In this document: piece by piece, positions 1 to 64,000 of the stretch | Layout of the letters: every line of letters begins with the position of its first letter | Position numbering within the stretch: the first letter of the stretch is position 1 | IMG/VR virus record: IMGVR_UViG_3300041405_000130 | Length of the DNA stretch: 64,000 nucleotides | Source: a virus | Taxonomy: Duplodnaviria > Heunggongvirae > Uroviricota > Caudoviricetes | Direction: 5' to 3' (one strand) | Notes under the pieces: generated by a model | What the model was told of the DNA's origin: nothing | Databases searched by the model: none | The model's input: only the letters and a program-made list of their open reading frames with translations | Position numbers and translations under genes: made by a program

Positions 1-437
1 GACTATCAGGGAAGGCAAAGCCCGTACCCAAGAGTACCTTACCTTAGTGTCTGGATGATCCCGACTTCGGTAACGCACATGTCCACCAAAGCGAGATGAG
101 GTGGCTACAACGGATTAGTAGATTCCGTCATGGTTAGATTAATGGGATTAGATGCCCAGCCATAGAAGGTGATAGCCCTGTGATTGTAACCTTCCCAGTA
201 GATTACTCCCGTAAAGAGGCTACTGGGCCTTATTCATGATTACTTGCCCTCCATCGTACTGAAGCTTTGTATGGCGAGTAAGTAGATAAACCTTTCGGAA
301 CGGTACGACCTCTAGCGGAATGCCGCAACCAGCCCGTGCTGTACATTAGGATGAAAAGCTCGCCCAGCGGCGATCTACCAACGGCCTCTTGTCCGTGGAT
401 AACCAGGGCTTGAATCCTGGATGCTGGGAACGATTTC

Positions 438-524
438 GCGGGGATGGTGGAGCGGTATACGCAGCGGCCTTAAAAGCCGCCGCCCAACTGGGCTCGCTGG
501 GTTCGAATCCCGCTCCCCGCACCA
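438..524 (+). tRNA. tRNA-Leu (anticodon TAA), type II with long variable arm, CCA encoded
   Basis: Acceptor GCGGGGA/TCCCCGC, anticodon arm GCGGC-CTTAAAA-GCCGC, T-loop GGTTCGAATCC, discriminator A, then CCA. Confidence 0.85.
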
Positions 525-530
525 AACATA

Positions 531-560
531 GTGCCTGCCTTTTGGGCAGGCTTTATGCCG
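531..560 (+). terminator. GC hairpin (GCCTGCC-TTTT-GGCAGGC) followed by TTTATGC, after the tRNA; extended -10 TGATATAAT follows at 565-573
   Basis: Read directly from sequence; same stem-TTTATGC arrangement recurs window-wide. Confidence 0.5.
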
Positions 561-564
561 CGTT

Positions 565-573
565 ATGATATAA
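565..573 (+). promoter_or_regulatory. Extended -10 sigma70-like promoter TGaTATAAT upstream of CDS 592
   Basis: TGnTATAAT match; RBS GGAG at 581-584 and ATG at 592 downstream. Confidence 0.45.
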
Positions 574-591
574 TCTTAATGGAGCATAAAT

Positions 592-1317
592 ATGTTCGAA
601 TCACTATTGTCCAGTGGCCACCCAGGCGCTGCAGAAACGGGGGATGTGGTATTCCTATATGACCCTGTTACAAATACGGATCTTGTTGGTGGTCCAGCAG
701 TAACCACACTATCGGGTGGTGCAGTCGCAGATGAAACTATTTTGATCAATGGGCAACCTACTCTTAAATTTCCATCCGTAACAGCAAAACATGTTATTAC
801 ATTTCCTACGGATCTAAATTTAGTCCAAGGTAATTGGACATTGGAGTGGTCGTTTATCAACAACAGTGCGCCAACAGCTTATGCCAACGATTTCGTAATG
901 TACTCTAGAACTGGTGGTGCAGGCGTTGGTCTATATACCCGTTTTGGAGATGGTGGGTTCCTTAACCGTTGGGTATTGTCAGATCCAAGAGGTGCAGCAA
1001 CTCCGAGTCTCACGCAACCTTTACCGTTCACTAAAGCAGCATTGGTTGGGTTAACGACTAACGTAGCCCTGGTCAGTATTGCCGGCGTCATCCGGGTATA
1101 CGTTAACGGCGTAGCTACAATGATGGCCCTGGGTAACGGTAGCACCAACTACAACCAACCTACCTTTATAGCTGAAGGTATGGACAAGATTTATGCATTT
1201 GGTCTAGGTGATGTCAACTCTACTGTTCGAGCAGTACCAGGGAACCGTGGTCGTATTCGACTAAGTAACTTTGCTAGATATAAGAGCAACTACACTCCTG
1301 GCCCATTGACCCTGTAA
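592..1317 (+). CDS. Hypothetical protein embedded in tRNA cluster; concanavalin-A/LamG-like beta-sandwich suspected (RVYVNGV motif)
   Basis: 241-aa ORF, ATG with GGAG RBS 8 nt upstream; weak motif-level resemblance to LamG/lectin folds only. Confidence 0.55.
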   Translation: MFESLLSSGHPGAAETGDVVFLYDPVTNTDLVGGPAVTTLSGGAVADETILINGQPTLKFPSVTAKHVITFPTDLNLVQGNWTLEWSFINNSAPTAYANDFVMYSRTGGAGVGLYTRFGDGGFLNRWVLSDPRGAATPSLTQPLPFTKAALVGLTTNVALVSIAGVIRVYVNGVATMMALGNGSTNYNQPTFIAEGMDKIYAFGLGDVNSTVRAVPGNRGRIRLSNFARYKSNYTPGPLTL

Positions 1318-1345
1318 AAAAATACTACCAGTGTAATAATATACA

Positions 1346-1430
1346 GCGGACATGGCGGAATTGGTAGACGCACTGGATTTAGGTTCCAGCGCCGCAAGGC
1401 GTGAGAGTTCGAGTCTCTCTGTCCGCACCA
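1346..1430 (+). tRNA. tRNA-Leu (anticodon TAG), type II, CCA encoded
   Basis: Acceptor GCGGACA/TGTCCGC, anticodon loop TTTAGGT, long variable arm, T-loop GTTCGAGTC, discriminator A + CCA; close to the enterobacterial tRNA-Leu pattern. Confidence 0.9.
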
Positions 1431-1524
1431 AACGTGCTCTACGGAGCCAACAAGTAAGAGCGTAATCGTTAACGCTTCGTTAACCGAGGTCATGGTGAGA
1501 AAGGAGTGTGGTTCGATTCCACAT

Positions 1525-1556
1525 GATAAGTCTTAAGGACAATAAGCCTTAAGTAA
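1525..1556 (+). other. tRNA-like T-arm fragment (TGTGG-TTCGATT-CCACA) with no pairable acceptor stem; possible tRNA remnant or small RNA
   Basis: Canonical T-loop seen but no 5' acceptor complement in the upstream 100 nt; adjacent perfect hairpins (CTTAAGG...CCTTAAG 1551-1574; ATCGG...CCGAT ~1601-1616). Confidence 0.3.
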
Positions 1557-1631
1557 CTCTGGTGAGACAAATGGTTCGGCCAGCTAGGCCGTTAAATGCA
1601 TCGGCGGAATCCGATCAAGTAGCAAAGTTTT

Positions 1632-1719
1632 GGAAGTATGGCCGAGTGGGTTAAGGCAGCAGTCTTGAAAACTGCCGGGTGTAACAGCCCCTAGAGTTCG
1701 AATCTCTATGCTTCCGCCA
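1632..1719 (+). tRNA. tRNA-Ser (anticodon TGA), type II, CCA encoded
   Basis: Acceptor GGAAGTA/TGCTTCC, anticodon loop CTTGAAA, long variable arm, T-arm TAGAG-TTCGAAT-CTCTA, discriminator G + CCA. Confidence 0.9.
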
Positions 1720-1726
1720 ATTTAGA

Positions 1727-1813
1727 GCTGAGATGGCAGAGTGGACGAATGCGCGGGATTGCAAATCCTGTTTCGAAAGATCATCGGGGGTTCAAATCCC
1801 TCTCTTAGCTCCA
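1727..1813 (+). tRNA. Atypical tRNA with Cys identity (anticodon GCA, discriminator U73) but a ~15-nt variable region and 3-bp D-stem; CCA encoded
   Basis: Acceptor GCTGAGA/TCTTAGC (one G-U pair), anticodon arm CGGGA-TTGCAAA-TCCTG matching the canonical tRNA-Cys anticodon arm, T-arm GGGGG-TTCAAAT-CCCTC; extra TTTCGAAAGATCATC between the anticodon and T arms. Confidence 0.6.
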
Positions 1814-1814
1814 A

Positions 1815-1890
1815 GCCGTTATAGCTCAGTAGGTAGAGCAACTCACTTGTAATGAGAAGGTCGCGGGTTCGATTCCTGCTGACGGCACCA
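1815..1890 (+). tRNA. tRNA-Thr (anticodon TGT), CCA encoded
   Basis: Acceptor GCCGTTA/TGACGGC, D-arm GCTCAGTAGGTAGAGC, anticodon loop CTTGTAA, T-arm GCGGG-TTCGATT-CCTGC, discriminator A + CCA. Confidence 0.9.
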
Positions 1891-1939
1891 GATACGACGA
1901 AAACTCGTTGTTGCAACATTGGCCTTAGAGCCCCTTCGC

Positions 1940-1968
1940 ATTGGCTCGCCTTCGGGTGAGCTTTATGC
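1940..1968 (+). terminator. Hairpin element ATTGGCTCGCC-TTCG-GGTGAGC + TTTATGC after the tRNA cluster
   Basis: UUCG tetraloop hairpin followed by U-rich tract; a member of the repeated intergenic element family. Confidence 0.55.
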
Positions 1969-1994
1969 CCACAATCAATCAAGAGGAATTTACA

Positions 1995-2381
1995 ATGTAT
2001 CCACACAACTATTTCCCTAAACGTAAAACAGCAGCTGAGCGTCTGCGTGACGGCGAAGCATATCGGGCAATGTTAGATAAACAAACAGCAGCCGAAGCAG
2101 AGCGTACTCGGTTCAAAGGACCTGAGCCAATCCAGGAAGCCATAGTGGCTTATGGAGCTGGCTTACAACCATACTTCAATGACATCCGGGGTGATAGCAC
2201 TTGGAGCAATGCACAGATCTGTGGTAAGTTAGAAATAGCCATGCATGAGATCCGTGACGGCTTTACCGAAAGGCAGAAAGCTTATAAGACATATGAGCCT
2301 ACGGTTGTATTTGTAGAAGAAGGCAGACGTGGATATTTCTCGTTGCGTTTAGATGGTTGGGAAATAGGGAAGATTAGCTAA
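1995..2381 (+). CDS. Hypothetical protein (128 aa)
   Basis: ATG at 1995 with AAGAGGA RBS; the ORF-track start at 1941 (MARLRVSF) is a TTG inside the hairpin element and is rejected. Confidence 0.55.
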   Translation: MYPHNYFPKRKTAAERLRDGEAYRAMLDKQTAAEAERTRFKGPEPIQEAIVAYGAGLQPYFNDIRGDSTWSNAQICGKLEIAMHEIRDGFTERQKAYKTYEPTVVFVEEGRRGYFSLRLDGWEIGKIS

Positions 2382-3262
2382 TGGATCTTATCTTTAAGCA
2401 ACATGTTTCACAACTCGATCAATCGGTTAACTTCGAACACCGCTTTGCTGACCACCCTGGGATGCTAGAGGCACGTTACGTACGTCGGGTTGATGACTAC
2501 TTCATTGTTTACTTGTCTTCTCAGACAGGTTGTGAACAGGCTTGCCGGATGTGTTGGCTGACAGCAACAGGGCAAAACAAGACACGCGATGTTACTGTAC
2601 AGGAATACTTGGACCAGGCTAAAGAAGTCCTCAAGTATTACGATGAACGTAACCCAGCTAAGATGGTACACTTTAACTTCATGGCACGCGGTGAACCATT
2701 CGCCAATAAGATCTTTCTAGAGCATGCAGATGAAGTATTGGCTGGACTCGCCACTTTAGCTAAAGAACGTGGACTGGAATACAAGTTCCTGATTTCTACG
2801 ATCTTTCCCGAAGAGGTAGGGTACATTGATCTTACTGAGATCTTTAAAGAACCCGCGTTATATCCAGAACTGTACTACTCTATCTACAGCATGGACAAAA
2901 AGTTCCGTAGACGGTGGTTACCAAAGGCAGCCTCCCCAGAACGAGCATTAGACGAATTAAAGGCATGGCAAGAGCACACGGGTAAAATCCCAAAGATTCA
3001 CTATGCGTTCATTAATAATGAAAACGATAGTCTTGGTGCAGTTAAAGCGATCTGTGACGAAATCGTTGAACTAGAACTCGATGTGAATTGGAACGTAGTT
3101 CGTTATAATCCACCAGAAGGACATTACTCCAAGGAAACAGTAGAAGGGCAAATACACTACCTAGCTGGTTACATTCGTAGTCGGTTACCTAAGGCACGTG
3201 TTAAAGTAATCCCTCGGGTTGGTACGGATGTCCAAGCGAGTTGTGGTACGTTCTTGAAATAA
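2381..3262 (+). CDS. Radical-SAM enzyme of the RlmN/Cfr family (adenosine C2 methyltransferase acting on tRNA A37 / 23S rRNA), N-terminally truncated relative to bacterial RlmN
   Basis: SSQTGCEQACRMC is the C-x3-C-x2-C cluster in the RlmN context (compare SSQVGCALECKFC), TATGQNKTRDVTVQE matches RlmN STAQQGFNRNLRVSE, the MARGEPFAN motif (compare GMGEPL) and a C-terminal ...ASCGTF (compare AACGQL) catalytic Cys. Confidence 0.7.
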   Translation: MDLIFKQHVSQLDQSVNFEHRFADHPGMLEARYVRRVDDYFIVYLSSQTGCEQACRMCWLTATGQNKTRDVTVQEYLDQAKEVLKYYDERNPAKMVHFNFMARGEPFANKIFLEHADEVLAGLATLAKERGLEYKFLISTIFPEEVGYIDLTEIFKEPALYPELYYSIYSMDKKFRRRWLPKAASPERALDELKAWQEHTGKIPKIHYAFINNENDSLGAVKAICDEIVELELDVNWNVVRYNPPEGHYSKETVEGQIHYLAGYIRSRLPKARVKVIPRVGTDVQASCGTFLK

Positions 3263-3573
3263 AATACTGGTGCTGTAATAGTATACGACCAAGGCATGTG
3301 TTGTAAGCGGTTTACATGCTGAACGGTGGAAGATACAAATAACAACGACGGCTGTCAACCGTCAAACCGAATGTCTTATTTACGCATGTGACAGTGTGTC
3401 TATAAGAAGGTCGTGTAATAATGTTGTGGATATCCGATAGGGCCAGCCATTGGGTGCTGGACGTAGATATCTTCAATCTCTTATTAGGCGGCGCCGGATA
3501 ACACCAAGATCTCTGATTAATTGGGGATAGAGCAGGCCGGCCTTGGAACTATCTGGTTTAACTTAAGTATTGA

Positions 3574-3600
3574 GTCCTACCTGCGGGTAGGGCTTTATGC
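3574..3600 (+). terminator. Hairpin element CCTACC-TGCG-GGTAGG + CTTTATGC
   Basis: Same element family, plus orientation, in the 420-nt non-coding gap. Confidence 0.4.
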
Positions 3601-3699
3601 TGTGTAAAAGAATACTCGCGGTAATACAATATACAGGACTATACGTTCAAGCACTTAGAAAGTTACGAGCATCGTAATTAACGCTTGAAAGGTATAAAC

Positions 3700-4011
3700 A
3701 TGTTTTACAACGATTGGTCCGAAAGTGGTATTGATGGTTTGATGTCTGACTTCTCCATTCACGAAAGTGATTTGGCTGGTGTAACAATCATTCACGCTGA
3801 CTATACTTACGAAGATTACAGTGGGTCCGCCTACGTGCTCTACGTTAAGGAAGGAAAGTATTATGAAGTCCATGGTTCTCACTGCTCCTGTATGGGACTG
3901 GAAGGACAATGGGAGCCTGAAGAATGCGCCCTGTACGAGTTGGCAGAAATGCTAACACGCCGAGGTGATTCCGTCATCGGTAAAGACCTTCAATCTTACT
4001 TGGATAGATGA
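3700..4011 (+). CDS. Hypothetical protein (103 aa)
   Basis: ATG at 3700 after an AAAGG RBS (ORF-track start 3685 is TTG); acidic small protein. Confidence 0.5.
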   Translation: MFYNDWSESGIDGLMSDFSIHESDLAGVTIIHADYTYEDYSGSAYVLYVKEGKYYEVHGSHCSCMGLEGQWEPEECALYELAEMLTRRGDSVIGKDLQSYLDR

Positions 4012-4029
4012 ACTGTAGTTCTGTAGCAA

Positions 4030-4058
4030 AGGAGTTCCCTTCGGGGAGCTCTTATGCC
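4030..4058 (+). terminator. Hairpin element GAGTTCCC-TTCG-GGGAGCTC + TTATGC
   Basis: UUCG tetraloop hairpin, plus orientation. Confidence 0.5.
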
Positions 4059-4129
4059 GTTGTGTAGAAATACTCGATTGGACAATGTAGTGAACCAATA
4101 ACCGTTAATCCCGCAATGAGGTTAGGACC

Positions 4130-4483
4130 ATGCGATTCAATTGGGAACCCGGTCGACAAGGAACAGGTTACGAGAAATTACAACTCTTAAACCGTTGGAA
4201 GTTCTTTAGTCGATTTAAATGGGATCTTTACTTACTGCGTTACCCGGTAGGCTCAGGTATCCCTAGACATCGTGATCCATTACCTAACCACAGGCATTAC
4301 CGGTTAAACATCTATCTGCGCAACGCAAGTGCAGGTGGTGTCCCTGAACATGATGATGTAATCATAAGCAACCGCTTCTTTACATTGTTCAGACCAGATT
4401 TGTCAACACACAGCGTTAGCCCCGTAACTAAAGGTACGCGCTATGTCTTAAGCTTTGGCTTATCAAAACAAATTAACGTCTAA
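4130..4483 (+). CDS. Small 2-oxoglutarate/Fe(II)-dependent oxygenase-like protein
   Basis: H-x-D (RHRDP) ... H (THSVSP) ... R-x-S (RYVLS) motif arrangement typical of the 2OG-Fe(II) dioxygenase double-stranded beta-helix; GAGG RBS. Confidence 0.5.
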   Translation: MRFNWEPGRQGTGYEKLQLLNRWKFFSRFKWDLYLLRYPVGSGIPRHRDPLPNHRHYRLNIYLRNASAGGVPEHDDVIISNRFFTLFRPDLSTHSVSPVTKGTRYVLSFGLSKQINV

Positions 4484-4511
4484 ACTCTCTTTCCATCCGC
4501 GTGAGGTTTAT

Positions 4512-5777
4512 ATGAAACAAGAAACAAAGACATTTGAAATCATTGGTGGAGAACCCGAACCGGGAACTAAACCGATCAAAGGCTGGACTGTCGGCGTGCC
4601 GGTAGAACCAGAAGCTGTTAAACAACTGAAGAACATTGCTGCACTTCCGTTCATCTATTCCCACGTCGCAGTAATGCCTGACGTTCATTTGGGTAAAGGT
4701 GCAACGGTTGGTTCTGTGATCGCTACTAAAGGCGCTATCGTGCCAGCAGCAGTCGGTGTAGACATTGGGTGCGGAATGGCAGCCCAACGCCTGCGCTTCT
4801 CCTCAGACGCGCTTCCAGAGTCTCTGGGGCATCTCCGTGCCGCTATTGAATCGTGCGTACCTCATGGACGTACGGATAATGGCGGTAAGAACGATCGTGG
4901 TGCTTTTGGTACCGTGTCTATCTTCAATCATCAAGTGAAAGCTGTACGCGAAGAAGCTGAAAAGCTCCGCCGGCAACTGGACTCGATTGTTGAACGGCAT
5001 CCAAAACTGAAGCGTGCTTCTGAGAAAGCCTGGAACCACGTAGGTACACTTGGTACAGGTAACCACTTCATCGAACTGTGTCTAGATGAAACAGATCGTG
5101 TGTGGATTATGCTGCACTCTGGTTCTCGTGGTATTGGTAACGCTATCGGTTCGTACTTCATCGAGAAAGCCAAAGAAGAGATGGGTCGGTTCTTCATCCA
5201 TCTGCCGGACAAAGATCTGTCATATCTTCCAGAAGGTTCCCGTTACTACAACGATTACGTTGAAGCGGTATCCTGGGCGCAGCGCTTTGCTGCATTGAAC
5301 CGTTCGGTAATGATGCACGCTGCACTGGGCGCTATTCACCGTACGTTGGGTCTGCCGATTGATTCTGATATGGAAGCAATCAACTGCCACCACAACTACG
5401 TGTCTGAAGAACGACACATGGGACAAAACGTTATCGTAACTCGTAAGGGTGCGGTAGCTGCTCATGAAGGTACTCTGGGGATCATCCCTGGATCGATGGG
5501 TGCTAAGTCTTTCATCGTTCGCGGTAAAGGTAATCGTGATTCCTTCTGCTCGTGTTCGCATGGAGCTGGTCGTGTCATGTCGCGTACCCAAGCTGCCAAG
5601 ACCTTTACACTGGAAGATCACATCCGTGACACAGCTGGTGTTGAATGCCGTAAGGATATCGAGGTAATCGATGAAACACCTAAGGCATACAAAAACATCG
5701 AAGACGTGATGTCTGCTCAGGAAGAACTGGTAGATATCGTTCATACACTGAAACAATTCCTGTGCGTGAAAGGATGA
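4512..5777 (+). CDS. rtcB: RtcB RNA 3'-phosphate/2',3'-cyclic phosphate to 5'-OH ligase (tRNA/RNA repair)
   Basis: Hallmark RtcB motifs GTLGTGNHFIE, CHHNY and SHGAGR; 421 aa from ATG 4512 (GAGG RBS); the ORF-track start at 4455 is TTG. Confidence 0.9.
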   Translation: MKQETKTFEIIGGEPEPGTKPIKGWTVGVPVEPEAVKQLKNIAALPFIYSHVAVMPDVHLGKGATVGSVIATKGAIVPAAVGVDIGCGMAAQRLRFSSDALPESLGHLRAAIESCVPHGRTDNGGKNDRGAFGTVSIFNHQVKAVREEAEKLRRQLDSIVERHPKLKRASEKAWNHVGTLGTGNHFIELCLDETDRVWIMLHSGSRGIGNAIGSYFIEKAKEEMGRFFIHLPDKDLSYLPEGSRYYNDYVEAVSWAQRFAALNRSVMMHAALGAIHRTLGLPIDSDMEAINCHHNYVSEERHMGQNVIVTRKGAVAAHEGTLGIIPGSMGAKSFIVRGKGNRDSFCSCSHGAGRVMSRTQAAKTFTLEDHIRDTAGVECRKDIEVIDETPKAYKNIEDVMSAQEELVDIVHTLKQFLCVKG

Positions 5778-5778
5778 T

Positions 5779-6738
5779 ATGGACTATACCGGATTCTGCC
5801 AAGCCGTTGAGGAGTTTGGATTAAAACATGTACGGGATGTGTCGAGTAGTTATTACTTAACACAAGCCCAAAAATACGTTTACATCATCGGACGTATCAA
5901 CGAAGATCTTCGGCGCAGGTTCCCTGATGCCGAATTCCAAACCGATTCTTGGTTTGACTTTGACCACGGCGACATAACCAAACAACATTGGTTCGTGTCA
6001 TCTACAATCTACCAAAATGACCGCGCATTCCAATACCAGATCCGTATTATTCAAACGTATCTGCAGGAAGGTAGCGACTACGAAATTGAGAAAAAGGAAA
6101 GACCATACATGTCACGATTCCAAGACCGCGTACAGAAATACAGCCTCGACATCTTTGCTGAACTGACAGTCGATGCTAGTCTGTCTTCCAGCGAGTTCAT
6201 CACCAAGTTCGAGAAAGCACTTATCGATAAACTAGAAGAGACCTATGACCGTAAAGGTTTTGAAGTGTCCCTGACAGTAAGTCATGGTAAGAGTGTTGTA
6301 TATACTGCTTCGGTAGAAGATGCCATTGATGGTGCGGAAGTTACACTGGAAATTGGTCGTGAAGACTACATCGCCTCCACCGAAGAAAAGCCAGGTCTCA
6401 AGTGGACTAAAGACTTCAGTCTTGAAGCTGTTTATAAAGAAGATCCTGAGTTCTTCAATAAACTGTCTAAGGTTCGGGCAACGATTGAATTCAGTCGTAT
6501 CGCTACTAATGCACTGACTGATGCTTTCTTGACTAACGAAGAAGCTGTGGACAAGAACCTCGGTGCTTCCGTTATCCACGATTACGTAGCGCAGAAACTA
6601 CAAGAAGCAGCACCACCTTGCGAGTTCACTATTAAAGTGGAAGTTGAAAATCGCACGGCAACGCTGCACGTAGAAGAAGCTACCACCAAAGTTAAGTTCC
6701 GCTTGCGCGCAACTCGTGAACTGGATACTGCTGAATGA
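5779..6738 (+). CDS. Hypothetical protein (319 aa) immediately downstream of rtcB
   Basis: ATG with AAAGGA RBS; no recognisable motifs. Confidence 0.55.
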   Translation: MDYTGFCQAVEEFGLKHVRDVSSSYYLTQAQKYVYIIGRINEDLRRRFPDAEFQTDSWFDFDHGDITKQHWFVSSTIYQNDRAFQYQIRIIQTYLQEGSDYEIEKKERPYMSRFQDRVQKYSLDIFAELTVDASLSSSEFITKFEKALIDKLEETYDRKGFEVSLTVSHGKSVVYTASVEDAIDGAEVTLEIGREDYIASTEEKPGLKWTKDFSLEAVYKEDPEFFNKLSKVRATIEFSRIATNALTDAFLTNEEAVDKNLGASVIHDYVAQKLQEAAPPCEFTIKVEVENRTATLHVEEATTKVKFRLRATRELDTAE

Positions 6739-7145
6739 AAAAGATTGTAATTGCTTTGGCCATCGCTTTTGCGTTGGCCGTTCCGGCTCATGCAGCTAGT
6801 GTTGTTCGTCAACACTCTGCCTGGGTGGAGTCTGCTAACTGTGTGTTGGTAGATCGTAAAGAATCCGTATCCGGTGGATTGGTCGGTGGTGCCGTAGGTG
6901 GTGTTGGTGGCGCTCTGGTTGGTAGCCTGTTCGGTAAGAAAGGACGTACGTTAGGTGCAATCGCTGGTGGCCTAGGTGGTGCAGCTTATGGCTCGTCTGG
7001 TGAAAAGATTTACAACTGCACGTTGCTCGCTACATTGCAAGATGGTTCCAAACACATGATCACTAAGATCACCAATACCCAAATCACGACCCAAGACAAA
7101 ATCGGTGTAGCTGAATTGTCTGATGGTTCTTTCCAAGCCCTCTAA
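6735..7145 (+). CDS. Secreted glycine-zipper protein (signal peptide, then a GxxxG-rich segment)
   Basis: N-terminal MKKIVIALAIAFALAVPAHA signal; GGLVGGAVGGVGGALVGSLFG glycine-zipper motif. Confidence 0.55.
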   Translation: MKKIVIALAIAFALAVPAHAASVVRQHSAWVESANCVLVDRKESVSGGLVGGAVGGVGGALVGSLFGKKGRTLGAIAGGLGGAAYGSSGEKIYNCTLLATLQDGSKHMITKITNTQITTQDKIGVAELSDGSFQAL

Positions 7146-7154
7146 GGTTAACAC

Positions 7155-15840: not shown

Positions 15841-16752
15841 TTATTCTTTATTAAACAGTTCGGCAACAGCCTGACGGAATGCAACCCATTCACCAGTCCA
15901 TACGCCTGTGCGTGCATCAGGAAGACGCCACATCTGATCATTGTAATGCAGGTCAGCATAACGCATTTCTTTCTTCCAACCATTCCGCATTTTACGAAGC
16001 TGTGTAGCACACGAATAACGGACAGCACGATCCCCATCATTCTTGTCGTCAAAGCAGATACCTGGGCCACCATCCAAACGTACACGCAAAGCCTGAGCCG
16101 CTTCAACCAGACGATTCGTAACGTTCTGCCAACGAATGGCACGCTGTTGGATATCCAGATATTCATCCATGCGATAGTTCTGACCACCTGGAGTATGAGA
16201 CATCCACTCAGGGAACAACACAGTCATGTAATGAATCCATGCTGGATCATTGGTCAGTTCTTTATAGCGCTCGAACAGTTGTTCCTTTTTAATGCTTTTC
16301 GCAACTTCATTGCGCTCAACATTTGGAAGAGTCATCGATTCGTCACGGTTGCCTTTCCGCAAAAGAAAGGCTTTCATGGCTACACGAAATTCTTCCCAGA
16401 GTTTGGTATCGTTTTTGCTTTCACCCACAGACCATTCGTCAACAGCAGACCAGATCTTCAACCCATCACACAGAGCACGCCATTTCTTACGGTCAGCACT
16501 GAAAGTACCATGTTCGAGATAGCGCTGCAACAGCCCTACCGGCGTATAACGAATCGGCTTACCCAACTGCCCCACATGAGACACACCTGCTTTCTCTGCT
16601 ATAGACAGGAACACCTTACAGGCGTTGTAGGTGGTTTCTACTCGCTCTTCAATCGGGACGTTCAGATCGTAGCTGATCCCGGTAGGAAAGAAAGATTGAA
16701 ACCATGGTTGGGTTTTGGTCAGGAATACTACGTGACTCATTTGCGAATTCAT
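15841..16752 (-). CDS. Hypothetical protein (303 aa)
   Basis: ORF with coding-like composition. Confidence 0.55.
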   Translation of the reverse strand: MNSQMSHVVFLTKTQPWFQSFFPTGISYDLNVPIEERVETTYNACKVFLSIAEKAGVSHVGQLGKPIRYTPVGLLQRYLEHGTFSADRKKWRALCDGLKIWSAVDEWSVGESKNDTKLWEEFRVAMKAFLLRKGNRDESMTLPNVERNEVAKSIKKEQLFERYKELTNDPAWIHYMTVLFPEWMSHTPGGQNYRMDEYLDIQQRAIRWQNVTNRLVEAAQALRVRLDGGPGICFDDKNDGDRAVRYSCATQLRKMRNGWKKEMRYADLHYNDQMWRLPDARTGVWTGEWVAFRQAVAELFNKE

Positions 16753-17099
16753 TAAAGATAGCCCTTAAGAAGCTGGATTACTTTTTCGAGAGATTCTGGA
16801 TTTACCGGTCCCAAAGGACGAGGGTAAATATCCATTTTCTTTTCTTCTAGGTATTCAACAAAAATAGCCATAGTTGGCTCACCCAAATGCTTCACACGGA
16901 TGATGTCTTCTACAACTTCACCTTTCTTGTTCAAAGACGTATAAACGGTTACAATGAAACACAACCCTCTTACGCAATCGAACATATCAACTTGAGAGAT
17001 GAACTTATTTTTGTTTGCCAGGTGCCACGGTGTATGCTTCGGACCAGATGGGTTAGGAAACTTAGCCATCATGGTTTTCTCTTGAGACGTCATTGCCAT
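16752..17099 (-). CDS. Hypothetical protein (115 aa)
   Basis: ORF. Confidence 0.5.
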   Translation of the reverse strand: MAMTSQEKTMMAKFPNPSGPKHTPWHLANKNKFISQVDMFDCVRGLCFIVTVYTSLNKKGEVVEDIIRVKHLGEPTMAIFVEYLEEKKMDIYPRPLGPVNPESLEKVIQLLKGYL

Positions 17100-17117
17100 A
17101 ACAGTTGAAACCCCTGA

Positions 17118-17144
17118 CGATATAAAGCGAGCCCGAAGGCTCGC
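17118..17144 (-). terminator. Hairpin GCGAGCC-CGAA-GGCTCGC with U-tract on the minus strand
   Basis: Lies directly after the stop of CDS 17148-17537. Confidence 0.55.
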
Positions 17145-17147
17145 CTA

Positions 17148-17537
17148 TTATGCTGCTGTTGCCTGACGATCCAGCAGATAGTTATCACGCACAATGCGCC
17201 ACTGATCTGCAAGATTAATTCGGTTGTAGTTCGACTTCAAGTGTTTCAGGAAATCTTTAGGTGGCCGTGCTGCAAGCCCCTCCAGATCTTCAGGGTCCCA
17301 TGGACTGCCGGTTACCGAGACTTGTGCTGCCAGGCCCAGTTCCAACATCTCCAGAGCTTTCTGCTCCAGGATAGCCTCGCCACGATAGCCAGGCATACCT
17401 GGGAACAGATCCAAGAACTTAGGCCACTGTTCTAGGATGTATTCTTTACGCAAACGCGCCAGTTTCTGATCTTTAGTTTCGACCATGGTCGATTGAATAG
17501 TAGTATTACCCACGACTGTATCCTTGTTTGATTGCAC
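17148..17537 (-). CDS. Hypothetical protein (129 aa)
   Basis: ORF. Confidence 0.5.
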   Translation of the reverse strand: MQSNKDTVVGNTTIQSTMVETKDQKLARLRKEYILEQWPKFLDLFPGMPGYRGEAILEQKALEMLELGLAAQVSVTGSPWDPEDLEGLAARPPKDFLKHLKSNYNRINLADQWRIVRDNYLLDRQATAA

Positions 17538-17985
17538 CTACGAATGGTTCGCCAGACAAATGGAAGTTCTGACACACCATTGGTTTAAAACGTAGATTTA
17601 AACTTGCATGCATATCGACTTTATACAAAGACAATGTGTGCGTGCAGGTTCGCACTCCTTCATTGGAATGACCTGGATCGAATGGGTAACGCTCCATCAA
17701 CTTGCGCATCTCAGGAATGATGAAATCGATGATCCACTGGTTATGATCCAGTTGACCACCAAACTGAGTAATAGTTGGTAGGCGTGCCCACTGCTGCAAA
17801 TCACTTGCACCACGCAAATCGAAGTACCAACTATCATCCGGATCATCGGAATGATGGCCAAACAACATGAACGTCTTGTTGTCAGCCTTGCGTACTACTT
17901 CGACAACATAGAACGATTCATTTACCATCTTTCTTCTCCTCAGACACATGCCACACGATTTCGGATTTTGTAACCAGAGCATCAC
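17506..17985 (-). CDS. Hypothetical protein (159 aa)
   Basis: ORF. Confidence 0.5.
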   Translation of the reverse strand: MMLWLQNPKSCGMCLRRRKMVNESFYVVEVVRKADNKTFMLFGHHSDDPDDSWYFDLRGASDLQQWARLPTITQFGGQLDHNQWIIDFIIPEMRKLMERYPFDPGHSNEGVRTCTHTLSLYKVDMHASLNLRFKPMVCQNFHLSGEPFVGAIKQGYSRG

Positions 17986-18466
17986 GACCGATATAATCGA
18001 CCGTTACCACACCCGCCTTGTTAATCTGCACATGCAGAATATCAGAACGGCTATGGATGGCAAGTTCTTTCAGTGTCCGCACATAACGTGGACGACAATC
18101 ATACAACACACCATCTTCACCGCCGACACCATCATCGGTATCTTCGAGATCAATAAAGAACTCTTTGGTATTGGGGTAGATGTCGTACGTGTTAAAACGA
18201 TCGTCAATAATGAATGCCTCGACACATGCCCCGAGACCCGAACCATTAGTGAGATATACATTCTCCAAAGTAAACACACGTTTTACTTTGCGGTCGCTTT
18301 TACACCAGATGATGAAAGCAATCACCACCGGAATAAACCAAATAACCCCCCAGGTTATTAATCGCAGGAGTGGTTGGCCTTTATCAGTGATCAGCACATT
18401 ACAAACTATATTCAGAGAAGTCCATTGCCAAACAACTACAAATAAAAAGAACAGTACACCGCGCAT
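17918..18466 (-). CDS. Membrane-anchored protein (182 aa)
   Basis: Two N-terminal TM helices. Confidence 0.5.
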   Translation of the reverse strand: MRGVLFFLFVVVWQWTSLNIVCNVLITDKGQPLLRLITWGVIWFIPVVIAFIIWCKSDRKVKRVFTLENVYLTNGSGLGACVEAFIIDDRFNTYDIYPNTKEFFIDLEDTDDGVGGEDGVLYDCRPRYVRTLKELAIHSRSDILHVQINKAGVVTVDYIGRDALVTKSEIVWHVSEEKKDGK

Positions 18467-18475
18467 AACTTCCCC

Positions 18476-18640
18476 TTAAGCTGCCAAAGTGGCGCCAATC
18501 AAAACTGCAGTGGTAAAACCCATCAGCAATGCGCTGTATTTAGTATTATCGTGTCTCGGCCCATAAGCCATCAGTGATGCAACCGTGCTACCAAATGCAA
18601 CAACGGTAAGTATCCCAAACAAACCTGCAACCAAACCCAT
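18476..18640 (-). CDS. Small two-helix membrane protein (~54 aa)
   Basis: Below the ORF-track threshold; MGLVAGLFGILTVVAFG... Confidence 0.35.
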   Translation of the reverse strand: MGLVAGLFGILTVVAFGSTVASLMAYGPRHDNTKYSALLMGFTTAVLIGATLAA

Positions 18641-18680
18641 AGCTTATTTCCTAAGATGGCATAAGGGTAAGCCCGAAGGC

Positions 18681-18977
18681 CTACCCTTTAAAGTCGATTT
18701 CAAACACAGCGTCTGAACTTCGGCGTTGGATGTTCCACAACAGAATGTAGTATTCTCCAGGAGGCTGTTTCAGCTTCTGTAGAAACTTGGTGACTTCAGC
18801 AGGCTCATTTGCATAACCTGATGCCATCATCATACCGACATGGTAATCCGCTGTATCAGCGAGGGTGTTAGAAGTACCCTTAGGGCACCACAACAGTTTC
18901 TTCACCTTGGACGCTTCGCACACTTGACCGATCGGATCAGCACCCAACCGGTCACGACTTAGTCGCACACAGTGCAT
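18681..18977 (-). CDS. Hypothetical protein (98 aa)
   Basis: ORF. Confidence 0.45.
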   Translation of the reverse strand: MHCVRLSRDRLGADPIGQVCEASKVKKLLWCPKGTSNTLADTADYHVGMMMASGYANEPAEVTKFLQKLKQPPGEYYILLWNIQRRSSDAVFEIDFKG

Positions 18978-19375
18978 TAGGCTTTGCCCCGTTCCATGGA
19001 CAGACCTTCTACACGCTGACGACGAGTGACGTCACCATTGACAGCCACGATAGCTTCGTCTTTGGTGATGACCACAAAGTCACCGATGGTAAACATCGAG
19101 TATTCAGCCAATGTGGCTTGATCGATGTTCTTACCACTACGCAGGATCTTGATCAGATCACGCACGGTGGCTGCAGCGTGTTGGTTACCCAGGCATGCTA
19201 CGGCTTGAACGGTTTTGCCTTCGAACTTAGCGTCGTCCGGAGTTTGGAACCATTCGTTGAATTCTTGCGATTCCTCGTTAGAGGTGATCGAGAACTGGTC
19301 AGCGGTTACTTTCAGCAGATAGTGGTGTGTCGACTGATTGAACAGCTTCATGTTTAGAGTTTCAGTTGGGGACAT
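18977..19375 (-). CDS. Hypothetical protein (132 aa)
   Basis: ORF. Confidence 0.5.
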   Translation of the reverse strand: MSPTETLNMKLFNQSTHHYLLKVTADQFSITSNEESQEFNEWFQTPDDAKFEGKTVQAVACLGNQHAAATVRDLIKILRSGKNIDQATLAEYSMFTIGDFVVITKDEAIVAVNGDVTRRQRVEGLSMERGKA

Positions 19376-19736
19376 CTTTTACTTCCTTCTTGACGTAATA
19401 CGGCAAACATGCCACAGGTTCATTTTCAAAGGTTTGAACAACCAGCAAGTGATACCTGCCGATTGGTACATTCGAGACAGCAGTGCTACCGATTTCGATC
19501 ATCGCTCTGCGGGCTTGTTGGAAGTCCATGAAGTAAACACGTTCAATGGGTTCACCAAGCTTCACAAAATGTGCTTTCCGCGTAGATCTAAATCGGGAAT
19601 ACACTTTACCAACAACGCGAGCATATTCGTAAAGCGGATTACTCGATTCATCCGCTAACACGATGTAATACTTGCGTCCCCAGTTTACGTTCTGCCTTTG
19701 GTCAGACTTGTAGTCCCACGGGTTCGGCATACACAT
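19362..19736 (-). CDS. Hypothetical protein (124 aa)
   Basis: ORF. Confidence 0.5.
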   Translation of the reverse strand: MCMPNPWDYKSDQRQNVNWGRKYYIVLADESSNPLYEYARVVGKVYSRFRSTRKAHFVKLGEPIERVYFMDFQQARRAMIEIGSTAVSNVPIGRYHLLVVQTFENEPVACLPYYVKKEVKDVPN

Positions 19737-19962
19737 ACCCTTCAGCTACGGGTTCCATCATTGCTTCTGTGACAGGAGCATTCCGATAGGGTTCGCCAAA
19801 TACACGAACACCATACGGTTCTTCTTTGGATGGGTCGTACGACATGATTCGAACAACCATGCCTTTAGAGGCATATACAACTTGCCCCACACCGGGTTTG
19901 TTAATGAACACGTCAGTATTCAACATGACATATTCACAAACTTTAAATTTACGATCAGCCAT
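19702..19962 (-). CDS. Hypothetical protein (86 aa; start moved to ATG 19962)
   Basis: GAGG RBS; a longer N-terminus would overlap the upstream gene. Confidence 0.45.
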   Translation of the reverse strand: MADRKFKVCEYVMLNTDVFINKPGVGQVVYASKGMVVRIMSYDPSKEEPYGVRVFGEPYRNAPVTEAMMEPVAEGYVYAEPVGLQV

Positions 19963-19969
19963 TGCAACC

Positions 19970-20593
19970 TCAGTGCAGATAACGAGCCAGACTCTGGCGC
20001 GCTGGATGTTCATCAAATTTGATCTTGGCGCCGAATGGTTCAGTTTCCAAAATCGTTTGCGGCGAATGAGAGTACCCCTCATCCCATGGAAGTTTTCCAT
20101 CAGCGTCCTGGAAAACCAGCTGCACTATTTTAGCGTTAGCCCGTTCTTCTTCGGTATAGAAGGCTGCATGCTGCCAACCTTGCCCAGCAAACCAACGATC
20201 TTTATCAACCACCCGCAAATGCAAGCGGTGGTGAGGTTCAATCGGAGCTGCTGTTGTATAACCGCGATGTTGAACAGCAAAGGCATAGAAGTCTTCAAGA
20301 TCCACATCACCATCGATGAGTTCTTTATTCCATTCCAGATAAGCCAGGATGTCGCCGATGTAACTGCGGGCACGACCCAGTTCTATATCTGAAAGATTCA
20401 TACCAATCACAATATCGGGTTGCCCATAGCGAGCGTTACCGATGGTTGCGATTACAGGAGGGAGATCGGTATCACGACCACTCTCAATGAATTCCCACTT
20501 AGCCTCACCGAGATTATCTCGGATCTGCTCCACAGCCATCAAACGAATTTCAGCAATACCATCCTTACTGTGAAAATGGGTGTAAGACAACAT
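19970..20593 (-). CDS. Hypothetical protein (207 aa)
   Basis: ORF. Confidence 0.55.
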   Translation of the reverse strand: MLSYTHFHSKDGIAEIRLMAVEQIRDNLGEAKWEFIESGRDTDLPPVIATIGNARYGQPDIVIGMNLSDIELGRARSYIGDILAYLEWNKELIDGDVDLEDFYAFAVQHRGYTTAAPIEPHHRLHLRVVDKDRWFAGQGWQHAAFYTEEERANAKIVQLVFQDADGKLPWDEGYSHSPQTILETEPFGAKIKFDEHPARQSLARYLH

Positions 20594-20602
20594 TACTCGC
20601 CC

Positions 20603-20950
20603 TCAGTTTAGGAGACAGTAGTCCGTATCATTAGAGACACGAATCTCTGCCTCGACTCTTTTAGAATCTTTCATTGTGTTAAGTGGTATTTCAATCAACT
20701 TGATATCCGGCTCCCACGCGTATTGCGCTTGCAGCTTTTTACATGGGTGCTTTCCAGCTCGCAACTGTGCAATCTGTTTATCCACCTCGGCGCTCACAGT
20801 ACGGGAATGCCCTGTGATGAACCAACCACTGGAGATGTGATCGATTACATAAGCGCCTTGGGTTACTAACATGCTACGGGCTCCACGACCATGAACCGTC
20901 GAAGACCACGAATATGACTTTTCTTCTATCTTGTACATCACGCACTCCAA
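20603..20950 (-). CDS. Hypothetical protein (115 aa)
   Basis: ORF. Confidence 0.5.
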   Translation of the reverse strand: MECVMYKIEEKSYSWSSTVHGRGARSMLVTQGAYVIDHISSGWFITGHSRTVSAEVDKQIAQLRAGKHPCKKLQAQYAWEPDIKLIEIPLNTMKDSKRVEAEIRVSNDTDYCLLN

Positions 20951-20978
20951 TAATCACATTGGATTTAGGGTGCGAGTA

Positions 20979-21416
20979 TTACTTAGCAGCCAATTGCTTA
21001 GAATGCTCGGATGGTCGCAGCAGTTTGTTAGCCCAGTCCAGGAAAGCGCTAACCAGTGGCACAGAGCTCACCAGGCGCTCTTCTACGAGACGTTCGCGCG
21101 CATCTGGAATGATGGGTGCTTCGTCGGGTGTAGTTGGCACAGCGTCCAGCTGAAGGCTTTTCAGATGTTCGATAAAAGCGAACCGTTTTTCCAGGTAAAT
21201 AACCCGAGACGGCGAACAGTTGTCTTCGAATGCCCACAGATACAGTTCTTGCAGGTTAACGGCTTTTGGAAAGCCAGGAACATGTTCTTTACGGAATTGA
21301 TCCAGCGACAAAAGCTTGATCAATGTATCTTGATCAGCTTGACCAGGAATGTACGGGTGTGGTACCAAATGACTTTTGCAAACTTCACGGACTTTGTTAT
21401 TGAGTTCATTAGCCAT
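20979..21416 (-). CDS. Hypothetical protein (145 aa; start at ATG 21416)
   Basis: ORF; the alternative longer start would overlap the upstream gene. Confidence 0.5.
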   Translation of the reverse strand: MANELNNKVREVCKSHLVPHPYIPGQADQDTLIKLLSLDQFRKEHVPGFPKAVNLQELYLWAFEDNCSPSRVIYLEKRFAFIEHLKSLQLDAVPTTPDEAPIIPDARERLVEERLVSSVPLVSAFLDWANKLLRPSEHSKQLAAK

Positions 21417-21633
21417 GTTGCACTTGATCCTTAGTAACGTAAAAGTCAACCCCTGCAGCGTTCTTGACGTTGAGGGTATCGCCCAGGTCTTCCAGCAGTT
21501 CCAAAGCATCACCTTTGTGTGCCAAGGTACAACCGCCTTCCATCTCTCCAAAAGAGAACTTGATGTCTTCTTTAGCTGTTAATGTCATTCGCCCAGAGAT
21601 CCTTGTTAAAACCGCCAGTGTTGTGCTCGACAC
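21409..21633 (-). CDS. Hypothetical protein (74 aa)
   Basis: ORF. Confidence 0.45.
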   Translation of the reverse strand: MSSTTLAVLTRISGRMTLTAKEDIKFSFGEMEGGCTLAHKGDALELLEDLGDTLNVKNAAGVDFYVTKDQVQHG

Positions 21634-21919
21634 CCGACTTGGAAATCAGCATTTCGATTTCCGCATGGATGTCGGCCAGTTGGTAGATCAAATCAGCACG
21701 GCGCAGTTTCTCCGCAGAGAAGCCAGCAACGCGTTCCGCTTGGAATGCCAGATGGAAAATGGATTCAGCGGTTTGGCCAGTGGTATCGATACCTACCCGA
21801 CTGATGATGCGCACAGTCTTCAGGTAAGTGAGGGTATGGATATTCTTGTTCAGATAATCCACTTCCAGATCGATACCGTAAACCTGACTGATGTATTCTT
21901 GAATGTTATCAAATTGCAT
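21572..21919 (-). CDS. Hypothetical protein (115 aa)
   Basis: ORF. Confidence 0.5.
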   Translation of the reverse strand: MQFDNIQEYISQVYGIDLEVDYLNKNIHTLTYLKTVRIISRVGIDTTGQTAESIFHLAFQAERVAGFSAEKLRRADLIYQLADIHAEIEMLISKSGVEHNTGGFNKDLWANDINS

Positions 21920-22203
21920 TATTTGTACTCGTTGAAGGTGTCTTCTAGGTCGTTGGGATTTACAGAGCCGACTTCACCGAAGTTGTCGACATTAGAACAA
22001 ACAAACAAATCGCCAGGTCGAAGATCATCGGGATGTTCGATCTTGATCTGGTCGCCTTCGTTTGCATACGGGATGTCATGATGTTGGCCGTTGCGATCCA
22101 AGATAGTGATGAAGATATCACGGGCAGCGGTTAGAACCATTCCCGGTTCTACTTTGGCAGCCGCGATTCCACATACAGCTACGCGCAGTAGAGTACCGAT
22201 CAT
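21919..22203 (-). CDS. Hypothetical protein (94 aa)
   Basis: ORF. Confidence 0.5.
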   Translation of the reverse strand: MIGTLLRVAVCGIAAAKVEPGMVLTAARDIFITILDRNGQHHDIPYANEGDQIKIEHPDDLRPGDLFVCSNVDNFGEVGSVNPNDLEDTFNEYK

Positions 22204-22288
22204 GTTTTGTCTCCTTAGTATGTTGTTGCTAAGTTGTTATTTGCTACTCCCATGTCTAAGGAGTAATGTAAAGCTGTAATTTTTTGCA

Positions 22289-22312
22289 ACATAAAAGAGT
22301 CCCCGAAGGGAC
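22289..22312 (-). terminator. Hairpin GTCCC-CGAA-GGGAC with U-tract on minus
   Basis: After the stop of CDS 22318-22779. Confidence 0.45.
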
Positions 22313-22317
22313 CCCAT

Positions 22318-22779
22318 TTAGTCGAACTGCAATTTCAAACCAACAACCGGACTTTCCCGGTCAACGTGGATGGTACAGTAGCCAGTAGTCGGATCAAGCA
22401 CGAGGTGGAAACCCCAACGCAACCCACACAACTTAGTCACATGACCAATTTCAATCTTTGCCTTGCCTTTGCTGACATAGGCTGGATCTTGCAGAACCGT
22501 CGGTGCCATCTTGGTGATGTTGTGCACTTGCAGGTTATCGCCGCGGTCGATGTAAGCAATTGCTTTTACCGACAACGTTTTGGACTTTCCATTGTTCTGA
22601 CACAACGCGTACAGGTCAACCGGTTCATCACCAGTTACTTTAACGTAACCAGTTTCAACAATATCTCCACTCGGCAGACTTACTCGCTGAGGCATGGATT
22701 GTTGATGTTGAACGAAAAGATGACCGTTGGTGTTTCGTTGCAGTACAGGGAATTGTCCCGGACTAAGTTTTTCTGACAT
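22318..22779 (-). CDS. Hypothetical protein (153 aa)
   Basis: ORF. Confidence 0.55.
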   Translation of the reverse strand: MSEKLSPGQFPVLQRNTNGHLFVQHQQSMPQRVSLPSGDIVETGYVKVTGDEPVDLYALCQNNGKSKTLSVKAIAYIDRGDNLQVHNITKMAPTVLQDPAYVSKGKAKIEIGHVTKLCGLRWGFHLVLDPTTGYCTIHVDRESPVVGLKLQFD

Positions 22780-22884
22780 GCGATGTTCCTCACGAACGTT
22801 GACGATACGACGATACCGAGTGTCATTACGACACCTAAGAGGAATGTGATCTCGCTGAGTAGCGGGGCATTCACTTTACCTCAC

Positions 22885-23298
22885 TTACGCTTTGCTCCAT
22901 TTAAGCTTTGCGATCGGCTTAGAAAGATTGGTTTGTTCAAAGCGTGTAATACGCTGACCTACCATTCTGATTTGCAGCCGGAAGAACAAGATCTCTTCAG
23001 AGCTTCGTAGGATTGGGTTCAGTAATGCAGCATCCCCCGGCGTATGGTATCGCACGACACCGTTAGTGATCGTGATATAGAAGTCATTCAATCCAGCATT
23101 AAGCTTCTTACCACCATCCTCAGCGGTAAGCTTATGGTTTTCAACAACACGTTGATTGCCATACATCGTGGTAATGTCGACAGAATCGAAGTTCATTACC
23201 AGCACAGGTTTGCTGAGCCATTTAAGCAAGCACCACAAACCTACAAATGCTCCAAATACAAGCAGAGCCAATTTAGTTGCATCAACCTCAAACATCAT
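22885..23298 (-). CDS. Membrane-anchored protein (137 aa)
   Basis: N-terminal TM. Confidence 0.5.
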   Translation of the reverse strand: MMFEVDATKLALLVFGAFVGLWCLLKWLSKPVLVMNFDSVDITTMYGNQRVVENHKLTAEDGGKKLNAGLNDFYITITNGVVRYHTPGDAALLNPILRSSEEILFFRLQIRMVGQRITRFEQTNLSKPIAKLKWSKA

Positions 23299-23621
23299 GC
23301 CTCCTCAACGTACGCCTTAGTTGCTTTTATAGTGTTCGCTACGGAGTGACCTTTCGGTATTTCTAGTTCCAAAAGATCTTCTCCTGTAGCTAGACTTCGT
23401 ACGCTTTCCAACGTTCCATCCAGACCGATATTAAACTCTACCGCTCCAGATGGGTGAACACCAAGTGAGCGCCAAGATACCAAATCCGAATCAATAATGA
23501 AGTGCCGCAATTTACCTAAGAATTCAGTAACCCACACATTGCCGCATTTGATCAACTTGACGCCCACGATTGCCGCTCCTATGTTATTCGTGTTTTGCCA
23601 TTTCGTCACGCAAGAGGTCAC
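23295..23621 (-). CDS. Hypothetical protein (108 aa)
   Basis: ORF. Confidence 0.45.
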   Translation of the reverse strand: MTSCVTKWQNTNNIGAAIVGVKLIKCGNVWVTEFLGKLRHFIIDSDLVSWRSLGVHPSGAVEFNIGLDGTLESVRSLATGEDLLELEIPKGHSVANTIKATKAYVEEA

Positions 23622-24009
23622 CCAATGTACGTGCTGGCTTTTTCTTTACTATAAGATCACCGAACTCAAGTTCTTTTGCCACAGTTTCGAGTTCTTTCAG
23701 ATCAGTCAAAACAGTCTCAAACATCTGCTTGCGCCCGGTCATAACAGAGACCGGACCAGATGCAGCATTCCCTTCTTCCAGAAGCGCAATGGCCACAGTG
23801 TAGTCATTGATTTCTTTTTGAATCATCTTGGTGGTATAGCCACCACCCCAACGGAAACGCAGGTTCATGCCACCAACCCGTGATTCCGGAAAACGCTTCA
23901 GCAACGCACCGAAGTGTTCTTGTGGAACGTAGAAGCCAAAAGCACGATACATCGCAACGATGTTTTTGAAATCGGCTTTTGGTGGGAGGCTATAATTCAA
24001 CAGATCCAT
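23584..24009 (-). CDS. Hypothetical protein (141 aa)
   Basis: ORF. Confidence 0.5.
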   Translation of the reverse strand: MDLLNYSLPPKADFKNIVAMYRAFGFYVPQEHFGALLKRFPESRVGGMNLRFRWGGGYTTKMIQKEINDYTVAIALLEEGNAASGPVSVMTGRKQMFETVLTDLKELETVAKELEFGDLIVKKKPARTLGDLLRDEMAKHE

Positions 24010-24012
24010 CGT

Positions 24013-24462
24013 TTAATCCTTAGGCACGAATGCTTTGTAGTGCTTCATTTTGTAAAGCATCGGTGTGAACTCACGACCAAACCGGTGCTTGTAGAGAGGG
24101 TTCTTCAAATCACAGTTATCATTCATCCAAGCCAATGCACGCTCCTGAATGTCCTGGATAGATCTGCCCATTACCAATACGTGTGCAGTCCTATATTGGT
24201 ATTTGGCTTCAGCATTCCAAGCTTCGTTAGCGACACACACGGCTACTTCGAATACACCGTAACCACCAAAGCCATCGTACTGGCAGTTTTGCCAAGTAAG
24301 ATCTTGAGGTTCGATGATCAGAAGATCACTGTACGTATAAGCTGTGCGAATACGGATATCCGACATACTGGTCTTGCTTTCAATCTCATCCAAGTGGTAT
24401 TCTTGGGAGATCACATAACGCCGTAGATCACGCAGTTCCTGCATGTGCTTCATTCCTTTCAC
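24013..24462 (-). CDS. Hypothetical protein (149 aa)
   Basis: ORF. Confidence 0.5.
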   Translation of the reverse strand: MKGMKHMQELRDLRRYVISQEYHLDEIESKTSMSDIRIRTAYTYSDLLIIEPQDLTWQNCQYDGFGGYGVFEVAVCVANEAWNAEAKYQYRTAHVLVMGRSIQDIQERALAWMNDNCDLKNPLYKHRFGREFTPMLYKMKHYKAFVPKD

Positions 24463-25165
24463 GGAGATCTTTCAACATGGCGATACCAGCCGCATCCCAC
24501 AAGTTGAAAGCGCAGATGGTAGCCGAGTAATGCAACACATCGGAAGTATGAGGGTTGGCACGAGAAGCATGGACGTTAACGATTTCTTCGTGTTCTTCAA
24601 TCGCGGTGATTTGGAACCCAGCAGCCCGTAGACGAGTCAAACCGTCATAGACCATAACCAGTTCTTCTTCTACCATGTTATCGGTGTAGCGAGAGATCTG
24701 TGCCAGCATATCTTCCCACGTGATGTAACCAACACGACCAGTCGATACTTGAGTGGTGTTGATCGGCCACGGCAAGAAACACGACGCATAGGCATCATAG
24801 AGCTCATCACGCTTATGCAGTGATTTACGTTTACGTTCTACATCAGCATGGGTTTCAGCACGTTGTACAACTTTGAATGGCGTGCAAGCATTGCCATTCT
24901 CAGTAATACCATGATAACCGATCTCATCACGAGCATTACCCATCATTTCGCTGTTAGCCAAACCTTGAGCAAACTGTTCAGCTTCTTTAGGGCTGTCAAA
25001 ACGAATCACCCGAGAATCCAGCGTATTGAAACGAGTTACATGCCGGTCCTGCTCCCAGAAATGTTCATGCATCCCCAGTGAACCAAACTCGTTCACATAA
25101 GCGCGGGAACGCATTGAGTTTTCACTACGAATCGGAGTATCGATGTAAACTACACATTGAGTCAT
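24428..25165 (-). CDS. Hypothetical protein (245 aa)
   Basis: ORF. Confidence 0.55.
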   Translation of the reverse strand: MTQCVVYIDTPIRSENSMRSRAYVNEFGSLGMHEHFWEQDRHVTRFNTLDSRVIRFDSPKEAEQFAQGLANSEMMGNARDEIGYHGITENGNACTPFKVVQRAETHADVERKRKSLHKRDELYDAYASCFLPWPINTTQVSTGRVGYITWEDMLAQISRYTDNMVEEELVMVYDGLTRLRAAGFQITAIEEHEEIVNVHASRANPHTSDVLHYSATICAFNLWDAAGIAMLKDLRERNEAHAGTA

Positions 25166-25167
25166 TC

Positions 25168-25392
25168 TTAAAGTACCTTGTTATTTTCTTTATCAAACAG
25201 CACGTTAACGCTGAAGAAGCTAGATACGGTGAACCGGTGTGGCCAACCGAGTGGTTTTGGATCAGGTGTGACGGTGTCATCAATGACAAAGCCCACCACG
25301 TTATTTTCAACCCTTACCAGACGATCCGGCATGTAAACTTTAGGGCCGAACTTCGGGCACGTATCATACACACCGTCAGCTAGATTGTGCAT
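25168..25392 (-). CDS. Hypothetical protein (74 aa)
   Basis: ORF. Confidence 0.4.
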
Positions 25393-26624
25393 TGAGGTAT
25401 ACCTTTCTTGTAAGCTTTCAAAGCCATCAGTCTTGCTAACCTGAGTGCTTTACCTAGGTCTGGACCTTTGTACCCTTTTTCAATCAGTGGCTGTGTTTCC
25501 ACAAGGCGCACTGTGTTAGCTGCACAACGCATGTACTCAGCTTGTGGGTATGCACGATGTTCCAAACCATCTCGACCCCTGGCATCCATCTCACATGCGC
25601 GGATGAAATCCTCGAATCGTTGTGGCCTGCGATATATGTCAAAGCTTTGCAACAACTCCAACAATTTCTTTGGCGTTAGTTCCATAGCCCGATGACAATG
25701 GGTGTGGTATTGACACACCAGCGATGCTAATTGCTGGCAATCCTTCGGCACTTTAAATCGAGCATTGACATCATTAACTAATGGCACCCCCGACTTTTCA
25801 TGCTTCAGATGTTGTGGCCATTCCTCTTTAGGAGTTACACCTTTACCCAGATCATGCAACAAACATGCCCAACGAATCGGTAACGATTGCTGAAACAATG
25901 ATGCCTGTCGCAATACACTCAAGATATGTAAGCCAGTACAGATCTCTGGATGATGTGCCGCAGGCTGTGGTACACCAAACAACGCATCAACCTCTGGTAG
26001 CAATACCTTTAGCGCACCACAATCCCGTAACACTTCGATAAAGACATGTGGGTCATCTTCCATTAACGCACGAGATATTTCTTTCCAACTGCGTTCAGCG
26101 GCTAATGTTTTCAGTTCACCAGATTCACTGAGTTGACGCATCAACTCTAATGTTTCAGGTGCCACTGTAAACCCCAAGCATGCATAACGGGCTGCAAAGC
26201 GAGCTACCCGTAATACACGCAATGGATCTTCAGCAAAAGCCGGAGATACATGACGCAGCACTCGATCTTGCAAATCACGCAGACCATTGTAAGGATCAAT
26301 CAGGTTTAGTTGATCATCCTCAGCAATAGCATTAATCGTCAAATCACGACGACTAAGATCTTCTTCCAACGTTACATCAGAACTGGCATGGAAAGTAAAG
26401 CCACCATAACCAGTTCCACTTTTACGTTCGGTACGAGCCAGCGCGTATTCTTCACTCGTCTCCGGATGTAAGAACACAGGGAAATCAGTACCGACTGGTT
26501 TGTAGCCTTGCTCTAACATTTCCTCAGTAGTAGAACCAACCACTACCCAGTCTACGTCAGTTACAGGGAAACCCAGCAATCGGTCACGTACGGCGCCGCC
26601 GACTTTATAAACTGTTGGTTTCAT
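25380..26624 (-). CDS. cca: tRNA nucleotidyltransferase (CCA-adding enzyme) with C-terminal HD domain
   Basis: Strong motif match to bacterial class-II CCA enzymes throughout the N-terminal head: [63 protein letters not shown], then the HDLGKG HD motif. Confidence 0.9.
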
Positions 26625-26923
26625 TTGCAGTGCACCATTTGTTCTTTGAAGTCTTCTCGCTCCCGATGGAACAATTGACCTTTTTCAGCATCCCAATAAA
26701 CGAACAACCGTTCATCACGACGCCAGCCAGCACCCATAGACTGACCCAGGTATTTGTAACGGGTTTCAGGGCGCAATGCATAAACCACTTCGCCCTTGAA
26801 TAATTGGTTCGCTGCATAGCGAGCCTTTATGTTCCGTTTCACACATTCCCGGTGCAATGGACCTTCGTACCGATCTGGGTTAGCATCAACCCAGTCGAGT
26901 TCCCATTGTAATGCGTTACTCAT
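26621..26923 (-). CDS. Hypothetical protein (100 aa)
   Basis: ORF; ATGA overlap with cca. Confidence 0.5.
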
Positions 26924-27617
26924 GACCGAAGGACTTCATCACGTGAGCGATCTTGAAAGCCATCAAGTGATCCATGACCTTGTGGAGTTCTTCATCATTG
27001 GTTGGAAGGAACCGAAGTTCTTCGCCAAGATTCCAGATGTAAGGAACCCCAGTATCTTCCTCGATCATTTCACAAACAGTCAGAGAACCTTTCTCATGCC
27101 ATTCGTAAGGGTCCAAATGGATTTCCTTACGTTGCAGAGTCATGAACTCTTTCTTGAGCTCGATCATTTCAATCACGTACAATGCATCATGACCGTCTTT
27201 CGGCAGATAGGTCATGAAACCTTCTTCTTTACGACATGGTTGGTAATGACCTTCCATGTAGTTGTGAATGGTGTCTACTTCTGCTGCTGCTTTGGTATCA
27301 TGTGGATTGAACTGTACAGTAATAGGCAATGGATTCCCATTGTTATCCAACAGGTTCAGGCGACGTTTCAACAGATGGCGGAATTTAACCCAGCTCCCCT
27401 GCCAGAACTCGATGAATACCCATTCACCAGTCGGTGCATCGGAACCACCTTGAAAGAAAGCCCCCGAACCTTCACGAGCTTTGTAGTATTCACAGGCATA
27501 ACGGTTGCTGTTCATGAAGCGGGAGAAGATTTGATGTACCGACTCGGTAACATGTTTACCGTGGATGTTAATGCCAGGCCCTTTACCGGGTTGTGGACGA
27601 ACTGGGATAGCGATCAT
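26916..27617 (-). CDS. Hypothetical protein (233 aa)
   Basis: ORF. Confidence 0.55.
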   Translation of the reverse strand: MIAIPVRPQPGKGPGINIHGKHVTESVHQIFSRFMNSNRYACEYYKAREGSGAFFQGGSDAPTGEWVFIEFWQGSWVKFRHLLKRRLNLLDNNGNPLPITVQFNPHDTKAAAEVDTIHNYMEGHYQPCRKEEGFMTYLPKDGHDALYVIEMIELKKEFMTLQRKEIHLDPYEWHEKGSLTVCEMIEEDTGVPYIWNLGEELRFLPTNDEELHKVMDHLMAFKIAHVMKSFGHE

Positions 27618-27910
27618 GCGACTTGCTCCTTAAATTGGTACAGACGTGAGTTTGCAGAAGGACTAGCGTTCAAACGTTTACGGCTCATAATGCGTACGGG
27701 CCGTACCCATGTATCAGAAACCTTTAGTAGCTTGCGCATCTCGTTCATCGGCATACCCATCAGGTCATCAATGACTTGCTTGGCATCAGCACACGAGTTG
27801 AAAGTAACCGCATTCCGTTCTTGTGGGGTAACGGTACTGCGACCACTGTCTTTGCGAGTGAGGTACACATGATCCCCACCCCGGATAATCTCAAGTACGT
27901 ATTCAGACAT
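27614..27910 (-). CDS. Hypothetical protein (98 aa)
   Basis: ORF. Confidence 0.45.
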   Translation of the reverse strand: MSEYVLEIIRGGDHVYLTRKDSGRSTVTPQERNAVTFNSCADAKQVIDDLMGMPMNEMRKLLKVSDTWVRPVRIMSRKRLNASPSANSRLYQFKEQVA

Positions 27911-28428
27911 CAGCTAAGCTCCACTGCATGTAAAGTGTACCAGCCTTTGAAGAATTTGTAGTAAGTCCGCTCTTCTTGTATCTCTACAACAACCGGACCA
28001 TTCTTCCAGTTATGAACTGCCTCCATCCACGACATCTTTTTGACTTCGTAATGGATGTAGGTATCGCGAGCAGCACGATACGTGTCGAATACCATAGCAA
28101 ACCGAGGATATTGATTCAGTCCGTTGGTTAGATGCGACAGATCAGCCGGAGGACCAATAACTGCTGCATTCAGAAGCGCCTGACGCTCTTCAATGTTTTC
28201 GCAATGCTGAGCTAGGAACGTGTGCTTCCAACGTTTTTCCAGCCCGCTCCAATCTTGATAACGGAAGCGGATCATGTAACGACGATCCCCTCCTTTACCC
28301 GGAGCATTGTTCAAACGAGCATCTTGCCAAGCCGCACCACAGACGACTAAGCAAATCAAAGCTGCTACCGTAACCATTCCCATTAAGAACAGTTGAATGC
28401 CATGGGCATTTTCAATAAACGCTACCAT
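27910..28428 (-). CDS. Membrane-anchored protein (172 aa)
   Basis: N-terminal TM. Confidence 0.5.
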   Translation of the reverse strand: MVAFIENAHGIQLFLMGMVTVAALICLVVCGAAWQDARLNNAPGKGGDRRYMIRFRYQDWSGLEKRWKHTFLAQHCENIEERQALLNAAVIGPPADLSHLTNGLNQYPRFAMVFDTYRAARDTYIHYEVKKMSWMEAVHNWKNGPVVVEIQEERTYYKFFKGWYTLHAVELS

Positions 28429-28485
28429 TACTTTTCCTTGTTTCGGACAAAAAAGAAAACGGGCCGGAATTGGCCCATCTCTTAA

Positions 28486-28863
28486 TCACACCGGGTCAAT
28501 AACAATACCACCCATAAAACTAATGGAGGCACGTTTATTGATTTCCGATGTATTAAAGATGAGTTTGTTAAAGCGTTCGGCTGTAAAGCGTTTAATAGGA
28601 GTGTCAATTCGAAAGGGTGCATTCTCGAATCCTTCACCTGCCCATACTACACGATACATCCAAATGTCATCACGGATATCCAGACTGATCTTAATCAGTT
28701 CACGGTCTGGTTTATCGCCGAACAATTCAGCGAGAGGGGATTCATCACCAAAGAAGATGTGAAACTCACGTACACTCAGCGACAACGATTTTGCAAACAC
28801 TGCAGCTCTGCTCTTCTGTGCAACAGAAATCTGTTCTTTGCTAGCCATAATGTATTCTTCCAA
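28486..28863 (-). CDS. Hypothetical protein (125 aa)
   Basis: ORF directly downstream of a promoter motif. Confidence 0.5.
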   Translation of the reverse strand: MEEYIMASKEQISVAQKSRAAVFAKSLSLSVREFHIFFGDESPLAELFGDKPDRELIKISLDIRDDIWMYRVVWAGEGFENAPFRIDTPIKRFTAERFNKLIFNTSEINKRASISFMGGIVIDPV

Positions 28864-28881
28864 GTCTTATAACTCACAAAA

Positions 28882-28912
28882 GTAATATAGGCTTTTAAAT
28901 AGTTTAAATCAA
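28882..28912 (-). promoter_or_regulatory. Sigma70-like promoter (minus: TTGATT-17 bp-TATATT AC)
   Basis: -35 TTGATT, 17-nt spacer, -10 TATATT; ~30 nt upstream of ATG 28863 and directly downstream of the terminator. Confidence 0.6.
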
Positions 28913-28924
28913 CAGCTTTCTAAA

Positions 28925-28964
28925 ACAAAAAAAAAGAAGGCATAAAGCTTCCCCGAAGGGAAGC
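28925..28964 (-). terminator. Rho-independent terminator: GCTTCCC-UUCG-GGGAAGC + U-run (A11 on plus)
   Basis: Perfect stem, tetraloop and T-run on the transcribed strand, after the Big_2 gene. Confidence 0.7.
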
Positions 28965-28971
28965 GATATGT

Positions 28972-29520
28972 TTAGGCTGTAACGGTAACAGTCTTGGTGA
29001 TGCTGTACAGGCCAGCTTCAGCAATAGTGATAACCGAGGTACCGGCTTCAACACCAGTAACTTCACCAGTTGCAGATACGGTGGCCTTAGCCGGAGTACC
29101 CGAAGTGAAGGTTGGTGCAGCAGTGTACGGCTGACCGTTCTTAGTGACGGTAACAACCAGTTGCACTTTAGCGCCAACAGCGACGCTAGGTGTAGCAGGA
29201 GTTGCAGTAGCAACGTAAACATCAGGTGGAGTAACTTTCGCTTTAACAGAGAAAGCAACAACCAGACGCTTAGGTTCCTGGACGACTTCTACGTCTTTCC
29301 AGCCAGCAGCTTCAACAGCCGCTTTCAGGGAAGCTTGTGCAGAGTTAGTCAAAACTTGACCGTCAACGATAACACGCAGCGATGGGTTTTCGATCTCATC
29401 ATTGGTGACGTAGTCAACAGTACGTTGTTCGGTGAGGCGGGCATTGATTGCAGCTTCAATCGGGGCAACGTCAAGTGCAACACGTGCAGCAATAGCATCA
29501 GCTTTGTTCAGAATAGCCAT
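28972..29520 (-). CDS. Bacterial Ig-like (Big_2) domain protein, Thr/Val/Ala-rich; monocistronic with a strong AAGGAG RBS
   Basis: C-terminal TSGTPAKATVSATGEVTGVEAGTSVITIAEAGLYSITKTVTVTA, typical of a Big_2 fold; own promoter-proximal region and own terminator. Confidence 0.55.
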   Translation of the reverse strand: MAILNKADAIAARVALDVAPIEAAINARLTEQRTVDYVTNDEIENPSLRVIVDGQVLTNSAQASLKAAVEAAGWKDVEVVQEPKRLVVAFSVKAKVTPPDVYVATATPATPSVAVGAKVQLVVTVTKNGQPYTAAPTFTSGTPAKATVSATGEVTGVEAGTSVITIAEAGLYSITKTVTVTA

Positions 29521-29579
29521 ATCGGGCTCCTTGTGATCACAGAAATCTACGGATGTAGATACATAAGATCACACAGAGC

Positions 29580-30023
29580 CTAGCTATTAATGTCAGCGCA
29601 ATGGCTGTCCCAGTATGTTACTAAACCAAAATCAATGACCTCATGAGGGGGATTGATGGACTCTCCTCCTTCATCGAGCAACTGCATGTTGCACTCATCG
29701 ATTGTGTCTAATACCATCCTGACACCTATCCGCATGCATTCAATTGCATCCGGTGTTACGCTAGCCATTTCTGTTAATCCATCTAGCCGATCTTCGATGT
29801 GCTGAACAAACAACCCTTGCGACGCTCGAGTTCCAGCAATCTTAGCGTTCTCTTCACCCTTGGTTCCGACTATCTGCAAGATATGTGCATCGATATCCTG
29901 CGTCAAGTCAATACCGTCTAGCTTAGAACTCGCTATGAAGTTACGCAACTTGTTTCTTTCAAAAGCACATTCAGCTTCGGGCATGACAACCTCAACTGTT
30001 GATATAGCTAGACCACCGATCAA
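29580..30023 (-). CDS. Small acidic protein, member of the C-terminal -(I/V)NS family (..WDSHCADINS)
   Basis: ORF; shared C-terminal motif with five neighbours. Confidence 0.5.
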   Translation of the reverse strand: MIGGLAISTVEVVMPEAECAFERNKLRNFIASSKLDGIDLTQDIDAHILQIVGTKGEENAKIAGTRASQGLFVQHIEDRLDGLTEMASVTPDAIECMRIGVRMVLDTIDECNMQLLDEGGESINPPHEVIDFGLVTYWDSHCADINS

Positions 30024-30384
30024 TCATCGGAATCATATCCGGACCATGATCAGTAATCTGTACGTTGAGCATTCGATCATCGCCATCAATCAGCAACATG
30101 TTCTTGGTGTCGATGGCGTTGAACACACACTCAACACCACGGTTCATACCAGACCGGAAGGCCTGAGACATTGTAGAACCTTTATCGAACTTAGGTGGCA
30201 GCTGATCCAACACGTTAGCCTGAACTTCAGCAAAGAAGAAACCACGTGCCATCTCGGATTCTTCTTCTAGTTCTCTTTCCAGGTCGGCAACTATGGAGTA
30301 GGCTTTTTCAAGCTCTTCCTTAGTTACCTTTGAACGGTTATTCACAAGCAGAGTCCTCAATGATGGGTTCGATCTCGGTAACAC
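29992..30384 (-). CDS. Small acidic protein, C-terminal -INS family (..RWSSYINS)
   Basis: ORF. Confidence 0.5.
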   Translation of the reverse strand: MLPRSNPSLRTLLVNNRSKVTKEELEKAYSIVADLERELEEESEMARGFFFAEVQANVLDQLPPKFDKGSTMSQAFRSGMNRGVECVFNAIDTKNMLLIDGDDRMLNVQITDHGPDMIPMIDRWSSYINS

Positions 30385-30802
30385 TGATACGGTTGTAGAT
30401 TACTTGCAACGCAACCTGACCGCCTTCTAGTTGTTCCAGATCCATCCCGAAGTCGTATGCCACCAAATCCTTTTCATGGGACTCGTCAATGCCATCCAGC
30501 GAACTAGCGCTCCGGGCAAAGGTATCTACTACAGAGAACCGACCGAGCTTTTCAGCGTGGTCGTATTCCAGACAGATTGGGGTTTCGAGTTTTGCAACAA
30601 CATCAATGCCATGCTTCTTGTAACGGAAGCCAGTCAACCAGGTTGGTTTTGGCGTATGCACAACCTCAGGGAAATCAGCATCGACCCACTGCTTCAAGCC
30701 ACCACCGGTAGCATTGATGAGCCATTCCCACGTAGCGTAGGCAATGAGTCCGATAATCACGAGTGCAACAAGGCCGAGGGTAGCAGCAGGAGCGGTGAAC
30801 AT
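30338..30802 (-). CDS. Membrane-anchored protein (154 aa)
   Basis: N-terminal TM. Confidence 0.5.
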   Translation of the reverse strand: MFTAPAATLGLVALVIIGLIAYATWEWLINATGGGLKQWVDADFPEVVHTPKPTWLTGFRYKKHGIDVVAKLETPICLEYDHAEKLGRFSVVDTFARSASSLDGIDESHEKDLVAYDFGMDLEQLEGGQVALQVIYNRISVTEIEPIIEDSACE

Positions 30803-30972
30803 TTTTATTCCTTGGGGTCAGCTTAGACCAGTTTGAGAGACGAGGGCGATGTACAGTGCTCCAGCTAGAGCCAACCCCAATGGGTTACGATACTCGTAGA
30901 AGAAGGCAATAAGCGCGTGTTTCATTTTAGCAATCCAGAGGGGTTGTATACATACTGATACGCCGCCAGTAT

Positions 30973-31266
30973 TTATTCCTCAGAACGCTTATGCATGATT
31001 ACATCTCGAAATGTTTTGGGGTCATCCATTTCCCGAGAGTATGCAAATTCATGCCACTTATCATAGATCTCCATGGGGAGATGATTAGCTTCGGCCATTG
31101 TTCGAAATCCAAGAGTTATGCCCAAGATGATACCATGGCGAGTACCCTCGTGGTAATATATACAAGCAGTTGATGGATCGTTAGCTTCTGCGTATGATGG
31201 TCCCTGAGATTCCACGATCATGTTGTGGAACAGCTCTTGGTAATCAGCCATAGTGCAGGTCAACAT
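30973..31266 (-). CDS. Hypothetical protein (97 aa)
   Basis: ORF. Confidence 0.45.
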   Translation of the reverse strand: MLTCTMADYQELFHNMIVESQGPSYAEANDPSTACIYYHEGTRHGIILGITLGFRTMAEANHLPMEIYDKWHEFAYSREMDDPKTFRDVIMHKRSEE

Positions 31267-31537
31267 GTTTTTCGAAGCACGTAAGCATCACGTCATCTTT
31301 GATGTCATCTGCCTTTTCCATAGTGAGTGGTTCACCGGCCTTAGCAAAGTGACTGAAATAACCAATGGTCAATCGAGAACCTTCAATGAGCTGGGTAAGC
31401 GTATGTGCTTCGCCTGCCGAGTTATCATCCAAGTATTCAACCAAGCCACCAAAGAACTTATCTGGATCAGGAATCATTACAACCTCACAAAAGAAAACAA
31501 CAGAAAGCCTACCCCGAAGGGTAGGCGTTCTATTCAA
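31244..31537 (-). CDS. Hypothetical protein (97 aa)
   Basis: ORF. Confidence 0.45.
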   Translation of the reverse strand: MNRTPTLRGRLSVVFFCEVVMIPDPDKFFGGLVEYLDDNSAGEAHTLTQLIEGSRLTIGYFSHFAKAGEPLTMEKADDIKDDVMLTCFEKHVDLHYG

Positions 31538-31543
31538 GCAGAG

Positions 31544-32407
31544 TTACTTGTTGAAGATACGGTTCGAAAGACCAGCGCTGCCCATAGCCTCGTAAGGTAC
31601 GAAAACAGCAGCTTTGTTTTCCGCCATTTGACCTTGAACGTCCAGAGCTTTGTAAGCCAGCAACATTGGGCTCAGACCATCAGCAGTGATGGCGTTAGAG
31701 TCACGCAGGGTCTTGGCACGGGTCAGCTCGATATCACGGTCCAGTTGCGCAAGAGCCAGAGCGTTGGTACGCTTGGTGGTCTCGATCGCTTGCTGGTTGG
31801 TTTCAGTTTCGATAGCCAGACGACGTTCCGATTGCTTCTCGATAGCAACGGTGATAACATCAGGGTATTTCAAGTTACCCAGAGTAACGTTGGAAACTTC
31901 CAGAGGAGAGTTAGCCATTGCCTTCACCAGACGCTCACTGAGATCTTTGGTGATGTTATCGAAGTTAGCACCAACGTCTTCGGTCTTATACTTGCCCACA
32001 ACCGAACGGGATACCGATTGCACAACGTCTAGGCCATACACACCGTAGACTTGCTGCAGAGTAACGCGTTTGTCTTTCACTTGGATGTCGTTGAACATCT
32101 GGTTCAGGACTTTCTCGTTACCGCCGATGCGAGTACGGAAGCGAACATCGAAGGTCAGGTCGAGCTTGTCGTCCATCTTCACGGTGATGGTTTCAGCAAC
32201 GGTACGGGTACCAGTTTCCAGCAGGACCAGTTCATCACGGCCCCACAGGGTTTCTTTACCCGGTTCCAGGATTTCTTTGTTGTAGCCAGTAGTGGTCAGA
32301 ACCTTACCTTTGAAAGCAGGAGGAATGACTTCGAACGAGCAACCTTGCAGCGCAACGACAGCGATCATGGCGAGTGCAGCGGATTTGATTACAGACAACA
32401 GTTTCAT
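31544..32407 (-). CDS. SPFH/band-7 (prohibitin-like) domain lipoprotein
   Basis: Lipobox LQG-C signal peptide; the central region has an SPFH-like alternation of beta and long coiled-coil helix (QSERRLAIETETNQQAIETTKR...). Confidence 0.5.
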   Translation of the reverse strand: MKLLSVIKSAALAMIAVVALQGCSFEVIPPAFKGKVLTTTGYNKEILEPGKETLWGRDELVLLETGTRTVAETITVKMDDKLDLTFDVRFRTRIGGNEKVLNQMFNDIQVKDKRVTLQQVYGVYGLDVVQSVSRSVVGKYKTEDVGANFDNITKDLSERLVKAMANSPLEVSNVTLGNLKYPDVITVAIEKQSERRLAIETETNQQAIETTKRTNALALAQLDRDIELTRAKTLRDSNAITADGLSPMLLAYKALDVQGQMAENKAAVFVPYEAMGSAGLSNRIFNK

Positions 32408-32447
32408 GCAACTTTTCCTTTTGAATTCGATTTGTGTGCAGCGTGGT

Positions 32448-32792
32448 TTACTTGTTCAGATTGCCAGCGTCAATTTCTTTACGCAGTGCAGCGGCAGCTT
32501 CTTTTGCAGATTGTGGAGAAGCAGTTTCATGCTTCACCGGAGTGCTTTTTTCAGTCAGCGTACCGACTTGATCAAAGCGTGCACGATCGCCTTCGGTGTT
32601 ATGCACACCAACGTTAACGAACGTAAGCAGCCAGACCACTGGCAGAATGAACGTCCAGACCCAACGAGTACGTGGAGTGATCCAGGCCATCCATTCAGCT
32701 TTGCTGCGGATCAACCAGGTGAGAAACACTGCGAGCACAATCAGGCCCATTACGGCACCGATGACACTACCTTGCCAATATACTGGAAACAT
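32448..32792 (-). CDS. Membrane protein (114 aa)
   Basis: Two TM segments. Confidence 0.5.
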   Translation of the reverse strand: MFPVYWQGSVIGAVMGLIVLAVFLTWLIRSKAEWMAWITPRTRWVWTFILPVVWLLTFVNVGVHNTEGDRARFDQVGTLTEKSTPVKHETASPQSAKEAAAALRKEIDAGNLNK

Positions 32793-32801
32793 CTGTTTTC
32801 C

Positions 32802-33104
32802 TTAGGAGTTAATTGAAGCGGTCCATTCGTCGGACATCTGTTGATGCACGAGGTCATCAATAGTACCGTTTTGTGCATCAGCTACGGTGAAGAACCCGTG
32901 GGTATCAAACACCGACAGCGTTTGTCCTACTGTGCGATTGTAGAGCCCTTCCAATGCACCAAGAACACTTTCTTTGGTGAACGCTTCATTACCAGCGCCA
33001 CCCTCGTCGACGCGTGCATCTTTGTATGCATCACAAACGAGTTGATCACGATCCTGGCTAAGCTTATCCAACATGCCAGCTTCTTTCAGGGTGACGGCCA
33101 TCAA
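32802..33104 (-). CDS. Small acidic protein, C-terminal -INS family (..DEWTASINS)
   Basis: ORF; TGATG coupling with the upstream gene. Confidence 0.5.
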   Translation of the reverse strand: MMAVTLKEAGMLDKLSQDRDQLVCDAYKDARVDEGGAGNEAFTKESVLGALEGLYNRTVGQTLSVFDTHGFFTVADAQNGTIDDLVHQQMSDEWTASINS

Positions 33105-33775
33105 GAGTTAACTGCTTCTGACCAGGATTCGGTCAGTGCAGCGGACAGGCCTTGAACAGTAGAGATACCACCGGAAGCGAAGGCTTCTTCCAGGACGCTG
33201 ACGGTACCAACGATTGCGGTATCGACAGCAGTAGCGACGGTGAGTTCGCCATTGGCAGCAGAGCGAACAGCGTTGATGGATGCCAGTACTACGGCATTGT
33301 TCTTATCAGTGGTGTTTCCGGTAGCAGCTTCAGTCACGACATGATTCCTTGTTTGAGTATCCCAGAGGTTCAGGTGAACACCCCAGAGTTCGGTATGGTT
33401 TGCAACCATAGCGACTTTGTTGTTGATTATGCACGCGGTATCGGTAATGGCGTCTTGGACGGCACCACGGATTACTGCATGGTATTGCAGAGGCAAGTGA
33501 TTTTTTGCACGGTCCACGATAATATCGCGTTGGCGTTTCAAACCATTTCGGAGTGGTTCCAGTGCATATGAAGGTTCTTCATAAGCAGTCCATGACATTT
33601 CACCGTCACGGGAAGGATGTGGAATACCTAGCTCATTAAGCTCTTTGGCTATGTAGTAATCCAGGTTATGGTCATCATCCTCAGCACTCTCCCATACCTC
33701 TTCACTAACTAGGGGTTCCAGGGGCAAAGAAATCCTCCAGTGATACTTTCTCCTCGGCTCGATGGATTGCACCAA
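33101..33775 (-). CDS. Acidic protein (224 aa), C-terminal -VNS family (..ESWSEAVNS)
   Basis: ORF. Confidence 0.55.
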   Translation of the reverse strand: MVQSIEPRRKYHWRISLPLEPLVSEEVWESAEDDDHNLDYYIAKELNELGIPHPSRDGEMSWTAYEEPSYALEPLRNGLKRQRDIIVDRAKNHLPLQYHAVIRGAVQDAITDTACIINNKVAMVANHTELWGVHLNLWDTQTRNHVVTEAATGNTTDKNNAVVLASINAVRSAANGELTVATAVDTAIVGTVSVLEEAFASGGISTVQGLSAALTESWSEAVNS

Positions 33776-33947
33776 TTGCTTGGGTAATACGATCTTTTGT
33801 TCCGTGGAAAAGAATACCTGCTTTGGTTAGTGCATCCAGCGTAGCTTCTACGCCAGGAGCCAGTCGTTCGAAATCATCTTCATCCAGAGATCGGCTCCAA
33901 TCAATCAGTTCACGAGCCGCAACATCAATCTCGTTCTGACGATGGCC
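33705..33947 (-). CDS. Hypothetical protein (~80 aa; start at ATG 33947, TAATG-coupled)
   Basis: Start moved from the ORF-track position 34007 to avoid a 58-nt overlap. Confidence 0.45.
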   Translation of the reverse strand, partial: GHRQNEIDVAARELIDWSRSLDEDDFERLAPGVEATLDALTKAGILFHGTKDRITQAIGAIHRAEEKVSLEDFFAPGTPS

Positions 33948-33949
33948 CA

Positions 33950-34210
33950 TTACGAATTGACTTCTTCGATGAAACGATCGGCAGCACCCATGAACTCGGT
34001 TGCGCAACCACCAGCCGATACTTCCAGGCAGAAAGCGTTCTCGTAGGTACGAGCGGTTTCAGCGATGGCGTGGATGATACCTTGCTCTTGCGGCATGGCT
34101 TCTGCTTCGATACGGATACCGACCAGACTGTCCAGAATTTCGCGTTGTTTGTTGTCGTTGGCTTCAGCTACGCCAGCTACTAGTTCATCAGCGTTTTCGA
34201 TAGTGCTCAT
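33950..34210 (-). CDS. Small acidic protein, C-terminal -VNS family (..RFIEEVNS)
   Basis: ORF. Confidence 0.5.
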   Translation of the reverse strand: MSTIENADELVAGVAEANDNKQREILDSLVGIRIEAEAMPQEQGIIHAIAETARTYENAFCLEVSAGGCATEFMGAADRFIEEVNS

Positions 34211-34219
34211 TGCATGTCC

Positions 34220-34513
34220 TTACGAATTGATTGCAGCGATGTATGCTTCCGATAACTCATCGTTATCAAAGAAGGGTTGGTCACCCAGTTTAACCCCTGG
34301 TGGTTCATGAGGGAAAATTTGGGCTTGTGACTCGATGGCTTGAAGCGTCAACAGCGTGGTGTCTTGGATTGCCCCTTTAACCGCTACTGCTTGATCAATA
34401 GTAAAACCAAGATCTTGGTCATCGAGTTTGTCTTGAACTTGTTGGTTTGCATCAAGTAGATCAGCGAGCAGCTTTTCGCGGGCGTTGATCATACCAGTGG
34501 TGCGTGTGCTCAT
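34220..34513 (-). CDS. Small acidic protein, C-terminal -INS family (..EAYIAAINS)
   Basis: ORF. Confidence 0.5.
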   Translation of the reverse strand: MSTRTTGMINAREKLLADLLDANQQVQDKLDDQDLGFTIDQAVAVKGAIQDTTLLTLQAIESQAQIFPHEPPGVKLGDQPFFDNDELSEAYIAAINS

Positions 34514-34740
34514 ACGTGTACGTCCACCAGATATTCTGGATTTGGTTTCAGTTCCAATCGGTCCTTCTGTTGGATAGGTTCGGGCGATTCTTTTACAACA
34601 GGACGCTGTGGGGTATGGATTAATGCGCCACCCATAACCCCAGCTAGGATTTCTTCAAACGACAGATTCTCCGGGAACGGTTCTTTTGCCATGTTCAATG
34701 TCCTCTCCATGTAACCAACTAAGGACGATTTCATCCTCAT
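34510..34740 (-). CDS. Hypothetical protein (76 aa)
   Basis: ORF. Confidence 0.4.
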   Translation of the reverse strand: MRMKSSLVGYMERTLNMAKEPFPENLSFEEILAGVMGGALIHTPQRPVVKESPEPIQQKDRLELKPNPEYLVDVHV

Positions 34741-34993
34741 CTGTTAGCGAACCCACGTACAAAATTTCTGCTTCACCATCATAGCAGAACTGGTGCGGGG
34801 TTATCCCTGTCTTCTTCATAAGCCATTTGCGACGTTCGGTTACATGCTCTTCGCAAGACTCATAGAACCGCCCACAAGCTTGTGTGACGATGTATTCACC
34901 CGGTAGGGGTATATGGTCCGGCGTAAGCCACCAGAACTCGTTCCGTAGCCTTTTGAGTTGTTTCTCTAATACATCGCAAATGTCTTCAGTCAT
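34655..34993 (-). CDS. Hypothetical protein (112 aa), Cys-rich
   Basis: ORF; overlaps the downstream gene in a different frame. Confidence 0.45.
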   Translation of the reverse strand: MTEDICDVLEKQLKRLRNEFWWLTPDHIPLPGEYIVTQACGRFYESCEEHVTERRKWLMKKTGITPHQFCYDGEAEILYVGSLTDEDEIVLSWLHGEDIEHGKRTVPGESVV

Positions 34994-35268
34994 ACTGCCA
35001 TTTCTGCCAAGGTGAGTTCTTTTTCGGCGGGAGGCAACATGAAGCCCAACGAGTTCCGGTCTGACGCCAAAGCAATTTCTTTACGTTGTTCAGCATCCGG
35101 CACCAACAGGTACTGGAAGTATTCACCACGATCAGAAAACGCCCACACTGCCATGCCCTGTTCTTTCATCAGGTTCATGAACTTGGTTTCAGTTTCTTTG
35201 TCGTCTTTACGGAACGAACACAACACGTCACCAGGACGGAATGTGTCGATAGTTGCCAGATCAATCAC
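34990..35268 (-). CDS. Hypothetical protein (92 aa)
   Basis: ORF. Confidence 0.45.
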   Translation of the reverse strand: MIDLATIDTFRPGDVLCSFRKDDKETETKFMNLMKEQGMAVWAFSDRGEYFQYLLVPDAEQRKEIALASDRNSLGFMLPPAEKELTLAEMAV

Positions 35269-35626
35269 GCTTTGTTACCTCTTCTTCATCTTTATCAACC
35301 AGTGCCCAATACTCTTCGTAATAGGCCACGGTTGGTAAGGTGTATTCGATTGCCGTACCCAGTTCCGCAATTGGTGCATCGTAGAACTCAATACCAATGA
35401 AACCCAGCGAGCGCAATTCACGCGCGATCTTTTTACCCGCAAGCGATTCGCCACGGATATCAACCGGATGGTGAACTACAAACACCAAACCATGGCGGGT
35501 AACCCGAGTAGGTTGTGGTACCGGTTTTTCGTAGTGCAGGTCCATTACCGCTTTAACTACCGCATCGGCGATAGCTTCTTGGATCTCAACAACATGCTTG
35601 TCCGCATCTGGATACATGTGACACAT
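35261..35626 (-). CDS. Hypothetical protein (121 aa)
   Basis: ORF. Confidence 0.5.
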   Translation of the reverse strand: MCHMYPDADKHVVEIQEAIADAVVKAVMDLHYEKPVPQPTRVTRHGLVFVVHHPVDIRGESLAGKKIARELRSLGFIGIEFYDAPIAELGTAIEYTLPTVAYYEEYWALVDKDEEEVTKRD

Positions 35627-35955
35627 TACACGCCTGCCTTGTGGATAGTGATAGACATCCGGGTATACCCATCTCGGAAATCATTGAAGTGTACGGAGCT
35701 GAACTCTTTTTCTGCGAGTGCATCTCGTACAGCATGTTGTACGTATTCGGTGACAGCGAACGGGAGTTCGATGAACCACTTCCATTCATCGCCATTGTCC
35801 TGCGCTTTGATAAAAGGTTCGTCGTCCCCTTCATCAGACCGAAACTCTTTAATAACCCGCGCAAGAATATCTTCCACTTCTTTTGCGGTGCCAATTTTGA
35901 TAAGTTCATTCCGATCCGGGATCTGGCTCAATAGTTGTGCTACGCTCATTACCAA
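35626..35955 (-). CDS. Hypothetical protein (109 aa)
   Basis: ORF. Confidence 0.5.
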   Translation of the reverse strand: MVMSVAQLLSQIPDRNELIKIGTAKEVEDILARVIKEFRSDEGDDEPFIKAQDNGDEWKWFIELPFAVTEYVQHAVRDALAEKEFSSVHFNDFRDGYTRMSITIHKAGV

Positions 35956-36415
35956 CCTTCATGCGTTTCAGTATGTCGATGATCTGACCATCGAATTGAT
36001 TCGTTTCTACCGCGTCTGTGATGCACACCAGTCCCGGTTCCATGTCTTGCGGTTGCCACACTAATCCACTACGTAAAACAAATGCCGCCATAATCGGAGA
36101 ACTGTCGTTAGACAACTCTCCAAGTATGTGTAAATTCGTTACCGCTTCCAACCCGCCTCTGCTAACTGGCTTGCCGAAAGATTGCCTTTGCAACCCAGTC
36201 GTGCTACTAACTGAGGTGGGGGCGAGAAAGACAGAACCCGACGATTTGCCGCATGTTGGGTTTGTTCTTCCGTCAGTTGCTGCGAATGCTGATACATGGT
36301 GCGTTTCTCCGGCACGGTCTATTATTTCTAGAGTTGGGTGCACGTAGAGTCTGAAGGTTTGATCTTGATCAAGCTGCCACTCCCCACGAACAATAGCCAA
36401 TTTTGCATAAGCCAT
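35906..36415 (-). CDS. Hypothetical protein (169 aa)
   Basis: ORF downstream of a promoter motif. Confidence 0.5.
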   Translation of the reverse strand: MAYAKLAIVRGEWQLDQDQTFRLYVHPTLEIIDRAGETHHVSAFAATDGRTNPTCGKSSGSVFLAPTSVSSTTGLQRQSFGKPVSRGGLEAVTNLHILGELSNDSSPIMAAFVLRSGLVWQPQDMEPGLVCITDAVETNQFDGQIIDILKRMKVGNERSTTIEPDPGSE

Positions 36416-36443
36416 TGCTTTGCTCCTATAACAGATGCATACA

Positions 36444-36470
36444 AGTAATATAGATCTGAGATTTTTTGGA
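36444..36470 (-). promoter_or_regulatory. Promoter-like motif (minus: AAAAAATCTCAGATCTATATTACTTG)
   Basis: AATCTNANATCTATATTAC family. Confidence 0.5.
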
Positions 36471-36472
36471 CT

Positions 36473-36510
36473 AAAAAAAAGAAAGGATAGCTGCCTCCCC
36501 GAAGGGAGGC
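36473..36510 (-). terminator. Rho-independent terminator GCCTCCC-UUCG-GGGAGGC + U8
   Basis: Perfect stem and T-run on the transcribed strand. Confidence 0.7.
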
Positions 36511-36517
36511 AAACTGA

Positions 36518-36961
36518 TTACGAATCGAATCCTTTTGTCGACAGTTGTTTAGGTACTTTGTAGACAGTGCCTTTGATCTCGTTGGCTGCACAGAGTTGCT
36601 TCATGCGAAGAGCCACCAATTCTACTTTCGTATATTTGGTTAAGCTCTTCGCAAGCTTGTCTATGTCGGCCGAATCATACTGCTTGCGGATAAAGGCCGT
36701 AGCTTCACGAACCATAGACCACGCAACAACCATTTCAGTATTGCTTTGATAATTGGCAATCTCATGGTCAGCCCAGGCATTGATCGCATCGTCATCAAAA
36801 CCCGCATCGATCTTTGCTGCGGATACCGCCGAAGCGGATTCCACATAGTTGCAGATCTGGGTGTTGATTCGAACATCATCAAACTCGACAGCTTTGGCAC
36901 TACATGAGAACACCATTGCCATCGTGATACCGAGTGCTATCCAAGGAGCTACCGGCCTCAT
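36518..36961 (-). CDS. Secreted protein (signal peptide, 147 aa)
   Basis: N-terminal signal ..VFSCSAKA. Confidence 0.5.
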   Translation of the reverse strand: MRPVAPWIALGITMAMVFSCSAKAVEFDDVRINTQICNYVESASAVSAAKIDAGFDDDAINAWADHEIANYQSNTEMVVAWSMVREATAFIRKQYDSADIDKLAKSLTKYTKVELVALRMKQLCAANEIKGTVYKVPKQLSTKGFDS

Positions 36962-37425
36962 TCGGAGATACCATCGATCTTGAGTGGATCAACTTGATCT
37001 TCGTCTGGCATCACACGGTTTTCCAGGTTGTAGCAAACCGCTTGTACGTCGAAATGTTTTGCTTGCATTTCGGCATACTTCAGTTCAACATACTTGGGCT
37101 TCTTATCGAAGTCCGCTGGCAACACCGTAAGTTCCATGTGATAGCCTTGCTGCATCAAACGCGTAGCCAATTCACGAGGGCCGTTGTATGGATCGATTGG
37201 TTGCTCTTGACCGGATGTTTCTTGATCGTACTTGAGCATGGATTCGTAGTGGCGACGTACAATGTCTTCACCACGAGAGTTATCCACAATGATCCACAGC
37301 ACAGCCTTAGGGCTACCCATAGCAGGGACAGCTACAGTGTTCAATGACTTACGGAAGAGAGCTTCCGCTTCCACGTAACGCTCACCAAAGACATCACGTA
37401 GTTGACGAATCAGATTCATGTCCAT
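36958..37425 (-). CDS. Hypothetical protein (155 aa)
   Basis: ORF. Confidence 0.5.
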   Translation of the reverse strand: MDMNLIRQLRDVFGERYVEAEALFRKSLNTVAVPAMGSPKAVLWIIVDNSRGEDIVRRHYESMLKYDQETSGQEQPIDPYNGPRELATRLMQQGYHMELTVLPADFDKKPKYVELKYAEMQAKHFDVQAVCYNLENRVMPDEDQVDPLKIDGISE

Positions 37426-37429
37426 AATT

Positions 37430-37810
37430 TTACTCGTAGATAACGTAGTTTGTGTTCATGGCTTCCAGGCAATTGGAAGACTGCTTTTGAATAATTGCAG
37501 CGGGCTTGTAAGCCTTCTTCAAAGCTACACGGACGCTTGGTACATTCAGCTTTGCTAATACAGCACCCATGTATTCTGCTGGATGCTTTTTCGGATCTGA
37601 GCTTTCTTTATCGAGGTACGACATGATCTCGATATTAGAACTACCGCCTTGCATCATGCGGATAGTATCGGAAACAAACTTGTCGGCAACCAAACAACTT
37701 TTCTGCGTGATCACCGCTTTGCCGTTTGGTTCAGGTGCAGCGTAAACCGGATGACATGACATCAGTCCTAGCGAAAGCAAGGACGTAGTAATTAGTTTTA
37801 GGAATCGCAT
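37430..37810 (-). CDS. Secreted protein (signal peptide, 126 aa)
   Basis: Signal ..SCHPVYA. Confidence 0.5.
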   Translation of the reverse strand: MRFLKLITTSLLSLGLMSCHPVYAAPEPNGKAVITQKSCLVADKFVSDTIRMMQGGSSNIEIMSYLDKESSDPKKHPAEYMGAVLAKLNVPSVRVALKKAYKPAAIIQKQSSNCLEAMNTNYVIYE

Positions 37811-38223
37811 GGATCACTCCAGAAGTGGTCGAGTGGATCATACAACCAGACTTTACGGTCTTCGATATTGATTTGGTAAATGTCAAGCAAACGATCCCTG
37901 GGAATATTAAGGATGTCCATTACCGAAACCAAATCGCCGAATTGAATGTCTGCAATGATTACCCAGCCTTGTGCAGCATGGGTGATAACACGGGTGAGTA
38001 GGGTTTGCTCCCCTATTTCTTTTTTGCCGTCCCACAGTGTTACAACCTGCCCCGTCCACTCTTGGGTGGAATACATCATCGGAGGATTAGGCTTCAACAT
38101 CCATTCACGACGAGCATGTTGCCACAGCTCCAGCAATTCGTTTTCCATCCGATACCGGCGACGGACTTGACCTTGCAACACCCCAGCTAACAACGCAATA
38201 CAGCCAGATTCAAGATGCTCCAT
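37798..38223 (-). CDS. Hypothetical protein (141 aa)
   Basis: ORF. Confidence 0.5.
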   Translation of the reverse strand: MEHLESGCIALLAGVLQGQVRRRYRMENELLELWQHARREWMLKPNPPMMYSTQEWTGQVVTLWDGKKEIGEQTLLTRVITHAAQGWVIIADIQFGDLVSVMDILNIPRDRLLDIYQINIEDRKVWLYDPLDHFWSDPCDS

Positions 38224-38482
38224 TTTTTACCCCAAAGTAAATCAAAATAGCAACGGCGGAAAACATAGACCAAACGAGCAAGTTAGCCACACACAACAGC
38301 TTGAAATAATCAAACTTGGCGCGACAATGTTCGATGTAGTCTGCTCCGTGAATTCTCGGCTTGTAATTTACAGCCATCCGATTCGATTCACGCCCCAAGG
38401 CAAACGCCCGATATAAGAGCCAACATCCACACAATCCCAACGGGACAAGATATATGATCAGTGGAATGACGGGATACGTCAC
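38210..38482 (-). CDS. Membrane protein (90 aa)
   Basis: Three hydrophobic segments. Confidence 0.45.
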   Translation of the reverse strand: MTYPVIPLIIYLVPLGLCGCWLLYRAFALGRESNRMAVNYKPRIHGADYIEHCRAKFDYFKLLCVANLLVWSMFSAVAILIYFGVKNGAS

Positions 38483-38997
38483 GCCGCTGCACTCCGTACA
38501 GATTTGTTCTGCATCGAAGTAAAAGCTTCAGCTACGTCTTCACTGGCGATAGCCGAGAATCCGTTACCGCCTTGGTTCAGTTCACGACGTTCACCATTGA
38601 CGGTGTAATCGCTCATGACCTGAGTCAAGGCCATAGCAAGCTCGCTGGCGATCCACAGGTAGTTTTTACCCCAGGGTTTGCTGGTGGCCGTTTCTACTGT
38701 AGTTACCCCTACATCGCCTCGACGCAGGGTATGATGAACTTCTTCCCATTTACCGGAAGGTTTCTTTTCGATACGCAAAATGATTACATCTGCGCCTTTA
38801 TCACGAACCTTAGCAAAGATCAGATTCGTATGTGGGTTGAGTTGGAACAGTCGGGATGGTTCCTCATCCAACATGTTCATGTAACCACCAGAAAGGAAGT
38901 CACGAGTTGCAGCATCGATCATTGCCAATCCGATACGTTTAGCGTTAGTAGCTTTGTTCATTATTGTGGCCTTAAATGCTGCAGAGAGTTCTTGCAT
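38479..38997 (-). CDS. Hypothetical protein (172 aa)
   Basis: ORF. Confidence 0.5.
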   Translation of the reverse strand: MQELSAAFKATIMNKATNAKRIGLAMIDAATRDFLSGGYMNMLDEEPSRLFQLNPHTNLIFAKVRDKGADVIILRIEKKPSGKWEEVHHTLRRGDVGVTTVETATSKPWGKNYLWIASELAMALTQVMSDYTVNGERRELNQGGNGFSAIASEDVAEAFTSMQNKSVRSAAA

Positions 38998-39409
38998 CGG
39001 TTATTTCTTGAACGGAATAGCGATCACCATTCCAGCAGTACCCACACATAGCGCTAGTAATAACACCATGTAAATTTGTAGCGACTTCCAGGGTAGTATA
39101 GTTGGGTGATTCAACAACTACCCCAAGCACCCGGAAATGGTAATCCAGACGAACACGGATTTTATACCATTCATCTGGATTGTGATTCTGCCGTGTAATA
39201 ATGAAAACATGCTCAGGTGTTTCCTTGCTGAGTTCTTCAACTGCAACAGTTACCCGGTCTGTTTTATCACCATCACACCGTACATAAAAAGGTGTACCTT
39301 CCTTAGCGAACCGGCTAAGAAGATTCACATAACCAAATTCCAACCAACGGTCAATCAGACCAGCCGCCATGTGGCTAGCCAGATCTTTCGATGCTTCGGC
39401 GGTATTCAT
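38972..39409 (-). CDS. Hypothetical protein (145 aa)
   Basis: ORF. Confidence 0.5.
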   Translation of the reverse strand: MNTAEASKDLASHMAAGLIDRWLEFGYVNLLSRFAKEGTPFYVRCDGDKTDRVTVAVEELSKETPEHVFIITRQNHNPDEWYKIRVRLDYHFRVLGVVVESPNYTTLEVATNLHGVITSAMCGYCWNGDRYSVQEITDARTLCSI

Positions 39410-40122
39410 TACTTGCCTTCCATTTCCTGGATTTGTTTTTGGATGTCTTCAAGCGAGTCTTTAACATAACGCTCGTTATGCTGCTTTGCCAGAATACGTT
39501 TTTCTTCCTGTGTCGGTGACGCTGTTGGGTTCACTGGAAAGTTAAACGTTTTCATATCCATACCGAATGGTTGGGGATGGTCAGCTTCCATACCTAGAGG
39601 CTTAGCCAATTCTTCTTCATCCCAATCTTTCATGTGATGAGTCGAATATTCGGGGATAGCTTGTTTAGCCATACGTGCACCCCATTTACCACTAGGGGCA
39701 TCATAGCCGAACTGCTGCGAACGTCGACGACGAATCAACGTATCGGTTGGGTCAGCCCAGAAAATGTATGACCAAGCTTCTTGCTCTTCGTATACTGTTC
39801 GAGCTTGTACTTCCCCTTCCCGCATATTAACCCATGGCTGGATTTCATGCAAGAAGAACGCGAGTTTGGTTTCTTCATGTTTCCAGCTACTGTTTACTTT
39901 CAGATGCCAGTAACTGCCATTGATTGGATCATTATCAACCCAACGCAGGCTACCACCTTTGTAATCTTCGAAATCACCAGGAACGCCCCGCCCTGTCAAC
40001 ATGTCATTCATGTCAGGGATGTTACCTTCACCCATGCAGTGCTTGGACAACCATACAGCAATCTGCGGAGGCAAAGCGCCACTCAAACGCAGATCAATTT
40101 GTACGCCAGTGTAATGGCCCAT
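39409..40122 (-). CDS. Hypothetical protein (237 aa)
   Basis: ORF. Confidence 0.55.
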   Translation of the reverse strand: MGHYTGVQIDLRLSGALPPQIAVWLSKHCMGEGNIPDMNDMLTGRGVPGDFEDYKGGSLRWVDNDPINGSYWHLKVNSSWKHEETKLAFFLHEIQPWVNMREGEVQARTVYEEQEAWSYIFWADPTDTLIRRRRSQQFGYDAPSGKWGARMAKQAIPEYSTHHMKDWDEEELAKPLGMEADHPQPFGMDMKTFNFPVNPTASPTQEEKRILAKQHNERYVKDSLEDIQKQIQEMEGK

Positions 40123-40498
40123 TGTTAAATTCCTCTTTAAAATCGTGAAGTTTTAAAACTTTGCGTGAGATGATTGCATCAGGTTCAAATCGACATTGGT
40201 TATAACCACACTCGGCATCTTTCACATCGAGTTTAATTATACGCCCGCCTCTTTCATAAAGCAAATCGATTGGACAGCCATTTAACCAGCTCAACATCTG
40301 AGGTACGCCAGTAAACCCATAGAGCTTACCGAATGCTTCGTCCCCACGTGTTAAACCATCATCGCTAGGTGTGGGTTGGCAGCGTGCCCCTTCGAATGGA
40401 AAGTATTCCGATAGTCCACCCGCTAGGGAAAACTCATAGCCAACGTCAGCAGCGTATAACCCGCCACCTTCTATAGCTTCAATCCGAAATACCCTCAT
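40094..40498 (-). CDS. Hypothetical protein (134 aa)
   Basis: ORF. Confidence 0.5.
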   Translation of the reverse strand: MRVFRIEAIEGGGLYAADVGYEFSLAGGLSEYFPFEGARCQPTPSDDGLTRGDEAFGKLYGFTGVPQMLSWLNGCPIDLLYERGGRIIKLDVKDAECGYNQCRFEPDAIISRKVLKLHDFKEEFNNGPLHWRTN

Positions 40499-40760
40499 CC
40501 CGCAATTCCTCTTGTTCCATTTCCAAAGCTTGTATCGTCAGATCTTTTGCGTAGCGAATTTCAGCAGTCTGTATTTGGTGGTATGCAAACCCTGCCACGT
40601 TCCAACCAAAGCCGAATAGGTTAGCGCAAAGCAAGAACATGACTGTCTTTGGCCATTTGCCATTTTCTTGTTCGACGGATTGCAACAAGGCCATTGCTGA
40701 GAAGGCACACAATGCACCGCACAAATACCACCAGGTACCGATATAAATTCCGAAGAACAT
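40479..40760 (-). CDS. Membrane protein (93 aa)
   Basis: Hydrophobic. Confidence 0.45.
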   Translation of the reverse strand: MFFGIYIGTWWYLCGALCAFSAMALLQSVEQENGKWPKTVMFLLCANLFGFGWNVAGFAYHQIQTAEIRYAKDLTIQALEMEQEELRDEGISD

Positions 40761-40811
40761 CTTTCTTTCCTTTTAAAAACAAGTGAGCCCTCTTTCGAGG
40801 GCCCTTGTTAG

Positions 40812-41018
40812 TTAAGCTTTATGGAGGCGTTCAATAGCTTCCCGTTGCAGTGCATTTCTTTCCGTATCAGAGAGACTGAATACCGCCAGTGTCTCTGCTA
40901 CAGCCACACCAACTGGCTTATGGGTTTCACGTGCCTCTGCGACAGCAGCTCGCAGTACATCAGACAGGTAACCCGCACGAATCTGGGTGGAGGCGTGCAG
41001 CAGATCTTCGTACTTCAT
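40812..41018 (-). CDS. Hypothetical protein (68 aa)
   Basis: ORF. Confidence 0.4.
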   Translation of the reverse strand: MKYEDLLHASTQIRAGYLSDVLRAAVAEARETHKPVGVAVAETLAVFSLSDTERNALQREAIERLHKA

Positions 41019-41117
41019 TTTACTTCCTTACTGTGGGTTTGAGCCTACATTCTACCACAGGCTCACCTATTGTCAACACTTAGTTTGATGAAACATGCAT
41101 CTTTTTACGGTGCAGCT

Positions 41118-41378
41118 TTACAACGTGATTTGCTTGCAGGTGGATTCACGACGCACTGTATCACCACCAGTGCTACCGTATTTGTCGGTAGACACTTTAA
41201 GCTCACCATTAACGGTGATTGCGCCGATATGGAAAGACGCTTCCAATGCCCGGCAAACAGACATTGAATTCGATCCTTCAATAATCGTTGTTTCTTTTAC
41301 TGGAACCGGAGCGCGAGAATTGCTGCCACTGAAACCAATCATCACGGTCATAAATGCAACGGCTACTGTGCCCATCAT
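41118..41378 (-). CDS. Small secreted protein (86 aa)
   Basis: Signal-peptide-like N-terminus; promoter motif just upstream. Confidence 0.45.
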   Translation of the reverse strand: MMGTVAVAFMTVMIGFSGSNSRAPVPVKETTIIEGSNSMSVCRALEASFHIGAITVNGELKVSTDKYGSTGGDTVRRESTCKQITL

Positions 41379-41408
41379 TAAATCCCTTTTGTGTGTGATA
41401 CTATCAAT

Positions 41409-41441
41409 GTAATATAGGCTTATAAAACTTTTAAATCAAAC
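41409..41441 (-). promoter_or_regulatory. Sigma70-like promoter (minus: TTGATT-17 bp-TATATT AC)
   Basis: Same architecture as 28882-28912. Confidence 0.6.
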
Positions 41442-41480
41442 AAAAAAGAAAATGTCATAAGGCTCACCCGAAGGTGAGCC
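41441..41480 (-). terminator. Terminator GGCTCACC-UUCG-GGTGAGCC + U-rich tract; flanks CATAAGG / CCAATATG
   Basis: Perfect 8-bp stem. Confidence 0.65.
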
Positions 41481-41486
41481 AATATG

Positions 41487-41687
41487 TTATTCTGTTCCGT
41501 CCATCCACTTAGTGACTTCAGGCTGCCATGTGCTGAAACCATTCTTACCAGTCACTGAATCATCTTCAGTGTGGTAAACTCCGACGTACCACTGTTCGAA
41601 TGGTTCGAAGTAATACAAAACCCGCTGTTGGTCAGAGGGGCGATCATTGCCATCATAGACAGCTTTTGTACCAATCGGTTCACGCAT
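41487..41687 (-). CDS. Hypothetical protein (66 aa)
   Basis: ORF. Confidence 0.4.
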   Translation of the reverse strand: MREPIGTKAVYDGNDRPSDQQRVLYYFEPFEQWYVGVYHTEDDSVTGKNGFSTWQPEVTKWMDGTE

Positions 41688-41696
41688 GTTACTTCC

Positions 41697-41969
41697 TTAG
41701 ATGTCAGGACGTTCGTCTGTCCATTCTTTAGTCTTCATACCGGATTTCTCCAACTGGTAGTCATACCGATGTTGACGCGCATCTTTTGCCCAACCACGAC
41801 AAGTCTTACAGCTGCAGTTCATAGCCTTACGTTTACGCCAACCGGTAGGCTTCTGCTGTGGTAACCAATAGTCGTTCCGGTTATACATCTTCCAGATAGA
41901 CAACTGATTACGGAAAGAACGATAGTCTTCGTAGCGGTTTGATGCACGGGTTTGTTTGTCTGCGGACAT
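41697..41969 (-). CDS. Hypothetical basic protein (90 aa, Cys-rich CxxC...CxxC)
   Basis: ORF; CSCKTCRGW suggests possible Zn binding. Confidence 0.45.
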   Translation of the reverse strand: MSADKQTRASNRYEDYRSFRNQLSIWKMYNRNDYWLPQQKPTGWRKRKAMNCSCKTCRGWAKDARQHRYDYQLEKSGMKTKEWTDERPDI

Positions 41970-42028
41970 TGCGAATTCTCACACTGCGGTGCCCGCCCCG
42001 AATTGAGGCGGGCTACCGTATGCTTAAA

Positions 42029-42313
42029 TTACACATTGGTTATCTCCTCATTGTTAGCCAGAAAGTAATCTGCTTTGCACGTGTCAACCTGACCAGCATC
42101 AGTCAGGATAATAAAATTGGAAACAGACACTACCAGCAGAATCTTTTCTAATTGGATAGACAGGGTAGGTTTAATACCCAACCCAGTCACACCCTGATTG
42201 TGATCCATCCAAACGCAGTGTTCACCAACCAAGTCTATTACGTCTTGAGTATTGGTGCCGTCCCATTGGATTGCATTGAAAGGTGCAGGAATACGCCGAT
42301 AACGTTTATGCAT
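42029..42313 (-). CDS. Hypothetical protein (94 aa; start ATG 42313)
   Basis: Start moved to remove a 68-nt overlap. Confidence 0.45.
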   Translation of the reverse strand: MHKRYRRIPAPFNAIQWDGTNTQDVIDLVGEHCVWMDHNQGVTGLGIKPTLSIQLEKILLVVSVSNFIILTDAGQVDTCKADYFLANNEEITNV

Positions 42314-42707
42314 CTTTAACGATATCAAAAAGAGATTGCATGTATTCACGAGTTCCGCTATCATAGCCGTCACTGTCTTCCCAGATGTAATAATCTGGTT
42401 TAAGCTTCAGTGTGCCATAACCAACGGTGATGTGTGCTTCACCATTAGACCAAAAGATGTAGTGTGCATATGGACCAACGAATTGTTGCAAGCCAACTTG
42501 GCTAATGCCATCCCAACGATAAGCTAGGCGGGCACTATCCGTACCCTTCCGTTTGATTACTGTATTGCCTTTGGTGCGGGTAGCTTCAAATTTAGCTTTG
42601 GTTGAAGCCAGCATCATGGTAGACGCAGTACGGTTCAGTAAGCCCCGATACCACTCCCCAAACTGGGAAAGCAGATCTAATGTAGAAGGAAGCTTGATCT
42701 GTTTCAC
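42306..42707 (-). CDS. Hypothetical protein (133 aa)
   Basis: ORF. Confidence 0.5.
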   Translation of the reverse strand: MKQIKLPSTLDLLSQFGEWYRGLLNRTASTMMLASTKAKFEATRTKGNTVIKRKGTDSARLAYRWDGISQVGLQQFVGPYAHYIFWSNGEAHITVGYGTLKLKPDYYIWEDSDGYDSGTREYMQSLFDIVKDA

Positions 42708-42967
42708 AATGCAATCGCCGGCATGAGTTTGTTGGAACCACTGTTAAATTCGACAACAACCTTTTCACCAACCAGGTCTGAATAGTCACCATCAACAGCA
42801 ATCGATTTTGGCCCATCGTCTACAATAAGCACGGCTACACAGTTTACCAGCTTGTCACCTTCGATATCACACTTGGTGGCAAGAACTTCACCCACAACAA
42901 CTGGTTGTGCGGCGTACAACGGCAATGCCCAGCACAAAGCTGTCACTGCGATAAGTTTACGGATCAT
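42704..42967 (-). CDS. Small secreted protein (87 aa)
   Basis: Signal peptide ..LPLYAAQP. Confidence 0.45.
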   Translation of the reverse strand: MIRKLIAVTALCWALPLYAAQPVVVGEVLATKCDIEGDKLVNCVAVLIVDDGPKSIAVDGDYSDLVGEKVVVEFNSGSNKLMPAIAL

Positions 42968-43443
42968 GCTGCTTCCTTTTCTACTAAGCTTTTAGCAATC
43001 TTCATTGCGTGATTGTAATCGGTGACCACTTCGCCATTCAAGAACTTCTCGAAATAGCTACTGATGTCAACTGGACCTTTGAGTGTTTCGCGTGTGGAAG
43101 AACAGCAACGCGCGTAAGGGTTGTCGATGTAGCGCTCTACCAGAGCCACCATTTCTGGTTGTTCTTGTTTGGTGGACTCAGGTAGACACATCCACAGCAG
43201 TAGATAGTGGTTGATCTTGAGTAACCCACCAACACGGATTACATCACGAGCCAACCAATATTCCATCAGATACTTGAATGCCACGTAAAACTTGGACAGA
43301 TCTGTTTCACCCATCAACAACTTGTACCATGGGTATTCTGCCAGAGGAGAGGCTTTCCACTCTGCGTGACGAGCAATTAGGTCCTCACGCATTTTAAGCA
43401 CGTAAGCCGTTTCTTTAGCTCGTTGTTCTTCGTACGGACTCAT
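42964..43443 (-). CDS. Hypothetical protein (159 aa)
   Basis: ORF. Confidence 0.5.
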   Translation of the reverse strand: MSPYEEQRAKETAYVLKMREDLIARHAEWKASPLAEYPWYKLLMGETDLSKFYVAFKYLMEYWLARDVIRVGGLLKINHYLLLWMCLPESTKQEQPEMVALVERYIDNPYARCCSSTRETLKGPVDISSYFEKFLNGEVVTDYNHAMKIAKSLVEKEAA

Positions 43444-43739
43444 TTTGAATTCTCCAACACACGGTATTCATCTTCATCTACTTTGATTACAGTTACCTCT
43501 CTGCCAATCGAACGACTGTAGTTAGCATCTGCAGCAAAACCTTTTGTTTCACCCGTCTCAGAACGAACTGCAACCAAGCATTCGTCTTCCGTTGGGAGAG
43601 CCCCACCACCACGAGGGTAATAGATGTTACCGTTTTTGCATGTAGCACCAATCAAAGTGCCAGTCATGATAAAATCGGCTTGACGTGGTTTACAACCCAG
43701 CAACAGAAATGGGATCAAGCACAGGGCAAAGCGTTTCAT
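43440..43739 (-). CDS. Small lipoprotein (99 aa)
   Basis: Lipobox LLG-C. Confidence 0.5.
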   Translation of the reverse strand: MKRFALCLIPFLLLGCKPRQADFIMTGTLIGATCKNGNIYYPRGGGALPTEDECLVAVRSETGETKGFAADANYSRSIGREVTVIKVDEDEYRVLENSK

Positions 43740-43873
43740 TACTTTTGGTCCAGTTGATGTGACTTAACAACAGTCAATTGCATTTCAATGAGAGCACCAG
43801 CAGTGATGATGGTACCAATGAGCACGGCAAAGACAATGGCAAGGAAGCGTTTCACGGTGATATCTCTTTTTTA

Positions 43874-44230
43874 TTAGCCTATTGCTTGAGCAATATTGAA
43901 TGGCTTTGGTTTTTCTACTTGACGATGAGATTCAAAGACGTGATCGTCTAAGTAATTCAAAACGAGAGCATCCTCTCGCCAGCGTCGGGTAAAGAAAGAT
44001 TTTTTCAGGACAATTGATACACGGTACGTATGACGACTATCCGTATTGATGCAAGCGATGATCTCTTTGATGCAGGAGAATCGATCAGGTGCTAACGACT
44101 TCATTACAGCAATCACTTCAGCAGTATTACCACGAGTGTAAAATTTAGTCACGTTCTTTCCTTCTTTGTAAGTAGTCAATGGTTCTGGTGCTACCCAAGG
44201 GATCTCACTACCGCCCATATCAAAGATCAT
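43874..44230 (-). CDS. Hypothetical protein (118 aa)
   Basis: ORF. Confidence 0.5.
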   Translation of the reverse strand: MIFDMGGSEIPWVAPEPLTTYKEGKNVTKFYTRGNTAEVIAVMKSLAPDRFSCIKEIIACINTDSRHTYRVSIVLKKSFFTRRWREDALVLNYLDDHVFESHRQVEKPKPFNIAQAIG

Positions 44231-44272
44231 CTTACCTCCATGGCATAAACGGACCCAAAGGTCCGCGTATGA

Positions 44273-45643
44273 TTAATCGTCAGCTTTCTTGAGCAAGTAC
44301 GAGTTCGAGATAGCTTTCCACGACATTACGCGTTTCAGCGACTTGAACACGATACCTTCACGATAGGTACCTTTCTTCTGGTTGAAAGCACGTTGACCTT
44401 CAGCCATGGCCAGGACATCTTTAACAGTCCACTCTTTCGGAATTACGAAACGTTCGTGCATCACAGGAACGTAGGTCAGACCCAGTTCTTCTACGATCTT
44501 ACGAGCTTCTTCCGGCAGAACTTCTTCGTTACCGTTGCGGTACACGTTGAAGATGTGGTATTCGTGTTCTTCTACACCTTCGAAGCCAGACTGGATGTCA
44601 GGACCGATCTGCTCACCTTGCAGGGTGATGAACTCACCGGTACGAGCATGGTAGGCTTTCAGCTTACCCAGGATGTCGTACTTAGCGATAGTGCGGGTGT
44701 AGTTGTTATCACCACCTTCGGTCTTCGCTTTCCACTCTGGAACAGTGATACCATTCCAACGGATGCGCAGTTTGAAGTTACCTTCGTCATCTTTGGTTTT
44801 CTTCCAAGAAACGATCTTACGGTTACGTGCCAGGAAAGTACCAACCCAGTAACGCAGCTGTTCGGTAAAGGTCCATTCTTCGCCACCGATACCCAGCTCG
44901 TAATTACGCGAGCAGACACCAGTACGAACACCACCATCATTGATGCAGAAAGCAGTCATCGATTGACCGTCGAGTTTGTAAGTTACTTCAAACTCTTCTT
45001 CTTCCGATTGAGCTACCGAGAAAGCAACAGTTTTGTTCTGTACGCGGTCTTGATCGGACTTAATCAGTTGAGCAGGCCATGGCATCAGAGTGCCACCGAT
45101 GTTACCGAGGATCTTACGGATCAAACGGCTGTACCAACCCGAGTTACCCACAGCAGCAGGCCCATCGCGTTCGGTTTGTGGCTTTGGCTCGTACTTCAGG
45201 ATACCGAGTTCCAGAGTCAGGTTAGTATCAACCGGAGCGTCTTTGAACTTATCGGGAACCGGAACCAGCAAACCTTGCGACAGTTCTTTACGCAGTTTGA
45301 TAGTGGTCAGGCGGTGGTAGTTCTCGCCGTTAACACGACGGTTAGACGAACGACGTTCTTCCAGGAAACCAAACAGTGCTACGTTCGACAGCGGTAGCAG
45401 GGAATCGATCTCACAGTAAACAGCGCGTTCGCCTTTCTTGTACTCGCCAATCTTGACGCACAGTTGCCAACCACCAACGACAGCCAGTTCCAATGCATCG
45501 GCATTAGGGTGCTTAACAACGTCATCGATAACAACAATACGTGCAAGCTTGCGATCTTTTTCTACAACACCAAAACCTTCTTTGATCGGCTTGTCAACCA
45601 GAACAGTTTCAGCTACAACTGGAGTAACCACTTCTTGGGTCAT
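44273..45643 (-). CDS. ATP-dependent RNA ligase (KxDG nucleotidyltransferase) fused to an N-terminal tRNA-binding OB-fold (Myf/Trbp111-like) domain
   Basis: N-terminus VVKHPNADALELAVVGGW matches the tRNA-binding-domain signature (KHPDADKL...V.VG); KLDGQS is the ligase motif I; start set at ATG 45643 (GAGGAAGA RBS) rather than GTG 45754. Confidence 0.6.
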   Translation of the reverse strand: MTQEVVTPVVAETVLVDKPIKEGFGVVEKDRKLARIVVIDDVVKHPNADALELAVVGGWQLCVKIGEYKKGERAVYCEIDSLLPLSNVALFGFLEERRSSNRRVNGENYHRLTTIKLRKELSQGLLVPVPDKFKDAPVDTNLTLELGILKYEPKPQTERDGPAAVGNSGWYSRLIRKILGNIGGTLMPWPAQLIKSDQDRVQNKTVAFSVAQSEEEEFEVTYKLDGQSMTAFCINDGGVRTGVCSRNYELGIGGEEWTFTEQLRYWVGTFLARNRKIVSWKKTKDDEGNFKLRIRWNGITVPEWKAKTEGGDNNYTRTIAKYDILGKLKAYHARTGEFITLQGEQIGPDIQSGFEGVEEHEYHIFNVYRNGNEEVLPEEARKIVEELGLTYVPVMHERFVIPKEWTVKDVLAMAEGQRAFNQKKGTYREGIVFKSLKRVMSWKAISNSYLLKKADD

Positions 45644-45707
45644 TGCATCTTCCTCGTGGGATATTGAAACAGATCTCTCTGTATTCAATAATCCACACGA
45701 GTACTTT

Positions 45708-46091
45708 TTAGCAGATAACCGTAAGGGCAGTGGTCTTGTTGTTACTAACGCCACTACTAACCCGGAAGGTCCACGCGTTGTAACCTACACGCCAGTATGG
45801 ATAACGCAGCACGATTACTTGCATGTCACCGGTATACTGCGTTTGCAACGTCTTAACGATTTGATCAACCGAGTACGTCTTTTCTTTCAGTTCCGACAGT
45901 TCAGCAATGGTCGTCTTCTTAACCGACCACGTCCGGGTAACCATGGTTAGCAACCAGATGATCCAAACTACGAAGGCAATGAAACCATCGATCAGGCTGT
46001 TTTGAATCCACCAATACCAACCGGTATCAGCGGGCTTGCGTTTCTTTACTTCACCTGTAATCAAAGAAAACAGGTAAATCAGCTTTTCCAT
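45708..46091 (-). CDS. Membrane protein (127 aa)
   Basis: Two TM helices. Confidence 0.5.
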   Translation of the reverse strand: MEKLIYLFSLITGEVKKRKPADTGWYWWIQNSLIDGFIAFVVWIIWLLTMVTRTWSVKKTTIAELSELKEKTYSVDQIVKTLQTQYTGDMQVIVLRYPYWRVGYNAWTFRVSSGVSNNKTTALTVIC

Positions 46092-46097
46092 TTTGTC

Positions 46098-46529
46098 TCA
46101 CTTCTTCTTTTTAGGTTTACCCGATACTTCATGGGTATAGTCTGTATGGTGTTCATTTGGAATGAAATCCAGTTGTAGGATTTCAATGACTCGACCTTGG
46201 GCATCTTGCACCATACGTGCACCCAGAGTTACGCCACCACTTTCACGGGCGTGTTTCAGCGCGTCACGAAGTGGACCATGGTAATGAGCCACGAAAGTAT
46301 AGGTGCCGTCTGTAACGTTGTGTGTAGGCTCTTTTAGTACAGAGCATACGCTCGTTGGGTTTATCTGTCCCAACCGCCACAGACGACGTTTGGCGTCCTT
46401 GTACGGTGTAAGGTTAGGAACACCAGCTTCTGTTTGCATGCCAATGGCTTTGTATTTCTTTACATAAGCTTCCAGTGCTTCTAGATAACCGTCTGGTTTG
46501 CCTTTTAGATCAATCGTTGTCCGGAACAT
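46098..46529 (-). CDS. Hypothetical protein (143 aa), His-rich, Lys tail
   Basis: ORF. Confidence 0.5.
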   Translation of the reverse strand: MFRTTIDLKGKPDGYLEALEAYVKKYKAIGMQTEAGVPNLTPYKDAKRRLWRLGQINPTSVCSVLKEPTHNVTDGTYTFVAHYHGPLRDALKHARESGGVTLGARMVQDAQGRVIEILQLDFIPNEHHTDYTHEVSGKPKKKK

Positions 46530-47052
46530 CTTGTTCTGCCTCTTTTACGTTCAGCCAATATGCATAAATGGCTTTGTCTTTGGGACGCTGGATAAGGAAG
46601 TCACAGAAATGCAAAGCATATTCACGTGGACTGGTGTCGGCACCAATTGCTTCCTGAATAGCTGTGCTAAGTTCATTAGCGACTTGCTTCACTATTACAG
46701 CATCATCTGTTTTGGTTAGCTCACCCTTCAGTGCCATGTCCAATAGGACTTCCAGCATTGTATGGGTAGTAGATTCGAATGACAGGTTGTGTCGAATCAA
46801 AACTGCATTTAATGAGCATTTGCCACTGAGGAAATCTTCGATCTCATTCAATGGGTGTGGATTGTTGGTAAAGCGTGGAACGTCCTCGCCATCCAGGTAG
46901 TCATGGATCTGAGCTACCGTGCGATCAGCATACTGCGAAACAGTTTTGGTTGTGGTAGGACTATAACGGTTGGTACGACCCGTTAATTTTTCATCCTTCT
47001 TCAGATTCATCAAAGCACAACGTTCTTCGAGTTGCAGTTCGCGCTGGAACAT
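46510..47052 (-). CDS. Hypothetical protein (180 aa)
   Basis: ORF. Confidence 0.5.
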   Translation of the reverse strand: MFQRELQLEERCALMNLKKDEKLTGRTNRYSPTTTKTVSQYADRTVAQIHDYLDGEDVPRFTNNPHPLNEIEDFLSGKCSLNAVLIRHNLSFESTTHTMLEVLLDMALKGELTKTDDAVIVKQVANELSTAIQEAIGADTSPREYALHFCDFLIQRPKDKAIYAYWLNVKEAEQDVPDND

Positions 47053-47054
47053 GA

Positions 47055-47330
47055 TTAGTCTTCCTGTTTAATGGGATAGTCGATTGCTTGAAAACGGACG
47101 TTCGTAATTGGACGTTCGTGATCAACCATGTGGAGATGGGTTACGTCTTTGATTGTGTTCAGCCAGTTAGCTACTACACCAGCCTCAGCACCAAACACTT
47201 GAGCTTCTTCAACATCCTGCACTTTGGTAAAGCTGTAATGCTTACCATCGTGAGAAACACCAGCTACCAAACCGACACTGTTCTTATCCAGTATCGGATA
47301 CACGGTTACAGCAATAACTTTCTTAGTCAT
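47055..47330 (-). CDS. Hypothetical protein (91 aa)
   Basis: ORF, GGAG RBS. Confidence 0.45.
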   Translation of the reverse strand: MTKKVIAVTVYPILDKNSVGLVAGVSHDGKHYSFTKVQDVEEAQVFGAEAGVVANWLNTIKDVTHLHMVDHERPITNVRFQAIDYPIKQED

Positions 47331-47339
47331 GACAACTCC

Positions 47340-47366
47340 GAATAAAAGCCTCCCCGAAGGGAGGCC
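47340..47366 (-). terminator. Hairpin GCCTCCC-UUCG-GGGAGGC + CUUUUAUU after the thyA-like gene
   Basis: Perfect stem; there is no promoter before the next gene, so read-through or attenuation is implied. Confidence 0.6.
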
Positions 47367-47374
47367 TTATGTTG

Positions 47375-48799
47375 TTAAACAGCTACAGGGGCTTCAATGG
47401 CTGGTTGTGGATTGTAACCAATCACTTCCAGGTCATGATAAGTCATATCCAGGATCGATGTGCCGACTGGCAAGTTGATCTTCAGACGTGGTAGCTCCTG
47501 ATCAGGAATGCGCTGTTGTTGCAGATCCACTTGGTCCAAATGGTTCAAGTAAATGTGGGCATCGCCGACCATGTGGATCAGTTCTTCACCGTACATATTA
47601 AACTGGTGTGCCAGCTTGTGCGTCAGCGAGGAATAGAATGTCAGGTTATATGGCGCACCCAAGAACACGTCATTGGAACGCATGTAGAACAGACAAGTCA
47701 AGCCACGACGTGGAATATTCAATGCATCACAGTACGCGTGCAGCTTGACGTCATCGCGCTGATATGCGTTATCAATTACGGTACAGAACAAATCCAGTGG
47801 ATAAGGTGCATGTGTCGTATAAATGTCAGCATGACTACGTTTGGCGATGTCTTGATAAAGTTCCTTTTGTTCCCGTGCAAACCGCTCAACATAAATGTCA
47901 TAGCGTTCACATGGGTCTAATTCACGAGTCCAGAACTGAATGAACGAATGGCAAGGTGGCAAAGCTTGCTCATCTACAAACAATGGATTCCATGGACACA
48001 AAATCAAACGACGAGAATCAGGGTTGTGTTCCAGATTCTTCAACAGCTCAGCGAATTGATCGAAGTCACGATGGTAGATGTCTTTGGTAGAGACGTCATC
48101 CGATACAGGGGTCATTGAACCCATGTACTCGAACCCACGCGCATGCATCTTCATGTGTTCTTCGTTACTCAGTGGATCAACCATCCGAGTGTCAGGGATG
48201 CTACGGAACATTGCACCGTAAACTTTACCGAGTTCGCCATCAACAACTTCTTGATCGGAGATACCCAGAGCAGTATAGAACTCAAACCACAGAGGATCTT
48301 CTTTATCTTCCCACCGTTTTACGTTCACATTGTTGTCCGATTTATCTAGGACCATGTGTCGCTCGTTAGGAAACACGTAGATCTTGTAATCATCTCCGAC
48401 ATGGAGTAGAGTCCAATGCTCAATTTCTTCCTCAGTTGACCCAGCACTGAAGACACCTGGCTCTTCCCAACCGAAATGGTTACGCTTGTAGGCACGACGC
48501 ATTTCTTTCAGCAACCGCGGGCGGTAAGTACCTGTACCTTCCAGTACCCATTCATCCCAGATGTTGCAGTTGTTCTCTTTTAAGAACTTCAGACGGGTAT
48601 CACCGGAGATCATCCAGTCTTCTTCGACTTGACCGGTTTTGATGTGAATCTTTTTGGTTGATACTGCAGCCAAACGGTTGCCGCGAATATCATAGCGGCG
48701 TACTACACCTGGTGCCGAGATAGTGCCGGTGTTAGTACGATCTTCTTTCTTTACACCGCGCTCTAGAACTTCGCGCTGCATTGACAAATACTGGTCCAT
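47375..48799 (-). CDS. thyA: Thymidylate synthase (ThyA) homologue with three large insertions (474 aa versus the canonical ~264); could be a dUMP-modifying variant
   Basis: ThyA motifs conserved: QYLSMQREVLERGVKKEDRTNTGT, IWDEW, GKVYGAMFR, PDSRRLILCPWNP, PPCHSFIQFW (catalytic Cys), RSNDVFLGAPYN (Asn indicates dUMP specificity), GDAHIY..H, and a C-terminal ...AIEAPVAV; true ATG at 48799. Confidence 0.8.
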   Translation of the reverse strand: MDQYLSMQREVLERGVKKEDRTNTGTISAPGVVRRYDIRGNRLAAVSTKKIHIKTGQVEEDWMISGDTRLKFLKENNCNIWDEWVLEGTGTYRPRLLKEMRRAYKRNHFGWEEPGVFSAGSTEEEIEHWTLLHVGDDYKIYVFPNERHMVLDKSDNNVNVKRWEDKEDPLWFEFYTALGISDQEVVDGELGKVYGAMFRSIPDTRMVDPLSNEEHMKMHARGFEYMGSMTPVSDDVSTKDIYHRDFDQFAELLKNLEHNPDSRRLILCPWNPLFVDEQALPPCHSFIQFWTRELDPCERYDIYVERFAREQKELYQDIAKRSHADIYTTHAPYPLDLFCTVIDNAYQRDDVKLHAYCDALNIPRRGLTCLFYMRSNDVFLGAPYNLTFYSSLTHKLAHQFNMYGEELIHMVGDAHIYLNHLDQVDLQQQRIPDQELPRLKINLPVGTSILDMTYHDLEVIGYNPQPAIEAPVAV

Positions 48800-48821
48800 C
48801 AAATTCTCCTGTGGTTATACA

Positions 48822-49409
48822 TCATTGCCACAATGCGTTATTTTTCCACGTAGGGTGGCTTGGGGCGAATACCACACAAAGATCTTTGTTATGATGCGCT
48901 ACCAAAGCTGGCCAACTGGTTTGCTTTCTGAATCCGATCTGTAAGGATGTCATCGTGTGATCATGAATGTCGAGGATGTTGGACAGTTGGATACCAGCAG
49001 CCAGATTAGGGACACGGTACAAACCTTTATCCAGTTCTTGATACAACACTTCTTCAACGTGTTCCATTGTGAAAGTCAACCGAACTTTCGCAAATTCCAT
49101 CAGGCCCAAATGTTGCACCGTATATTGACCGGTGGTCTCATTGAACTGAATGGTTGTCATGAGTTCATCGAACGGCAGACGGTTCCGATAGATGTTGATA
49201 TGTTTACGATCACCGTAGCTGGTGAACTGAATATGAAACCCACCTTTAGGCATCGCCCCTTCGGCAGTCAGCAATGTGCCATCAACAAAGGCGATGTCCT
49301 TTCCGACGAGATCTGAATGGGCACCACTTTTATGGGTATCGAAGTTGAGAACCACATCAAATTCAACACGTTCCGCTTTTGGTTTTTCACAACCTGCGCA
49401 GCAACTCAT
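48822..49409 (-). CDS. Hypothetical protein (195 aa), Cys-rich N-terminus
   Basis: ORF, GAGGTG RBS. Confidence 0.5.
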   Translation of the reverse strand: MSCCAGCEKPKAERVEFDVVLNFDTHKSGAHSDLVGKDIAFVDGTLLTAEGAMPKGGFHIQFTSYGDRKHINIYRNRLPFDELMTTIQFNETTGQYTVQHLGLMEFAKVRLTFTMEHVEEVLYQELDKGLYRVPNLAAGIQLSNILDIHDHTMTSLQIGFRKQTSWPALVAHHNKDLCVVFAPSHPTWKNNALWQ

Positions 49410-49426
49410 TTAACACCTCGTAATGA

Positions 49427-49462
49427 CAAAAAAGAAAATAGGATGGGGACCCGAAGGTCCCC
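49427..49462 (-). terminator. Terminator GGGGACC-UUCG-GGTCCCC + U-rich
   Basis: After nadV. Confidence 0.65.
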
Positions 49463-49468
49463 GTCCGA

Positions 49469-51292
49469 TTATGCGGCTTCTTCTACTTCAGGAGCAAACT
49501 CACGTTGGATCGATGCTTCAATACGTGCACGCATATCACCAAGTGTTACTTGACGCAGGAACTTACCATTACGGAACAATGGCTTCAGTTCGCCAGAACC
49601 GTTCAGCAGGTCATCCCAGGTCATATCGACTTCTTGTTCGAGACGGTAGTTGAAATCCGAATCCTGTACCACGCGCAGGAAGCCTTTAGCCGACTTCTTG
49701 GACAGTGCAGTTTTTGGATCTTTGTACAGCTCGATCAGTTCGTCATTCACTTCGCAAGCAGTGGCTTTCATCGCCATGCCGAAAGTATCACGAGTGTTCA
49801 TCTGGTAGGTATAAGAACCGATACCCAGAACCACGTTAGACGATGCGTAGCCTTTCTCAGCCAGACGGCGGAAGATTTGCTCTGCACGTTCAACAGTGAT
49901 AGAGTCACCGTAGATCAGACCGATGTATTCGTTCAGGACTTTGTAGCCCTTAGTGTTTACATGGCCACCGAAAGAAGCCCACAGCGATTCGATCGCACCA
50001 CGTGCTTCCACTTCGCGCATCTCACGACCGAGTAGTTCTTCGGCAGTGGAGTTGCTGAACTGATGTGGGTTTCTGTGGTTTTGCAATTCGTAGAACTTAT
50101 CGCCGATACGGATAGCTTCACCGTTAACAGCTTCCCAACCGATGTTGTGCAGGGCTGCAACGAAGTCTTCGCGAGAATTGTACTCGACCAGATAGAAGCC
50201 ACAGATCACATGAACCGGATTGCCCGAGTCAGGACGAACTACAACTTTAGCCAGACCGAGTTCGTTCTTGATTCGGCTTTCGATTTCGGCACGGATCGAT
50301 GGTAACAGATCGGCAACTACCGACCAGAAGTCAAACGAATCGCATACCAGCGAGATGATACCGGTCTTGACTTTCTGCAGGATGATTTCCAGAATGTATT
50401 CGCGCTCACATTCCAGTTTCAGCTTGTCGATGAAAGCAGCCCAGTTTTCAGGAGCGATGGTCTCACTATCTTTGTCCAGCCACTTCAGCTTTTGTTTCAG
50501 GCGGGACAGGATGTTTGCAGTGGCTACGGCGTGCTCAGTAGCAGTAACCGAACCAGCAATCAACTCCTTATCGGAATCGGCGTGATACAAGCCCTCCAGG
50601 TAATCGATAGCCGGAACGGTATCGGTACCAGTAAACGACAACATGTGACCAGCGTTCGAACGACCAGCAGCTTCTGGGCCAGGCATACCACGGAACGAGA
50701 AGTCATGACCCTGCCATTGCACGTGCAGGTTATTGTCACAGGTCTCTTCGGCCCAGTGCTCCATGACCCGACGATATTCGTAGGCGATGGTTGCGTTAGT
50801 GATCGACTGCCAGTTATACGAACTGGTGATGGTTTCCAGATAGTTAACCAACCAGTAATGTTCTTTCTCATCATCGGAACTGTAAACAACCCACAGTGGG
50901 ATACCGATGTTAACACGCTGACCTTCTTCCAGCGCCAGTACGGTGACCGGCAGGTAACCCAGATCGTGAAGCTTAGCGATCTGACGGGTGGAAATAACGT
51001 CTACACCGCAAGCATTGTCGAAACGACGCTTGACTTCTTTAACAGCTTTCTTCTTCTCTACTTGGAAGAAGGTACGGTCCCACAGTTCAACCAGTTCTTG
51101 CCAGGTGCCATAGAGACCGAAGTTCACAACTTTGTTATCGTAGTGAACAGAGCAGGATTTGGAGTTCAGGAAGTTCTTCGCCGAACGAGGGGTGAAGTTG
51201 GAATACTTCCGGGTGGTGCCTTCTGGGTACAGAGGACCGTGACCAGGTTTGTAGAAGTCAGTAGCGGTTGCTGCTTTAAGCCATTGTGCCAT
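49469..51292 (-). CDS. nadV: Nicotinamide phosphoribosyltransferase (NadV/NAMPT family)
   Basis: N-terminus DFYKPGHGPLYPEGT...SNFTPRS matches the NadV/NAMPT signature (DSYK.SH...YP....S.FTPR); 607 aa type-II PRTase; AAGGAA RBS. Confidence 0.75.
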   Translation of the reverse strand: MAQWLKAATATDFYKPGHGPLYPEGTTRKYSNFTPRSAKNFLNSKSCSVHYDNKVVNFGLYGTWQELVELWDRTFFQVEKKKAVKEVKRRFDNACGVDVISTRQIAKLHDLGYLPVTVLALEEGQRVNIGIPLWVVYSSDDEKEHYWLVNYLETITSSYNWQSITNATIAYEYRRVMEHWAEETCDNNLHVQWQGHDFSFRGMPGPEAAGRSNAGHMLSFTGTDTVPAIDYLEGLYHADSDKELIAGSVTATEHAVATANILSRLKQKLKWLDKDSETIAPENWAAFIDKLKLECEREYILEIILQKVKTGIISLVCDSFDFWSVVADLLPSIRAEIESRIKNELGLAKVVVRPDSGNPVHVICGFYLVEYNSREDFVAALHNIGWEAVNGEAIRIGDKFYELQNHRNPHQFSNSTAEELLGREMREVEARGAIESLWASFGGHVNTKGYKVLNEYIGLIYGDSITVERAEQIFRRLAEKGYASSNVVLGIGSYTYQMNTRDTFGMAMKATACEVNDELIELYKDPKTALSKKSAKGFLRVVQDSDFNYRLEQEVDMTWDDLLNGSGELKPLFRNGKFLRQVTLGDMRARIEASIQREFAPEVEEAA

Positions 51293-51310
51293 GTTGAATC
51301 AATTCCTTGT

Positions 51311-52255
51311 TTACAGGTGCTTGAATGCGATCAGGTTTTCAGGATTGTTTTCACGCTGCGGTAAGTCAACGTGATAAGTGTTCATGGTGTAGACTTTGTC
51401 AAAGACACTGGTCAACACTTCAACACCAGCGGAGAAAATACCGTGGGTAACGTACAACGACAACGAACCCAGATCATAGTCCTTCAGAACTTTTGCCAGT
51501 TCGGTAAAGGTACGTCCACCGTCACAGATATCGTCAACGATCAACAGATCTTCACCAGCCAGATCAGTCAGTTCCATTACTTCATCGCCAGCAACAAAGC
51601 TGTCAACGGTAGTGCGCAGGATCTTACCATCACGAGTGTTACGAACTTTATTGGCATACACGATGCCTTTAAAGCCAAACTCTTTTGCCAGTGATTCTAC
51701 CTTCTTACGTGCACCAGCATCAGGTGCAACCAGAATGGTATTCTTGGGATTGATGCGATCATCATTACCCCAATCCAACATGTGTTTACGGAACAGATCA
51801 TTCAGCGAGAACACACGTGCATTGTTCAATACCGAACCAATAACGTCAGAGTGCGGATCAGTCAAGATCACACGTTCTACGTCAAGGCTATTGATGACAT
51901 GAGCAAATGCTTTAGCCGAATTCGCTTCACCTGGGTTACACACACGGTCTTGTCGAGCGTATGGCATGTAGCCGATGTCAAGCGTGATTGATGGGTTGGC
52001 CACCAATGCGTTTTCACGAATAGCGTTTACAGCCATGATCAAAGACCACGCTGCCGCCGCATCTGGTAGAGCTGCAACGATCCGATAGCTTTCACCTTTG
52101 AACCACTGGCCCTTCTGGCTCATGCCATCTTCACGAGGAATGGATACGTTTACTTCACCAGCCGGAAACATCCGACCATCACGAATTTCGGTAGGGAACG
52201 AGCGAGTCACTCCCACACCTTCATGCGTTACGATCAGTTTCAGATTCTGATTCAT
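51311..52255 (-). CDS. prs: Ribose-phosphate pyrophosphokinase (PRPP synthetase)
   Basis: PRPP-binding loop LLIVDDICDGGRT and a bipartite PRTase fold; co-operonic with nadV. Confidence 0.75.
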   Translation of the reverse strand: MNQNLKLIVTHEGVGVTRSFPTEIRDGRMFPAGEVNVSIPREDGMSQKGQWFKGESYRIVAALPDAAAAWSLIMAVNAIRENALVANPSITLDIGYMPYARQDRVCNPGEANSAKAFAHVINSLDVERVILTDPHSDVIGSVLNNARVFSLNDLFRKHMLDWGNDDRINPKNTILVAPDAGARKKVESLAKEFGFKGIVYANKVRNTRDGKILRTTVDSFVAGDEVMELTDLAGEDLLIVDDICDGGRTFTELAKVLKDYDLGSLSLYVTHGIFSAGVEVLTSVFDKVYTMNTYHVDLPQRENNPENLIAFKHL

Positions 52256-52608
52256 GCAACTTCCTTTTCATCTGCTATTAATTGCAGGGGCATTGTGAAC
52301 TCAGCAGCGAACAACAGTTCTACATCACCGAGCTTTGTTTTGATATTGCTGGTTGCTTCATAGCGGCAAGTCTGCAGATCCATAATCAAATCAGTTTCTT
52401 GCTCACCCGAACGTACCAGGAACCGGGCAACTTTGCCCAGCTCCACGCCACGTGAAATTACTTCGATCTCATTCGTCAGAATATGATCGCTGTGAAATGC
52501 GCCCAGGAACTTAACCATAACACAAGTGCCTTCCGTCAGGAAGCGATCTTTGTGATAAGTCATTTCTTCTGGTTGTACTCGGAACACGTGTTGCAGTTTG
52601 GTATCCAT
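52252..52608 (-). CDS. Hypothetical protein (118 aa)
   Basis: ORF, ATGA overlap. Confidence 0.5.
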   Translation of the reverse strand: MDTKLQHVFRVQPEEMTYHKDRFLTEGTCVMVKFLGAFHSDHILTNEIEVISRGVELGKVARFLVRSGEQETDLIMDLQTCRYEATSNIKTKLGDVELLFAAEFTMPLQLIADEKEVA

Positions 52609-52619
52609 GTCACTGTGCC

Positions 52620-53996
52620 TTATGCGGCGGCTGCAATATCCAGTTGTTGGGAAGCATTAGCCGCTTTCTTTTTGATAGGTGGGCGCGGTGGCTCTGGTTG
52701 TAGAGCATAGTTCTCCGCGACGTATTTGTCATCCAACGTATCCAGCTTATCAATGAAGGCCAGATGATCGTCAGGGTGTTCCATGAAGATCCCTGCCAAA
52801 GTAGAAGCGGGAACATCTGGGTACACTACATTACGATCGTAAGTAGGATTATCATACATCGAGTCAATGTAACGCTTGATCTCAGGGTCTTTCAACGGCA
52901 ACACTTCGATCAGTTTGTTCACACGGGACGGACGGTAGACCGCTGGGTCGATCAGTTCCAAGTGGTTAGTAGTCAGGATGATAATGATGTCATCCAGTTC
53001 TACAACGCCTTGTAGGACGTTGAGGAAGGTACTGAGTTGAATCTCACAGTCCATCAACAACGCTTCTGGTTTCTTATCAGCACTGCCGCCATCGAAATCA
53101 GACATTTCGACTTTCTTAGCACCAACCCGTCGGTGCAAAGATTTCACATCATCAAAGTCTTCAATGACCAACATATCGCCAGGAGACAGTTTACCCATCA
53201 GATCCACTAACTGACGACCATGGGAAGCCAGATTGAGGAAGTGGATGTCTCGCTTGTACTTACGACCAGCCCGTTTGATCAACGAAGTTTTACCAGTACC
53301 GGGAGGACCGTGCAACACGATGGTGTGCTTGTAAGCCAAACCACGTTTACGGTACCAAGCTTCGTTCTTCATGTACCAGTCGATAGAGCCAAAGAAATCT
53401 TTCTCTACTTCAGGATCAATGATCAATGTTTCGTCTGCATCTAAACGCAACCGGCCTTGGAAGTTCCAACCGTCATTGGCTGGACCATAGATTCGGATGG
53501 ACTTTTTGCATGGCTTGATTCGGAACTCTTCTACCAGTTCTTCAAATGGAGCAGTAGTACGACCGAACGTATAAAGCGTAAACTCTTCTTTCTCGATATC
53601 GGTACCGGAAGAATTCAAACGTACCACGTTAAACCAGAAGTAGCGACCTTTCCAGACGAACCAGTGAAAGCCAGTACCAGGACCAAAGGCTGGATTATCT
53701 CGATCGAATGTAACACGACGATTACGATCGTACTTAGCCCATTTCGACTTGGAGAACCATCGCATAAACTCGATGTAGTTCTGCATGTCCATGGAATAAG
53801 AACCAGCACGAGTGAAGGTCATTGACGAGATGGTGTTCCGTTTAATGAAACTCCAGATCGTTCTGGGAATGGTACGTCCCAGATAACCCAACAAGCCCAT
53901 AAGGCCCAAGGTCATAAAACCTTTTACCGTTGAGTCTCCCGAACTCAACATTTCTAGCGTCTTGTGAAAGAACGCCAAAATATCTGTTACAAGCAT
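52620..53996 (-). CDS. BCS1-like membrane-anchored AAA+ ATPase
   Basis: N-terminal TM (MTLGLMGLLGYLG), Walker A GPPGTGKTS, Walker B MLVIEDFDD (BCS1-type IEDxD), Arg-finger region; 458 aa. Confidence 0.65.
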   Translation of the reverse strand: MLVTDILAFFHKTLEMLSSGDSTVKGFMTLGLMGLLGYLGRTIPRTIWSFIKRNTISSMTFTRAGSYSMDMQNYIEFMRWFSKSKWAKYDRNRRVTFDRDNPAFGPGTGFHWFVWKGRYFWFNVVRLNSSGTDIEKEEFTLYTFGRTTAPFEELVEEFRIKPCKKSIRIYGPANDGWNFQGRLRLDADETLIIDPEVEKDFFGSIDWYMKNEAWYRKRGLAYKHTIVLHGPPGTGKTSLIKRAGRKYKRDIHFLNLASHGRQLVDLMGKLSPGDMLVIEDFDDVKSLHRRVGAKKVEMSDFDGGSADKKPEALLMDCEIQLSTFLNVLQGVVELDDIIIILTTNHLELIDPAVYRPSRVNKLIEVLPLKDPEIKRYIDSMYDNPTYDRNVVYPDVPASTLAGIFMEHPDDHLAFIDKLDTLDDKYVAENYALQPEPPRPPIKKKAANASQQLDIAAAA

Positions 53997-54706
53997 TATT
54001 CCGCCCCAGGCATCAGCAGTACTGTTGTGTCGAAACCTTCGGCTCGGACATAGTCAAAGAAAGGATCTTCCAAGCCTACCTCTTCACCAGGTTCGCATTT
54101 TTCTTTCAGGTGATTATCGCAATAAACGATAGCGTTTTCTGTTTGGCGTTTTACCAAACGGAAGAAATCCGCTGTAAGTAACAGCACCACAGTGATTGTC
54201 AAGTGTTTGGTAGTACGCGGTATCGACCACTTGTGATCTTCGCGCTCATCCAGGCCAACCCCAACTACGATCATGTCGAAGTTTTCACGGAGTTGGTCAT
54301 AACCGAGGCGTTGTTGTGAACGGAGACCTTCTAATTGGACGTCCAAACCCCAGCTCATTACGTGGTTGATGGTAGCGGCATGAATCATTTCATGAATGGC
54401 ACCATACGAATTTTCGGCGTCGTTTAGATCGGGCCAATACGTACGGATGTTTTCATGCATAACCCACAGATTGCCATCTGCCATTCGACTCATGGGAACC
54501 GTACGGATGTTAACCTGTACGAGTTCTTTAGAATCGATCGACAATGCTTCAGGCATCCACGCCAGTTTGTCGTACATCAGATCATTCAGATCGTACCGAT
54601 TGATCGGAGCAAACGCTGGTTTGTCGGCAATGAAATGAAAGATACCAGCTATGCGTGGCCGGGAAGAGCTTTGTACAATGTGAGCCTTTTGTTCAACCAA
54701 ATTCAC
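53996..54706 (-). CDS. Putative zinc metalloprotease (HExxH, metzincin-like HEMIHAATINH spacing)
   Basis: HEMIH with a third His at +10; GTG start with strong GAAGGAGG RBS; translationally coupled between the SspB-like and AAA genes. Confidence 0.45.
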   Translation of the reverse strand: MNLVEQKAHIVQSSSRPRIAGIFHFIADKPAFAPINRYDLNDLMYDKLAWMPEALSIDSKELVQVNIRTVPMSRMADGNLWVMHENIRTYWPDLNDAENSYGAIHEMIHAATINHVMSWGLDVQLEGLRSQQRLGYDQLRENFDMIVVGVGLDEREDHKWSIPRTTKHLTITVVLLLTADFFRLVKRQTENAIVYCDNHLKEKCEPGEEVGLEDPFFDYVRAEGFDTTVLLMPGAE

Positions 54707-55449
54707 GCTTTGCCTCCTTCAATTACACGCCAGTTGTTAGGTATAGCGCGTTTGACTTTTGCTGCTGGCAGTTGTGTGCCATTTACATTGCCGAAGTTCA
54801 GTAATGGTGCAGGTTGTTCTTTTGCAACCGGTTTTGCAGGACGTTGTGCCAGGGGCTTACGACGCATGAGTTCCACATTGGTCGGCAGTTTATTACCTTC
54901 CTCATCATGAGTAGCAATTTCCACACCATGTACAGCGTACGGAGAATCTTCAATAGCCTTTGCAGCTTTGAATGGAGGTGGAGTGGTATCTTGAGCAGAA
55001 CCTGGGAATGTCCCGCCACCTTCGAAAGCATTCAACTGAGGAATGCCTTCTTCTTCAAACATTTTGTGGAGATCTTGCATTTGTTTCACCCCGAGCAATT
55101 CACGCTCGAAGTTAGGAATGGGGAGAATGCTTTCGTAGTTCTCTGTGGTTGGTACAGCGAAGCCCAGTACTGCTTCGTACGGAACTTCCAGATAAACATC
55201 AGCACCATTATAGCCACACTGAAAACTGAAGTTGTCTTCATTGTAACGGAAATTGCGAGTTGCGTTTGCAGCGATATTCAGACGGATCTGGTATAACCCG
55301 TTGATCTCTGGTTCTAACAGCCCGACATCAAACATCCGAGCATCGGTGATGATGTGAATACGACGGGACATGTCCATGTCGACGAACCATTGAATCATGG
55401 TATTCATAATTGCGCGAGTCATGTTCAGCTCAGGTGCTACTTGTTGCAT
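54703..55449 (-). CDS. SspB-like ClpXP specificity-enhancing adaptor homologue
   Basis: N-terminal domain aligns with SspB residues 10-100 (W..D...H..VD.....V.VP.....G.I.LNIA..A..N......V.F.....G......VP..AVL.....EN); Pro-rich linker and a C-terminal ..WRVIEGGKA tail reminiscent of the SspB ClpX-binding LRVVK. Confidence 0.55.
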   Translation of the reverse strand: MQQVAPELNMTRAIMNTMIQWFVDMDMSRRIHIITDARMFDVGLLEPEINGLYQIRLNIAANATRNFRYNEDNFSFQCGYNGADVYLEVPYEAVLGFAVPTTENYESILPIPNFERELLGVKQMQDLHKMFEEEGIPQLNAFEGGGTFPGSAQDTTPPPFKAAKAIEDSPYAVHGVEIATHDEEGNKLPTNVELMRRKPLAQRPAKPVAKEQPAPLLNFGNVNGTQLPAAKVKRAIPNNWRVIEGGKA

Positions 55450-55484
55450 CGTCTTACTCCAAATTTTAACGTTAGTATTCAGTT

Positions 55485-55513
55485 AAGTAATATAGATTTC
55501 AGATTTGTTGCAC
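55485..55513 (-). promoter_or_regulatory. Promoter-like motif (minus: GCAACAAATCTGAAATCTATATTACTT) driving the sspB-like / protease / AAA / prs / nadV operon
   Basis: AATCTGAAATCTATATTAC, identical to the motif at 63773-63806. Confidence 0.5.
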
Positions 55514-55710
55514 TACAACAACAGCATGCCGGCGATACATGCAACGTCTATTAGTATCGCAATACCAAGAAGCCACCGCATAAAACGTTTAGTGTCTGGT
55601 AGATATACCGTCCACCATACCCCTGCTGAGGCACACCCGGCCAAAATACCGATAGATAATACTTGCGACAGTGCAGCTAATACGGCAAATAAAAACGGAT
55701 GCTCTAGCAT
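55513..55710 (-). CDS. Tiny membrane protein (65 aa), first of a run of 4 overlapping small hydrophobic ORFs (to ~56170)
   Basis: Hydrophobic; ATG-coupled chain. Confidence 0.4.
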   Translation of the reverse strand: MLEHPFLFAVLAALSQVLSIGILAGCASAGVWWTVYLPDTKRFMRWLLGIAILIDVACIAGMLLL

Positions 55711-55825
55711 GATTTAAACCACCGCCACAACAGCCGGCCAAGTTCCAATACACCCCAGCCAACCACAGAGATCGCCAAGACCATCATAAACAGTTCTAGG
55801 TACATGTCTTGCGCATTGAAGGTCA

Positions 55826-56035
55826 TTACTTCACCACCATCACTAGCAGAGCTGCAGCGGTCATTAACACTAACCCACTGAACTTTTCATCCGAGTGGGA
55901 TCGACCGATGTCATCAGCATCTACATCCGGGCCACGTTCACCGAAGAATATCCCGGCACCAATTACGAATAAAACAAAGGCAACTAAATACAAGCCCCAC
56001 ATACTAACAAGCCGTAGTGGTAATGATGCCAGCAA
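55826..56035 (-). CDS. Tiny membrane protein (69 aa)
   Basis: Hydrophobic, acidic tail. Confidence 0.4.
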   Translation of the reverse strand: MLASLPLRLVSMWGLYLVAFVLFVIGAGIFFGERGPDVDADDIGRSHSDEKFSGLVLMTAAALLVMVVK

Positions 56036-56199
56036 TAATAGCTACGATACCACCAATAAGGCAGTCACGATCCCAACCGCGCTTTTTACTGCGAGAAAAC
56101 AAGAGTGCTATAACACCCACCACAATCAGAGTACCACCCATTGCTAGAATCCTTTTGTATCGATGGGACATAAAGCCTTCCGCAAGGGAAGGCTAAATA

Positions 56200-56574
56200 T
56201 CAATAAACTAGGGAAATAGTTTTCCCGTAGTCATTCGCCATACAGCTGACGTATGAAGTCTGATAGGTGTCCATCGGATTTTTCTTTTCCCGATAAACAG
56301 TATCCACCTCAGCTACCGCTTTAGGAAGAATGCTGTAAAGAACGTTATCTTTATTCTTCACAACGTATCCCTTTAGGGAGAGAAGGTTAGAGCGCCATTG
56401 TTGCTTGGTCTCTCCGCGCGATTTCGCTTCTGCTCCAGCTTTTGCCAAATCGGCTAAGCTTTCACAATAAGTTCCATTCGCGACAACCGTCTCTGTTGCC
56501 ATTGTATTACTTGCAGCCGCTAATGCGGTTACAAGAACCAACGACCTCAGTACGTGTGTTAAACATTGCATCAC
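56200..56574 (-). CDS. Secreted protein (124 aa)
   Basis: Signal peptide ..ASNTMA. Confidence 0.5.
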   Translation of the reverse strand: MMQCLTHVLRSLVLVTALAAASNTMATETVVANGTYCESLADLAKAGAEAKSRGETKQQWRSNLLSLKGYVVKNKDNVLYSILPKAVAEVDTVYREKKNPMDTYQTSYVSCMANDYGKTISLVY

Positions 56575-56619
56575 GTTGCCTCATGGTTGATGGGTCAGAA
56601 TATTAATGCACCGGAGTGC

Positions 56620-57078
56620 TTATTCATGAAGCCCACAAAGACGCAGAACACGATATCCTTCGCTTGAGGTGGTGAGAACCCATCCCAATGCGGTCGTGTT
56701 ATTTGGACGAAGTTCACGACGGACGATATGGTCACGAATGCGATGCATTAGGTTAACCACCGACTTAAATGGTGTTTCGAGTTCTACGTGCAGGTTAGAG
56801 AACAGATCGCAATCCATACTCACCATTTTATCATCTTCATTCCAGGCGCAACCAACACCCATAACGAACTTACCCGATGGAACTACCAGCTTCTCTGTAT
56901 TTACCGGTTGATCAGTTTCCAGACGTGTAACATGCTGGTTCAAGAAATCATACAGTTCACAGTTGGTGTCCGTTGGGGATGCCCAATACAGCAATGGCAG
57001 CATTTCGGCACGTTGGATCAACCGACTGGCGATGTAGTCAAAATGCTCATCGTCAATCAAATATAAAACTGAAGTCAT
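56620..57078 (-). CDS. Hypothetical protein (152 aa)
   Basis: ORF. Confidence 0.5.
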   Translation of the reverse strand: MTSVLYLIDDEHFDYIASRLIQRAEMLPLLYWASPTDTNCELYDFLNQHVTRLETDQPVNTEKLVVPSGKFVMGVGCAWNEDDKMVSMDCDLFSNLHVELETPFKSVVNLMHRIRDHIVRRELRPNNTTALGWVLTTSSEGYRVLRLCGLHE

Positions 57079-57086
57079 GGAGTTCC

Positions 57087-57548
57087 TTAAACATTCCGGT
57101 CAATGTGGGAAACAGAAGCGACATGGTTACGACACAAGGCAACTGCTTCACCTTCTTCATCCCAACCCATACCCCAACCACGAAGTTCCATACCCAGTGC
57201 AATAAAGCCATGAGTAGTACGTGCGTGTGTAATAACTGCTTCTTTACCTTCAATCAGTAATTCCTGCAGTTGTTTGTCGGGACCACCTACCAGGTTAGTC
57301 CATAACACATCACCATGTTGAACTTTGCCATCCTGGTTCAATACCAGACGAGCACCAATCTGTAAATCTTCCACAGGATCATAGCCGACCAATACCCCGG
57401 CTTTGTTCCGTGTCAACCAACGCGCTTCCCGCATTAGCAGTTTATCTACCAGAGTTGCTTTCAACGTGCCTTCTGGTAAATAGGTATTCGCAGTAATGGC
57501 GATACCCAGTTCCTCGAAATGTTTCCGAGCAATTACAGGATGCTGCAT
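57087..57548 (-). CDS. Hypothetical protein (153 aa)
   Basis: ORF, GAAGGG RBS. Confidence 0.5.
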   Translation of the reverse strand: MQHPVIARKHFEELGIAITANTYLPEGTLKATLVDKLLMREARWLTRNKAGVLVGYDPVEDLQIGARLVLNQDGKVQHGDVLWTNLVGGPDKQLQELLIEGKEAVITHARTTHGFIALGMELRGWGMGWDEEGEAVALCRNHVASVSHIDRNV

Positions 57549-57550
57549 GC

Positions 57551-57706
57551 TTAACCCTTCTTCTTTTCTAATGCATCCAACCGTCTTTCGAGTTCACTTT
57601 GCTTCTTAACGAGCCCACTCATCTGTTTAACCAGTTTCAGGTTGTCGTCGATGAGAACTTGCATCTGTTCCTGAAGTTCGTGTATCATCTCGGTCTTTGT
57701 CTTCAT
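57551..57706 (-). CDS. Small coiled-coil protein (~51 aa)
   Basis: Below the ORF-track threshold; MKTKTEMIHELQEQMQVLIDDNLKLVKQ... heptad pattern. Confidence 0.35.
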   Translation of the reverse strand: MKTKTEMIHELQEQMQVLIDDNLKLVKQMSGLVKKQSELERRLDALEKKKG

Positions 57707-57708
57707 GA

Positions 57709-58140
57709 TTAGATCGTGTTATCGAAAACCCAATCGCCGTGATGGGTTTTGTTATGAAATGCCACAGGTGCAGGAGGACGGTTGTAGTTACCATGAACAT
57801 GGAACGTTGTAATCAACCGACGACGACGGTAGTACTCTTCCAGTTCAACAAAGTACTGGTTTGTATTAGAGTCCACCGTAATAGTAGCCACGAGCTTTTG
57901 CACGGACTGGCTCCGCTTATCCCAAATCTGGAACTTCTTCACATCCACGTAAGAGTGGATCGTTGGTACTGTTTTAAAGGCATGGACGGCTTGGCCATCA
58001 GCTTCAAACGTCAACCCCGCAGTAATCCAAAAAGGATCACCTAAAGTCTTGTCTTCTGTGCCACGGACAAAGTCACCTAGGTCACCCGTTCGTTGATCGT
58101 AGAGTGCAACTTGAACTTCAATCATACCGCAATGCTCCAC
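57709..58140 (-). CDS. Hypothetical protein (143 aa)
   Basis: ORF. Confidence 0.5.
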   Translation of the reverse strand: MEHCGMIEVQVALYDQRTGDLGDFVRGTEDKTLGDPFWITAGLTFEADGQAVHAFKTVPTIHSYVDVKKFQIWDKRSQSVQKLVATITVDSNTNQYFVELEEYYRRRRLITTFHVHGNYNRPPAPVAFHNKTHHGDWVFDNTI

Positions 58141-58499
58141 AGGTGTGAAGGAATCGCAGGATCTTGAGAGAACTCGACTACGGTTTGGAACGGGGTCAAC
58201 CGACGCATGCTAACAGGTTTAATCCAACGCATTCGTTTGAGCTGTAATTCAATCTCCAGCTCAGCAATCATCTCGTTCTGGATGCGATCAAAGAACGTAA
58301 AGACAATCCGATTGGGGAATTCAATCTGAGGCTCTTTATAGAACCCCAGTTCCGATTCGTAGATCTGTGGCCCTTGTGTTACCGACAGTACGTTGGCATC
58401 AATGAACGTGTGGTCCTTTGAGCCTACATGTACCAAAGAGTTAGATCTGCCAGACACTACTCCGGGATTGGAATAGTCAAGCGTCAGACGAGTCTTCAT
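58122..58499 (-). CDS. Hypothetical protein (125 aa)
   Basis: ORF. Confidence 0.5.
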   Translation of the reverse strand: MKTRLTLDYSNPGVVSGRSNSLVHVGSKDHTFIDANVLSVTQGPQIYESELGFYKEPQIEFPNRIVFTFFDRIQNEMIAELEIELQLKRMRWIKPVSMRRLTPFQTVVEFSQDPAIPSHLWSIAV

Positions 58500-58905
58500 G
58501 GGTATCCTCGATTTGAACGAGGAAAGCGACGGTCACATTGTGTGCTGCTTCAATAATACTTGCAGGCACTTCTTCACCCATATTAGCCCCGACAACAATC
58601 CGATGGAATGGACCACCGATTACGATAGAAGCTACACGATTCAGATTACACCAGATATCAACCCATTGTCCACTACCTTCTTGTGTACGATGAGGACGAA
58701 TGGTGAACGTAAACCCTGGAGCTGGTACACCTGTATAATGAGCAGAAACTTGAACCGGAGTGATCCAGTGAATGTCAGCGATTTCGACACCCAAGAAACC
58801 TGGGAGCTCGTAACATTCCGATGCGAACAAAGGAACTTGAACGATAGCCTGCTTTACGCCACTGCTTTCGTCGATTGGCATTCTTCGGATTGTGAGTTCA
58901 GACAT
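58477..58905 (-). CDS. Hypothetical protein (142 aa)
   Basis: ORF. Confidence 0.5.
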   Translation of the reverse strand: MSELTIRRMPIDESSGVKQAIVQVPLFASECYELPGFLGVEIADIHWITPVQVSAHYTGVPAPGFTFTIRPHRTQEGSGQWVDIWCNLNRVASIVIGGPFHRIVVGANMGEEVPASIIEAAHNVTVAFLVQIEDTHEDSSDA

Positions 58906-59240
58906 GTGCTTTCCTGCGTTGTGGTTTGGACGGTAATATGGAAGTCGATGCCAGCTGGACGATCCATGGGGTTACCGAGTTTCAGTACATACATACCATT
59001 TTCAATATCGATCATCAAAGCACCGATACGTTCAGATTCTTTTGGACCTTTCTTGTAAATAGTCCGTTGGTAAACACCAGGGATGATTGCTTCATTTGCA
59101 ATGAAGTATTCCTTGGTTTCTTCTTGATGTGCATCGAGCAGCTTGCAGCAGATAATCTTTTCAATTTTAGTGCCATCTTTGAAAAGTGCATGGGTAGCCT
59201 CACCCATGTCCAGCAACGGGATACGTGCAACTTTGTTCAA
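58854..59240 (-). CDS. Hypothetical protein (128 aa; TTG start with GGAG RBS, or ATG 11 codons in)
   Basis: ORF. Confidence 0.45.
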   Translation of the reverse strand: MNKVARIPLLDMGEATHALFKDGTKIEKIICCKLLDAHQEETKEYFIANEAIIPGVYQRTIYKKGPKESERIGALMIDIENGMYVLKLGNPMDRPAGIDFHITVQTTTQESTCLNSQSEECQSTKAVA

Positions 59241-59363
59241 CGTCTTAACTCCGGTTATTGTTTCTTAGAATAAGGATGTTGCTTTGCAACCATGTTACAG
59301 AATAAAAGCCTACTCCTTTGCTCTTAGTGGGACTGTTCACCTATACTAAGAGTAAGCCGAGTA

Positions 59364-59420
59364 TAAAAAAGAAAAACTAGTGGTATGGACTCCCCTAACC
59401 CGAAGGCCAGAGGAGTCCAT
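59364..59420 (-). terminator. Compound hairpin (GGACTCC...GGAGTCC with an inner CCGAAGG) + U-rich tract, after CDS 59436-59798; followed by a ~190-nt non-coding leader
   Basis: Read from sequence. Confidence 0.45.
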
Positions 59421-59435
59421 TCCGAATAGGAAGAA

Positions 59436-59798
59436 CTATGCAGGTTCAACTTTCAAAGCATAGTTGATAACGTGCTTGGGATTACCCTTCACACGGATGT
59501 CTACTTTAGCACTGTCGATGTGGTACCACTCGAGTTCAATCTCGTGGATCTCACATTTGTGCCACCAGTCGTACAATGCGGCCAGAGTAGACTCGCCATC
59601 GCCATGCATTACAACCGAAGAAACTTCTACACCCTCATGACGAGAGTCGGTAGCAGTAACGGTCATTTGGCGATCAATAGGTTTACGGCTGAAGCGGTCT
59701 ACCAGAGTGAATTTCAACTTCTCTGCGTTGAGACCCACTGGGACCAGATCTTCAAAAGTTACGGTGTTGTCAGTTAGGTTAAGATATAGTGCGGTCAT
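59436..59798 (-). CDS. Hypothetical protein (120 aa)
   Basis: ORF. Confidence 0.5.
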   Translation of the reverse strand: MTALYLNLTDNTVTFEDLVPVGLNAEKLKFTLVDRFSRKPIDRQMTVTATDSRHEGVEVSSVVMHGDGESTLAALYDWWHKCEIHEIELEWYHIDSAKVDIRVKGNPKHVINYALKVEPA

Positions 59799-59849
59799 TT
59801 GGGAACCTCCTCCTGGATAATATTCTTTTATCCGGCTCCCGTAATAAGC

Positions 59850-60140
59850 TTACGGTTGTCGGAATGATTGTAGTTGAAACTGGACGAGCTGTAAGCGTGT
59901 CTCATTGCTTATTCTGTCCGATATGTCGTGATGGTCAAGTGTAGCGTTAACGCTGAGTGTAATGCATTCCAGCACCGCTACCGCCCTACTGATGTCCGGT
60001 TGAAAGATCACATCACCGGTGTTCAGCAATACGTTTAAGTGTTTTACTATCTTGCGTATATCCTCCGTATCAGCTCCACTCAAATAGAGATGGGCGGTTT
60101 TCAATACGCAGAGCTTCCACAGCTCTGGGGTTATCATCAT
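59850..60140 (-). CDS. Hypothetical protein (96 aa)
   Basis: ORF, AAGGAG RBS. Confidence 0.5.
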   Translation of the reverse strand: MMITPELWKLCVLKTAHLYLSGADTEDIRKIVKHLNVLLNTGDVIFQPDISRAVAVLECITLSVNATLDHHDISDRISNETRLQLVQFQLQSFRQP

Positions 60141-60157
60141 AACGCACTCCTTGATGG

Positions 60158-60193
60158 GGCATATTGGCTCTCCCGGAGGAGAGCCTTTATGCG
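60158..60193. repeat. Hairpin element CATATTGGCTCTCC-CGGA-GGAGAGCCTTTATGCGG between two minus genes, with no U-run on minus
   Basis: Same family as 9117-9147 (stem identical except the loop); not a classical terminator here. Confidence 0.5.
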
Positions 60194-60194
60194 G

Positions 60195-60485
60195 TTATAC
60201 AACGTAATCAGTAAAGCGAGGGAACTCGATGGTTTGACCGATCGCTTGCTGGTCTTTACGACAGGCTTCTATAAAAGCATAGAAGTCTTTATTCGACGAT
60301 TCCCGGAACCATTGCATAATGGCCAGGTACTCACCGGTTTTGTGACGACGTTCAATCAGCAAACGACGGACCTCCGACAGCTTCGCCGGATGAGTCACCC
60401 CATTGCAGTTAATAGCGATATCAACAACAGTGAACGAAAGTTTCTTTACAGCACGTTCGCGGTGGGGTTCAAAATCGAGTTCCAT
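60195..60485 (-). CDS. Hypothetical protein (96 aa)
   Basis: ORF. Confidence 0.5.
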   Translation of the reverse strand: MELDFEPHRERAVKKLSFTVVDIAINCNGVTHPAKLSEVRRLLIERRHKTGEYLAIMQWFRESSNKDFYAFIEACRKDQQAIGQTIEFPRFTDYVV

Positions 60486-60520
60486 GGTGAAATCCTTACT
60501 AATTGAAGGGCTAGATTCAA

Positions 60521-60555
60521 GATTGTAATATAGCCTTTTGATTAGTTTAAATCAA
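60521..60555 (-). promoter_or_regulatory. Sigma70-like promoter (minus: TTGATT-17 bp-TATATT AC)
   Basis: Third copy of the TTGATTTAAAC...TATATTAC architecture. Confidence 0.6.
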
Positions 60556-61814
60556 TAAATCGGTGCTTCTGGATACAGCTCGTTGGTAACGATGTACGGA
60601 CCACTGTACGACACGTCACCCTGGTGTCCTTTGTTCCGGTATACACGTTCCCACTTTGGCAGGAACGGCTCTGCGCCGATAGCAGAGAACCCAGACGGAC
60701 TAGAGCTATGTTCACTACCATCTTTCAACATGTAGCGAATATTATCCACATACAGTCGACCATGCATTTCACAGCGTTCCAGCTTCAATCGATCCGATGC
60801 AGCTTTGTACAACTTACCCAGATTGACGATCATGCCCTTGTATAGCGTCTCTGAGTCAACTTCGATACGGAACCGTTGACGAGTGAAGGTATCTTTCAAC
60901 TTACCTTCTACGAGGGCCACATAAGCTTCAGTGCCTACGTCTTGATCATCTTCCAACCGAATGATACGAATTGGATCAAACAGATCGACATAGTCTTTCT
61001 CTTCAATACCAAACAGTCGGAAACCACCTGCTTTGCGCATCACTGGTTCCAGCACCCAAGACAGCATGCCGTTATGTGGAACCAGTGCGTCCCCATGATT
61101 CCGATTATAAAGCGTCACTGGAATTTGGCGTGACAATGAAACATAATCTAGTTTCATGTAGGCCGCATATTCGGTAAGGATTACTGTGCCGTCAGCCAAC
61201 TCACCCAAAGCGATCAGTTTGTCTTTGTTCCATTCCTCTGCAACCTTCCAGCGCTGTAGTGTTTCAGACAACTCAGGAAAGATAGGGACAGGTGCCTCGT
61301 GATGCGTCGAATACGAGTGATACATTGCACTTATACGTCTGGCTCGTGCCACGTAATTTACCCGGTTTTCAAACCGCGGCATTACTTCGTATTGAGTGGG
61401 ATCAACTTCAGATATGGTAGCCCGATGACGATAGCTTTCATGATCGCCGTAGTGGATTGTATCTGTCCCGTAATATCGGCCCCATTCAACGCCTTGTTCG
61501 TATATATCGGACAACGATACCGGAATTAACGTATCGCAATTCCACAACGTGATATTTTTCTCCATCCCCTCGATAGGGTTAGGGCCTCTGCTTGGTGAGC
61601 AAATACCCCGATAGAGAGAATCATTGTTGTAGCATTTGATCTCGAGACGATCAGCTTGTGTGCCACCGATGTCTTTGTTCAATGCCAGCAGCCAATCATT
61701 GTAACGATTGGAACGGCAGAAAGTTTCAGGGGGCTTTTCTTCAGGTGCAGCAGGTGTTACTGGAACTGGAGTGCTAGAAAAGAAATCGGAAAGCCAAGAG
61801 CAAATAGACATCAT
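60552..61814 (-). CDS. Hypothetical protein (420 aa)
   Basis: ORF. Confidence 0.6.
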   Translation of the reverse strand: MMSICSWLSDFFSSTPVPVTPAAPEEKPPETFCRSNRYNDWLLALNKDIGGTQADRLEIKCYNNDSLYRGICSPSRGPNPIEGMEKNITLWNCDTLIPVSLSDIYEQGVEWGRYYGTDTIHYGDHESYRHRATISEVDPTQYEVMPRFENRVNYVARARRISAMYHSYSTHHEAPVPIFPELSETLQRWKVAEEWNKDKLIALGELADGTVILTEYAAYMKLDYVSLSRQIPVTLYNRNHGDALVPHNGMLSWVLEPVMRKAGGFRLFGIEEKDYVDLFDPIRIIRLEDDQDVGTEAYVALVEGKLKDTFTRQRFRIEVDSETLYKGMIVNLGKLYKAASDRLKLERCEMHGRLYVDNIRYMLKDGSEHSSSPSGFSAIGAEPFLPKWERVYRNKGHQGDVSYSGPYIVTNELYPEAPIY

Positions 61815-61820
61815 TGATCC

Positions 61821-62738
61821 TTACGGAAAGCCAGTTGGAAGTTTTGCAGTGTAGGTGTAATCAGCGTTACCCCAGAATCCAGCAGAACCAGTATCATTCA
61901 AAAAGAAACGATTCTCGGGGTTATCTGTCTTTAACCACTTCAGGTGTTGTGGTTTTGGACGCATGCCATATTTAACCTGGATGTTATCTACGTTCAATGA
62001 CCATTTTTCAGACTGGTGGTCAAAGCCTTCTCGGAACGCTCGGATAAACACGCCAAGATCAACAATGGGGTTAGCGCTATTGTCTAACAAATCAATGTTG
62101 AACTGCACATCGAAAGATTCGTGGGTGTGTACACCTGGACAACCCTCTGCTTCTTTGAGGCGGGTGTATGCGCCAAGTTTATCACTCTGGCATGGAATAA
62201 GCTCCACGACAGGTTTCCAAGTGGTCACAGGTTCTTTGAGGACCAGATCGAACAATTGCATGGTGTACTGGGTAACTTCAATTCGATTGTTCCACCGGAT
62301 TTCTCGAAGCATCACGGTAGGGAACTCAAGTCGTTCGCCTTCTTTGGTGTAGAGATGCATCCACTCACCATCGTCAAGGCTATTTTGTGTCAAATAAAGC
62401 TCGTTCCCACCAGCACGTATAAATGCAACCCCATGATTTACTTCTGCTTTACGCATACGCATAAAAGCAATAAGGTCTTTTGCTTTACAGTGAAGATCAT
62501 TGTATTCATCACGGTTGCGCACATACCAGCAGCAATGGGCTACAAACGGTAATTCCAAAGACAGTGGATCAACGGGTCGTAATGTGTCGGTAAGATAAGC
62601 TTTAGGTACACCTGCTTTATCGTTAGTCAACAGTACGTCTGCACCAATATCGGTGCGCCATGAAGCTGCTACTTTGTTCAGGTCTTCGTGATTGACCAAA
62701 CGTTTCAGTTGACGGCGATGCTTGTAATCTTCAAACAT
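61821..62738 (-). CDS. Hypothetical protein (305 aa)
   Basis: ORF. Confidence 0.6.
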   Translation of the reverse strand: MFEDYKHRRQLKRLVNHEDLNKVAASWRTDIGADVLLTNDKAGVPKAYLTDTLRPVDPLSLELPFVAHCCWYVRNRDEYNDLHCKAKDLIAFMRMRKAEVNHGVAFIRAGGNELYLTQNSLDDGEWMHLYTKEGERLEFPTVMLREIRWNNRIEVTQYTMQLFDLVLKEPVTTWKPVVELIPCQSDKLGAYTRLKEAEGCPGVHTHESFDVQFNIDLLDNSANPIVDLGVFIRAFREGFDHQSEKWSLNVDNIQVKYGMRPKPQHLKWLKTDNPENRFFLNDTGSAGFWGNADYTYTAKLPTGFP

Positions 62739-62749
62739 TGTTAATCCTT

Positions 62750-63739
62750 TTATGCAAAGCTACGGTGCAGTGTTGGGTTCTTGAGTGTATAGTGCTGGTT
62801 CTTTTCTCCAGTCAAGCTGTTGTAATAATTGAACCCGTACCGTTGACGTAGGTCGATGGTATACATCTCTTCGGTATGCAGCTGGAACTTGATTCGGTCT
62901 TCATGAATTACCACTCGGTTATTCGGCCATTCAGTTGCAACGATGCGATTCAACAAAGGTTTAATATCAACAACCTCATTACCTTTGCTGACTTCGTGAA
63001 GACGTAGGGTCAACCGGAAATGTTTGACAGTAGCTGCAATACCTTTACTTGGGTACAGTACCGATACGCCAGCCACAGACTTCGCATCTGTTTCTTCGAT
63101 ACCATAAAGGTCGACCAGGTCCACCGGAACAATGTGTTCACCCGAATGAGACATTACCCGTTCTTTGTCGATCAGCGTGACCGCACCCAGGTCATCGCCA
63201 AAATGCCACGTACCTTTATACAGGTGTGCCAGCTTGGCCATCATGTGACCTTGACCACCATAATTCTCAATACCTTTTTCACAGGTGAGTTTTATAATGG
63301 GGACCTGCCCACGATCGAAGTTACCGAACGTGTCATGAAACATAAACCAACGACGCCCACGGGGATCGGTAAAGACATGTCGTCCTTTAAACTGACCCAA
63401 CGCATCAGCAAGCGGAGCTAATGTGGTACGCTGGTCTTCGATACCATTTCTTGGTGCAGGAGCATTAATGACGCCTGACAACACAGAAGGCTTCAATGAG
63501 AAGAATTGGAAATCGGTGTTACGGATCGTTTCGTCGTTAGGAACATAACGACCGATCTGTGGGCCATCATCCAAACTGTGAGCACCGACTTCTAATTTCC
63601 GACCGTAGTTCTCGGTAAAGTAAAGCAACTCTTCACCGGACTCTTTATCCGTACCAATAGCGTAGTCAACGGACTCGCTGGTTAGCACTCGAGTCAACCA
63701 CTCTTTTGGTTTTTCAAACAGACGTTTACCGATACCCAT
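62750..63739 (-). CDS. Hypothetical protein (329 aa)
   Basis: ORF. Confidence 0.6.
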   Translation of the reverse strand: MGIGKRLFEKPKEWLTRVLTSESVDYAIGTDKESGEELLYFTENYGRKLEVGAHSLDDGPQIGRYVPNDETIRNTDFQFFSLKPSVLSGVINAPAPRNGIEDQRTTLAPLADALGQFKGRHVFTDPRGRRWFMFHDTFGNFDRGQVPIIKLTCEKGIENYGGQGHMMAKLAHLYKGTWHFGDDLGAVTLIDKERVMSHSGEHIVPVDLVDLYGIEETDAKSVAGVSVLYPSKGIAATVKHFRLTLRLHEVSKGNEVVDIKPLLNRIVATEWPNNRVVIHEDRIKFQLHTEEMYTIDLRQRYGFNYYNSLTGEKNQHYTLKNPTLHRSFA

Positions 63740-63772
63740 CTTTATTTTCCTTTATTGAATTATTACCACAAC

Positions 63773-63806
63773 AGTAATATAGATTTCAGATTTCATCGAG
63801 TAAAAA
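63773..63806 (-). promoter_or_regulatory. Promoter-like motif (minus: GATGAAATCTGAAATCTATATTACTG)
   Basis: AATCTGAAATCTATATTAC family. Confidence 0.5.
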
Positions 63807-63839
63807 AAAAGAACATATTGGCTACCCCGAAGGGTAGCC
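63802..63839 (-). terminator. Terminator GGCTACCC-UUCG-GGGTAGCC + U9; flanks GCATAAGG / CCAATATG
   Basis: Perfect 8-bp stem and T-run on minus. Confidence 0.7.
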
Positions 63840-63847
63840 TTATGCTG

Positions 63848-64000
63848 TTATGCAGATAGAGCGATTATCTTTTCATCGATCTCATCAAGCCTTTCCTGTG
63901 CTTGAACAGTAATCGATATCTTCCAACGATTGTCTTTGCGTCCACAAATCCGTTGCGTGCAGCACGGACACAGAAACTTAGAAGTCCCTGCATCGTAGGT
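63848..64000 (-). CDS. 3' end of a minus-strand CDS that continues beyond the window (..QERLDEIDEKIIALSA*)
   Basis: Open frame to the window edge; TAA stop at 63848-63850. Confidence 0.45.
   Translation of the reverse strand, partial: TYDAGTSKFLCPCCTQRICGRKDNRWKISITVQAQERLDEIDEKIIALSA

Follow-up and report, generated by a model that had tools for sequence, protein, structure and literature searches.

tRNA genes, RNA-repair enzymes and a candidate structured RNA beside RtcB in a jumbo Pseudomonas-type phage

Overall organization of the locus

The region described here belongs to a jumbo Pseudomonas-type phage of the 201phi2-1/Psa21/D6 kind. It covers the 3′ end of that phage's tRNA island and, after it, a block of accessory genes. 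The window (the whole stretch of 64 000 nucleotides that was analysed) is 78% identical in nucleotide sequence to Pseudomonas phage D6 and opens inside the island; its five tRNA genes are the 3′ part of a larger array. Relatives have as many as 13 tRNAs in the 8 kb upstream, and in them the island is broken up by HNH and other ORFs. Judging from its relatives, the phage is presumably a chimallivirus, a member of the nucleus-forming family. An earlier note on this DNA had grouped the tRNAs with a radical-SAM enzyme, a 2OG-Fe(II) oxygenase and RtcB, and with a CCA-adding enzyme and an ATP-dependent ligase elsewhere in the window. This grouping is confirmed, while its interpretation holds only in part.

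tRNA genes and transcription signals

ARAGORN identifies exactly five tRNA genes, all on the plus strand and with the identities and positions proposed previously; their Rfam tRNA scores are 44–72 bits (cutoff 29). They comprise three class II tRNAs, tRNA-Leu(UAA) (438–524; 44.3 bits), tRNA-Leu(UAG) (1346–1430) and tRNA-Ser(UGA) (1632–1719), followed by a tRNA-Cys with anticodon GCA (1727–1813; 53.8 bits) and tRNA-Thr(UGU) (1815–1890; 71.5 bits). The 3′ CCA is encoded in all five genes, and four of the five anticodons (UAA, UAG, UGA and UGU) carry U34 and read A/G-ending codons. The tRNA(GCA) has a class-II-like shape, with discriminator U73, a variable region of 14–15 nt containing a 3 bp stem and a D stem of 3 bp, and is retained in D6, L006, L014, L220 and RVTF4, where one pair of the variable stem varies between U.U, U-A and A-U. 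It resembles the selC* tRNA-Cys of anaerobic bacteria, which combines U73, the GCA anticodon and a long variable arm (Mukai et al., PMC5389517). It differs from selC* in its ordinary 7/5 acceptor/T arrangement, in a variable stem of just 3 bp and in having no SelB or selenocysteine context.

A conserved noncoding spacer with a T-arm-like GGTTCGATTCC (1431–1626, plus strand) is 91% identical to its counterpart in D6, which lies directly 3′ of the D6 tRNA-Leu(UAG); neither ARAGORN nor Rfam calls a tRNA in it. Between the first two tRNA genes lies an ORF of 241 residues (592–1317, plus strand) that matches an internal part of phrog_3545 and has no Pfam or NCBIfam match, and its homologues are likewise located in the tRNA islands of relatives.

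Several short elements on the plus strand appear to delimit the RNA genes. The promoter-like motif AATACT-N6-RTAATANTATAC (1321–1344) ends 1 nt before tRNA-Leu(UAG), and a second copy, recognized by pattern match and conservation, immediately precedes the ∼310 nt RNA gene described below (3263–3286). Where 0.18 matches to the motif would be expected in the window, three are found, each within this island; the motif is also conserved in relatives. A third promoter-like element, with three mismatches to the pattern, is strongly conserved in the alignment and stands ahead of the orf103–2OG–RtcB block (3611–3634). Terminator-like hairpins followed by GCTTTATGC are found at 533–558 and, at the end of the tRNA block, at 1944–1968; the window has six copies of GCTTTATGC (0.37 expected), three of them after RNA genes of this island. 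Position and conservation suggest promoter and terminator roles for these elements. Transcription would thus start at phage-specific motifs abutting the RNA genes and stop at hairpin + GCUUUAUGC elements. A scan for σ70 promoters revealed no enrichment, which is compatible with the use of a phage RNA polymerase and proves nothing.

Radical-SAM enzyme and 2OG oxygenase

The accessory block begins with a small ORF of 128 residues (1995–2381, plus strand, from ATG 1995), homologues of which lie upstream of the radical-SAM gene in D6, L008, L009, L014 and L220. Its stop codon overlaps by 1 nt the start of the radical-SAM gene (2381–3262, plus strand), which belongs to the phage family phrog_27142. 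The core of this enzyme is homologous to those of RlmN and Cfr (PDB entries 3RFA, 5HR6 and 9P0P): the family profile detects Cfr (E = 1e-14) as well as RlmN (E ∼1e-5), and both the CxxxCxxC motif and the methyl-carrying C-terminal cysteine (motif D.xA[AS]CG) are retained. The N-terminal domain of ∼90 residues is missing, however, the second mechanistic cysteine (Cys118 in RlmN, Cys105 in Cfr) is replaced by an invariant tyrosine (Tyr44), and the protein falls far below the equivalog cutoffs of RlmN/Cfr (68 bits against TIGR00048, cutoff 290), indicating only a distant likeness. The label 'RlmN-family' is therefore apt for the core but not for the protein, which is a previously uncharacterized relative of Cfr/RlmN in a separate phage family; published records of D6, Psa21 and RVTF4 name it 'RlmN' or 'Fe-S-cluster redox domain'.

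The 2OG-Fe(II) oxygenase (4130–4483, plus strand) is a minimal, prolyl-4-hydroxylase-like protein of 117 residues. Although it scores 22.3 against Pfam and so misses the cutoff of 27, the HxD…H motif and the arginine are invariant in 18 homologues and the predicted model is a confident double-stranded β-helix (pLDDT 91), in agreement with the original assignment. The best fold matches are vCPH, BaP4H and PHD2, all prolyl hydroxylases, and on this basis the protein looks unlike AlkB or other nucleic-acid oxygenases and is more likely a protein hydroxylase. With two defining RlmN features lacking in the radical-SAM enzyme and a prolyl-hydroxylase-like 2OG protein, the proposed role of these enzymes in tRNA modification is not established.

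A hot spot for accessory genes beside the tRNA island could by itself explain the clustering, with the radical-SAM enzyme, the 2OG protein and the small ORFs unrelated to tRNA or RNA repair, an explanation that we lean slightly against. Dozens of jumbo phages that lack RtcB carry a member of the radical-SAM family, often with no tRNAs nearby (201phi2-1, Phabio, CcrColossus, Brevundimonas and many metagenomic jumbo phages), and a bacterial copy is flanked by AbiEii and a reverse transcriptase. The 2OG gene is sporadic, being missing in L006, L008, L009 and Psa21 yet present in Lu11 and Phabio; its fold is that of a protein hydroxylase, and the ORFs interrupting the islands of relatives, HNH among them, fit the same picture. 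The radical-SAM core is nevertheless homologous to RNA methyltransferases, and the 2OG gene lies directly upstream of RtcB not only here and in D6, L014, L220 and RVTF4, within the tRNA-island clade, but also in Viktualia. That the pair recurs in two distinct genomic settings hints that 2OG and RtcB are genuinely linked.

A candidate structured RNA and orf103

The stretch between the radical-SAM gene and the next conserved ORF (3287–3600, plus strand) contains a candidate structured noncoding RNA of ∼310 nt, supported by covariation, folding z-score and synteny. The region is free of ORFs, with all plus-strand ORFs of 28 residues or less. The structure consists of three hairpins (P1–P3), a kissing loop (UGUCA:UGACA), a long-range helix (P4) and a 3′ domain, and ends with a terminator-like hairpin and GCUUUAUGC (3572–3600). 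In the alignment, 92% of cells are paired in the given structure, compared with 39–47% in slid controls. Compensatory changes affect 39 of 59 pairs, a count that none of 500 shuffles reached; the slightly different RNAalifold consensus gives 39 of 57. The folding z-score is −2.8. A search of Rfam returned no match to any family, including YrlA.

The RNA is present in all nine distinct loci in which RtcB lies by the tRNA island (the window, D6, L006, L008, L009, L014, Psa21, L220 and RVTF4) and is missing from at least ten close radical-SAM loci without RtcB. In the published records of D6, Psa21 and RVTF4 the corresponding region is left blank. It is followed by orf103 (3700–4011, plus strand, from ATG 3700; phrog_8792), a small conserved protein of 103 residues with the invariant motif HGSHCSC.GLE.QW.PEE and 259 homologues in phages and prophages. 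Its confident model has no fold match in the PDB, and it is therefore not an archease. In L220 an extra gene splits the radical-SAM gene from the RNA, which remains beside orf103 and RtcB. The RNA, the small HGSHCSC protein and RtcB form one unit in this subclade.

RtcB

The 3′-phosphate/5′-OH RNA ligase RtcB (4512–5777, plus strand) matches the Pfam family over its full length (E = 2.9e-126), with ATG 4512 rather than TTG 4455 as the likely start. The metal-binding Asp, Cys and His residues and the histidine that accepts GMP align with those of Pyrococcus horikoshii RtcB, so that the active site is intact and the identification stands. The same catalytic residues are found in the RtcB proteins of the E. 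coli and Salmonella operons (rtcBA with RtcR; rsr-yrlBA-rtcBA), but the phage locus has no RtcA, RtcR or Ro60.

The constant proximity of the RNA invites the proposal that RtcB mainly acts with or on it, ligating or circularizing it or using it as a cofactor, sensor or decoy, with generic tRNA repair secondary. In Salmonella a structured noncoding RNA gene adjoins rtcB, and some bacterial rsr-yrlBA-rtcBA operons encode Y-RNA-like RNAs together with RtcB. By analogy with these, the strictly matched occurrence of RNA and RtcB, the arrangement in L220 and the strongly supported RNA structure could all reflect such a role. We nonetheless consider it improbable. Co-occurrence within a single subclade may stem from one insertion event; no such RNA lies near RtcB in RP12, PA1C, Viktualia, RAY or pEa_SNUABM_37; and the RNA, at ∼310 nt, is unlike YrlA or any other Rfam family and comes with promoter-like and terminator-like signals of its own.

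Cca, RNA ligase and NAD-salvage genes

The remaining components are encoded elsewhere in the window, on the minus strand. Cca (25380–26624), a class II nucleotidyltransferase with an HD domain, contains PolyA_pol, RNA-binding and HD domains, retains the motifs GGxVRD, DxD, RRD and EDxxR, and scores 648 bits against NF008137, above the equivalog cutoff of 451. It is an E. coli-type multifunctional CCA-adding and repair enzyme, in line with the CCA-adding enzyme named in the earlier note. At the corresponding syntenic position D6 and Psa21 have no cca, which is an accessory gene particular to this lineage.

The ATP-dependent RNA ligase (44273–45754) is of the Rnl5 (DraRnl/NgrRnl) type, with a PF21189 OB domain and a PF09414 nucleotidyltransferase domain. 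As in the Naegleria gruberi (NgrRnl) and Deinococcus (DraRnl) enzymes, motifs I, III, IV and V are present (KLDG, LQGE, EGIVFK and WKAIS, kept relative to NgrRnl). It differs from them in an insertion of ∼87 residues between motifs I and III and in an N-terminus that may be over-long, and scores 123 bits against TIGR02306, under the cutoff of 151. The proposal of a ligase with a tRNA-binding domain is correct for the ligase, with all motifs in place, but its N-terminal domain is the Rnl5 OB fold; the tRNA_bind detail is unconfirmed because no tRNA_bind family matches at E ≤ 0.01.

With the identities and catalytic residues of RtcB, Cca and the ligase upheld, the window encodes a 3′-P/5′-OH ligase, a 3′-OH/5′-P ligase and CCA repair. 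These are the sealing and CCA-repair activities initially envisaged. A scan of ∼60 window ORFs turned up no end-healing polynucleotide kinase/phosphatase and no RtcA or archease, nor was a 2H phosphoesterase or RlaP detected in the window. The window alone therefore makes no provision for Rnl5 to seal nuclease-type ends.

Two NAD-salvage genes, encoding a NAMPT-like phosphoribosyltransferase (49469–51292) and a ribose-phosphate diphosphokinase (PRS; 51311–52255), lie farther along the minus strand. Many relatives combine such NAD-salvage genes with RtcB and Rnl. In relatives they directly adjoin RtcB and Rnl (RtcB-PRS-NAMPT-x-Rnl in RP12 and PA1C); the Viktualia locus contains RtcB, PRS and NAMPT, and its Rnl gene lies in another part of the genome.

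Comparison with related phages

A tRNA cluster with RNA-repair genes is a layout already known from giant Pseudomonas-type phages. D6 (OQ363659), Psa21 (MK552327) and RVTF4 (PQ015378) share the order tRNA-Leu, Ser, (Cys), Thr–small ORF–radical-SAM–RNA–small protein–(2OG)–RtcB and the same downstream genes, Psa21 differing in the lack of 2OG. RtcB and an Rnl5-type ligase occur together in these three phages, the PA1C group, RP12/RP31, Viktualia and pEa_SNUABM_37/48, the two genes being neighbours in the latter; homologues are found in 706 (RtcB), 441 (Cca) and 337 (Rnl5-type ligase) phage records. Iyer, Anantharaman, Krishnan, Burroughs and Aravind (2021; PMC7824862) described this logic of tRNA supply plus repair for defence evasion in jumbo phages, reading such systems, with phage tRNAs, RtcB and/or ATP ligases, a CCA-adding enzyme and NAD salvage as in the window, as a defence of the translation apparatus against host attack; the logic is also published in PMC9503650. 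Since many relatives share the combination and its logic has been published, the co-occurrence is not unusual, contrary to what had been supposed. Neither the radical-SAM (RlmN/Cfr-like) enzymes nor an RtcB-linked structured RNA, both present in the window, appear in the survey of PMC7824862; a further difference from the surveyed systems is that the window yielded no polynucleotide kinase, 2H phosphoesterase or RlaP. The candidate structured ∼310 nt RNA gene by RtcB is new, not having been described previously.

The kit is also not a single module. With the radical-SAM gene in dozens of phages without RtcB, a sporadic 2OG gene and no cca at the D6 and Psa21 sites, its parts have been gained and lost independently, and it is a mosaic of accessory genes rather than one co-inherited operon.

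Functional implications

Judging from Pseudomonas codon tables, a GC-rich Pseudomonas host would decode A/U-ending codons poorly. The GC content of the window is 46.7% (46.6% at third codon positions), TTA, ACA and TGT are used regularly (7.9, 11.1 and 5.9 per thousand), U34 predominates among the anticodons and the islands of relatives are broad, rather than confined to one nuclease-targeted species. The kit might hence be limited to supplying decoding capacity and to housekeeping, with the tRNAs reading A/U-ending codons while RtcB, Cca and Rnl maintain translation through a long cycle and defence is uninvolved. We regard this restricted role as rather unlikely. To our knowledge RNA ligases have no role in codon supply, which counts against it, as do the NAD-salvage genes adjoining RtcB in relatives, read as counter-defence in PMC7824862; codon supply and defence evasion are in any case compatible with each other.

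We favour a toolkit that combines both. The tRNAs would top up decoding for a phage of 47% GC in a GC-rich host and would also stand in for tRNAs lost to host nucleases. RtcB, acting in the cytoplasm like its cytoplasmic homologue gp048 of phage RAY (PMC10299810), would reseal 2′,3′-cyclic-P or 3′-P/5′-OH breaks in tRNA or rRNA; Rnl5 would seal 3′-OH/5′-P nicks in duplex regions of RNA, and Cca would rebuild or heal 3′ ends. Taken whole, this reading of the tRNAs, RtcB, Cca and Rnl5 is in our judgment moderately probable, and evasion of host anticodon nucleases is a plausible purpose of the kit.

tRNA genes and transcription signals

Five tRNA genes are located on the plus strand near the start of the 64 kb window, as had been read from the sequence: Leu (anticodon TAA; 438–524), Leu (TAG; 1346–1430), Ser (TGA; 1632–1719), Cys (GCA; 1727–1813) and Thr (TGT; 1815–1890). 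ARAGORN called all five at the same positions and no others in the window, their scores with the Rfam tRNA model are 44–72 bits (gathering score 29) and the 3′ CCA is encoded in every gene. The Cys tRNA has an odd shape. Its sequence carries the main identity elements for CysRS, U73 and the anticodon GCA (PMC5389517), with a variable region of 14–15 nt instead of the 4–5 nt variable loop of class I tRNAs. The variable region contains a 3 bp stem and the D arm resembles those of Leu and Ser tRNAs. This class-II-shaped tRNA-Cys is retained in six related phages (the window, D6, L006, L014, L220 and RVTF4; L-numbers denote comparison loci, and D6, Psa21 and RVTF4 are Pseudomonas phages), among which one variable-stem pair alternates between U·U, U-A and A-U. 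The long-arm selC* tRNA-Cys of anaerobic bacteria (PMC5389517) differs from it in acceptor/T geometry.

Two recurring signals in this region are likely to be a phage-specific promoter and terminator, as judged from their conservation and placement. The motif AATACT-N6-RTAATANTATAC occurs three times on the plus strand (1321–1344, 3263–3286 and 3611–3634; 0.18 matches expected in the window); the first copy stops 1 nt short of the mature 5′ end of tRNA-Leu(UAG) and the other two lie 5′ of the RNA described below and of the next ORF. A hairpin followed by GCTTTATGC is found on the same strand after tRNA-Leu(UAA) (533–558), after tRNA-Thr (1944–1968) and ∼310 nt into the RNA region (3572–3600), and on the minus strand at 11567, 12709 and 28940. 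Promoters of the σ70 type are not enriched in the window (13 found versus 15 expected).

Two spacers of the tRNA island are also conserved. A non-coding element directly 5′ of tRNA-Leu(UAA) (89–437, truncated by the window start) has counterparts at L001 3362–4067, L009 5542–6261 and L014 4530–5286, is 86–89% identical to L008 and L009 and 72–83% identical to L006, Psa21 and Phabio, and includes the invariant blocks TACTTGCCCTCCATC, AGTAGATAG.CC, GGATGAAAAG and CCAGCGGCGATCTAC. The longest stop-free stretch in the whole inter-tRNA spacer of ∼700 nt is at most 81 amino acids in D6 and L014 and 106 in L009. Rfam and tmRNA searches gave no match for this element, and its covariation support is weak so far. 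The second spacer (1431–1626, 196 nt, 3′ of tRNA-Leu(UAG)) is 91% identical to D6, whereas the flanking genes are less conserved; it holds a T-arm-like GGTTCGATTCC with no tRNA called there, and either a degenerate tRNA or a small RNA of another kind may lie here.

A candidate structured RNA next to RtcB

The stop codon of the radical-SAM gene (rSAM; 2381–3262, plus strand) and the next ORF are separated by 423 bp, with the promoter-like motif immediately after the stop. The segment that follows (3287–3600, plus strand; the 310-nt RNA), in which the longest plus-strand ORF is no more than 28 amino acids, was passed over by the earlier note and is well supported by covariation as a structured RNA candidate. 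RNAalifold predicted 57 pairs, 39 of them with compensatory changes. For a slightly edited structure, 92% of the sequence-pair cells are paired, compared with 39–47% when the partners are slid by 1–3 columns, and both sides change in 39 of 59 pairs, compared with 10–15 in the slid controls; this comparison is somewhat biased in favour of the structure, which was derived from the same seven-sequence alignment (A3) on which it was scored. None of 500 shuffles reached the observed pairing values. Addition of the divergent L220 copy with MAFFT degraded the alignment, and the statistics therefore rest on the seven sequences of A3. Two invariant hairpin loops, CUGUCAA and GUGACA, are complementary (UGUCA:UGACA) and would form a kissing loop; in L220 the register moves to GUCAA:UUGAC with five pairs preserved. 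By eye, the P1 loop CGGUUU also pairs with a downstream AAACCG, and in D6 and L220 a C-G pair of this helix is replaced by U-A. A reading of the CUGUCAA hairpin as an anticodon-arm mimic, to which its 5 bp stem and loop lend themselves, is less satisfactory than its pairing with GUGACA in the kissing loop.

No described RNA family was recognized in this RNA. Searches against Rfam 15 brought up nothing relevant, whether 12 kb was searched at E ≤ 1 or 386 nt at E ≤ 10, and ARAGORN called no tmRNA, which argues against a tmRNA, Y RNA, group I or II intron, T-box, RNase P, GOLLD or ROOL RNA. Copies are present in the window, D6, L006, L008, L009, L014–L016, Psa21, L220 and, weakly, RVTF4, which are exactly the loci with RtcB by the tRNA island; in the published genomes of D6, Psa21 and RVTF4 it is unannotated. 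It was not found in the close relatives without RtcB at this position (L010–L013, L017, L018 and L221–L224) or near the RtcB genes of RAY, RP12, PA1C, Viktualia and pEa_SNUABM_37. In L220 an extra gene separates rSAM from the RNA, which still adjoins RtcB and the gene for orf103, a 103-residue HGSHCSC protein. Contigs from viruses (scanned twice), metagenomes and genomes were searched by pattern and gave, among the matches listed, only the known loci and chance matches. The copies all come from a single subclade, so one insertion may account for the association of the RNA with RtcB.

RtcB and its neighbours

The RtcB ligase (4512–5777, plus strand) matches PF01139 over its full length (profile positions 1–426 of 426, E = 2.9e-126; 422.6 bits, cutoff 27). 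Relatives and the ribosome-binding site favour a start at ATG 4512 over the ORF-opening TTG 4455. In an alignment with the RtcB of P. horikoshii, the motifs GVDIGCG, GNHF, LHSGSRG, HHN and SHGAGR are in register, and the metal-binding Asp, Cys and His residues and the GMP-accepting His are identical to D95, C98, H203, H234, H329 and H404. The assignment as RtcB is thus borne out, including the active site.

The gene directly upstream (4130–4483, plus strand) had been called a small 2OG-Fe(II) oxygenase. This also holds, although the protein falls short of the Pfam cutoff (22.3 bits, with 27 required): the HxD…H triad (H47, D49 and H94) and Arg104 are invariant, and the predicted model is an all-β double-stranded β-helix (pLDDT 91). 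The best PDB folds, every one a weak match, are prolyl 4-hydroxylases (5c5t, 5hv0 and PHD2) and generic cupins; enzymes of the AlkB, TET and JBP types are not the closest, and an AlkB-type RNA/DNA demethylase is not supported. The window, D6, L014–L016, L220 and RVTF4 have the oxygenase gene, whereas L006, L008, L009 and Psa21 lack it. Its position directly upstream of RtcB recurs in Viktualia (L232 5602–7221), where the genomic context differs from that of the tRNA-island clade; this is the one recurrent adjacency that hints at a real link. Phabio and Lu11 also have the gene, with no RtcB close by. The model of orf103 (3700–4011) is confident (pLDDT 92), but its best PDB fold has E = 0.39, and we do not retain it as an archease-like RtcB cofactor. 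No Pnkp, RtcA, 2H, Nudix or archease partner was found among the ∼60 window ORFs scanned.

The radical-SAM family

The rSAM protein had been assigned to the RlmN family, and homology to RlmN and Cfr is supported: its family profile matches Cfr at 1e-14 and RlmN at ∼1e-5, and the cluster motif CxxxCxxC (Cys51, Cys55 and Cys58) and Cys288, the counterpart of the methyl-carrying Cys355 of RlmN, are invariant in 18 diverse members. Membership of the family proper is not supported. The score against TIGR00048 is 67.8 bits (cutoff 290) and those against the Cfr models are 38–46 bits (cutoffs 468–550). No Cys other than these four is invariant among the 18 members, and the position of RlmN Cys118 and Cfr Cys105 is occupied by an invariant Tyr44 (YLSSQ.gC). 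In RlmN, Cys118 resolves the covalent enzyme–RNA intermediate, and Cys118 mutants trap this intermediate. The family proteins, of ∼295 amino acids, also lack the N-terminal accessory (RNA-binding) domain, the alignments beginning at residue ∼89 of RlmN and ∼72 of Cfr. With neither this Cys nor the N-terminal domain in rSAM, and with a prolyl-hydroxylase-like fold for the oxygenase, the label of tRNA-modification enzymes given to the pair is not upheld.

The family corresponds to phrog_27142 and has ∼2000 homologues at E ≤ 0.001, mainly on jumbo-phage contigs, with a few bacterial copies. The window protein is 66–74% identical to those of RVTF4, Psa21, D6, 201phi2-1, Viktualia and Phabio. RtcB is absent within 8 kb of the gene in 201phi2-1, Phabio, CcrColossus and jumbo phages of Brevundimonas, as it is in dozens of jumbo phages from metagenomes, and tRNAs are often absent there too. 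We found no literature on phage RlmN-like enzymes. A small conserved ORF (1995–2381) overlaps the rSAM start codon at 2381 by 1 nt (TAATG), and a short ORF overlaps the start in distant relatives as well, which suggests a translationally coupled partner protein. In a Planctomycetota genome (L003 7158–9883), a homologue with 55% identity is flanked by an AbiEii toxin gene on one side and by a reverse-transcriptase and Band_7 pair on the other, a neighbourhood that looks like a defence island.

CCA-adding enzyme and ATP-dependent RNA ligase

The proposed CCA-adding enzyme (Cca; 25380–26624, minus strand) is an E. coli-type multifunctional CCA addition/repair protein, with 648.5 bits against NF008137 (equivalog cutoff 451). 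It consists of PolyA_pol, RNA-binding and HD domains (HD match 2.6e-09); the head motifs GGxVRD, DxD, RRD and EDxxR are visible in the alignment and EDPLRVLR is retained. At the syntenic position, D6 has two small ORFs in place of the gene, and Psa21 lacks it in a region that is ∼1.5 kb shorter; relative to these two phages, the gene is an insertion peculiar to the phage of the window (L228). The best phage-collection matches share only 57–58% identity with it and come from records that look bacterial. Its composition (GC 46.3%, GC3 37.8%) nevertheless matches the phage and does not support recent acquisition from a GC-rich host.

The second ligase (44273–45754, minus strand) had been described as an ATP-dependent RNA ligase with a tRNA-binding domain. 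The ligase stands and the domain does not: at E ≤ 0.01 the only matches are PF09414 (RNA_ligase, 2.3e-16) and PF21189 (PHA02142-OB, 1.7e-22), so that the N-terminal domain is an OB fold of the Rnl5 kind and not a Trbp111/EMAP-type tRNA_bind domain. Among relatives of solved structure, the nick-sealing NgrRnl of Naegleria is the best match (E = 4.6e-37), and motifs I, III, IV and V (KLDG, LQGE, EGIVFK and WKAIS) align to it, with an insertion of ∼87 amino acids in the phage protein. The protein falls below the TIGR02306 cutoff; on its aligned domains and motifs, we classify it as an Rnl5-type (DraRnl/NgrRnl) ligase. No kinase or phosphatase family for a T4-type (Pnkp and Rnl) healing step was detected among the ∼60 window ORFs. 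Large insertions relative to their families are seen in this ligase (493 amino acids versus 340) and in the nearby ThyA (47375–48802, minus strand; 475 versus ∼264–320 in the models) and NAMPT (49469–51292, minus strand; 607 versus ∼465), and none of the three matches an intein family.

Relatives and mosaic inheritance

Of the sequence records, that of Pseudomonas phage D6 (307 kb) is nearest, with 78% nucleotide identity from the tRNAs to RtcB and a shared gene order. The D6/Psa21/201phi2-1-type lineage is treated as nucleus-forming (PMC10299810); by relatedness only, the window would belong to it. The RtcB homologue of RAY is located in the cytoplasm. Other genes of the window encode a BCS1-like AAA ATPase (52620–53996), an SspB-like adaptor (54703–55449) and an SPFH/Band_7 protein (31544–32407), all on the minus strand.

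The co-occurrence of these enzymes had been considered unusual, a view that the phage records do not bear out. By tblastn, 706 records contain homologues of RtcB, 441 of Cca and 337 of the Rnl5-type ligase, and RtcB and an Rnl5-type ligase occur together in D6, Psa21, RVTF4, the PA1C/PS119XW group, RP12/RP31, Viktualia and pEa_SNUABM_37/48, being adjacent in the last pair. The logic is also published: for jumbo phages, Iyer et al. (2021; PMC7824862) interpreted NAD salvage, tRNAs, CCA-adding enzymes and the ligases RtcB and Rnl as counter-measures to host attack on translation, and noted that any ligase combination may occur.

The position of RtcB differs between relatives (NAD-salvage comparison loci L229, L231 and L232). 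RP12 and PA1C share the order RtcB, ribose-phosphate diphosphokinase, NAMPT, an intervening gene and Rnl, and in Viktualia RtcB is close to the diphosphokinase and NAMPT genes. In the window, the diphosphokinase and NAMPT-like genes, which form an NAD-salvage pair, and the Rnl gene, with ThyA nearby, are at 44273–52255 (minus strand) and RtcB is instead beside the tRNA island; RtcB has thus moved between two addresses within the lineage. The repair kit is a mosaic, to judge from these gene contents, in which rSAM, the oxygenase, Cca and the address of RtcB vary independently. The two addresses of RtcB and the coming and going of Cca argue against taking co-occurrence in one genome as evidence for a single system.

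Implications

The tRNA island with its repair enzymes is real and the enzyme calls were mostly right; the equipment is of a known jumbo-phage kind, already in published genomes. The tRNA genes are intact and, on alignment, RtcB, Cca and the Rnl5-type ligase are catalytically complete. In the working that we propose, promoters for the phage polymerase and terminators would frame the RNA genes. The U34 tRNAs would serve the phage genome, with its GC content of 47% (46.7% in the window), in a presumably GC-rich host, and the phage tRNAs could also replace cleaved host tRNAs. RtcB would reseal nuclease-type breaks in the cytoplasm, Cca would rebuild 3′ ends and the Rnl5-type ligase would seal nicks. 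The kit may serve to evade host defence, for routine maintenance or for both.

Beyond this, we put forward, with low confidence, a two-part proposal. The 310-nt RNA would stand for a structured RNA class new to phages and act together with RtcB; separately, the RNA chemistry of the Cys118-less rSAM family may depart from canonical methylation of the RlmN/Cfr kind. The partners of the RNA would be RtcB and perhaps also orf103 and the oxygenase, and in phage RNA repair it might act as a sensor, a scaffold, a decoy or a ligation substrate. For the rSAM family, a single-turnover covalent adduct is one possibility and an adduct resolved by the Tyr is another.

Phages with their own tRNAs, RNA ligases and a CCA enzyme are already in the literature, and the window is one more such jumbo phage. 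The worth of the region lies in the class-II-shaped tRNA-Cys, the Cys118-less Cfr/RlmN-like family and the RtcB-linked unannotated RNA. All of the rSAM members examined are without the Cys that canonical enzymes need for RNA release, which poses a clear mechanistic question, and a structured RNA that follows RtcB is a possible handle on how RNA repair in these phages is organized or regulated.

Follow-up and report, generated by a model that had tools for sequence, protein, structure and literature searches.

A phage tRNA-Cys with an ordinary cysteine body and a short hairpin in its variable region

Introduction

The gene that is located at positions 1727-1813 of the window (i.e. the whole stretch of 64,000 nucleotides of phage DNA, IMG/VR record IMGVR_UViG_3300041405_000130, that we have analysed) encodes, with a probability of about 0.75, a functional phage elongator tRNA-Cys with an ordinary body, in which the variable loop has been replaced by a short, selected hairpin; the molecule is therefore class-II-like in shape. 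In bacteria, a long variable arm is the textbook hallmark of the Leu, Ser, Tyr and Sec tRNAs. The original prediction had named a functional, unusual tRNA as one of several readings, and this has turned out to be the most likely one: the Cys identity set (GCA, U73) is combined with a variable region of class II length. Comparison of related sequences demonstrates the hairpin to be a selected structural module of a recurrent tRNA-Cys subclass, which occurs in many unrelated phages and on Phycisphaerae chromosomes.

Structural elements of the tRNA-Cys gene

ARAGORN places a tRNA-Cys (GCA) exactly at 1727-1813 on the plus strand, and Rfam RF00005 matches the gene along the whole model (positions 1-71 of 71) with 53.8 bits (E = 8.8e-9), i.e. 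above, rather than below, the gathering score of 29; the gene-finder and covariance check that had been proposed for this gene has thus come out in favour of a tRNA-Cys. Its structural elements are the following:

1727-1813, plus strand: tRNA-Cys(GCA), 87 nt with the encoded CCA, 7/5 cloverleaf, 15-nt variable region (ARAGORN, Rfam, RNAalifold consensus of relatives)
1736-1752, plus strand: D arm GCA-G-AGUGGACGA-A-UGC, with the 3-bp stem GCA/UGC, a G13•A22 mismatch, G15 and G18G19 (sequence)
1761-1763, plus strand: anticodon GCA, in the loop UUGCAAA (U33, A37, A38) (sequence, ARAGORN)
1771-1785, plus strand: variable region UUUCGAAAGAUCAUC, 15 nt, with C48 as its last base (sequence, Rfam)
1773-1780, plus strand: variable-arm mini-hairpin UC-GAAA-GA, in which U1773-A1780 and C1774-G1779 close a GAAA tetraloop (1775-1778) (register from relatives)
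1786-1802, plus strand: T arm GGGGG-UUCAAAU-CCCUC, 5 bp (sequence, Rfam)
1810-1813, plus strand: discriminator U73 (1810), followed by the encoded CCA (1811-1813) (sequence)

Direct reading of the sequence gives an acceptor stem of 7 bp (GCUGAGA/UCUUAGC), and the anticodon arm, CGGGA-UUGCAAA-UCCUG, has a stem of 5 bp. The branch consists of the 7-bp acceptor and a 5-bp T stem, both in the Rfam alignment and in the RNAalifold consensus, and U8 is unable to pair with C65. The D arm has an 11-nt loop region beyond its 3-bp stem, and C48 (1785) is likely to be the Levitt partner of G15. The canonical Cys anticodon arm and the U73 discriminator, on which the original prediction was built, are confirmed by the sequence reading and by ARAGORN, and the stretch of about 15 nt that had been noticed between the anticodon and T arms is indeed present at 1771-1785. 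The 3-bp D stem is also present; its interpretation as a class II marker, however, does not hold, since short phage tRNA-Cys share the 13•22 mismatch.

With 15 nt and a stem that is backed by covariation in relatives, the variable region has class II architecture, i.e. at least 10 nt that form a stem-loop. The structural element is not the palindrome TTTCGAAA that had been put forward, which cannot fold on itself and is not conserved (the related phage D6 has TTTCTTAA), but the conserved hairpin UC-GAAA-GA. The window copy of this hairpin is the weakest among the relatives compared, with two Watson-Crick pairs and an energy of only -0.3 kcal/mol, and the next pair outward is a U1772•U1781 mismatch. 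The minimum-energy fold of the naked tRNA-Cys sequence is not the cloverleaf (-25.8 vs -21.7 kcal/mol, z = -0.55).

The tRNA cluster and its neighbouring genes

The tRNA-Cys gene is the fourth of five tRNA genes, each of which has an encoded CCA; the cluster is followed by a radical-SAM, a 2OG-Fe(II) oxygenase-like and an RtcB gene:

438-1890, plus strand: tRNA cluster of five genes, Leu-Leu-Ser-Cys-Thr (ARAGORN; Rfam, all five matched)
438-524, plus strand: tRNA-Leu(UAA) (ARAGORN, Rfam)
1346-1430, plus strand: tRNA-Leu(UAG) (ARAGORN, Rfam)
1632-1719, plus strand: tRNA-Ser(UGA) (ARAGORN, Rfam)
1815-1890, plus strand: tRNA-Thr(UGU) (ARAGORN, Rfam)
2381-3262, plus strand: radical-SAM protein (weak Pfam match; the D6 homologue is annotated as RlmN)
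4130-4483, plus strand: 2OG-Fe(II) oxygenase-like ORF, downstream of the tRNA cluster
4455-5777, plus strand: RtcB RNA ligase (E = 2.9e-126)

The tRNA-Cys gene is tightly packed between its neighbours, with 7 nt between Ser and Cys and 1 nt between Cys and Thr. The scan for promoters and terminators around the cluster returned no sigma-70 match and no terminator call on the plus strand. Downstream of tRNA-Thr and ahead of the following gene, at 1944-1961 on the plus strand, the sequence GCTCGCC-TTCG-GGTGAGC forms a hairpin of 7 bp around a UUCG loop, after which comes TTTAT. This hairpin, which the terminator scan left uncalled because its T run is too short, may act as a weak terminator of the tRNA cluster or as a signal for its processing.

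The radical-SAM, 2OG-Fe(II) oxygenase-like and RtcB genes downstream of the cluster together suggest a module for the repair or modification of RNA; most of them recur in the Pseudomonas jumbo phages D6 and RVTF4 and in the IMG/VR contigs L020, L039 and L045, while in contig L040 the radical-SAM gene alone was matched. Between the two tRNA-Leu genes, an ORF of 241 aa (592-1317, plus strand) has no Pfam match and, among the loci compared, one weak relative (30% identity, in L040); this could be an orphan gene, or a mobile one, that has been inserted into the tRNA cluster. As for demand, the ORFs of the window contain about 13 Cys codons in every 1000, and UGU accounts for half of these.

Conservation at the locus in related phages

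A long-form tRNA-Cys is located at the same Ser-Cys-Thr position in six relatives, i.e. in phages D6 and RVTF4 and in contigs L020, L039, L040 and L045. The nearest cultured phage is D6, whose 87-nt tRNA-Cys is 90.8% identical to that of the window; the tRNA-Cys of RVTF4 has 88 nt and 79.5% identity. The original prediction had reasoned that a normal, short tRNA-Cys at this locus in related phages would reveal a recent insertion; such a short form has not been found at the locus in the related phages, which have the long form instead.

The nearest IMG/VR relative is contig L039. Its radical-SAM and RtcB proteins are 75% and 84% identical to those of the window, yet a single nucleotide separates the two tRNA-Cys, and their variable regions are the same. 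In D6, the variable region reads UUUCUUAAGAACAUC, as compared with UUUCGAAAGAUCAUC in the window. Despite such changes, the register of the stem can be followed across relatives: AUC-GAAA-GAU in L020, UCC-GAAA-GGA in L043, CCC-GUAA-GGG in L008 and UUC-UUAA-GAA in D6. The arm of the window and of L039 is UUC-GAAA-GAU, with U•U as its outermost pair.

Apart from its tRNA-Cys, L039 has a second class I isotype with an extra arm: an 85-nt tRNA-Asn(GUU) at 9812-9896 on the minus strand, with the variable-arm hairpin GAC-AUA-GUC; this region of L039 corresponds to sequence upstream of the start of the window.

Evidence that the variable arm is a hairpin

The evidence for the hairpin comes from three comparisons that differ in their dependence on an alignment. 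In a plain MAFFT alignment of seven long-arm sequences, RNAalifold recovers the full cloverleaf together with the variable-arm stem, two of whose three pairs change on both sides; over the whole structure, 97.5% of the cells are paired, as compared with 31-46% in slid controls, and none of 500 shuffles reaches this value. This subset of seven, and a covariance-model alignment beside it, have been used because, when 15 diverse long-arm sequences were aligned with MAFFT, arms whose stems have 4-5 bp or whose loops have 5-6 nt fell out of register.

In the covariance-model alignment of 54 distinct phage long-arm tRNA-Cys, which is fitted to the structure under test and hence biased in its favour, 134 of the 154 arm-stem cells pair, with 5-6 pair types per position; the slid controls reach 32-69, and the column shuffles 66±5 with a maximum of 84. 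The third comparison is free of alignment: of the 45 distinct phage variable regions, 31 contain a GNRA tetraloop with a closing stem of 2 bp or more, whereas 1.4 are expected from 1000 shuffles of the same variable regions (maximum 7), an enrichment of about 20-fold. A test of the longest stem per sequence against shuffles did not separate the real from the shuffled variable regions, because these regions are too short.

Across the phage long-arm tRNA-Cys, the arm has a stem of 2-5 bp and usually a GNRA cap; the stem of the window has 2 bp, and those of its relatives 3-5 bp.

The body and the identity elements of tRNA-Cys

The part of the molecule that surrounds the arm is of the Cys type. 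The core of the window tRNA (positions 8-9, D arm, 26, anticodon arm and T arm) is 93% identical to that of 78-nt phage tRNA-Cys with AAAACC as the variable loop, a match that is as close as those to the long-arm orthologues in D6 or L020. When the anticodon arm and the acceptor are left out of the core, the short tRNA-Cys are still the nearest (top-5 mean of 0.90), followed by Ser (0.84) and Tyr (0.81). The D arms are near-identical, with GCAGAGAGGTCCAATGC in short phage tRNA-Cys and GCAGAGTGGACGAATGC in the window; of the 95 short phage tRNA-Cys among the matches listed, 65 have G•A and 10 have A•A at 13•22. Segment-wise identity has been used here because profile-HMM scoring of the isotype, with the anticodon and the discriminator masked, gave similar scores for Ser (28.8) and short Cys (27.0), and because nhmmer, with the whole anticodon arm masked, gave a fragmented match without signal.

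The discriminator and the variable region of the tRNA groups that we have compared are as follows:

Phage long-arm Cys: discriminator U in 53/53; variable region with a median of 14 nt (10-20)
Genomic long-arm Cys: discriminator U in 89/89 among the matches listed; variable region with a median of 14 nt (12-18)
Phage short Cys: discriminator U in 94/95 among the matches listed; variable region of 4-7 nt
Phage Tyr: discriminator A in 32/32; variable region with a median of 14 nt
Phage Leu: discriminator A in 85/86; variable region with a median of 13 nt; AA at 14-15 in 82/86, U48 in 82/86
Phage Ser: discriminator G in 78/89; G2:C71 in 89/89; variable region of 15-25 nt

The anticodon GCA is kept in all 53 phage long-arm tRNA-Cys that were parsed and, among the matches listed, in all 90 genomic ones, and the loop UUGCAAA occurs in 52 of the 53 phage sequences. 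The identity bases of the window tRNA are U73, C35, C2:G71 and G15:C48. It thus has both of the major features of a CysRS substrate, i.e. the anticodon G34 C35 A36 and U73; it lacks those of tRNA-Ser (G73, G2:C71 and a multi-bp stem in an arm of some 15 nt or more, as compared with U73, C2:G71 and a stem of 2-3 bp), of bacterial tRNA-Tyr (A73 and U35, as compared with U73 and C35) and of bacterial tRNA-Leu (A73 and an A15:U48-type core, as compared with U73 and G15:C48). Neither is it of the selC* or tRNA-Sec-like type, with an 8/4, 8/5 or 9/4 branch and an extended anticodon stem, having a 7/5 branch and a 5-bp anticodon stem, nor of the allo-tRNA type, with an 8/4 or 9/3 branch and a tRNA-Sec-like D arm.

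The CysRS of E. coli uses A13:A22 along with G15:G48. This E. coli-type core is absent from the window tRNA, which has G15, C48 and G13•A22, and also from most of the short phage tRNA-Cys, 67 of 95 of which, among the matches listed, have C48. U73 and GCA are the major CysRS determinants, while G15:G48, a strong determinant for the E. coli enzyme, is conserved in only a few bacterial species (PMC9976931). Since G15:C48 and G13•A22 differ from the E. coli determinants, the efficiency with which a given host enzyme would charge the window tRNA is uncertain.

Distribution of the long-arm tRNA-Cys

We have scanned IMG/VR for a pattern in which GGATTGCAAATCC is required and is followed by a T loop; 82 stretches were found with a long spacer and at least 120 with a short one. 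The prevalence figures are rough, because GGATTGCAAATCC was required in the scans and the numbers of short-form and genomic matches are lower bounds. The phage contigs contain about 54 distinct long-arm tRNA-Cys, all of which have U73 and GCA, and the variable-region lengths in the phage tRNA-Cys sample fall into two groups, of 4-7 nt and 10-20 nt. The exact anticodon arm of the window is found at 43 loci among the matches listed, 5 long and 38 short, a rough ratio. Long-arm tRNA-Cys are also present in unrelated cultured phages, i.e. in the T4-like E. coli phage EcS1 (87 nt), in Caulobacter phage CcrPW (85 nt) and in Vibrio phage pv27 (82 nt).

In a scan of one genome per bacterial species, at least 120 matches were obtained, and almost all of those listed are from Phycisphaerae or other Planctomycetota; at least 90 long-arm tRNA-Cys, mostly from Phycisphaerae, could be parsed. 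The Planctomycetota sequences (L090-L209) are 81-88 nt long, have U73, and have a covarying arm of 3-5 bp that is mostly GNRA-capped. In Phycisphaerae, the long-arm tRNA-Cys is a lone chromosomal gene without an encoded CCA, located in L099, for example, between secA and the glutamine synthetase gene glnA (about 6210-6251, minus strand); a lone gene in such a housekeeping setting implies that a cell can rely on the long-arm design. At some Planctomycetota long-arm loci (L175 and L197), a 74-nt copy is present as well.

Further departures from the class rule have been observed in the phage tRNA clusters. A second recurrent long-arm class consists of 21 distinct phage tRNAs with the anticodon UAU (Ile) and a length of 89-94 nt (e.g. 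L013 4629-4720, L033 1170-1263, L053 5635-5728 and L019 3669-3759), most of which have a near-invariant motif close to CCAGATTAG in their long variable arms. Conversely, 49 distinct phage tRNA-Leu of 73-78 nt are without a long arm (e.g. L026 1869-1945 and 2344-2420, L035 1994-2070 and L025 7284-7360), and two phage tRNA-Tyr of 76 and 79 nt have been seen; the occurrence of short Leu and Tyr tRNAs beside long-arm class I isotypes makes class switching in phage tRNAs seem bidirectional. Capped variable arms in other contigs, on Ile-UAU, Asn, Thr, Met and Lys tRNAs, have been named as possible examples of a wider rebuilding of phage tRNA scaffolds. Four contigs whose clusters also hold a long-arm tRNA-Cys (L021, L024, L026 and L044) contain tRNAs of 74-77 nt with the anticodon CUA, which ARAGORN labels as 'Pyl' and which are probably amber suppressors.

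Proposed function of the window tRNA-Cys

As an elongator, the window tRNA-Cys would be transcribed together with its neighbours in the Leu-Leu-Ser-Cys-Thr cluster and would mature through the action of host RNase P and trimming of its 3' end, with the CCA already encoded; the host cysteinyl-tRNA synthetase would then charge it with cysteine through U73 and the GCA anticodon, and it would read UGU and UGC in the phage mRNAs. As a class I synthetase, CysRS docks on the face of the tRNA opposite the variable region, which points to the solvent, and tRNA-Cys already has the 3-bp D stem and the 13•22 mismatch that class II cores use. The arm is presumably tolerated because CysRS approaches from the other face and because the D stem is already class-II-like; this tolerance has a precedent, since the long-arm selC* tRNA-Cys is charged by a CysRS in vitro (PMC5389517). 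We favour the view that the arm props the tRNA core or elbow, leaving the amino-acid identity unchanged.

Alternative explanations

The arm could serve in counter-defence, either by hiding the tRNA-Cys from a host immune nuclease or a phage tRNA-destroying enzyme, or by making it a decoy, while the decoding of Cys continues. Variable arms are attacked by defence nucleases, unrelated phages that infect Pseudomonas, E. coli, Vibrio and Caulobacter share the long arm, and the cluster adjoins the RtcB, radical-SAM and 2OG-Fe(II) oxygenase-like genes, whose conservation in related jumbo phages fits a contest over the integrity of tRNAs. The RtcB module, however, is confined to the jumbo-phage subgroup, and 38 of the 43 phage tRNA-Cys with the same anticodon arm, roughly and among the matches listed, are short; the open-access papers that we retrieved, in searches aimed at other questions, mention no defence nuclease that targets tRNA-Cys, and in Phycisphaerae this design serves as a housekeeping gene outside the phage context, so that a long arm needs no arms race in order to exist. 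We therefore consider this role unlikely. To a broader proposal, too, we give low odds: that phages rebuild their tRNA scaffolds, by adding an arm to Cys, Ile-UAU, Asn, Thr, Met and Lys tRNAs and removing it from Leu, in order to escape tRNA-targeting host immunity or the destruction of host tRNA that the phage itself directs, or to produce decoys, with the hairpin at 1773-1780 as an instance beside the RtcB module.

It is very improbable that the molecule is a class II tRNA, derived from Tyr, Ser or Leu, that has acquired a Cys anticodon and is charged with Ser, Tyr or Leu, or is left uncharged, with miscoding of UGY or a role outside translation as the outcome. The changes from GUA to GCA and from GCU to GCA are single ones, long-arm tRNAs with non-Ser anticodons do exist, as allo-tRNAs (PMC5389517), and a variable region of 15 nt is like those of Tyr (median 14) and Leu (median 13) and lies at the lower end of the range of Ser (15-25); U73 is also present in 8 of 89 phage tRNA-Ser. 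Against this, U73 is invariant in the long-arm Cys, as opposed to A73 in 32/32 phage Tyr and 85/86 Leu; the window has C2:G71, as opposed to G2:C71 in 89/89 phage tRNA-Ser, and G15:C48, as opposed to A at 14-15 and U48 in tRNA-Leu; and its stem has 2-3 bp, while the tRNA-Ser arms seen here, as read by eye, are longer. The best non-Cys BLAST match is a phage tRNA-Tyr (80% over 74 nt, Klebsiella phage KP6F1), a similarity explained by a D and T core common to Cys, Tyr and Ser; a tRNA-Tyr origin, considered on the basis of the BLAST matches, has been rejected as the best reading, since the short tRNA-Cys match at least as closely and share the D arm, although tRNA-Tyr may be a deep ancestor. The core itself is nearest to short tRNA-Cys (0.90, vs 0.84 for Ser and 0.81 for Tyr; 93% when the anticodon arm is included).

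A decaying tRNA-Cys gene, with junk inserted into its variable loop, was the pseudogene reading of the original prediction, and is now scarcely credible: the marginal hairpin and the non-cloverleaf minimum-energy fold would suit it, but every helix is intact, the gene clears the Rfam threshold by a wide margin and its CCA is encoded. A recent insertion is likewise contradicted by the six related phages that have the long form at the locus and show compensatory changes in the stem of the arm, by the identity of the variable region in L039 despite a divergence of 16-25% in the neighbouring proteins, and by the roughly 20-fold enrichment of GNRA hairpins over shuffled sequence across the class. 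Recoding of UGA, with a Sec-like function a single anticodon change away, had been suggested as well. It is not supported: the branch is 7/5, GCA is kept in the 53 phage and at least 90 genomic members, and an IMG/VR scan for an opal suppressor, with the same anticodon arm and UCA, yielded a single contig, whose variable loop is short.

Comparison with known systems

The window tRNA shares with the ordinary class I tRNA-Cys(GCA) the anticodon, U73, G1:C72, the 3-bp D stem with its 13•22 mismatch, the UUGCAAA loop and the 7/5 branch; it differs in the variable region, which has 4-6 unpaired nt in the ordinary molecule and 15 nt with a capped hairpin in the window. With the bacterial class II tRNAs (Leu, Ser and Tyr) it shares the layout of the arm, i.e. 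1-2 unpaired nt, a short stem, a small loop and 3-4 unpaired nt up to position 48; the length of the variable region is like that of Tyr and Leu, whereas the identity elements and the body are those of Cys.

In nematodes, V-arm tRNAs (nev-tRNAs) are reportedly charged by SerRS or LeuRS, miscoding or suppressing, a finding attributed to Hamashima et al. in 2016. Both the nev-tRNAs and the allo-tRNAs combine, as the window tRNA does, a long arm with the anticodon of an amino acid whose usual tRNA is of class I; the allo-tRNAs, however, are predicted to be charged by SerRS or LeuRS and hence to miscode or suppress, and have 8/4 or 9/3 branches (PMC5389517), whereas the Cys identity set is complete in the window tRNA. 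The selC* tRNA-Cys (Mukai et al., PMC5389517) has U73, GCA and a long variable arm in common with it, but has an 8/4 branch, a longer anticodon stem, a tRNA-Sec-like shape and sometimes UCA, as opposed to 7/5 and a 5-bp anticodon stem; selC* adjoins selB*/cysS* in anaerobic bacteria, and the window gene is located in a phage tRNA cluster. Because its branch is 7/5, and not 8/4 or 9/3, the window tRNA-Cys is neither a selC* tRNA nor an allo-tRNA.

In phage T5, a tRNA-Tyr with a variant variable loop resists Retron-Eco7; the nuclease is known and the resistance has been shown experimentally (PMC13096335). The variable region of the T5 tRNA differs from that of the host, as does that of the window; the T5 isotype, however, is already class II.

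In the reviews and surveys that we retrieved, tRNA-Cys is listed as class I, with the 8/4 selC* as the sole long-arm exception (PMC4810241, PMC7609411). We have found no description of a 7/5 long-arm tRNA-Cys in the open-access papers that we searched, and GenBank labels the long-arm genes of D6 and EcS1 simply as tRNA-Cys. As regards annotation, a phage tRNA-Cys call of 85-90 nt should be kept rather than discarded as erroneous or as a pseudogene. The long-arm tRNA-Cys is also a naturally occurring case in which the response of CysRS, EF-Tu, modification enzymes and tRNA-targeting nucleases to a switch of class can be tested, and could supply orthogonal tRNA scaffolds. The role of the window tRNA-Cys is probably an ordinary one, though the molecule is a clear and widespread exception to the textbook: a 7/5 tRNA-Cys with a conserved, GNRA-capped arm, occurring in dozens of phage lineages and on Phycisphaerae chromosomes, blurs the rule that separates class I from class II tRNAs.

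Follow-up and report, generated by a model that had tools for sequence, protein, structure and literature searches.

The radical SAM gene and its surroundings

The window, a 64,000-nucleotide stretch from a virus of the class Caudoviricetes (IMG/VR record IMGVR_UViG_3300041405_000130), carries on a single strand a cluster of tRNA genes, a small open reading frame, a gene for a radical SAM protein and a gene for an RNA ligase (Table 1). Translation verifies the radical SAM reading frame and its motifs; its start codon overlaps the stop codon of the preceding frame (TAATG), and a GGGAAG sequence lies about 8 nt 5' of the ATG. A preliminary description of this DNA had placed the gene directly after the tRNAs, and the cluster does lie upstream, but the 128-aa frame intervenes. 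That frame matched nothing in Pfam or PHROG, and its conservation stops at the nearest relatives among Pseudomonas phages (6 loci), so that it does not qualify as a partner of the family at large.

The RtcB gene follows 1.25 kb downstream of the radical SAM gene, and this synteny is retained in 8 related loci; we regard RtcB as genomic context, and a functional link between the two as putative. The tRNA layout of the window recurs in the relatives D6 and L086-L096. A scan of positions 1-9000 against Rfam, including the 420-nt gap 3' of the radical SAM gene, recovered tRNAs only; a scan for sigma-70 promoters and terminators yielded no more than shuffled controls did; and RNAalifold, applied to four near-identical sequences of the odd tRNA-Cys, returned neither a cloverleaf nor covariation.

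Table 1. Features of the radical SAM locus, in window coordinates
Feature	Position	Strand	Evidence or remarks
tRNA cluster (Leu-UAA, Leu-UAG, Ser-UGA, Cys-GCA, Thr-UGU)	438..1890	+	ARAGORN; Rfam tRNA matches
128-aa ORF	1995..2381	+	Stop overlaps radical SAM start; no assigned function
Radical SAM gene, 293 aa	2381..3262	+	ATG-to-stop ORF; class-A-like core without N-terminal accessory domain
Y44-LSSQTG-C51-EQA-C55-RM-C58	2510-2554	+	Translation
Tyr44 codon	2510..2512	+	Position of the resolving Cys (RlmN C118, Cfr C105)
C51-x3-C55-x2-C58, [4Fe-4S] cluster ligands	2531..2554	+	Aligned to RlmN C125/C129/C132
G104-E105-P106, SAM-binding GEP motif	2690..2698	+	Aligned to RlmN G179-E180-P181
DVQAS-C288-GTFLK-stop, C-terminus	3227-3262	+	Translation
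Cys288 codon, motif D-V-x-A-S-C-G	3242..3244	+	Equivalent to methyl-carrier RlmN C355 / Cfr C338
RtcB RNA ligase	4512..5777	+	PF01139, E 2.9e-126; PHROG 1075; ATG at 4512

Relationship to RlmN and Cfr

By sequence and fold, the nearest characterized relatives of the encoded protein are RlmN and Cfr, in agreement with the initial proposal of kinship. The RlmN equivalog model (TIGR00048) ranked best, ahead of the Cfr models and of other radical SAM subfamilies such as QueE or the RNR activase, with matches spanning nearly the full length. The assignment to TIGR00048 nevertheless holds only as to rank, since the score of 67.8 bits falls below the curated cutoff of 290; the Cfr models TIGR04432 and NF000424 gave 37.5 and 45.6 bits against cutoffs of 550 and 530, and PF04055 (E 1.2e-5, 25.9 bits) remained under its gathering score of 29.5. 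A profile search of the PDB returned Cfr and RlmN chains only, and the top structural matches were all radical SAM enzymes. Homology and fold are established by these results: the protein has the RlmN-type fold (a radical SAM core with a beta-extension), and the CX3CX2C cluster motif, the SAM-binding motifs and the structural matches place it in the radical SAM superfamily.

RlmN of E. coli (PDB 3RFA, 5HR7), a dual-specificity class A radical SAM methylase that forms m2A2503 in 23S rRNA and m2A37 in tRNA (TIGR00048), is about 18-20% identical to the phage protein. It has an N-terminal helical domain of ~85 residues and a C-terminal tail, both of which the phage protein lacks: the alignment begins at position 78 of 355 in TIGR00048 (residue ~87 of E. 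coli RlmN), as expected from the reported absence of the N-terminal domain, and at the other end the ~24 C-terminal residues of E. coli RlmN have no counterpart. Residues C118, H235, E278 and W311 of RlmN correspond to Tyr44, Y169, H207 and Y242. Cfr (PDB 9P0P), a 23S rRNA m8A2503 methylase conferring antibiotic resistance, is the best PDB match (E 5.5e-5 with the single sequence, 1.4e-16 with the profile) and has the core and the C-terminal Cys (C338) in common with the phage protein, in which its N-terminal domain is absent and its C105 is replaced by Tyr44. In the published Cfr-rRNA model, Y97, W101, S151, S153 and Q329 lie within 5 Å of A2503; these align to R36, Y40, H97, N99 and R279, all of which are conserved in a manner specific to the family of the phage protein (hereafter the Tyr family). 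RlmN is a housekeeping gene, whereas the Tyr family is carried by phages and mobile elements.

Judged from its sequence, the phage protein is not an orthologue of RlmN or Cfr. Nor is it simply a truncated RlmN, as had been suggested, in that it belongs to a separate family of ~290-aa proteins that scores 68 bits against 290 and has an invariant Tyr in place of the resolving Cys.

True members of this family, with 66-74% identity, include PHROG 27142, gp434 of Pseudomonas phage 201phi2-1 (UniProt B3FJU2), and the copies in phages D6 and Psa21, none of them different in kind from the window protein. The PHROG 27142 match (E 1.6e-148) covers residues 1-293 against profile positions 2-300 of 300, and comparison with the BFVD model gives a TM of 0.97; the window is a new species-level relative. 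In phage D6 the order is the same: tRNAs, a small ORF, the radical SAM gene, then RtcB. The gene is not unannotated, contrary to first appearances: PHROG 27142 is labelled 'Fe-S-cluster redox domain-containing', the D6 and Psa21 copies have been auto-named 'ribosomal RNA large subunit methyltransferase N', and JGI records likewise label family members as RlmN. Literature searches returned no paper on the Tyr family and no biochemical data for any member.

Two further short RlmN-like proteins, gp170 of Tunturiibacter phage Tunturi_5 and gene_104 of Klebsiella phage 05F01 (23-25% identity to the window protein), likewise lack the N-terminal domain and keep a C-terminal [AS]-[AS]-C-G-M-F motif. 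Seven residues ahead of their first cluster Cys, Tunturi_5 has Cys and 05F01 has Val (with a Cys at -4), so that the Tyr marks out the family of the window protein. Spore photoproduct lyase (PDB 4FHC), of a different subfamily, is a mechanistic analogue only: it lacks the C-terminal methyl-carrier loop, and the similarity is confined to the cluster region (E 0.06).

A tyrosine at the position of the resolving cysteine

Class A radical SAM methylases, of which RlmN and Cfr are the named members, are defined by "two conserved cysteine residues", and the resolving Cys is reported to be indispensable in both enzymes (PMC9692996). The phage protein has the methyl-carrier Cys, since Cys288, five residues short of the C-terminus, aligns to its RlmN and Cfr counterparts, but where those enzymes have the resolving Cys it has Tyr44. 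The preliminary description had rightly recognized the GEP motif, the C-terminal catalytic Cys and an RlmN-like SSQ-GC context around CEQACRMC, but overlooked this Tyr, which precedes C51 by seven residues and is matched to Cfr C105 and RlmN C118 in three independent alignments (phmmer, profile HMM and MAFFT).

The replacement is a property of the whole family. Tyr occupies position 44 in 118/118 close homologues, in 148 of 150 representatives of the 50% clusters, in 47/47 viral loci and in 62/63 cellular loci, and is conserved as strongly as C51, C55 and C58, which are invariant among both close homologues and cluster representatives. Cys288 is equally constant (120/120 close homologues, 149/150 representatives), and its C-terminal segment has a low pLDDT (51-57), which in the predicted model is consistent with a mobile loop. 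Among the 150 representatives there is no conserved substitute for the resolving Cys; of two candidates, C225 occurs in 29 of them, and residue 43 is a Cys in 37. The RlmN/Cfr signature residues that are kept and near-invariant in this set, with RlmN equivalents in parentheses, are E30 (E105), S46 (S120), G104-E105 (G179-E180), S139, S167, R176 (R242), N215-D216 (N286-D287), N238, N243-P244 (N312-P313), G281, D283, A286 and C288-G289. With neither a resolving Cys nor another conserved Cys to stand in for it, the textbook turnover mechanism cannot operate as written.

Distribution and genomic context

The Tyr family comprises at least 420 clusters at 50% identity, with protein lengths of about 280-310 aa throughout; the N-terminal extensions of five longer members contain no Pfam domain and are possibly miscalled starts. 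Such strong purifying conservation over so many clusters argues for an active enzyme. Among viruses the carriers include T4-like phages and jumbo phages, to which the phage of the window belongs; outside them, the family occurs on bacterial islands and on megaplasmids of Pseudomonas, plasmid-borne copies having been sought by tblastn. The gene is thus not phage-only: 77 loci lie in bacterial species genomes and megaplasmids. Genes for AbiEii, reverse transcriptase and Band_7 proteins adjoin some bacterial copies. The PADLOC-DB v2 HMMs detected no defense-system match in the query and six family members. Ten neighbors of the copy on megaplasmid pMPPla107 gave no Pfam match of any kind, which makes that setting uninformative.

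Within ±10 kb flanks, tRNA arrays accompany the gene in 2 of 17 viral protein clades, the second of which has them at only 3 of 10 loci; the cellular copies have no tRNA arrays. At three loci (L105, L108, L123) 15-31 tRNA genes surround it on both sides as an array. Other neighbors also have to do with RNA or tRNA: in CcrColossus and in Brevundimonas phage Marchewka a tRNA nucleotidyltransferase (CCA-adding enzyme) gene follows at a distance of 1.7-2.4 kb, and L006 has genes for PTH2 and a ribosome hibernation factor in the vicinity. Elsewhere the neighbors are of other kinds. In L113-L116, and again in L130 of a separate clade, a RecA/UvsX-like gene overlaps the start of the radical SAM gene, and a gp32-like gene is close by; an NAD-dependent DNA ligase gene lies directly upstream in L109, L111 and L112; and L106 and L111 have a metallophosphoesterase gene as the next one downstream, as one also adjoins the Mesorhizobium copy. 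A dUTPase-like gene is downstream of the Neorhizobium copy, RNR and toprim genes are near that on an Acidiphilium plasmid, and a PARP-like gene adjoins the gene in another clade. The ORFs directly up- and downstream in 48 viral loci include no family-wide partner protein.

Discussion

The Tyr family is a branch that travels for the most part on mobile elements, large phages among them, and its members probably still methylate a nucleic acid, by a non-textbook route. Our preferred reading, to which we assign a probability of roughly 45%, is that the phage protein is a stand-alone member of a distinct branch of class A (RlmN/Cfr-type) radical SAM methylases, a C-methylase of nucleic acid, likely RNA, in which Tyr44 acts as the resolving residue. 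A first SAM would methylate Cys288 on the flexible C-terminal loop; a second, bound to the C51/C55/C58 [4Fe-4S] cluster, would be reductively cleaved to a 5'-deoxyadenosyl radical that takes a hydrogen from the S-methyl group of Cys288; and the resulting methylene radical would add to an sp2 carbon of the nucleobase, forming a covalent enzyme-substrate adduct. The role of the resolving Cys is itself still debated, as either a general base or a disulfide or thiosulfuranyl partner. Invariant Tyr44 could resolve the adduct in place of this second Cys, serving as a general base and/or as a relay of hydrogen atoms or radicals for a Cys288 thiyl radical. The retained motifs, the Cys-to-Tyr replacement, and the distribution and contexts of the family are, like its homology and fold, observed; that a methyl group is transferred, what Tyr44 does and what the substrate is are inferred.

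An adenine in RNA is the most likely substrate, and phage or host tRNA the leading candidate. Because the N-terminal domain is gone and the residues aligned to those modelled near the target base of Cfr (R36, Y40, H97, N99, R279) differ, the site or substrate is probably different from that of RlmN. The tRNA cluster upstream and RtcB downstream, in the window as in D6, count for a role in RNA or tRNA; the RecA/UvsX-like, DNA ligase, metallophosphoesterase, PARP-like and dUTPase-like neighbors count against a general role in tRNA. The link to tRNA is suggestive only. The earlier proposal that the phage modifies its own tRNAs draws on a context present in only some lineages, and the five tRNAs beside the gene are of kinds not known as canonical m2A37 species in E. 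coli. Related phages do have, in their upstream arrays, tRNAs on which the E. coli RlmN acts (His, Asp, Gln, Glu and Arg-ACG).

These latter tRNAs, the common fold, the top rank of the RlmN model and the RlmN labels in D6, Psa21 and JGI records would all suit a truncated but functional RlmN or Cfr orthologue, making m2A37 in tRNA and/or m2A or m8A at position 2503 of 23S rRNA by the standard two-cysteine mechanism. We nonetheless consider such an orthologue improbable, in view of scores far below the RlmN and Cfr cutoffs, the loss of the N-terminal domain, the lack of a resolving Cys in essentially the whole family, and the different, family-specifically conserved residues at the Cfr positions near the target base; in addition, hosts such as Pseudomonas are expected to have an RlmN of their own. 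Another unlikely reading is that class-A-like chemistry is applied to DNA, a free nucleotide or another metabolite, in phage DNA metabolism, repair or modification and not in translation. The DNA-metabolism neighbors described above and the loss of the accessory domain speak for it; however, because genes of phage nucleic-acid metabolism cluster anyway, adjacency is weak evidence, the tRNA arrays, RtcB and the CCA-adding enzyme point the other way, and no known class A enzyme acts on DNA or small molecules (PMC9692996).

Two readings dispense with methylation as the outcome. In spore photoproduct lyase, Cys and Tyr residues serve as a relay of hydrogen atoms and radicals, and Cys288 and Tyr44 might do the same in radical repair, isomerization or a lyase reaction on nucleic acid, which we hold to be rather improbable. 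Scarcely credible is a single-turnover or trapping protein that inactivates or marks host RNA by a permanent adduct, or one that is catalytically dead. C118A RlmN does build up a covalent RNA adduct (PMC9692996; PDB 5hr6/5hr7), but all SAM and cluster motifs are conserved, a stoichiometric suicide protein directed against abundant RNAs would be costly, and the family also occurs on bacterial chromosomes and megaplasmids. That position 44 holds an invariant Tyr, and not just any residue, implies a selected catalytic role.

Returning to the nucleic-acid C-methylase, a more ambitious version, which we put forward as speculation and rate as doubtful, is that a Tyr has taken over from the supposedly indispensable Cys, that the adduct is resolved in a new way (by a tyrosinate base or a Cys-Tyr radical relay), and that the enzyme sets a C-methyl group on a site, in phage-encoded or host tRNA, that the host RlmN does not modify, so that, together with RNA repair, it counters defenses that target tRNA. 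RtcB in the window and the CCA-adding enzyme in the Caulobacter phages would then help to keep the tRNA pool working, and the same conflict is hinted at by divergent nucleotidyltransferase genes of AbiEii type that adjoin bacterial copies.

For annotation, the labels 'RlmN' and '23S rRNA (adenine2503-C2)-methyltransferase' are over-specific for the Tyr family and their propagation is unwarranted; a Cfr-like antibiotic resistance due to these proteins is unsupported. For enzymology, a large natural family with the methyl-carrier Cys, but with Tyr in the place of its resolving partner, offers nature's own test of what the resolving Cys does, and it may reveal a new substrate for class A chemistry. 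For the phages themselves, an RNA C-methylase encoded among their tRNAs and beside RtcB would, if the interpretation is true, add a further layer, that of modification, to the emerging view that phages defend the tRNA pool.

Results

All motifs quoted in the preliminary description were recovered on translation of the radical SAM gene, including the C-terminal cysteine, and the protein contains only five cysteines (51, 55, 58, 225 and 288). Its start codon overlaps the stop of the upstream ORF (TAATG), and GGGAAG, resembling a Shine-Dalgarno sequence, lies about 8 nt 5' of the start. The gene had been placed directly after a tRNA cluster: the tRNA genes are indeed upstream, but a 128-aa ORF intervenes after the last of them.

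Features of the radical SAM region (window coordinates unless a locus is named)
Feature	Position	Strand	Remarks
Five tRNA genes	438-1890		Leu-UAA, Leu-UAG, Ser-UGA, Cys-GCA, Thr-UGU
241-aa ORF between two tRNA genes	592-1317	+	resembles part of PHROG 3545, a large phage protein family; weak Laminin_G_3 match
tRNA-Cys (anticodon GCA)	1727-1813	+	84-87 nt across this copy and the relatives in the next row, with 14-15 nt variable region; Ser/Leu-like D-loop; discriminator U73
Class-II-like tRNA-Cys, relatives	L086:9434-9520; L094:9367-9452; L001 (phage D6):5454-5537
Upstream 128-aa ORF	from ATG at 1995	+	preceded by AAGAGGAA; start is the most plausible choice
Radical SAM gene, 293 aa	2381-3262	+	ATG-to-stop ORF
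YLSSQTG-C51-EQA-C55-RM-C58	2510-2554	+	translation
G104-E-P106	2690-2698	+	translation
DVQAS-C288-GTFLK-stop	C-terminus of radical SAM protein	+	translation
Stretch without genes, ~420 nt, 3' of radical SAM gene	3263-3684		no Rfam match; no convincing promoter or terminator on + strand
108-aa protein	3685-4011	+	PHROG 8792; motif HGSHCSCxGLEGQWEP; also in Pseudomonas-jumbo relatives and, within its tRNA array, in unrelated viral contig L105 (6217-6570)
117-aa protein just upstream of RtcB	4130-4483	+	weak 2OG-Fe(II) oxygenase match (PF13640, E 2.6e-4; PHROG 13746); too short for AlkB
RtcB RNA ligase, full-length	4455/4512-5777	+	PF01139, E 2.9e-126; start probably ATG at 4512
136-aa glycine-zipper protein	6735-7145	+	PF05433; signal-peptide-like N-terminus

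Pfam returned a sub-threshold Radical_SAM match alone, and the top NCBIfam match was neither QueE nor an RNR activase but the RlmN equivalog TIGR00048 (E 7.9e-19, 67.8 bits; query 12-290 against profile 78-341 of 355), with several models of Cfr and RlmN ranking next. A family profile of 64 members retrieved from the PDB only Cfr (9p0p, E 1.4e-16) and the RlmN chains 6fz6, 3rf9, 4pl1 and 5hr6. The AlphaFold2 model built from that 64-member alignment is confident (pLDDT 91.4, pTM 0.89) except for the last ~13 residues, C288 among them, and Foldseek placed RlmN structures at the top (TM 0.75-0.80), ahead of Cfr, with PFL-activating enzyme (0.52) next. The phage protein resembles RlmN and Cfr in its fold, its cluster, its SAM motifs and the loop with the methyl-carrier cysteine. 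It nevertheless belongs to neither group of orthologues: it scores 68 bits against an RlmN cutoff of 290 and 38-46 bits against Cfr cutoffs of 530-550, and lacks both their N-terminal domain and their resolving cysteine. About 85 residues at the start of E. coli RlmN are unmatched, as had been proposed, and the last ~24 also have no counterpart; the idea of an isolated, truncated RlmN fails: the protein belongs to a large family whose members are ~280-310 aa long. The original interpretation as a whole holds only in part.

Class A radical SAM methylases have two conserved cysteines beyond the cluster ligands, and the resolving one (RlmN C118, Cfr C105), most likely a general base, is indispensable to resolve the covalent enzyme-RNA adduct (PMC9692996). 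This cysteine stands seven residues before the first cluster cysteine (C-V-S-S-Q-V-G-C in RlmN, C-I-S-S-Q-C-G-C in Cfr), where the phage protein has Tyr44 (Y-L-S-S-Q-T-G-C), a replacement that the preliminary description overlooked. The placement agrees among phmmer against Cfr, MAFFT with E. coli RlmN, and profile alignments with Cfr and two RlmNs. Tyrosine occupies the position in 118/118 sequences within the closest 120 homologues, in 148 of 150 representatives of separate 50%-identity clusters, and in 47/47 viral and 62/63 cellular loci, so that its conservation is on a par with that of C288 (149/150 representatives) and of the three cluster ligands. C225 is not conserved, and a cysteine at position 43, beside Tyr44, occurs in only 37/150. 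More distant short phage relatives have Cys at -7 (Tunturi_5 gp170, gut-phage contigs) or Val at -7 with Cys at -4 (Klebsiella phage 05F01), which makes the tyrosine a specific mark of the present clade.

Many further RlmN/Cfr signature residues are kept across the 150 representatives (E105, S120, G179-E180, S213, S233, R242, N286-D287, N307, N312-P313, G348, D350, A353, C355-G356), alongside a family-specific set (S10, D13, S15, N17, R32, R36, R103, Y165, Y166, Y169, W179, H207, Y242, E252). Residues within 5 Å of A2503 in the published Cfr-rRNA model, mapped through the profile alignment, correspond to R36, Y40, H97, N99 and R279; because these differ from Cfr yet stay conserved, the alignment suggests a target site different from that of Cfr.

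The family comprises 1984 proteins at E ≤ 1e-5 in a 90%-clustered collection, and a profile search reached 420 50%-identity clusters at E ≤ 1e-30 and 927 at E ≤ 1e-10. Members occur in 201phi2-1-like Pseudomonas jumbo phages (RVTF4, Psa21, D6, 201phi2-1 gp434, Viktualia, Phabio; 66-74% identity), Caulobacter phages CcrColossus and CcrPW (46%) and eight Brevundimonas phages (39-42%). Nor is the family phage-restricted: scanning one genome per bacterial species gave 77 loci, distributed over Planctomycetota, Myxococcota, Saccharibacteria, rhizobia, Acetobacteraceae, Nocardia, Wenjunlia and ~1 Mb Pseudomonas megaplasmids, and PLSDB holds further copies on pMPPla107 and other megaplasmids. Since three cellular loci adjoin tmRNA genes, a common integration site, these copies are consistent with residence in islands. 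The family is already in databases under over-specific names: the D6 and Psa21 records read 'ribosomal RNA large subunit methyltransferase N', and JGI labels an identical metagenomic protein 'adenine C2-methylase RlmN'. It also matches PHROG 27142 (E 1.6e-148), 'Fe-S-cluster redox domain-containing', a label that is the former name of COG0820. Literature searches found no paper characterising the family or noting the Cys-to-Tyr replacement.

One set of neighbourhoods favours tRNA or translation. In both the window and D6 the tRNA cluster is followed by a small ORF, then the radical SAM gene, then two to three further small ORFs and finally RtcB. Synteny with RtcB is kept in eight related loci, and RtcB and the tRNA cluster together hint at tRNA maintenance as a theme of the region. 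The viral-contig set comprised 47 loci; of the 14 that fall in the Pseudomonas-jumbo clade, 13 carry between 1 and 13 tRNAs upstream of the gene, at a distance of no more than 10 kb. A second viral clade (~45% identical) has the gene inside arrays of 23 (L105), 15 (L108) and 31 (L123) tRNAs, with a tRNA within ~400 bp on both sides in L105 and L123 and, in L105, one 13 bp downstream. Such arrays are confined to 2/17 protein-level viral clades, and to 3/10 loci of the second. A tRNA nucleotidyltransferase lies 1.7-2.4 kb downstream in CcrColossus and Brevundimonas phage Marchewka, and PTH2 and a ribosome hibernation factor are near the member at L006. Four of the five tRNAs adjacent to the window's gene have A37; in E. 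coli these five are i6A/t6A-type, not m2A37 species. Relatives' arrays include His, Asp, Gln, Glu and Arg-ACG tRNAs. The class-II-like tRNA-Cys, an unusual form that has the U73 typical of tRNA-Cys, is kept in four related jumbo phages.

Elsewhere the context points away from tRNA. In L113-116 and, in a separate clade, in L130 a RecA/UvsX-like gene immediately precedes the family member, and a gp32-like gene is close by. In other loci the gene lies directly 3' of an NAD-dependent DNA ligase (L109, L111, L112) or directly 5' of a metallophosphoesterase (L106, L111); a metallophosphoesterase also adjoins the member in Mesorhizobium (L072). A PARP-like gene is near the member at L106, and a dUTPase-like gene follows the Neorhizobium copy. 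In at least seven Planctomycetota MAG loci (L012/L007, L021, L025, L030, L032, L038, L052) it is divergent from a conserved operon that encodes an AbiEii-type nucleotidyltransferase (PF08843), an LRR protein and a sulfotransferase, with reverse transcriptase and Band_7 genes alongside in L007. This looks like a defence-island-type context; a canonical AbiEi antitoxin was not seen there. PADLOC gave no defence-system match for the phage protein or six family members. On pMPPla107 (L137; NZ_CP031226.1 532898-551737) the member lies in a co-directional run of ~12 genes encoding proteins of 270-570 aa, and none of ten neighbours tested had any Pfam match. No partner ORF is conserved family-wide.

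Discussion

The best-supported reading, to which we assign a probability of roughly 0.45, is methylation by a class-A-like ping-pong mechanism in which Tyr44 replaces the resolving cysteine. SAM would methylate Cys288; the S-methyl group would be activated by the 5'-deoxyadenosyl radical; the resulting methylene radical would attack an sp2 carbon of a base; and Tyr44 would deprotonate the adduct and/or quench the Cys288 thiyl radical. A tyrosine is a plausible chemical stand-in, given the current opinion that the resolving cysteine is a general base (PMC9692996). Our confidence is held down mainly because the role of Tyr44 is itself a proposal.

Four other explanations are less probable. RlmN is the closest match by profile and fold, but a plain RlmN/Cfr orthologue is quite improbable, as equivalog score, N-terminal domain and resolving cysteine all speak against membership. 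Class-A-like chemistry acting on DNA or nucleotides, beside which the RecA, ligase and dUTPase neighbours may be set, is unlikely, though it is the alternative we take most seriously. The conserved pair Tyr44 and C288 could instead serve as a radical relay without any methylation, as in spore photoproduct lyase; we regard such a relay as improbable. To a trapping or dead protein, in a family with so conserved a set of residues, we give almost no weight.

The mixed neighbourhoods point to nucleic-acid metabolism on mobile elements as the common denominator, and tRNA is the leading but unproven candidate substrate. The significance of the finding is tempered in that the family is widespread and already annotated and its link to tRNA is contextual; what stands out is an invariant tyrosine at a position held to be indispensable, together with recurrent placement of the gene in phage tRNA arrays.

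Follow-up and report, generated by a model that had tools for sequence, protein, structure and literature searches.

Several described systems resemble the locus analysed here, in which small phage proteins share the C-terminal ending [IV]NS. In ssrA/SspB/ClpXP tagging, a short sequence at the extreme C-terminus is found on different proteins. The same is true of the INS tail, which has one possible receptor, an SspB-like adaptor with an XB-like end encoded in the same genome. In contrast to ssrA, the INS tail is encoded in the genome and not added by tmRNA, it ends in N-[ST] and not in LAA, and most of its carriers are paralogs. The C-terminal tip of SSB, DDDIPF-COOH, and the tail of T7 gp2.5 are acidic C-terminal docking tails. 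As in SSB, hydrophobic residues come after an acidic stretch and form a C-terminal end of fixed position, the carboxylate may matter, and the arrangement is one of a single hub with many clients. However, the topology is reversed, with the INS tail on many proteins and one presumed partner, and the sequences are unrelated and accompanied by no DNA-binding domain. A further class comprises small early proteins of phages that act in host takeover or against host defences and that are tandemly amplified and diverge rapidly. The INS-tail proteins are likewise small, acidic, early, tandem and present in 5-10 copies, with diverged bodies and no annotation, but what defines them is an extreme C-terminus that does not vary, a feature normally missing in such families. 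Finally, PTS1 is a C-terminal tripeptide targeting signal. The INS tail shares with it a near-invariant tripeptide at the exact C-terminus and weaker preferences upstream, whereas known compartment residents are without the INS ending and import into the phage nucleus reportedly works without terminal signals (PMC12908238).

The window, i.e., the whole stretch of 64,000 nucleotides that was analysed (IMG/VR record IMGVR_UViG_3300041405_000130, Caudoviricetes), comes from a chimallivirus, a nucleus-forming jumbo Pseudomonas phage, of the D6/Psa21 clade. Genome comparison shows that it is syntenic with D6. Chimallin, PhuZ and split multisubunit RNA polymerases are all found in its relatives, which places the source genome in the Chimalliviridae. 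The D6 protein WDS62382 matches PhuN of phiPA3 with E=1e-175 and chimallin with E=3e-147, and the D6 annotation includes PhuZ and RNAP subunits (PMC11139720). The chimallin gene itself lies outside the window. Seven proteins in the window carry the tail:

A, 29580..29984, minus strand (ORF 29580-30023, start probably at 29984): 134 aa from MPEAECAF..., ending ...YWDSHCADINS
B, 29992..30345, minus strand (ORF 29992-30384, start probably at 30345): 117 aa, ABH-type domain, ending ...IDRWSSYINS
C, 32802..33104, minus strand: about 99 aa, ending ...SDEWTASINS
D, 33101..33727, minus strand (ORF 33101-33775, real start at 33727): 208 aa, ending ...TESWSEAVNS
E, 33950..34210, minus strand: 86 aa, ending ...ADRFIEEVNS
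F, 34220..34513, minus strand: 97 aa, ending ...SEAYIAAINS
G, 21572..21919, minus strand: 115 aa, ending ...KDLWANDINS, with a body that has no detectable relation to A-F

The initial annotation had described six neighbouring proteins, A to F, with a shared W-x3-(I/V)NS ending. All six ORFs are present on the minus strand at the coordinates and with the endings it gave, each in [IV]NS, and G had been overlooked. The W-x3 portion is exact only in B, C and D; at position -7, E has Phe, F has Tyr and A has His, with a Trp at -10. A rule that covers all seven is an exact [IV]-N-[ST] before the stop codon, with an aromatic residue or His at -7. Proteins A-F are all acidic (pI 4.1-4.9), and inspection by eye found no signal peptide in the tail-bearing proteins. 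A consists of an ABH-type domain and an N-terminal YhfG-like segment, its start being placed via the ortholog P0004. B is 98% identical to P0001 and D is 100% identical to P0022. D is built from an N-terminal extension and a C-terminal domain homologous to E, and its stop codon is overlapped by the start of C. Three further features define the setting of the cluster:

31544..32407, minus strand: SPFH/band-7 lipoprotein gene inside the cluster, not a family member (Pfam Band_7, E=1.2e-13)
36445..36452, minus strand: early-promoter-like motif with TATATTAC core, upstream of the F, E, D, C unit, with B and A further downstream
28882..28889, minus strand: next early-promoter-like motif, directly downstream of the A/B pair and a Big_2 protein gene

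The TATATTAC core, which we take to be the phiKZ early-promoter consensus, has eight exact sites in the window where 1.35 would be expected, every one on the minus strand, and is also found upstream of phiKZ genes. At seven of the eight sites it belongs to an extended motif, TTTAAA-N~12-AAAGNCTATATTAC, about 30-45 nt upstream of a start codon. The earlier description of the products as early proteins agrees with this layout, the genes being grouped in units that have a phiKZ-type early-promoter-like motif at their head. The SPFH gene, with 87% nucleotide identity to D6, served as the synteny anchor for the related loci (L002-L011). The cluster also surrounds small membrane-protein genes.

A tail logo built from 71 non-redundant members gives the consensus hydrophobic (-11), [DE] (-9), aromatic (-7), [AIV] (-6), [IV] (-3), invariant N (-2) and [ST] (-1), followed by the stop codon. 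Within the motif, Ile or Val is encoded by ATT, ATC, GTT or GTC, Asn by AAT or AAC, and Ser by both AGY and TCN, while all three types of stop codon are used among the tail-bearing ORFs. The codons differ across the motif, and therefore the identity is at the protein level, as had been proposed. Among the 290 ORFs with a length of 60 aa or more, 7 have the [IV]NS ending; they all lie on the coding strand, with none among spurious frames. From amino-acid frequencies, 0.037 such endings are expected per 108 genes (about 0.04-0.1), giving a Poisson P of ~2e-14 under an assumption of independence that does not fully hold because most cases are paralogs. A genome-wide scan of C-termini had been set beforehand as the refutation test for enrichment beyond chance. 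Run on two complete relatives, it found the ending in 7 of ~410 CDS of D6 and in 1 of ~370 CDS of phiKZ (gp186). The ending is absent from the enzymes and virion proteins of D6 and phiKZ, including the RNAP subunits, DNA polymerase and UvsX.

The search of other phage genomes that had been suggested shows that the ending is retained. In eight ortholog groups from more than 10 related genomes, [IV]N[ST] is invariably at the exact C-terminus. Within families, the last three residues are 0.89 identical and the bodies 0.47; the corresponding values for 50 control families taken from these genomes are 0.29 and 0.47 (P=7.6e-9), the C-terminus there being the least conserved part. This comparison upholds the earlier view that the similarity reflects selection. 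Between families, end-anchored identity is 0.84 for the last three residues, 0.46 for the last seven and 0.06 for positions -40 to -13, and in the alignments no body column is invariant across families. The same ending is found in all 27 database homologs (P0001-P0027), among them the F orthologs P0017, P0020 and P0023-25, which all end in IN[ST]. A search of 1.84 billion representatives gave 13 matches, all ending in [IV]N[ST] and including minimal 81-aa versions, and every detectable ABH homolog carries the tail. Copy number among relatives ranges from 5 to 10 within ~11 kb (14-21 kb examined), a variation typical of host-interaction genes. The range of the tail covers Pseudomonas chimalliviruses of the D6/Psa21/RVTF4 clade, with a relaxed form in PA1C-type phages.

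With the tails removed, A/B (together with group H, which is absent from the window) and D/E are clearly paralogous. For A and B, the hhalign P is 1.6e-5 when the tail is included and 1.6e-4 when it is not; for D and E without the tail, E=4e-6. The pairs F-C, F-E, F-D and F-A lie above the empirical null (p=0.003-0.046, with F-C at p=0.003; overall shift P=4e-7), by which C and F join A/B and D/E weakly. Thus, much of the tail sharing is by descent. Most members constitute one fast-diverging, tandemly amplified superfamily, which is defined in the present analysis and is not a curated family, and A-F and H probably arose as a helical domain of ~80 residues was duplicated in tandem. The family is fast-evolving, lineage-specific and variable in copy number; its members are small, acidic, expected to be cytosolic, and encoded in early-type transcription units. 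Database searches place it near no known family: no Pfam match exceeds the cutoffs (the best is YhfG in A, E=6.8e-4, 19.9 bits vs 22.6), no PHROGs match has E<0.04, PDB sequence profiles give no match, and Foldseek with the B model gives none. The AF2 model of B (pLDDT 65) has helices at 9-48, 61-80 and 101-115, and that of D (pLDDT 50) is all-helical. In these models the tail is a low-confidence helix (pLDDT ~32-47). Its hydrophobic positions are spaced i, i+4, i+8, and the segment of ~12 residues is moderately amphipathic in most members, with an unremarkable hydrophobic moment in A and G.

The initial annotation had called the proteins otherwise divergent. This does not apply to A/B and D/E, which are paralogs, or to the weakly joined C and F. 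G and the gp186 family have no detectable body similarity to the rest. G has no cross-matches to other members with or without the tail, all of its hhalign pairs being at the null level, and its orthologs in D6, Psa21 and RVTF4 keep INS. The gp186 family (J, phrog_16459) is conserved and has the same ending on a body at null similarity to A-F; orthologs end in FFEDVNS, FEEVNT or FANINS. In this family the aromatic residue is at -6, and the Phabio and phiPA3 endings are ISS and ISN. Its ending matches the commonest paralog ending of each clade, INS in D6/Psa21/RVTF4 and VNT in PA1C. In phiKZ, gp186 is expressed early and its knock-down strongly lowers plaque counts (bioRxiv 10.1101/2024.07.31.605949). 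G and the gp186 family could each be an over-diverged relative, and the resemblance of the latter could be partly coincidental. Nevertheless, the same ending on these bodies, the only two that speak for portability, keeps the idea of a portable tag alive. Another phiKZ protein, gp258 (phrog_11061), is related to a member of the PA1C cluster and contains YFIFVN, but differs in having two extra residues after VN; a free carboxylate is therefore not indispensable everywhere.

Based on these sequence comparisons, we favor, with a probability of about 45%, the reading that the conserved extreme C-terminus of this lineage-specific early family docks to a single, invariant partner. The predicted-helical segment of ~12 residues, together with the free carboxylate, would probably dock to this partner, and the variable bodies may supply different specificities in an adaptor, decoy or hub-client arrangement. 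The partner would read the tail and not the fold, as is suggested by the same ending on the unrelated G and gp186. Alternatively, the tail could be an intrinsic element of the fold, a last helix that completes it or swaps between subunits into homo- or hetero-oligomers of paralogs with no external partner, and would then be conserved because, in a fast-evolving fold, no other part is harder to replace. We regard this as possible, if on the doubtful side. Most members are paralogs, every detectable ABH homolog has the tail, no recognisably different fold, enzyme or virion protein, bears it in D6 or phiKZ, and the tail is helical in both AF2 models with the hydrophobic spacing given above. Because the models are of low confidence (65 and 50), packing of the tail into the fold or oligomerisation is compatible with them, but the low pLDDT of the tail itself does not favor such packing. 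A tail that packs into its own body or a sister subunit should have a matching conserved pocket, and the lack of any invariant body column, with only 6% identity at -40 to -13, argues against this. An invariant N-[ST]-stop across bodies diverged past detection, including those of G and gp186, is also hard to explain by intramolecular packing. That the pattern is due to chance or to a nucleotide artefact (a DNA element present in several copies, or a signal for termination or re-initiation) has practically no likelihood. The adjacency of the genes is all that speaks for it, while codons vary at every motif position with both Ser families and all three stops, the expected count is 0.04, and distant relatives keep the ending despite different DNA. 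The codon differences, the expected count and the within-family conservation of tail versus body against the 50 control families refute this explanation.

The tail might also serve as an address that directs its carriers to a phage-made compartment or particle, be it the phage nucleus, the early infection vesicle or the capsid. In favor of this, chimalliviruses do distribute proteins among compartments, a tripeptide signal at the C-terminus is reminiscent of PTS1, and the cluster contains the SPFH lipoprotein and small membrane-protein genes. However, in D6 and phiKZ the ending is missing from known nuclear proteins (RNAP subunits, DNA polymerase, UvsX) and from virion proteins, the C-terminus of chimallin is unrelated, and the tail-bearing proteins are acidic and not membrane-seeking. 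According to a review, cargo for import into the phage nucleus is recognised via surface patches (PMC12908238), and we consider an address signal very improbable. The more specific version of the docking model is that the tail is a tag read by the phage SspB-like adaptor, whose gene, present as the initial annotation had indicated, is:

54703..55449, minus strand: SspB-like adaptor gene, with a putative SspB substrate-binding domain at the N-terminus, a long linker rich in P and A, and the C-terminal ...WRVIEGGKA

Tethered to host ClpX by its LRVI/LTVI-GGK C-terminus, this adaptor would deliver tagged early proteins to ClpXP for removal on schedule, or these proteins would compete with other substrates. 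Its architecture resembles that of SspB, with a putative substrate-binding domain (phmmer E=3e-4 against E. coli SspB), a long linker and an XB-like end. The C-terminal WRVIEGGKA, LRVIQGGKA and LTVIKGGKK of SspB-like proteins look like LRVVK, through which E. coli SspB binds ClpX. Homologs are present in D6, Psa21, RVTF4 and phiKZ (gp232, E=1e-10, ending ...LTVIKGGKK), wherever tail-bearing proteins are found, but this co-occurrence is uninformative because adaptor and tail are both in every genome examined. In a Pfam scan of the 83 window proteins it has the sole recognised peptide-tail-binding domain. The G tail ANDINS also resembles AANDENY, the SspB-binding part of ssrA. A RAY homolog is cytoplasmic, where the tail-bearing proteins are expected (PMC10299810). 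On the other hand, the Pfam SspB match (E=2.5e-5, 24.8 bits) is under the gathering cutoff of 27, and the adaptor gene lies 20 kb away in the window and elsewhere in phiKZ. Known ClpX C-degron classes include ssrA-like LAA and MuA-like RRKKAI; the tails, [IV]N[ST] after acidic residues, match neither, and to our knowledge [IV]NS-COOH fits no known class. Reading by this adaptor seems quite unlikely, and the adaptor is a testable candidate for the tail receptor. Rather unlikely too is the broader proposal that aromatic-x3-[IV]-N-[ST]-COOH is a portable, genome-encoded address tag with a dedicated receptor, most testably the SspB-like ClpX adaptor, and that it serves as a programmed timer of proteolysis, or as a hub, for early proteins, including phiKZ gp186 and an expandable family of host-interaction modules.

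In nucleus-forming jumbo phages, most early genes have no known function or common features. Here the last three to seven residues provide a simple rule that picks out seven early proteins in D6, five to ten in relatives within the 14-21 kb examined, and only gp186 in phiKZ. If the tail is only a fold element, these proteins are still a new, narrowly distributed and rapidly expanding family, and one whose best-conserved part is the C-terminus, which is ordinarily conserved least of all. If it is a docking tag, a pull-down with a 12-residue peptide could expose a hub of early infection, such as a protease adaptor, a shell or import component, or a host target, and a whole set of orphan genes would have a common mechanism.

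The six minus-strand ORFs named in the initial annotation are all present, and their C-termini read exactly as quoted there. The encoded proteins, A-F, are acidic (pI 4.1-4.9) and share an ending that we call the tail, aromatic-x3-[IV]-N-[ST]-stop at the exact C-terminus; the rest of each protein is its body, and negative positions count back from the C-terminus. A six-frame scan of the whole window found a seventh tail-bearing ORF, G, which ends ...LWANDINS and sits 8 kb from the A-F cluster, and no further ORF of at least 60 aa with an [IV]NS ending. From the amino-acid composition of the window, 0.037 such endings are expected per 108 genes. Internal WHLKVNS and FAHVINS in two larger proteins were taken as chance matches. 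The genes and sites discussed here are as follows, the starts of A (29984), B (30345) and D (33727) having been corrected by ortholog comparison.

29580-29984, minus strand: tail-bearing protein A
29992-30345, minus strand: tail-bearing protein B
32802-33104, minus strand: tail-bearing protein C
33101-33727, minus strand: tail-bearing protein D
33950-34210, minus strand: tail-bearing protein E
34220-34513, minus strand: tail-bearing protein F
21572-21919, minus strand: tail-bearing protein G
30338-30802, minus strand: small protein with a hydrophobic N-terminal segment
32448-32792, minus strand: small protein with a hydrophobic N-terminal segment
31544-32407, minus strand: SPFH gene
33705-33950, minus strand: putative 81-aa gene between E and D
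54703-55449, minus strand: SspB-like gene
52620-53996, minus strand: BCS1_N plus AAA ATPase gene
14784, 28889, 36452, 41416, 55494, 60532 and 63781, minus strand: extended motif TTTAAA-N~12-AAAGNCTATATTAC

The motif had been described with a W-x3 spacing. This holds strictly for B, C, D and G, but not for protein E (Phe at -7), protein F (Tyr at -7) or protein A (His at -7, Trp at -10). The codons of the tail vary by gene: Asn is AAT or AAC, Ser is AGC, AGT, TCC, TCT or TCG, with both serine codon families present, and the stop is TAG, TGA or TAA. Thus, the identity is at the protein level and is not a nucleotide repeat, as originally proposed.

Pseudomonas phage D6 (307-kb genome) is the sole nucleotide-level relative among deposited phages, and the window region is syntenic with it. 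D6 and the related phage Psa21 encode PhuZ as well as RNA polymerases of the split type (PMC11139720), and D6 WDS62382 matches chimallin/PhuN with E=1e-175. This places the window in a chimallivirus, a jumbo phage that forms a nucleus. By its Pfam matches it also encodes RtcB, an RNA ligase, PRPP synthetase, thymidylate synthase, a nucleotidyltransferase of the poly(A)/CCA type that carries an HD domain, and a NAPRTase-family enzyme annotated in D6 as nicotinamide phosphoribosyltransferase; as a group, these make up a block for tRNA repair and nucleotide/NAD salvage of the sort that jumbo phages typically have.

The seven copies of the extended motif are intergenic, on the coding strand and ~30-45 nt upstream of start codons; the copy at 36452 is upstream of the tail cluster and that at 28889 just past its end. 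The AAAGNCTATATTAC core is also found ahead of phiKZ genes, and we take it to be the phiKZ early-promoter consensus. The extended motif is a probable marker of early promoters used by the virion RNA polymerase, and the label "early" is plausible for the tail genes. An eighth exact TATATTAC, at 31160, lies within an ORF, without the extended motif, and is probably a chance occurrence; our literature search on TATATTAC found nothing relevant.

The cluster was retrieved from relatives with the embedded SPFH lipoprotein gene as the anchor. There are eight ortholog groups, A-G and an additional group H, which is missing from the window and is placed directly after the SPFH gene in some genomes. All eight have [IV]N[ST] at the exact C-terminus, and the relatives carry 5 to 10 tail genes per ~11 kb. 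Among the syntenic genes of the more distant phage PA1C, the ending is VNT in three cases and VNS, VNQ and VNN in the others. In phiKZ, gp258 alone resembles these genes, with two extra residues at the end (...YFIFVNRG); nothing relevant was found in the literature on gp258. Word-indexed searches of a 5.8-billion-protein index yielded close relatives only, 27 proteins in total, and an A/B/H profile gave 13 matches (E<1e-3) among 1.84 billion representatives, including minimal 81-aa versions. Beyond the window, the ending is kept in 27/27 homologs and 13/13 profile matches. With so few members found, the family is tiny and has a narrow distribution. A logo of 71 non-redundant tails reads L/M/I at -11, D/E at -9, W/Y/F(H) at -7, A/I/V at -6, I/V at -3, invariant N at -2 and S/T at -1. 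Some relatives have very recent local duplications (locus L021, 8001-8851; locus L024, 4086-4692), in the form of three consecutive A-like genes or a pair of F-like ones. These show that gain and loss of family copies is ongoing.

The tail is under a constraint that the body does not share, as seen in comparison with 50 further families of conserved small proteins taken from the same set of genomes.

Identity at the C-terminus and in the body
A-G against one another, C-terminal 3 residues: 0.84
A-G against one another, C-terminal 7 residues: 0.46
A-G against one another, C-terminal 12 residues: 0.33
A-G against one another, positions -40 to -13: 0.06
Members of the same tail family (7 families), C-terminal 3 residues: 0.89
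Members of the same tail family (7 families), body: 0.47
Members of the same control family (50 families), C-terminal 3 residues: 0.29
Members of the same control family (50 families), body: 0.47

Tail and control families differ with P=7.6e-9 (Mann-Whitney). The C-terminus is the most conserved part of these proteins, whereas elsewhere it is normally the least conserved.

For the relationship between the bodies, the last eight residues were cut from profiles and database alike. Tail-less A matches B (E=2e-3), B and H match reciprocally (down to 1e-5), and D matches E (4e-6). Iterated searches of 3412 ORFs recruited tail-bearing ORFs alone, with zero false recruits, and joined {A,B,H} and {D,E}, while C, F and G remained apart. 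Tail-less profiles were also compared by hhalign, with 350 comparisons of a tail family to a control family as the empirical null. Pairs of tail families scored above this null overall (P=4e-7), with empirical p values of 0.003 for F-C, 0.009 for F-E, 0.03 for F-D and 0.046 for F-A; all pairs with G were at the null level. The alignments share one order of elements, in which two helices are followed by a short extended segment and then the tail. From these profile comparisons, we conclude that A-F and H are likely one very divergent, tandemly amplified superfamily, of which G is not detectably part. The description of the six proteins as otherwise divergent therefore has to be revised. The body of G has no detectable similarity to A-F. 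The putative gene between E and D ends ...EDFFAPGTPS, with no INS tail; its start ATG overlaps the E stop (TAATG), it has counterparts in two loci from relatives (L002, L005), and its matches to the B profile are all sub-threshold.

Searches of Pfam and PHROGs with the seven tail proteins gave no family, and PDB sequence-profile searches gave nothing. The N-terminus of protein A (residues ~8-30, AFERNKLRNFIASSKLDGIDL) has a sub-threshold match to Pfam YhfG, a Fic antitoxin (E=6.8e-4, 19.9 bits versus a cutoff of 22.6). Its Psa21 ortholog has a precomputed PF10832 match and reads SSKLEG, fitting the Fic-inhibitory (S/T)xxxE(G/N). This N-terminus may be a head that inhibits a Fic toxin, joined to the tail domain.

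In a genome-wide scan of C-termini, [IV]NS-COOH is found on seven annotated CDS of the complete D6 genome, none of them an enzyme or structural protein. These are the orthologs of B-G and one at 102434-102856, here J, the ortholog of phiKZ gp186 (NC_004629 200099-200503), phiPA3 gp222 and 201phi2-1 gp283 (phrog_16459). Among annotated proteins of the complete phiKZ genome, an [IV]N[ST] ending occurs on gp186 alone. By hhalign, the body of J has no relationship to the INS families, and its ending is the commonest paralog ending of each clade.

Endings of J by phage
D6: FANINS
Psa21: IANINS
RVTF4: FAAINS
PA1C: FEEVNT
Phabio: FDDISS
phiPA3: FDEISN
phiKZ: FFEDVNS

In an antisense oligonucleotide (ASO) screen, the PHIKZ186 transcript was early expressed and its knock-down gave a strong drop in plaque counts (bioRxiv 10.1101/2024.07.31.605949); this screen is the only literature found on gp186.

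The data establish a family that is specific to this lineage and whose defining feature is an extreme C-terminus under exceptional constraint. We tentatively prefer, at a probability of roughly 0.45, that the tail would serve to dock these proteins onto one invariant partner. This is because no body position is co-conserved with the tail, the position of the stop codon is fixed, two unrelated bodies have the same ending, and J and the paralogs have a clade-specific "dialect" of the ending in common. The main rival, which we consider less likely, is that the tail forms part of the fold or serves oligomerisation. Over the last 13 residues, B, C, D and E have a moderately high hydrophobic moment, and A and G do not. 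AF2 models from shallow alignments are helical and of low confidence for both B (pLDDT 65) and D (pLDDT 50), too weak for a fold assignment, and both end in a tail helix that has poor support; Foldseek of the B model found no match in the PDB at E<1. Targeting to a compartment is unlikely, since nuclear and virion proteins of D6 and phiKZ are without the ending, and import into the phage nucleus is reported not to rely on terminal signals (PMC12908238). With 0 enzymes or structural proteins bearing the ending in D6 and phiKZ, a nuclear-import signal, or the packaging signal suggested initially, was rejected as a general rule. Mimicry of the chimallin C-terminal tail was also rejected, as D6 chimallin ends ...GATGLMY.

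Reading of the tail by the phage SspB-like adaptor is improbable in our estimate, but this is the most testable candidate receptor. The initial annotation had pointed to this gene, and an SspB-like protein is indeed encoded. Its SspB substrate-binding domain scores under the Pfam gathering cutoff (E=2.5e-5) and is accompanied by a long linker rich in P/A and by a C-terminus, ...WRVIEGGKA, similar to LRVVK, the ClpX-binding sequence of E. coli SspB. The ANDINS of G resembles AANDENY, the SspB-binding part of ssrA. The SspB-like gene occurs together with tail proteins in every genome examined, which has no discriminating power. A first impression that it is restricted to the D6 clade was overturned by a more sensitive profile search, in which phiKZ gp232 (NC_004629 229299-230207; E=1e-10) is a homolog ending ...LTVIKGGKK; the co-occurrence with the tail is thus uninformative. 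The adaptor is conserved from the D6 clade to phiKZ, with the C-terminus (W/L)(R/T)VI(E/Q/K)GGK(A/K). phiKZ gp231, gp284 and gp285 are not SspB-like. In the window, two genes downstream of the SspB-like gene, is the BCS1_N plus AAA ATPase (Pfam 6.5e-12 and 4.7e-11), with homologs widespread in jumbo phages, including phiKZ gp286; the window protein ends ...DIAAAA and its D6 ortholog ends otherwise. BCS1 is a mitochondrial translocase of folded proteins. The phage RAY homolog of the SspB-like adaptor is cytoplasmic (PMC10299810).

The SPFH gene in the middle of the cluster has a Pfam Band_7 domain and a lipobox, LQGC. It is 87% identical to D6 in nucleotides and 90% in amino acids, far above its neighbours. 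Homologs with 60% identity in unrelated 88-kb PAK_P3-like phages suggest that it has been exchanged between phage lineages. The two small proteins with hydrophobic N-terminal segments are membrane-protein-like, and their genes are interspersed among the tail-bearing genes and the SPFH gene.

No description of the tail motif or family was found in the literature, including the phage-nucleus papers. Multigene families of early phage proteins with a conserved tail or docking motif at the C-terminus are a kind of feature already known, of which this is a new instance. Through gp186, the tail motif is directly accessible in the model phage phiKZ.
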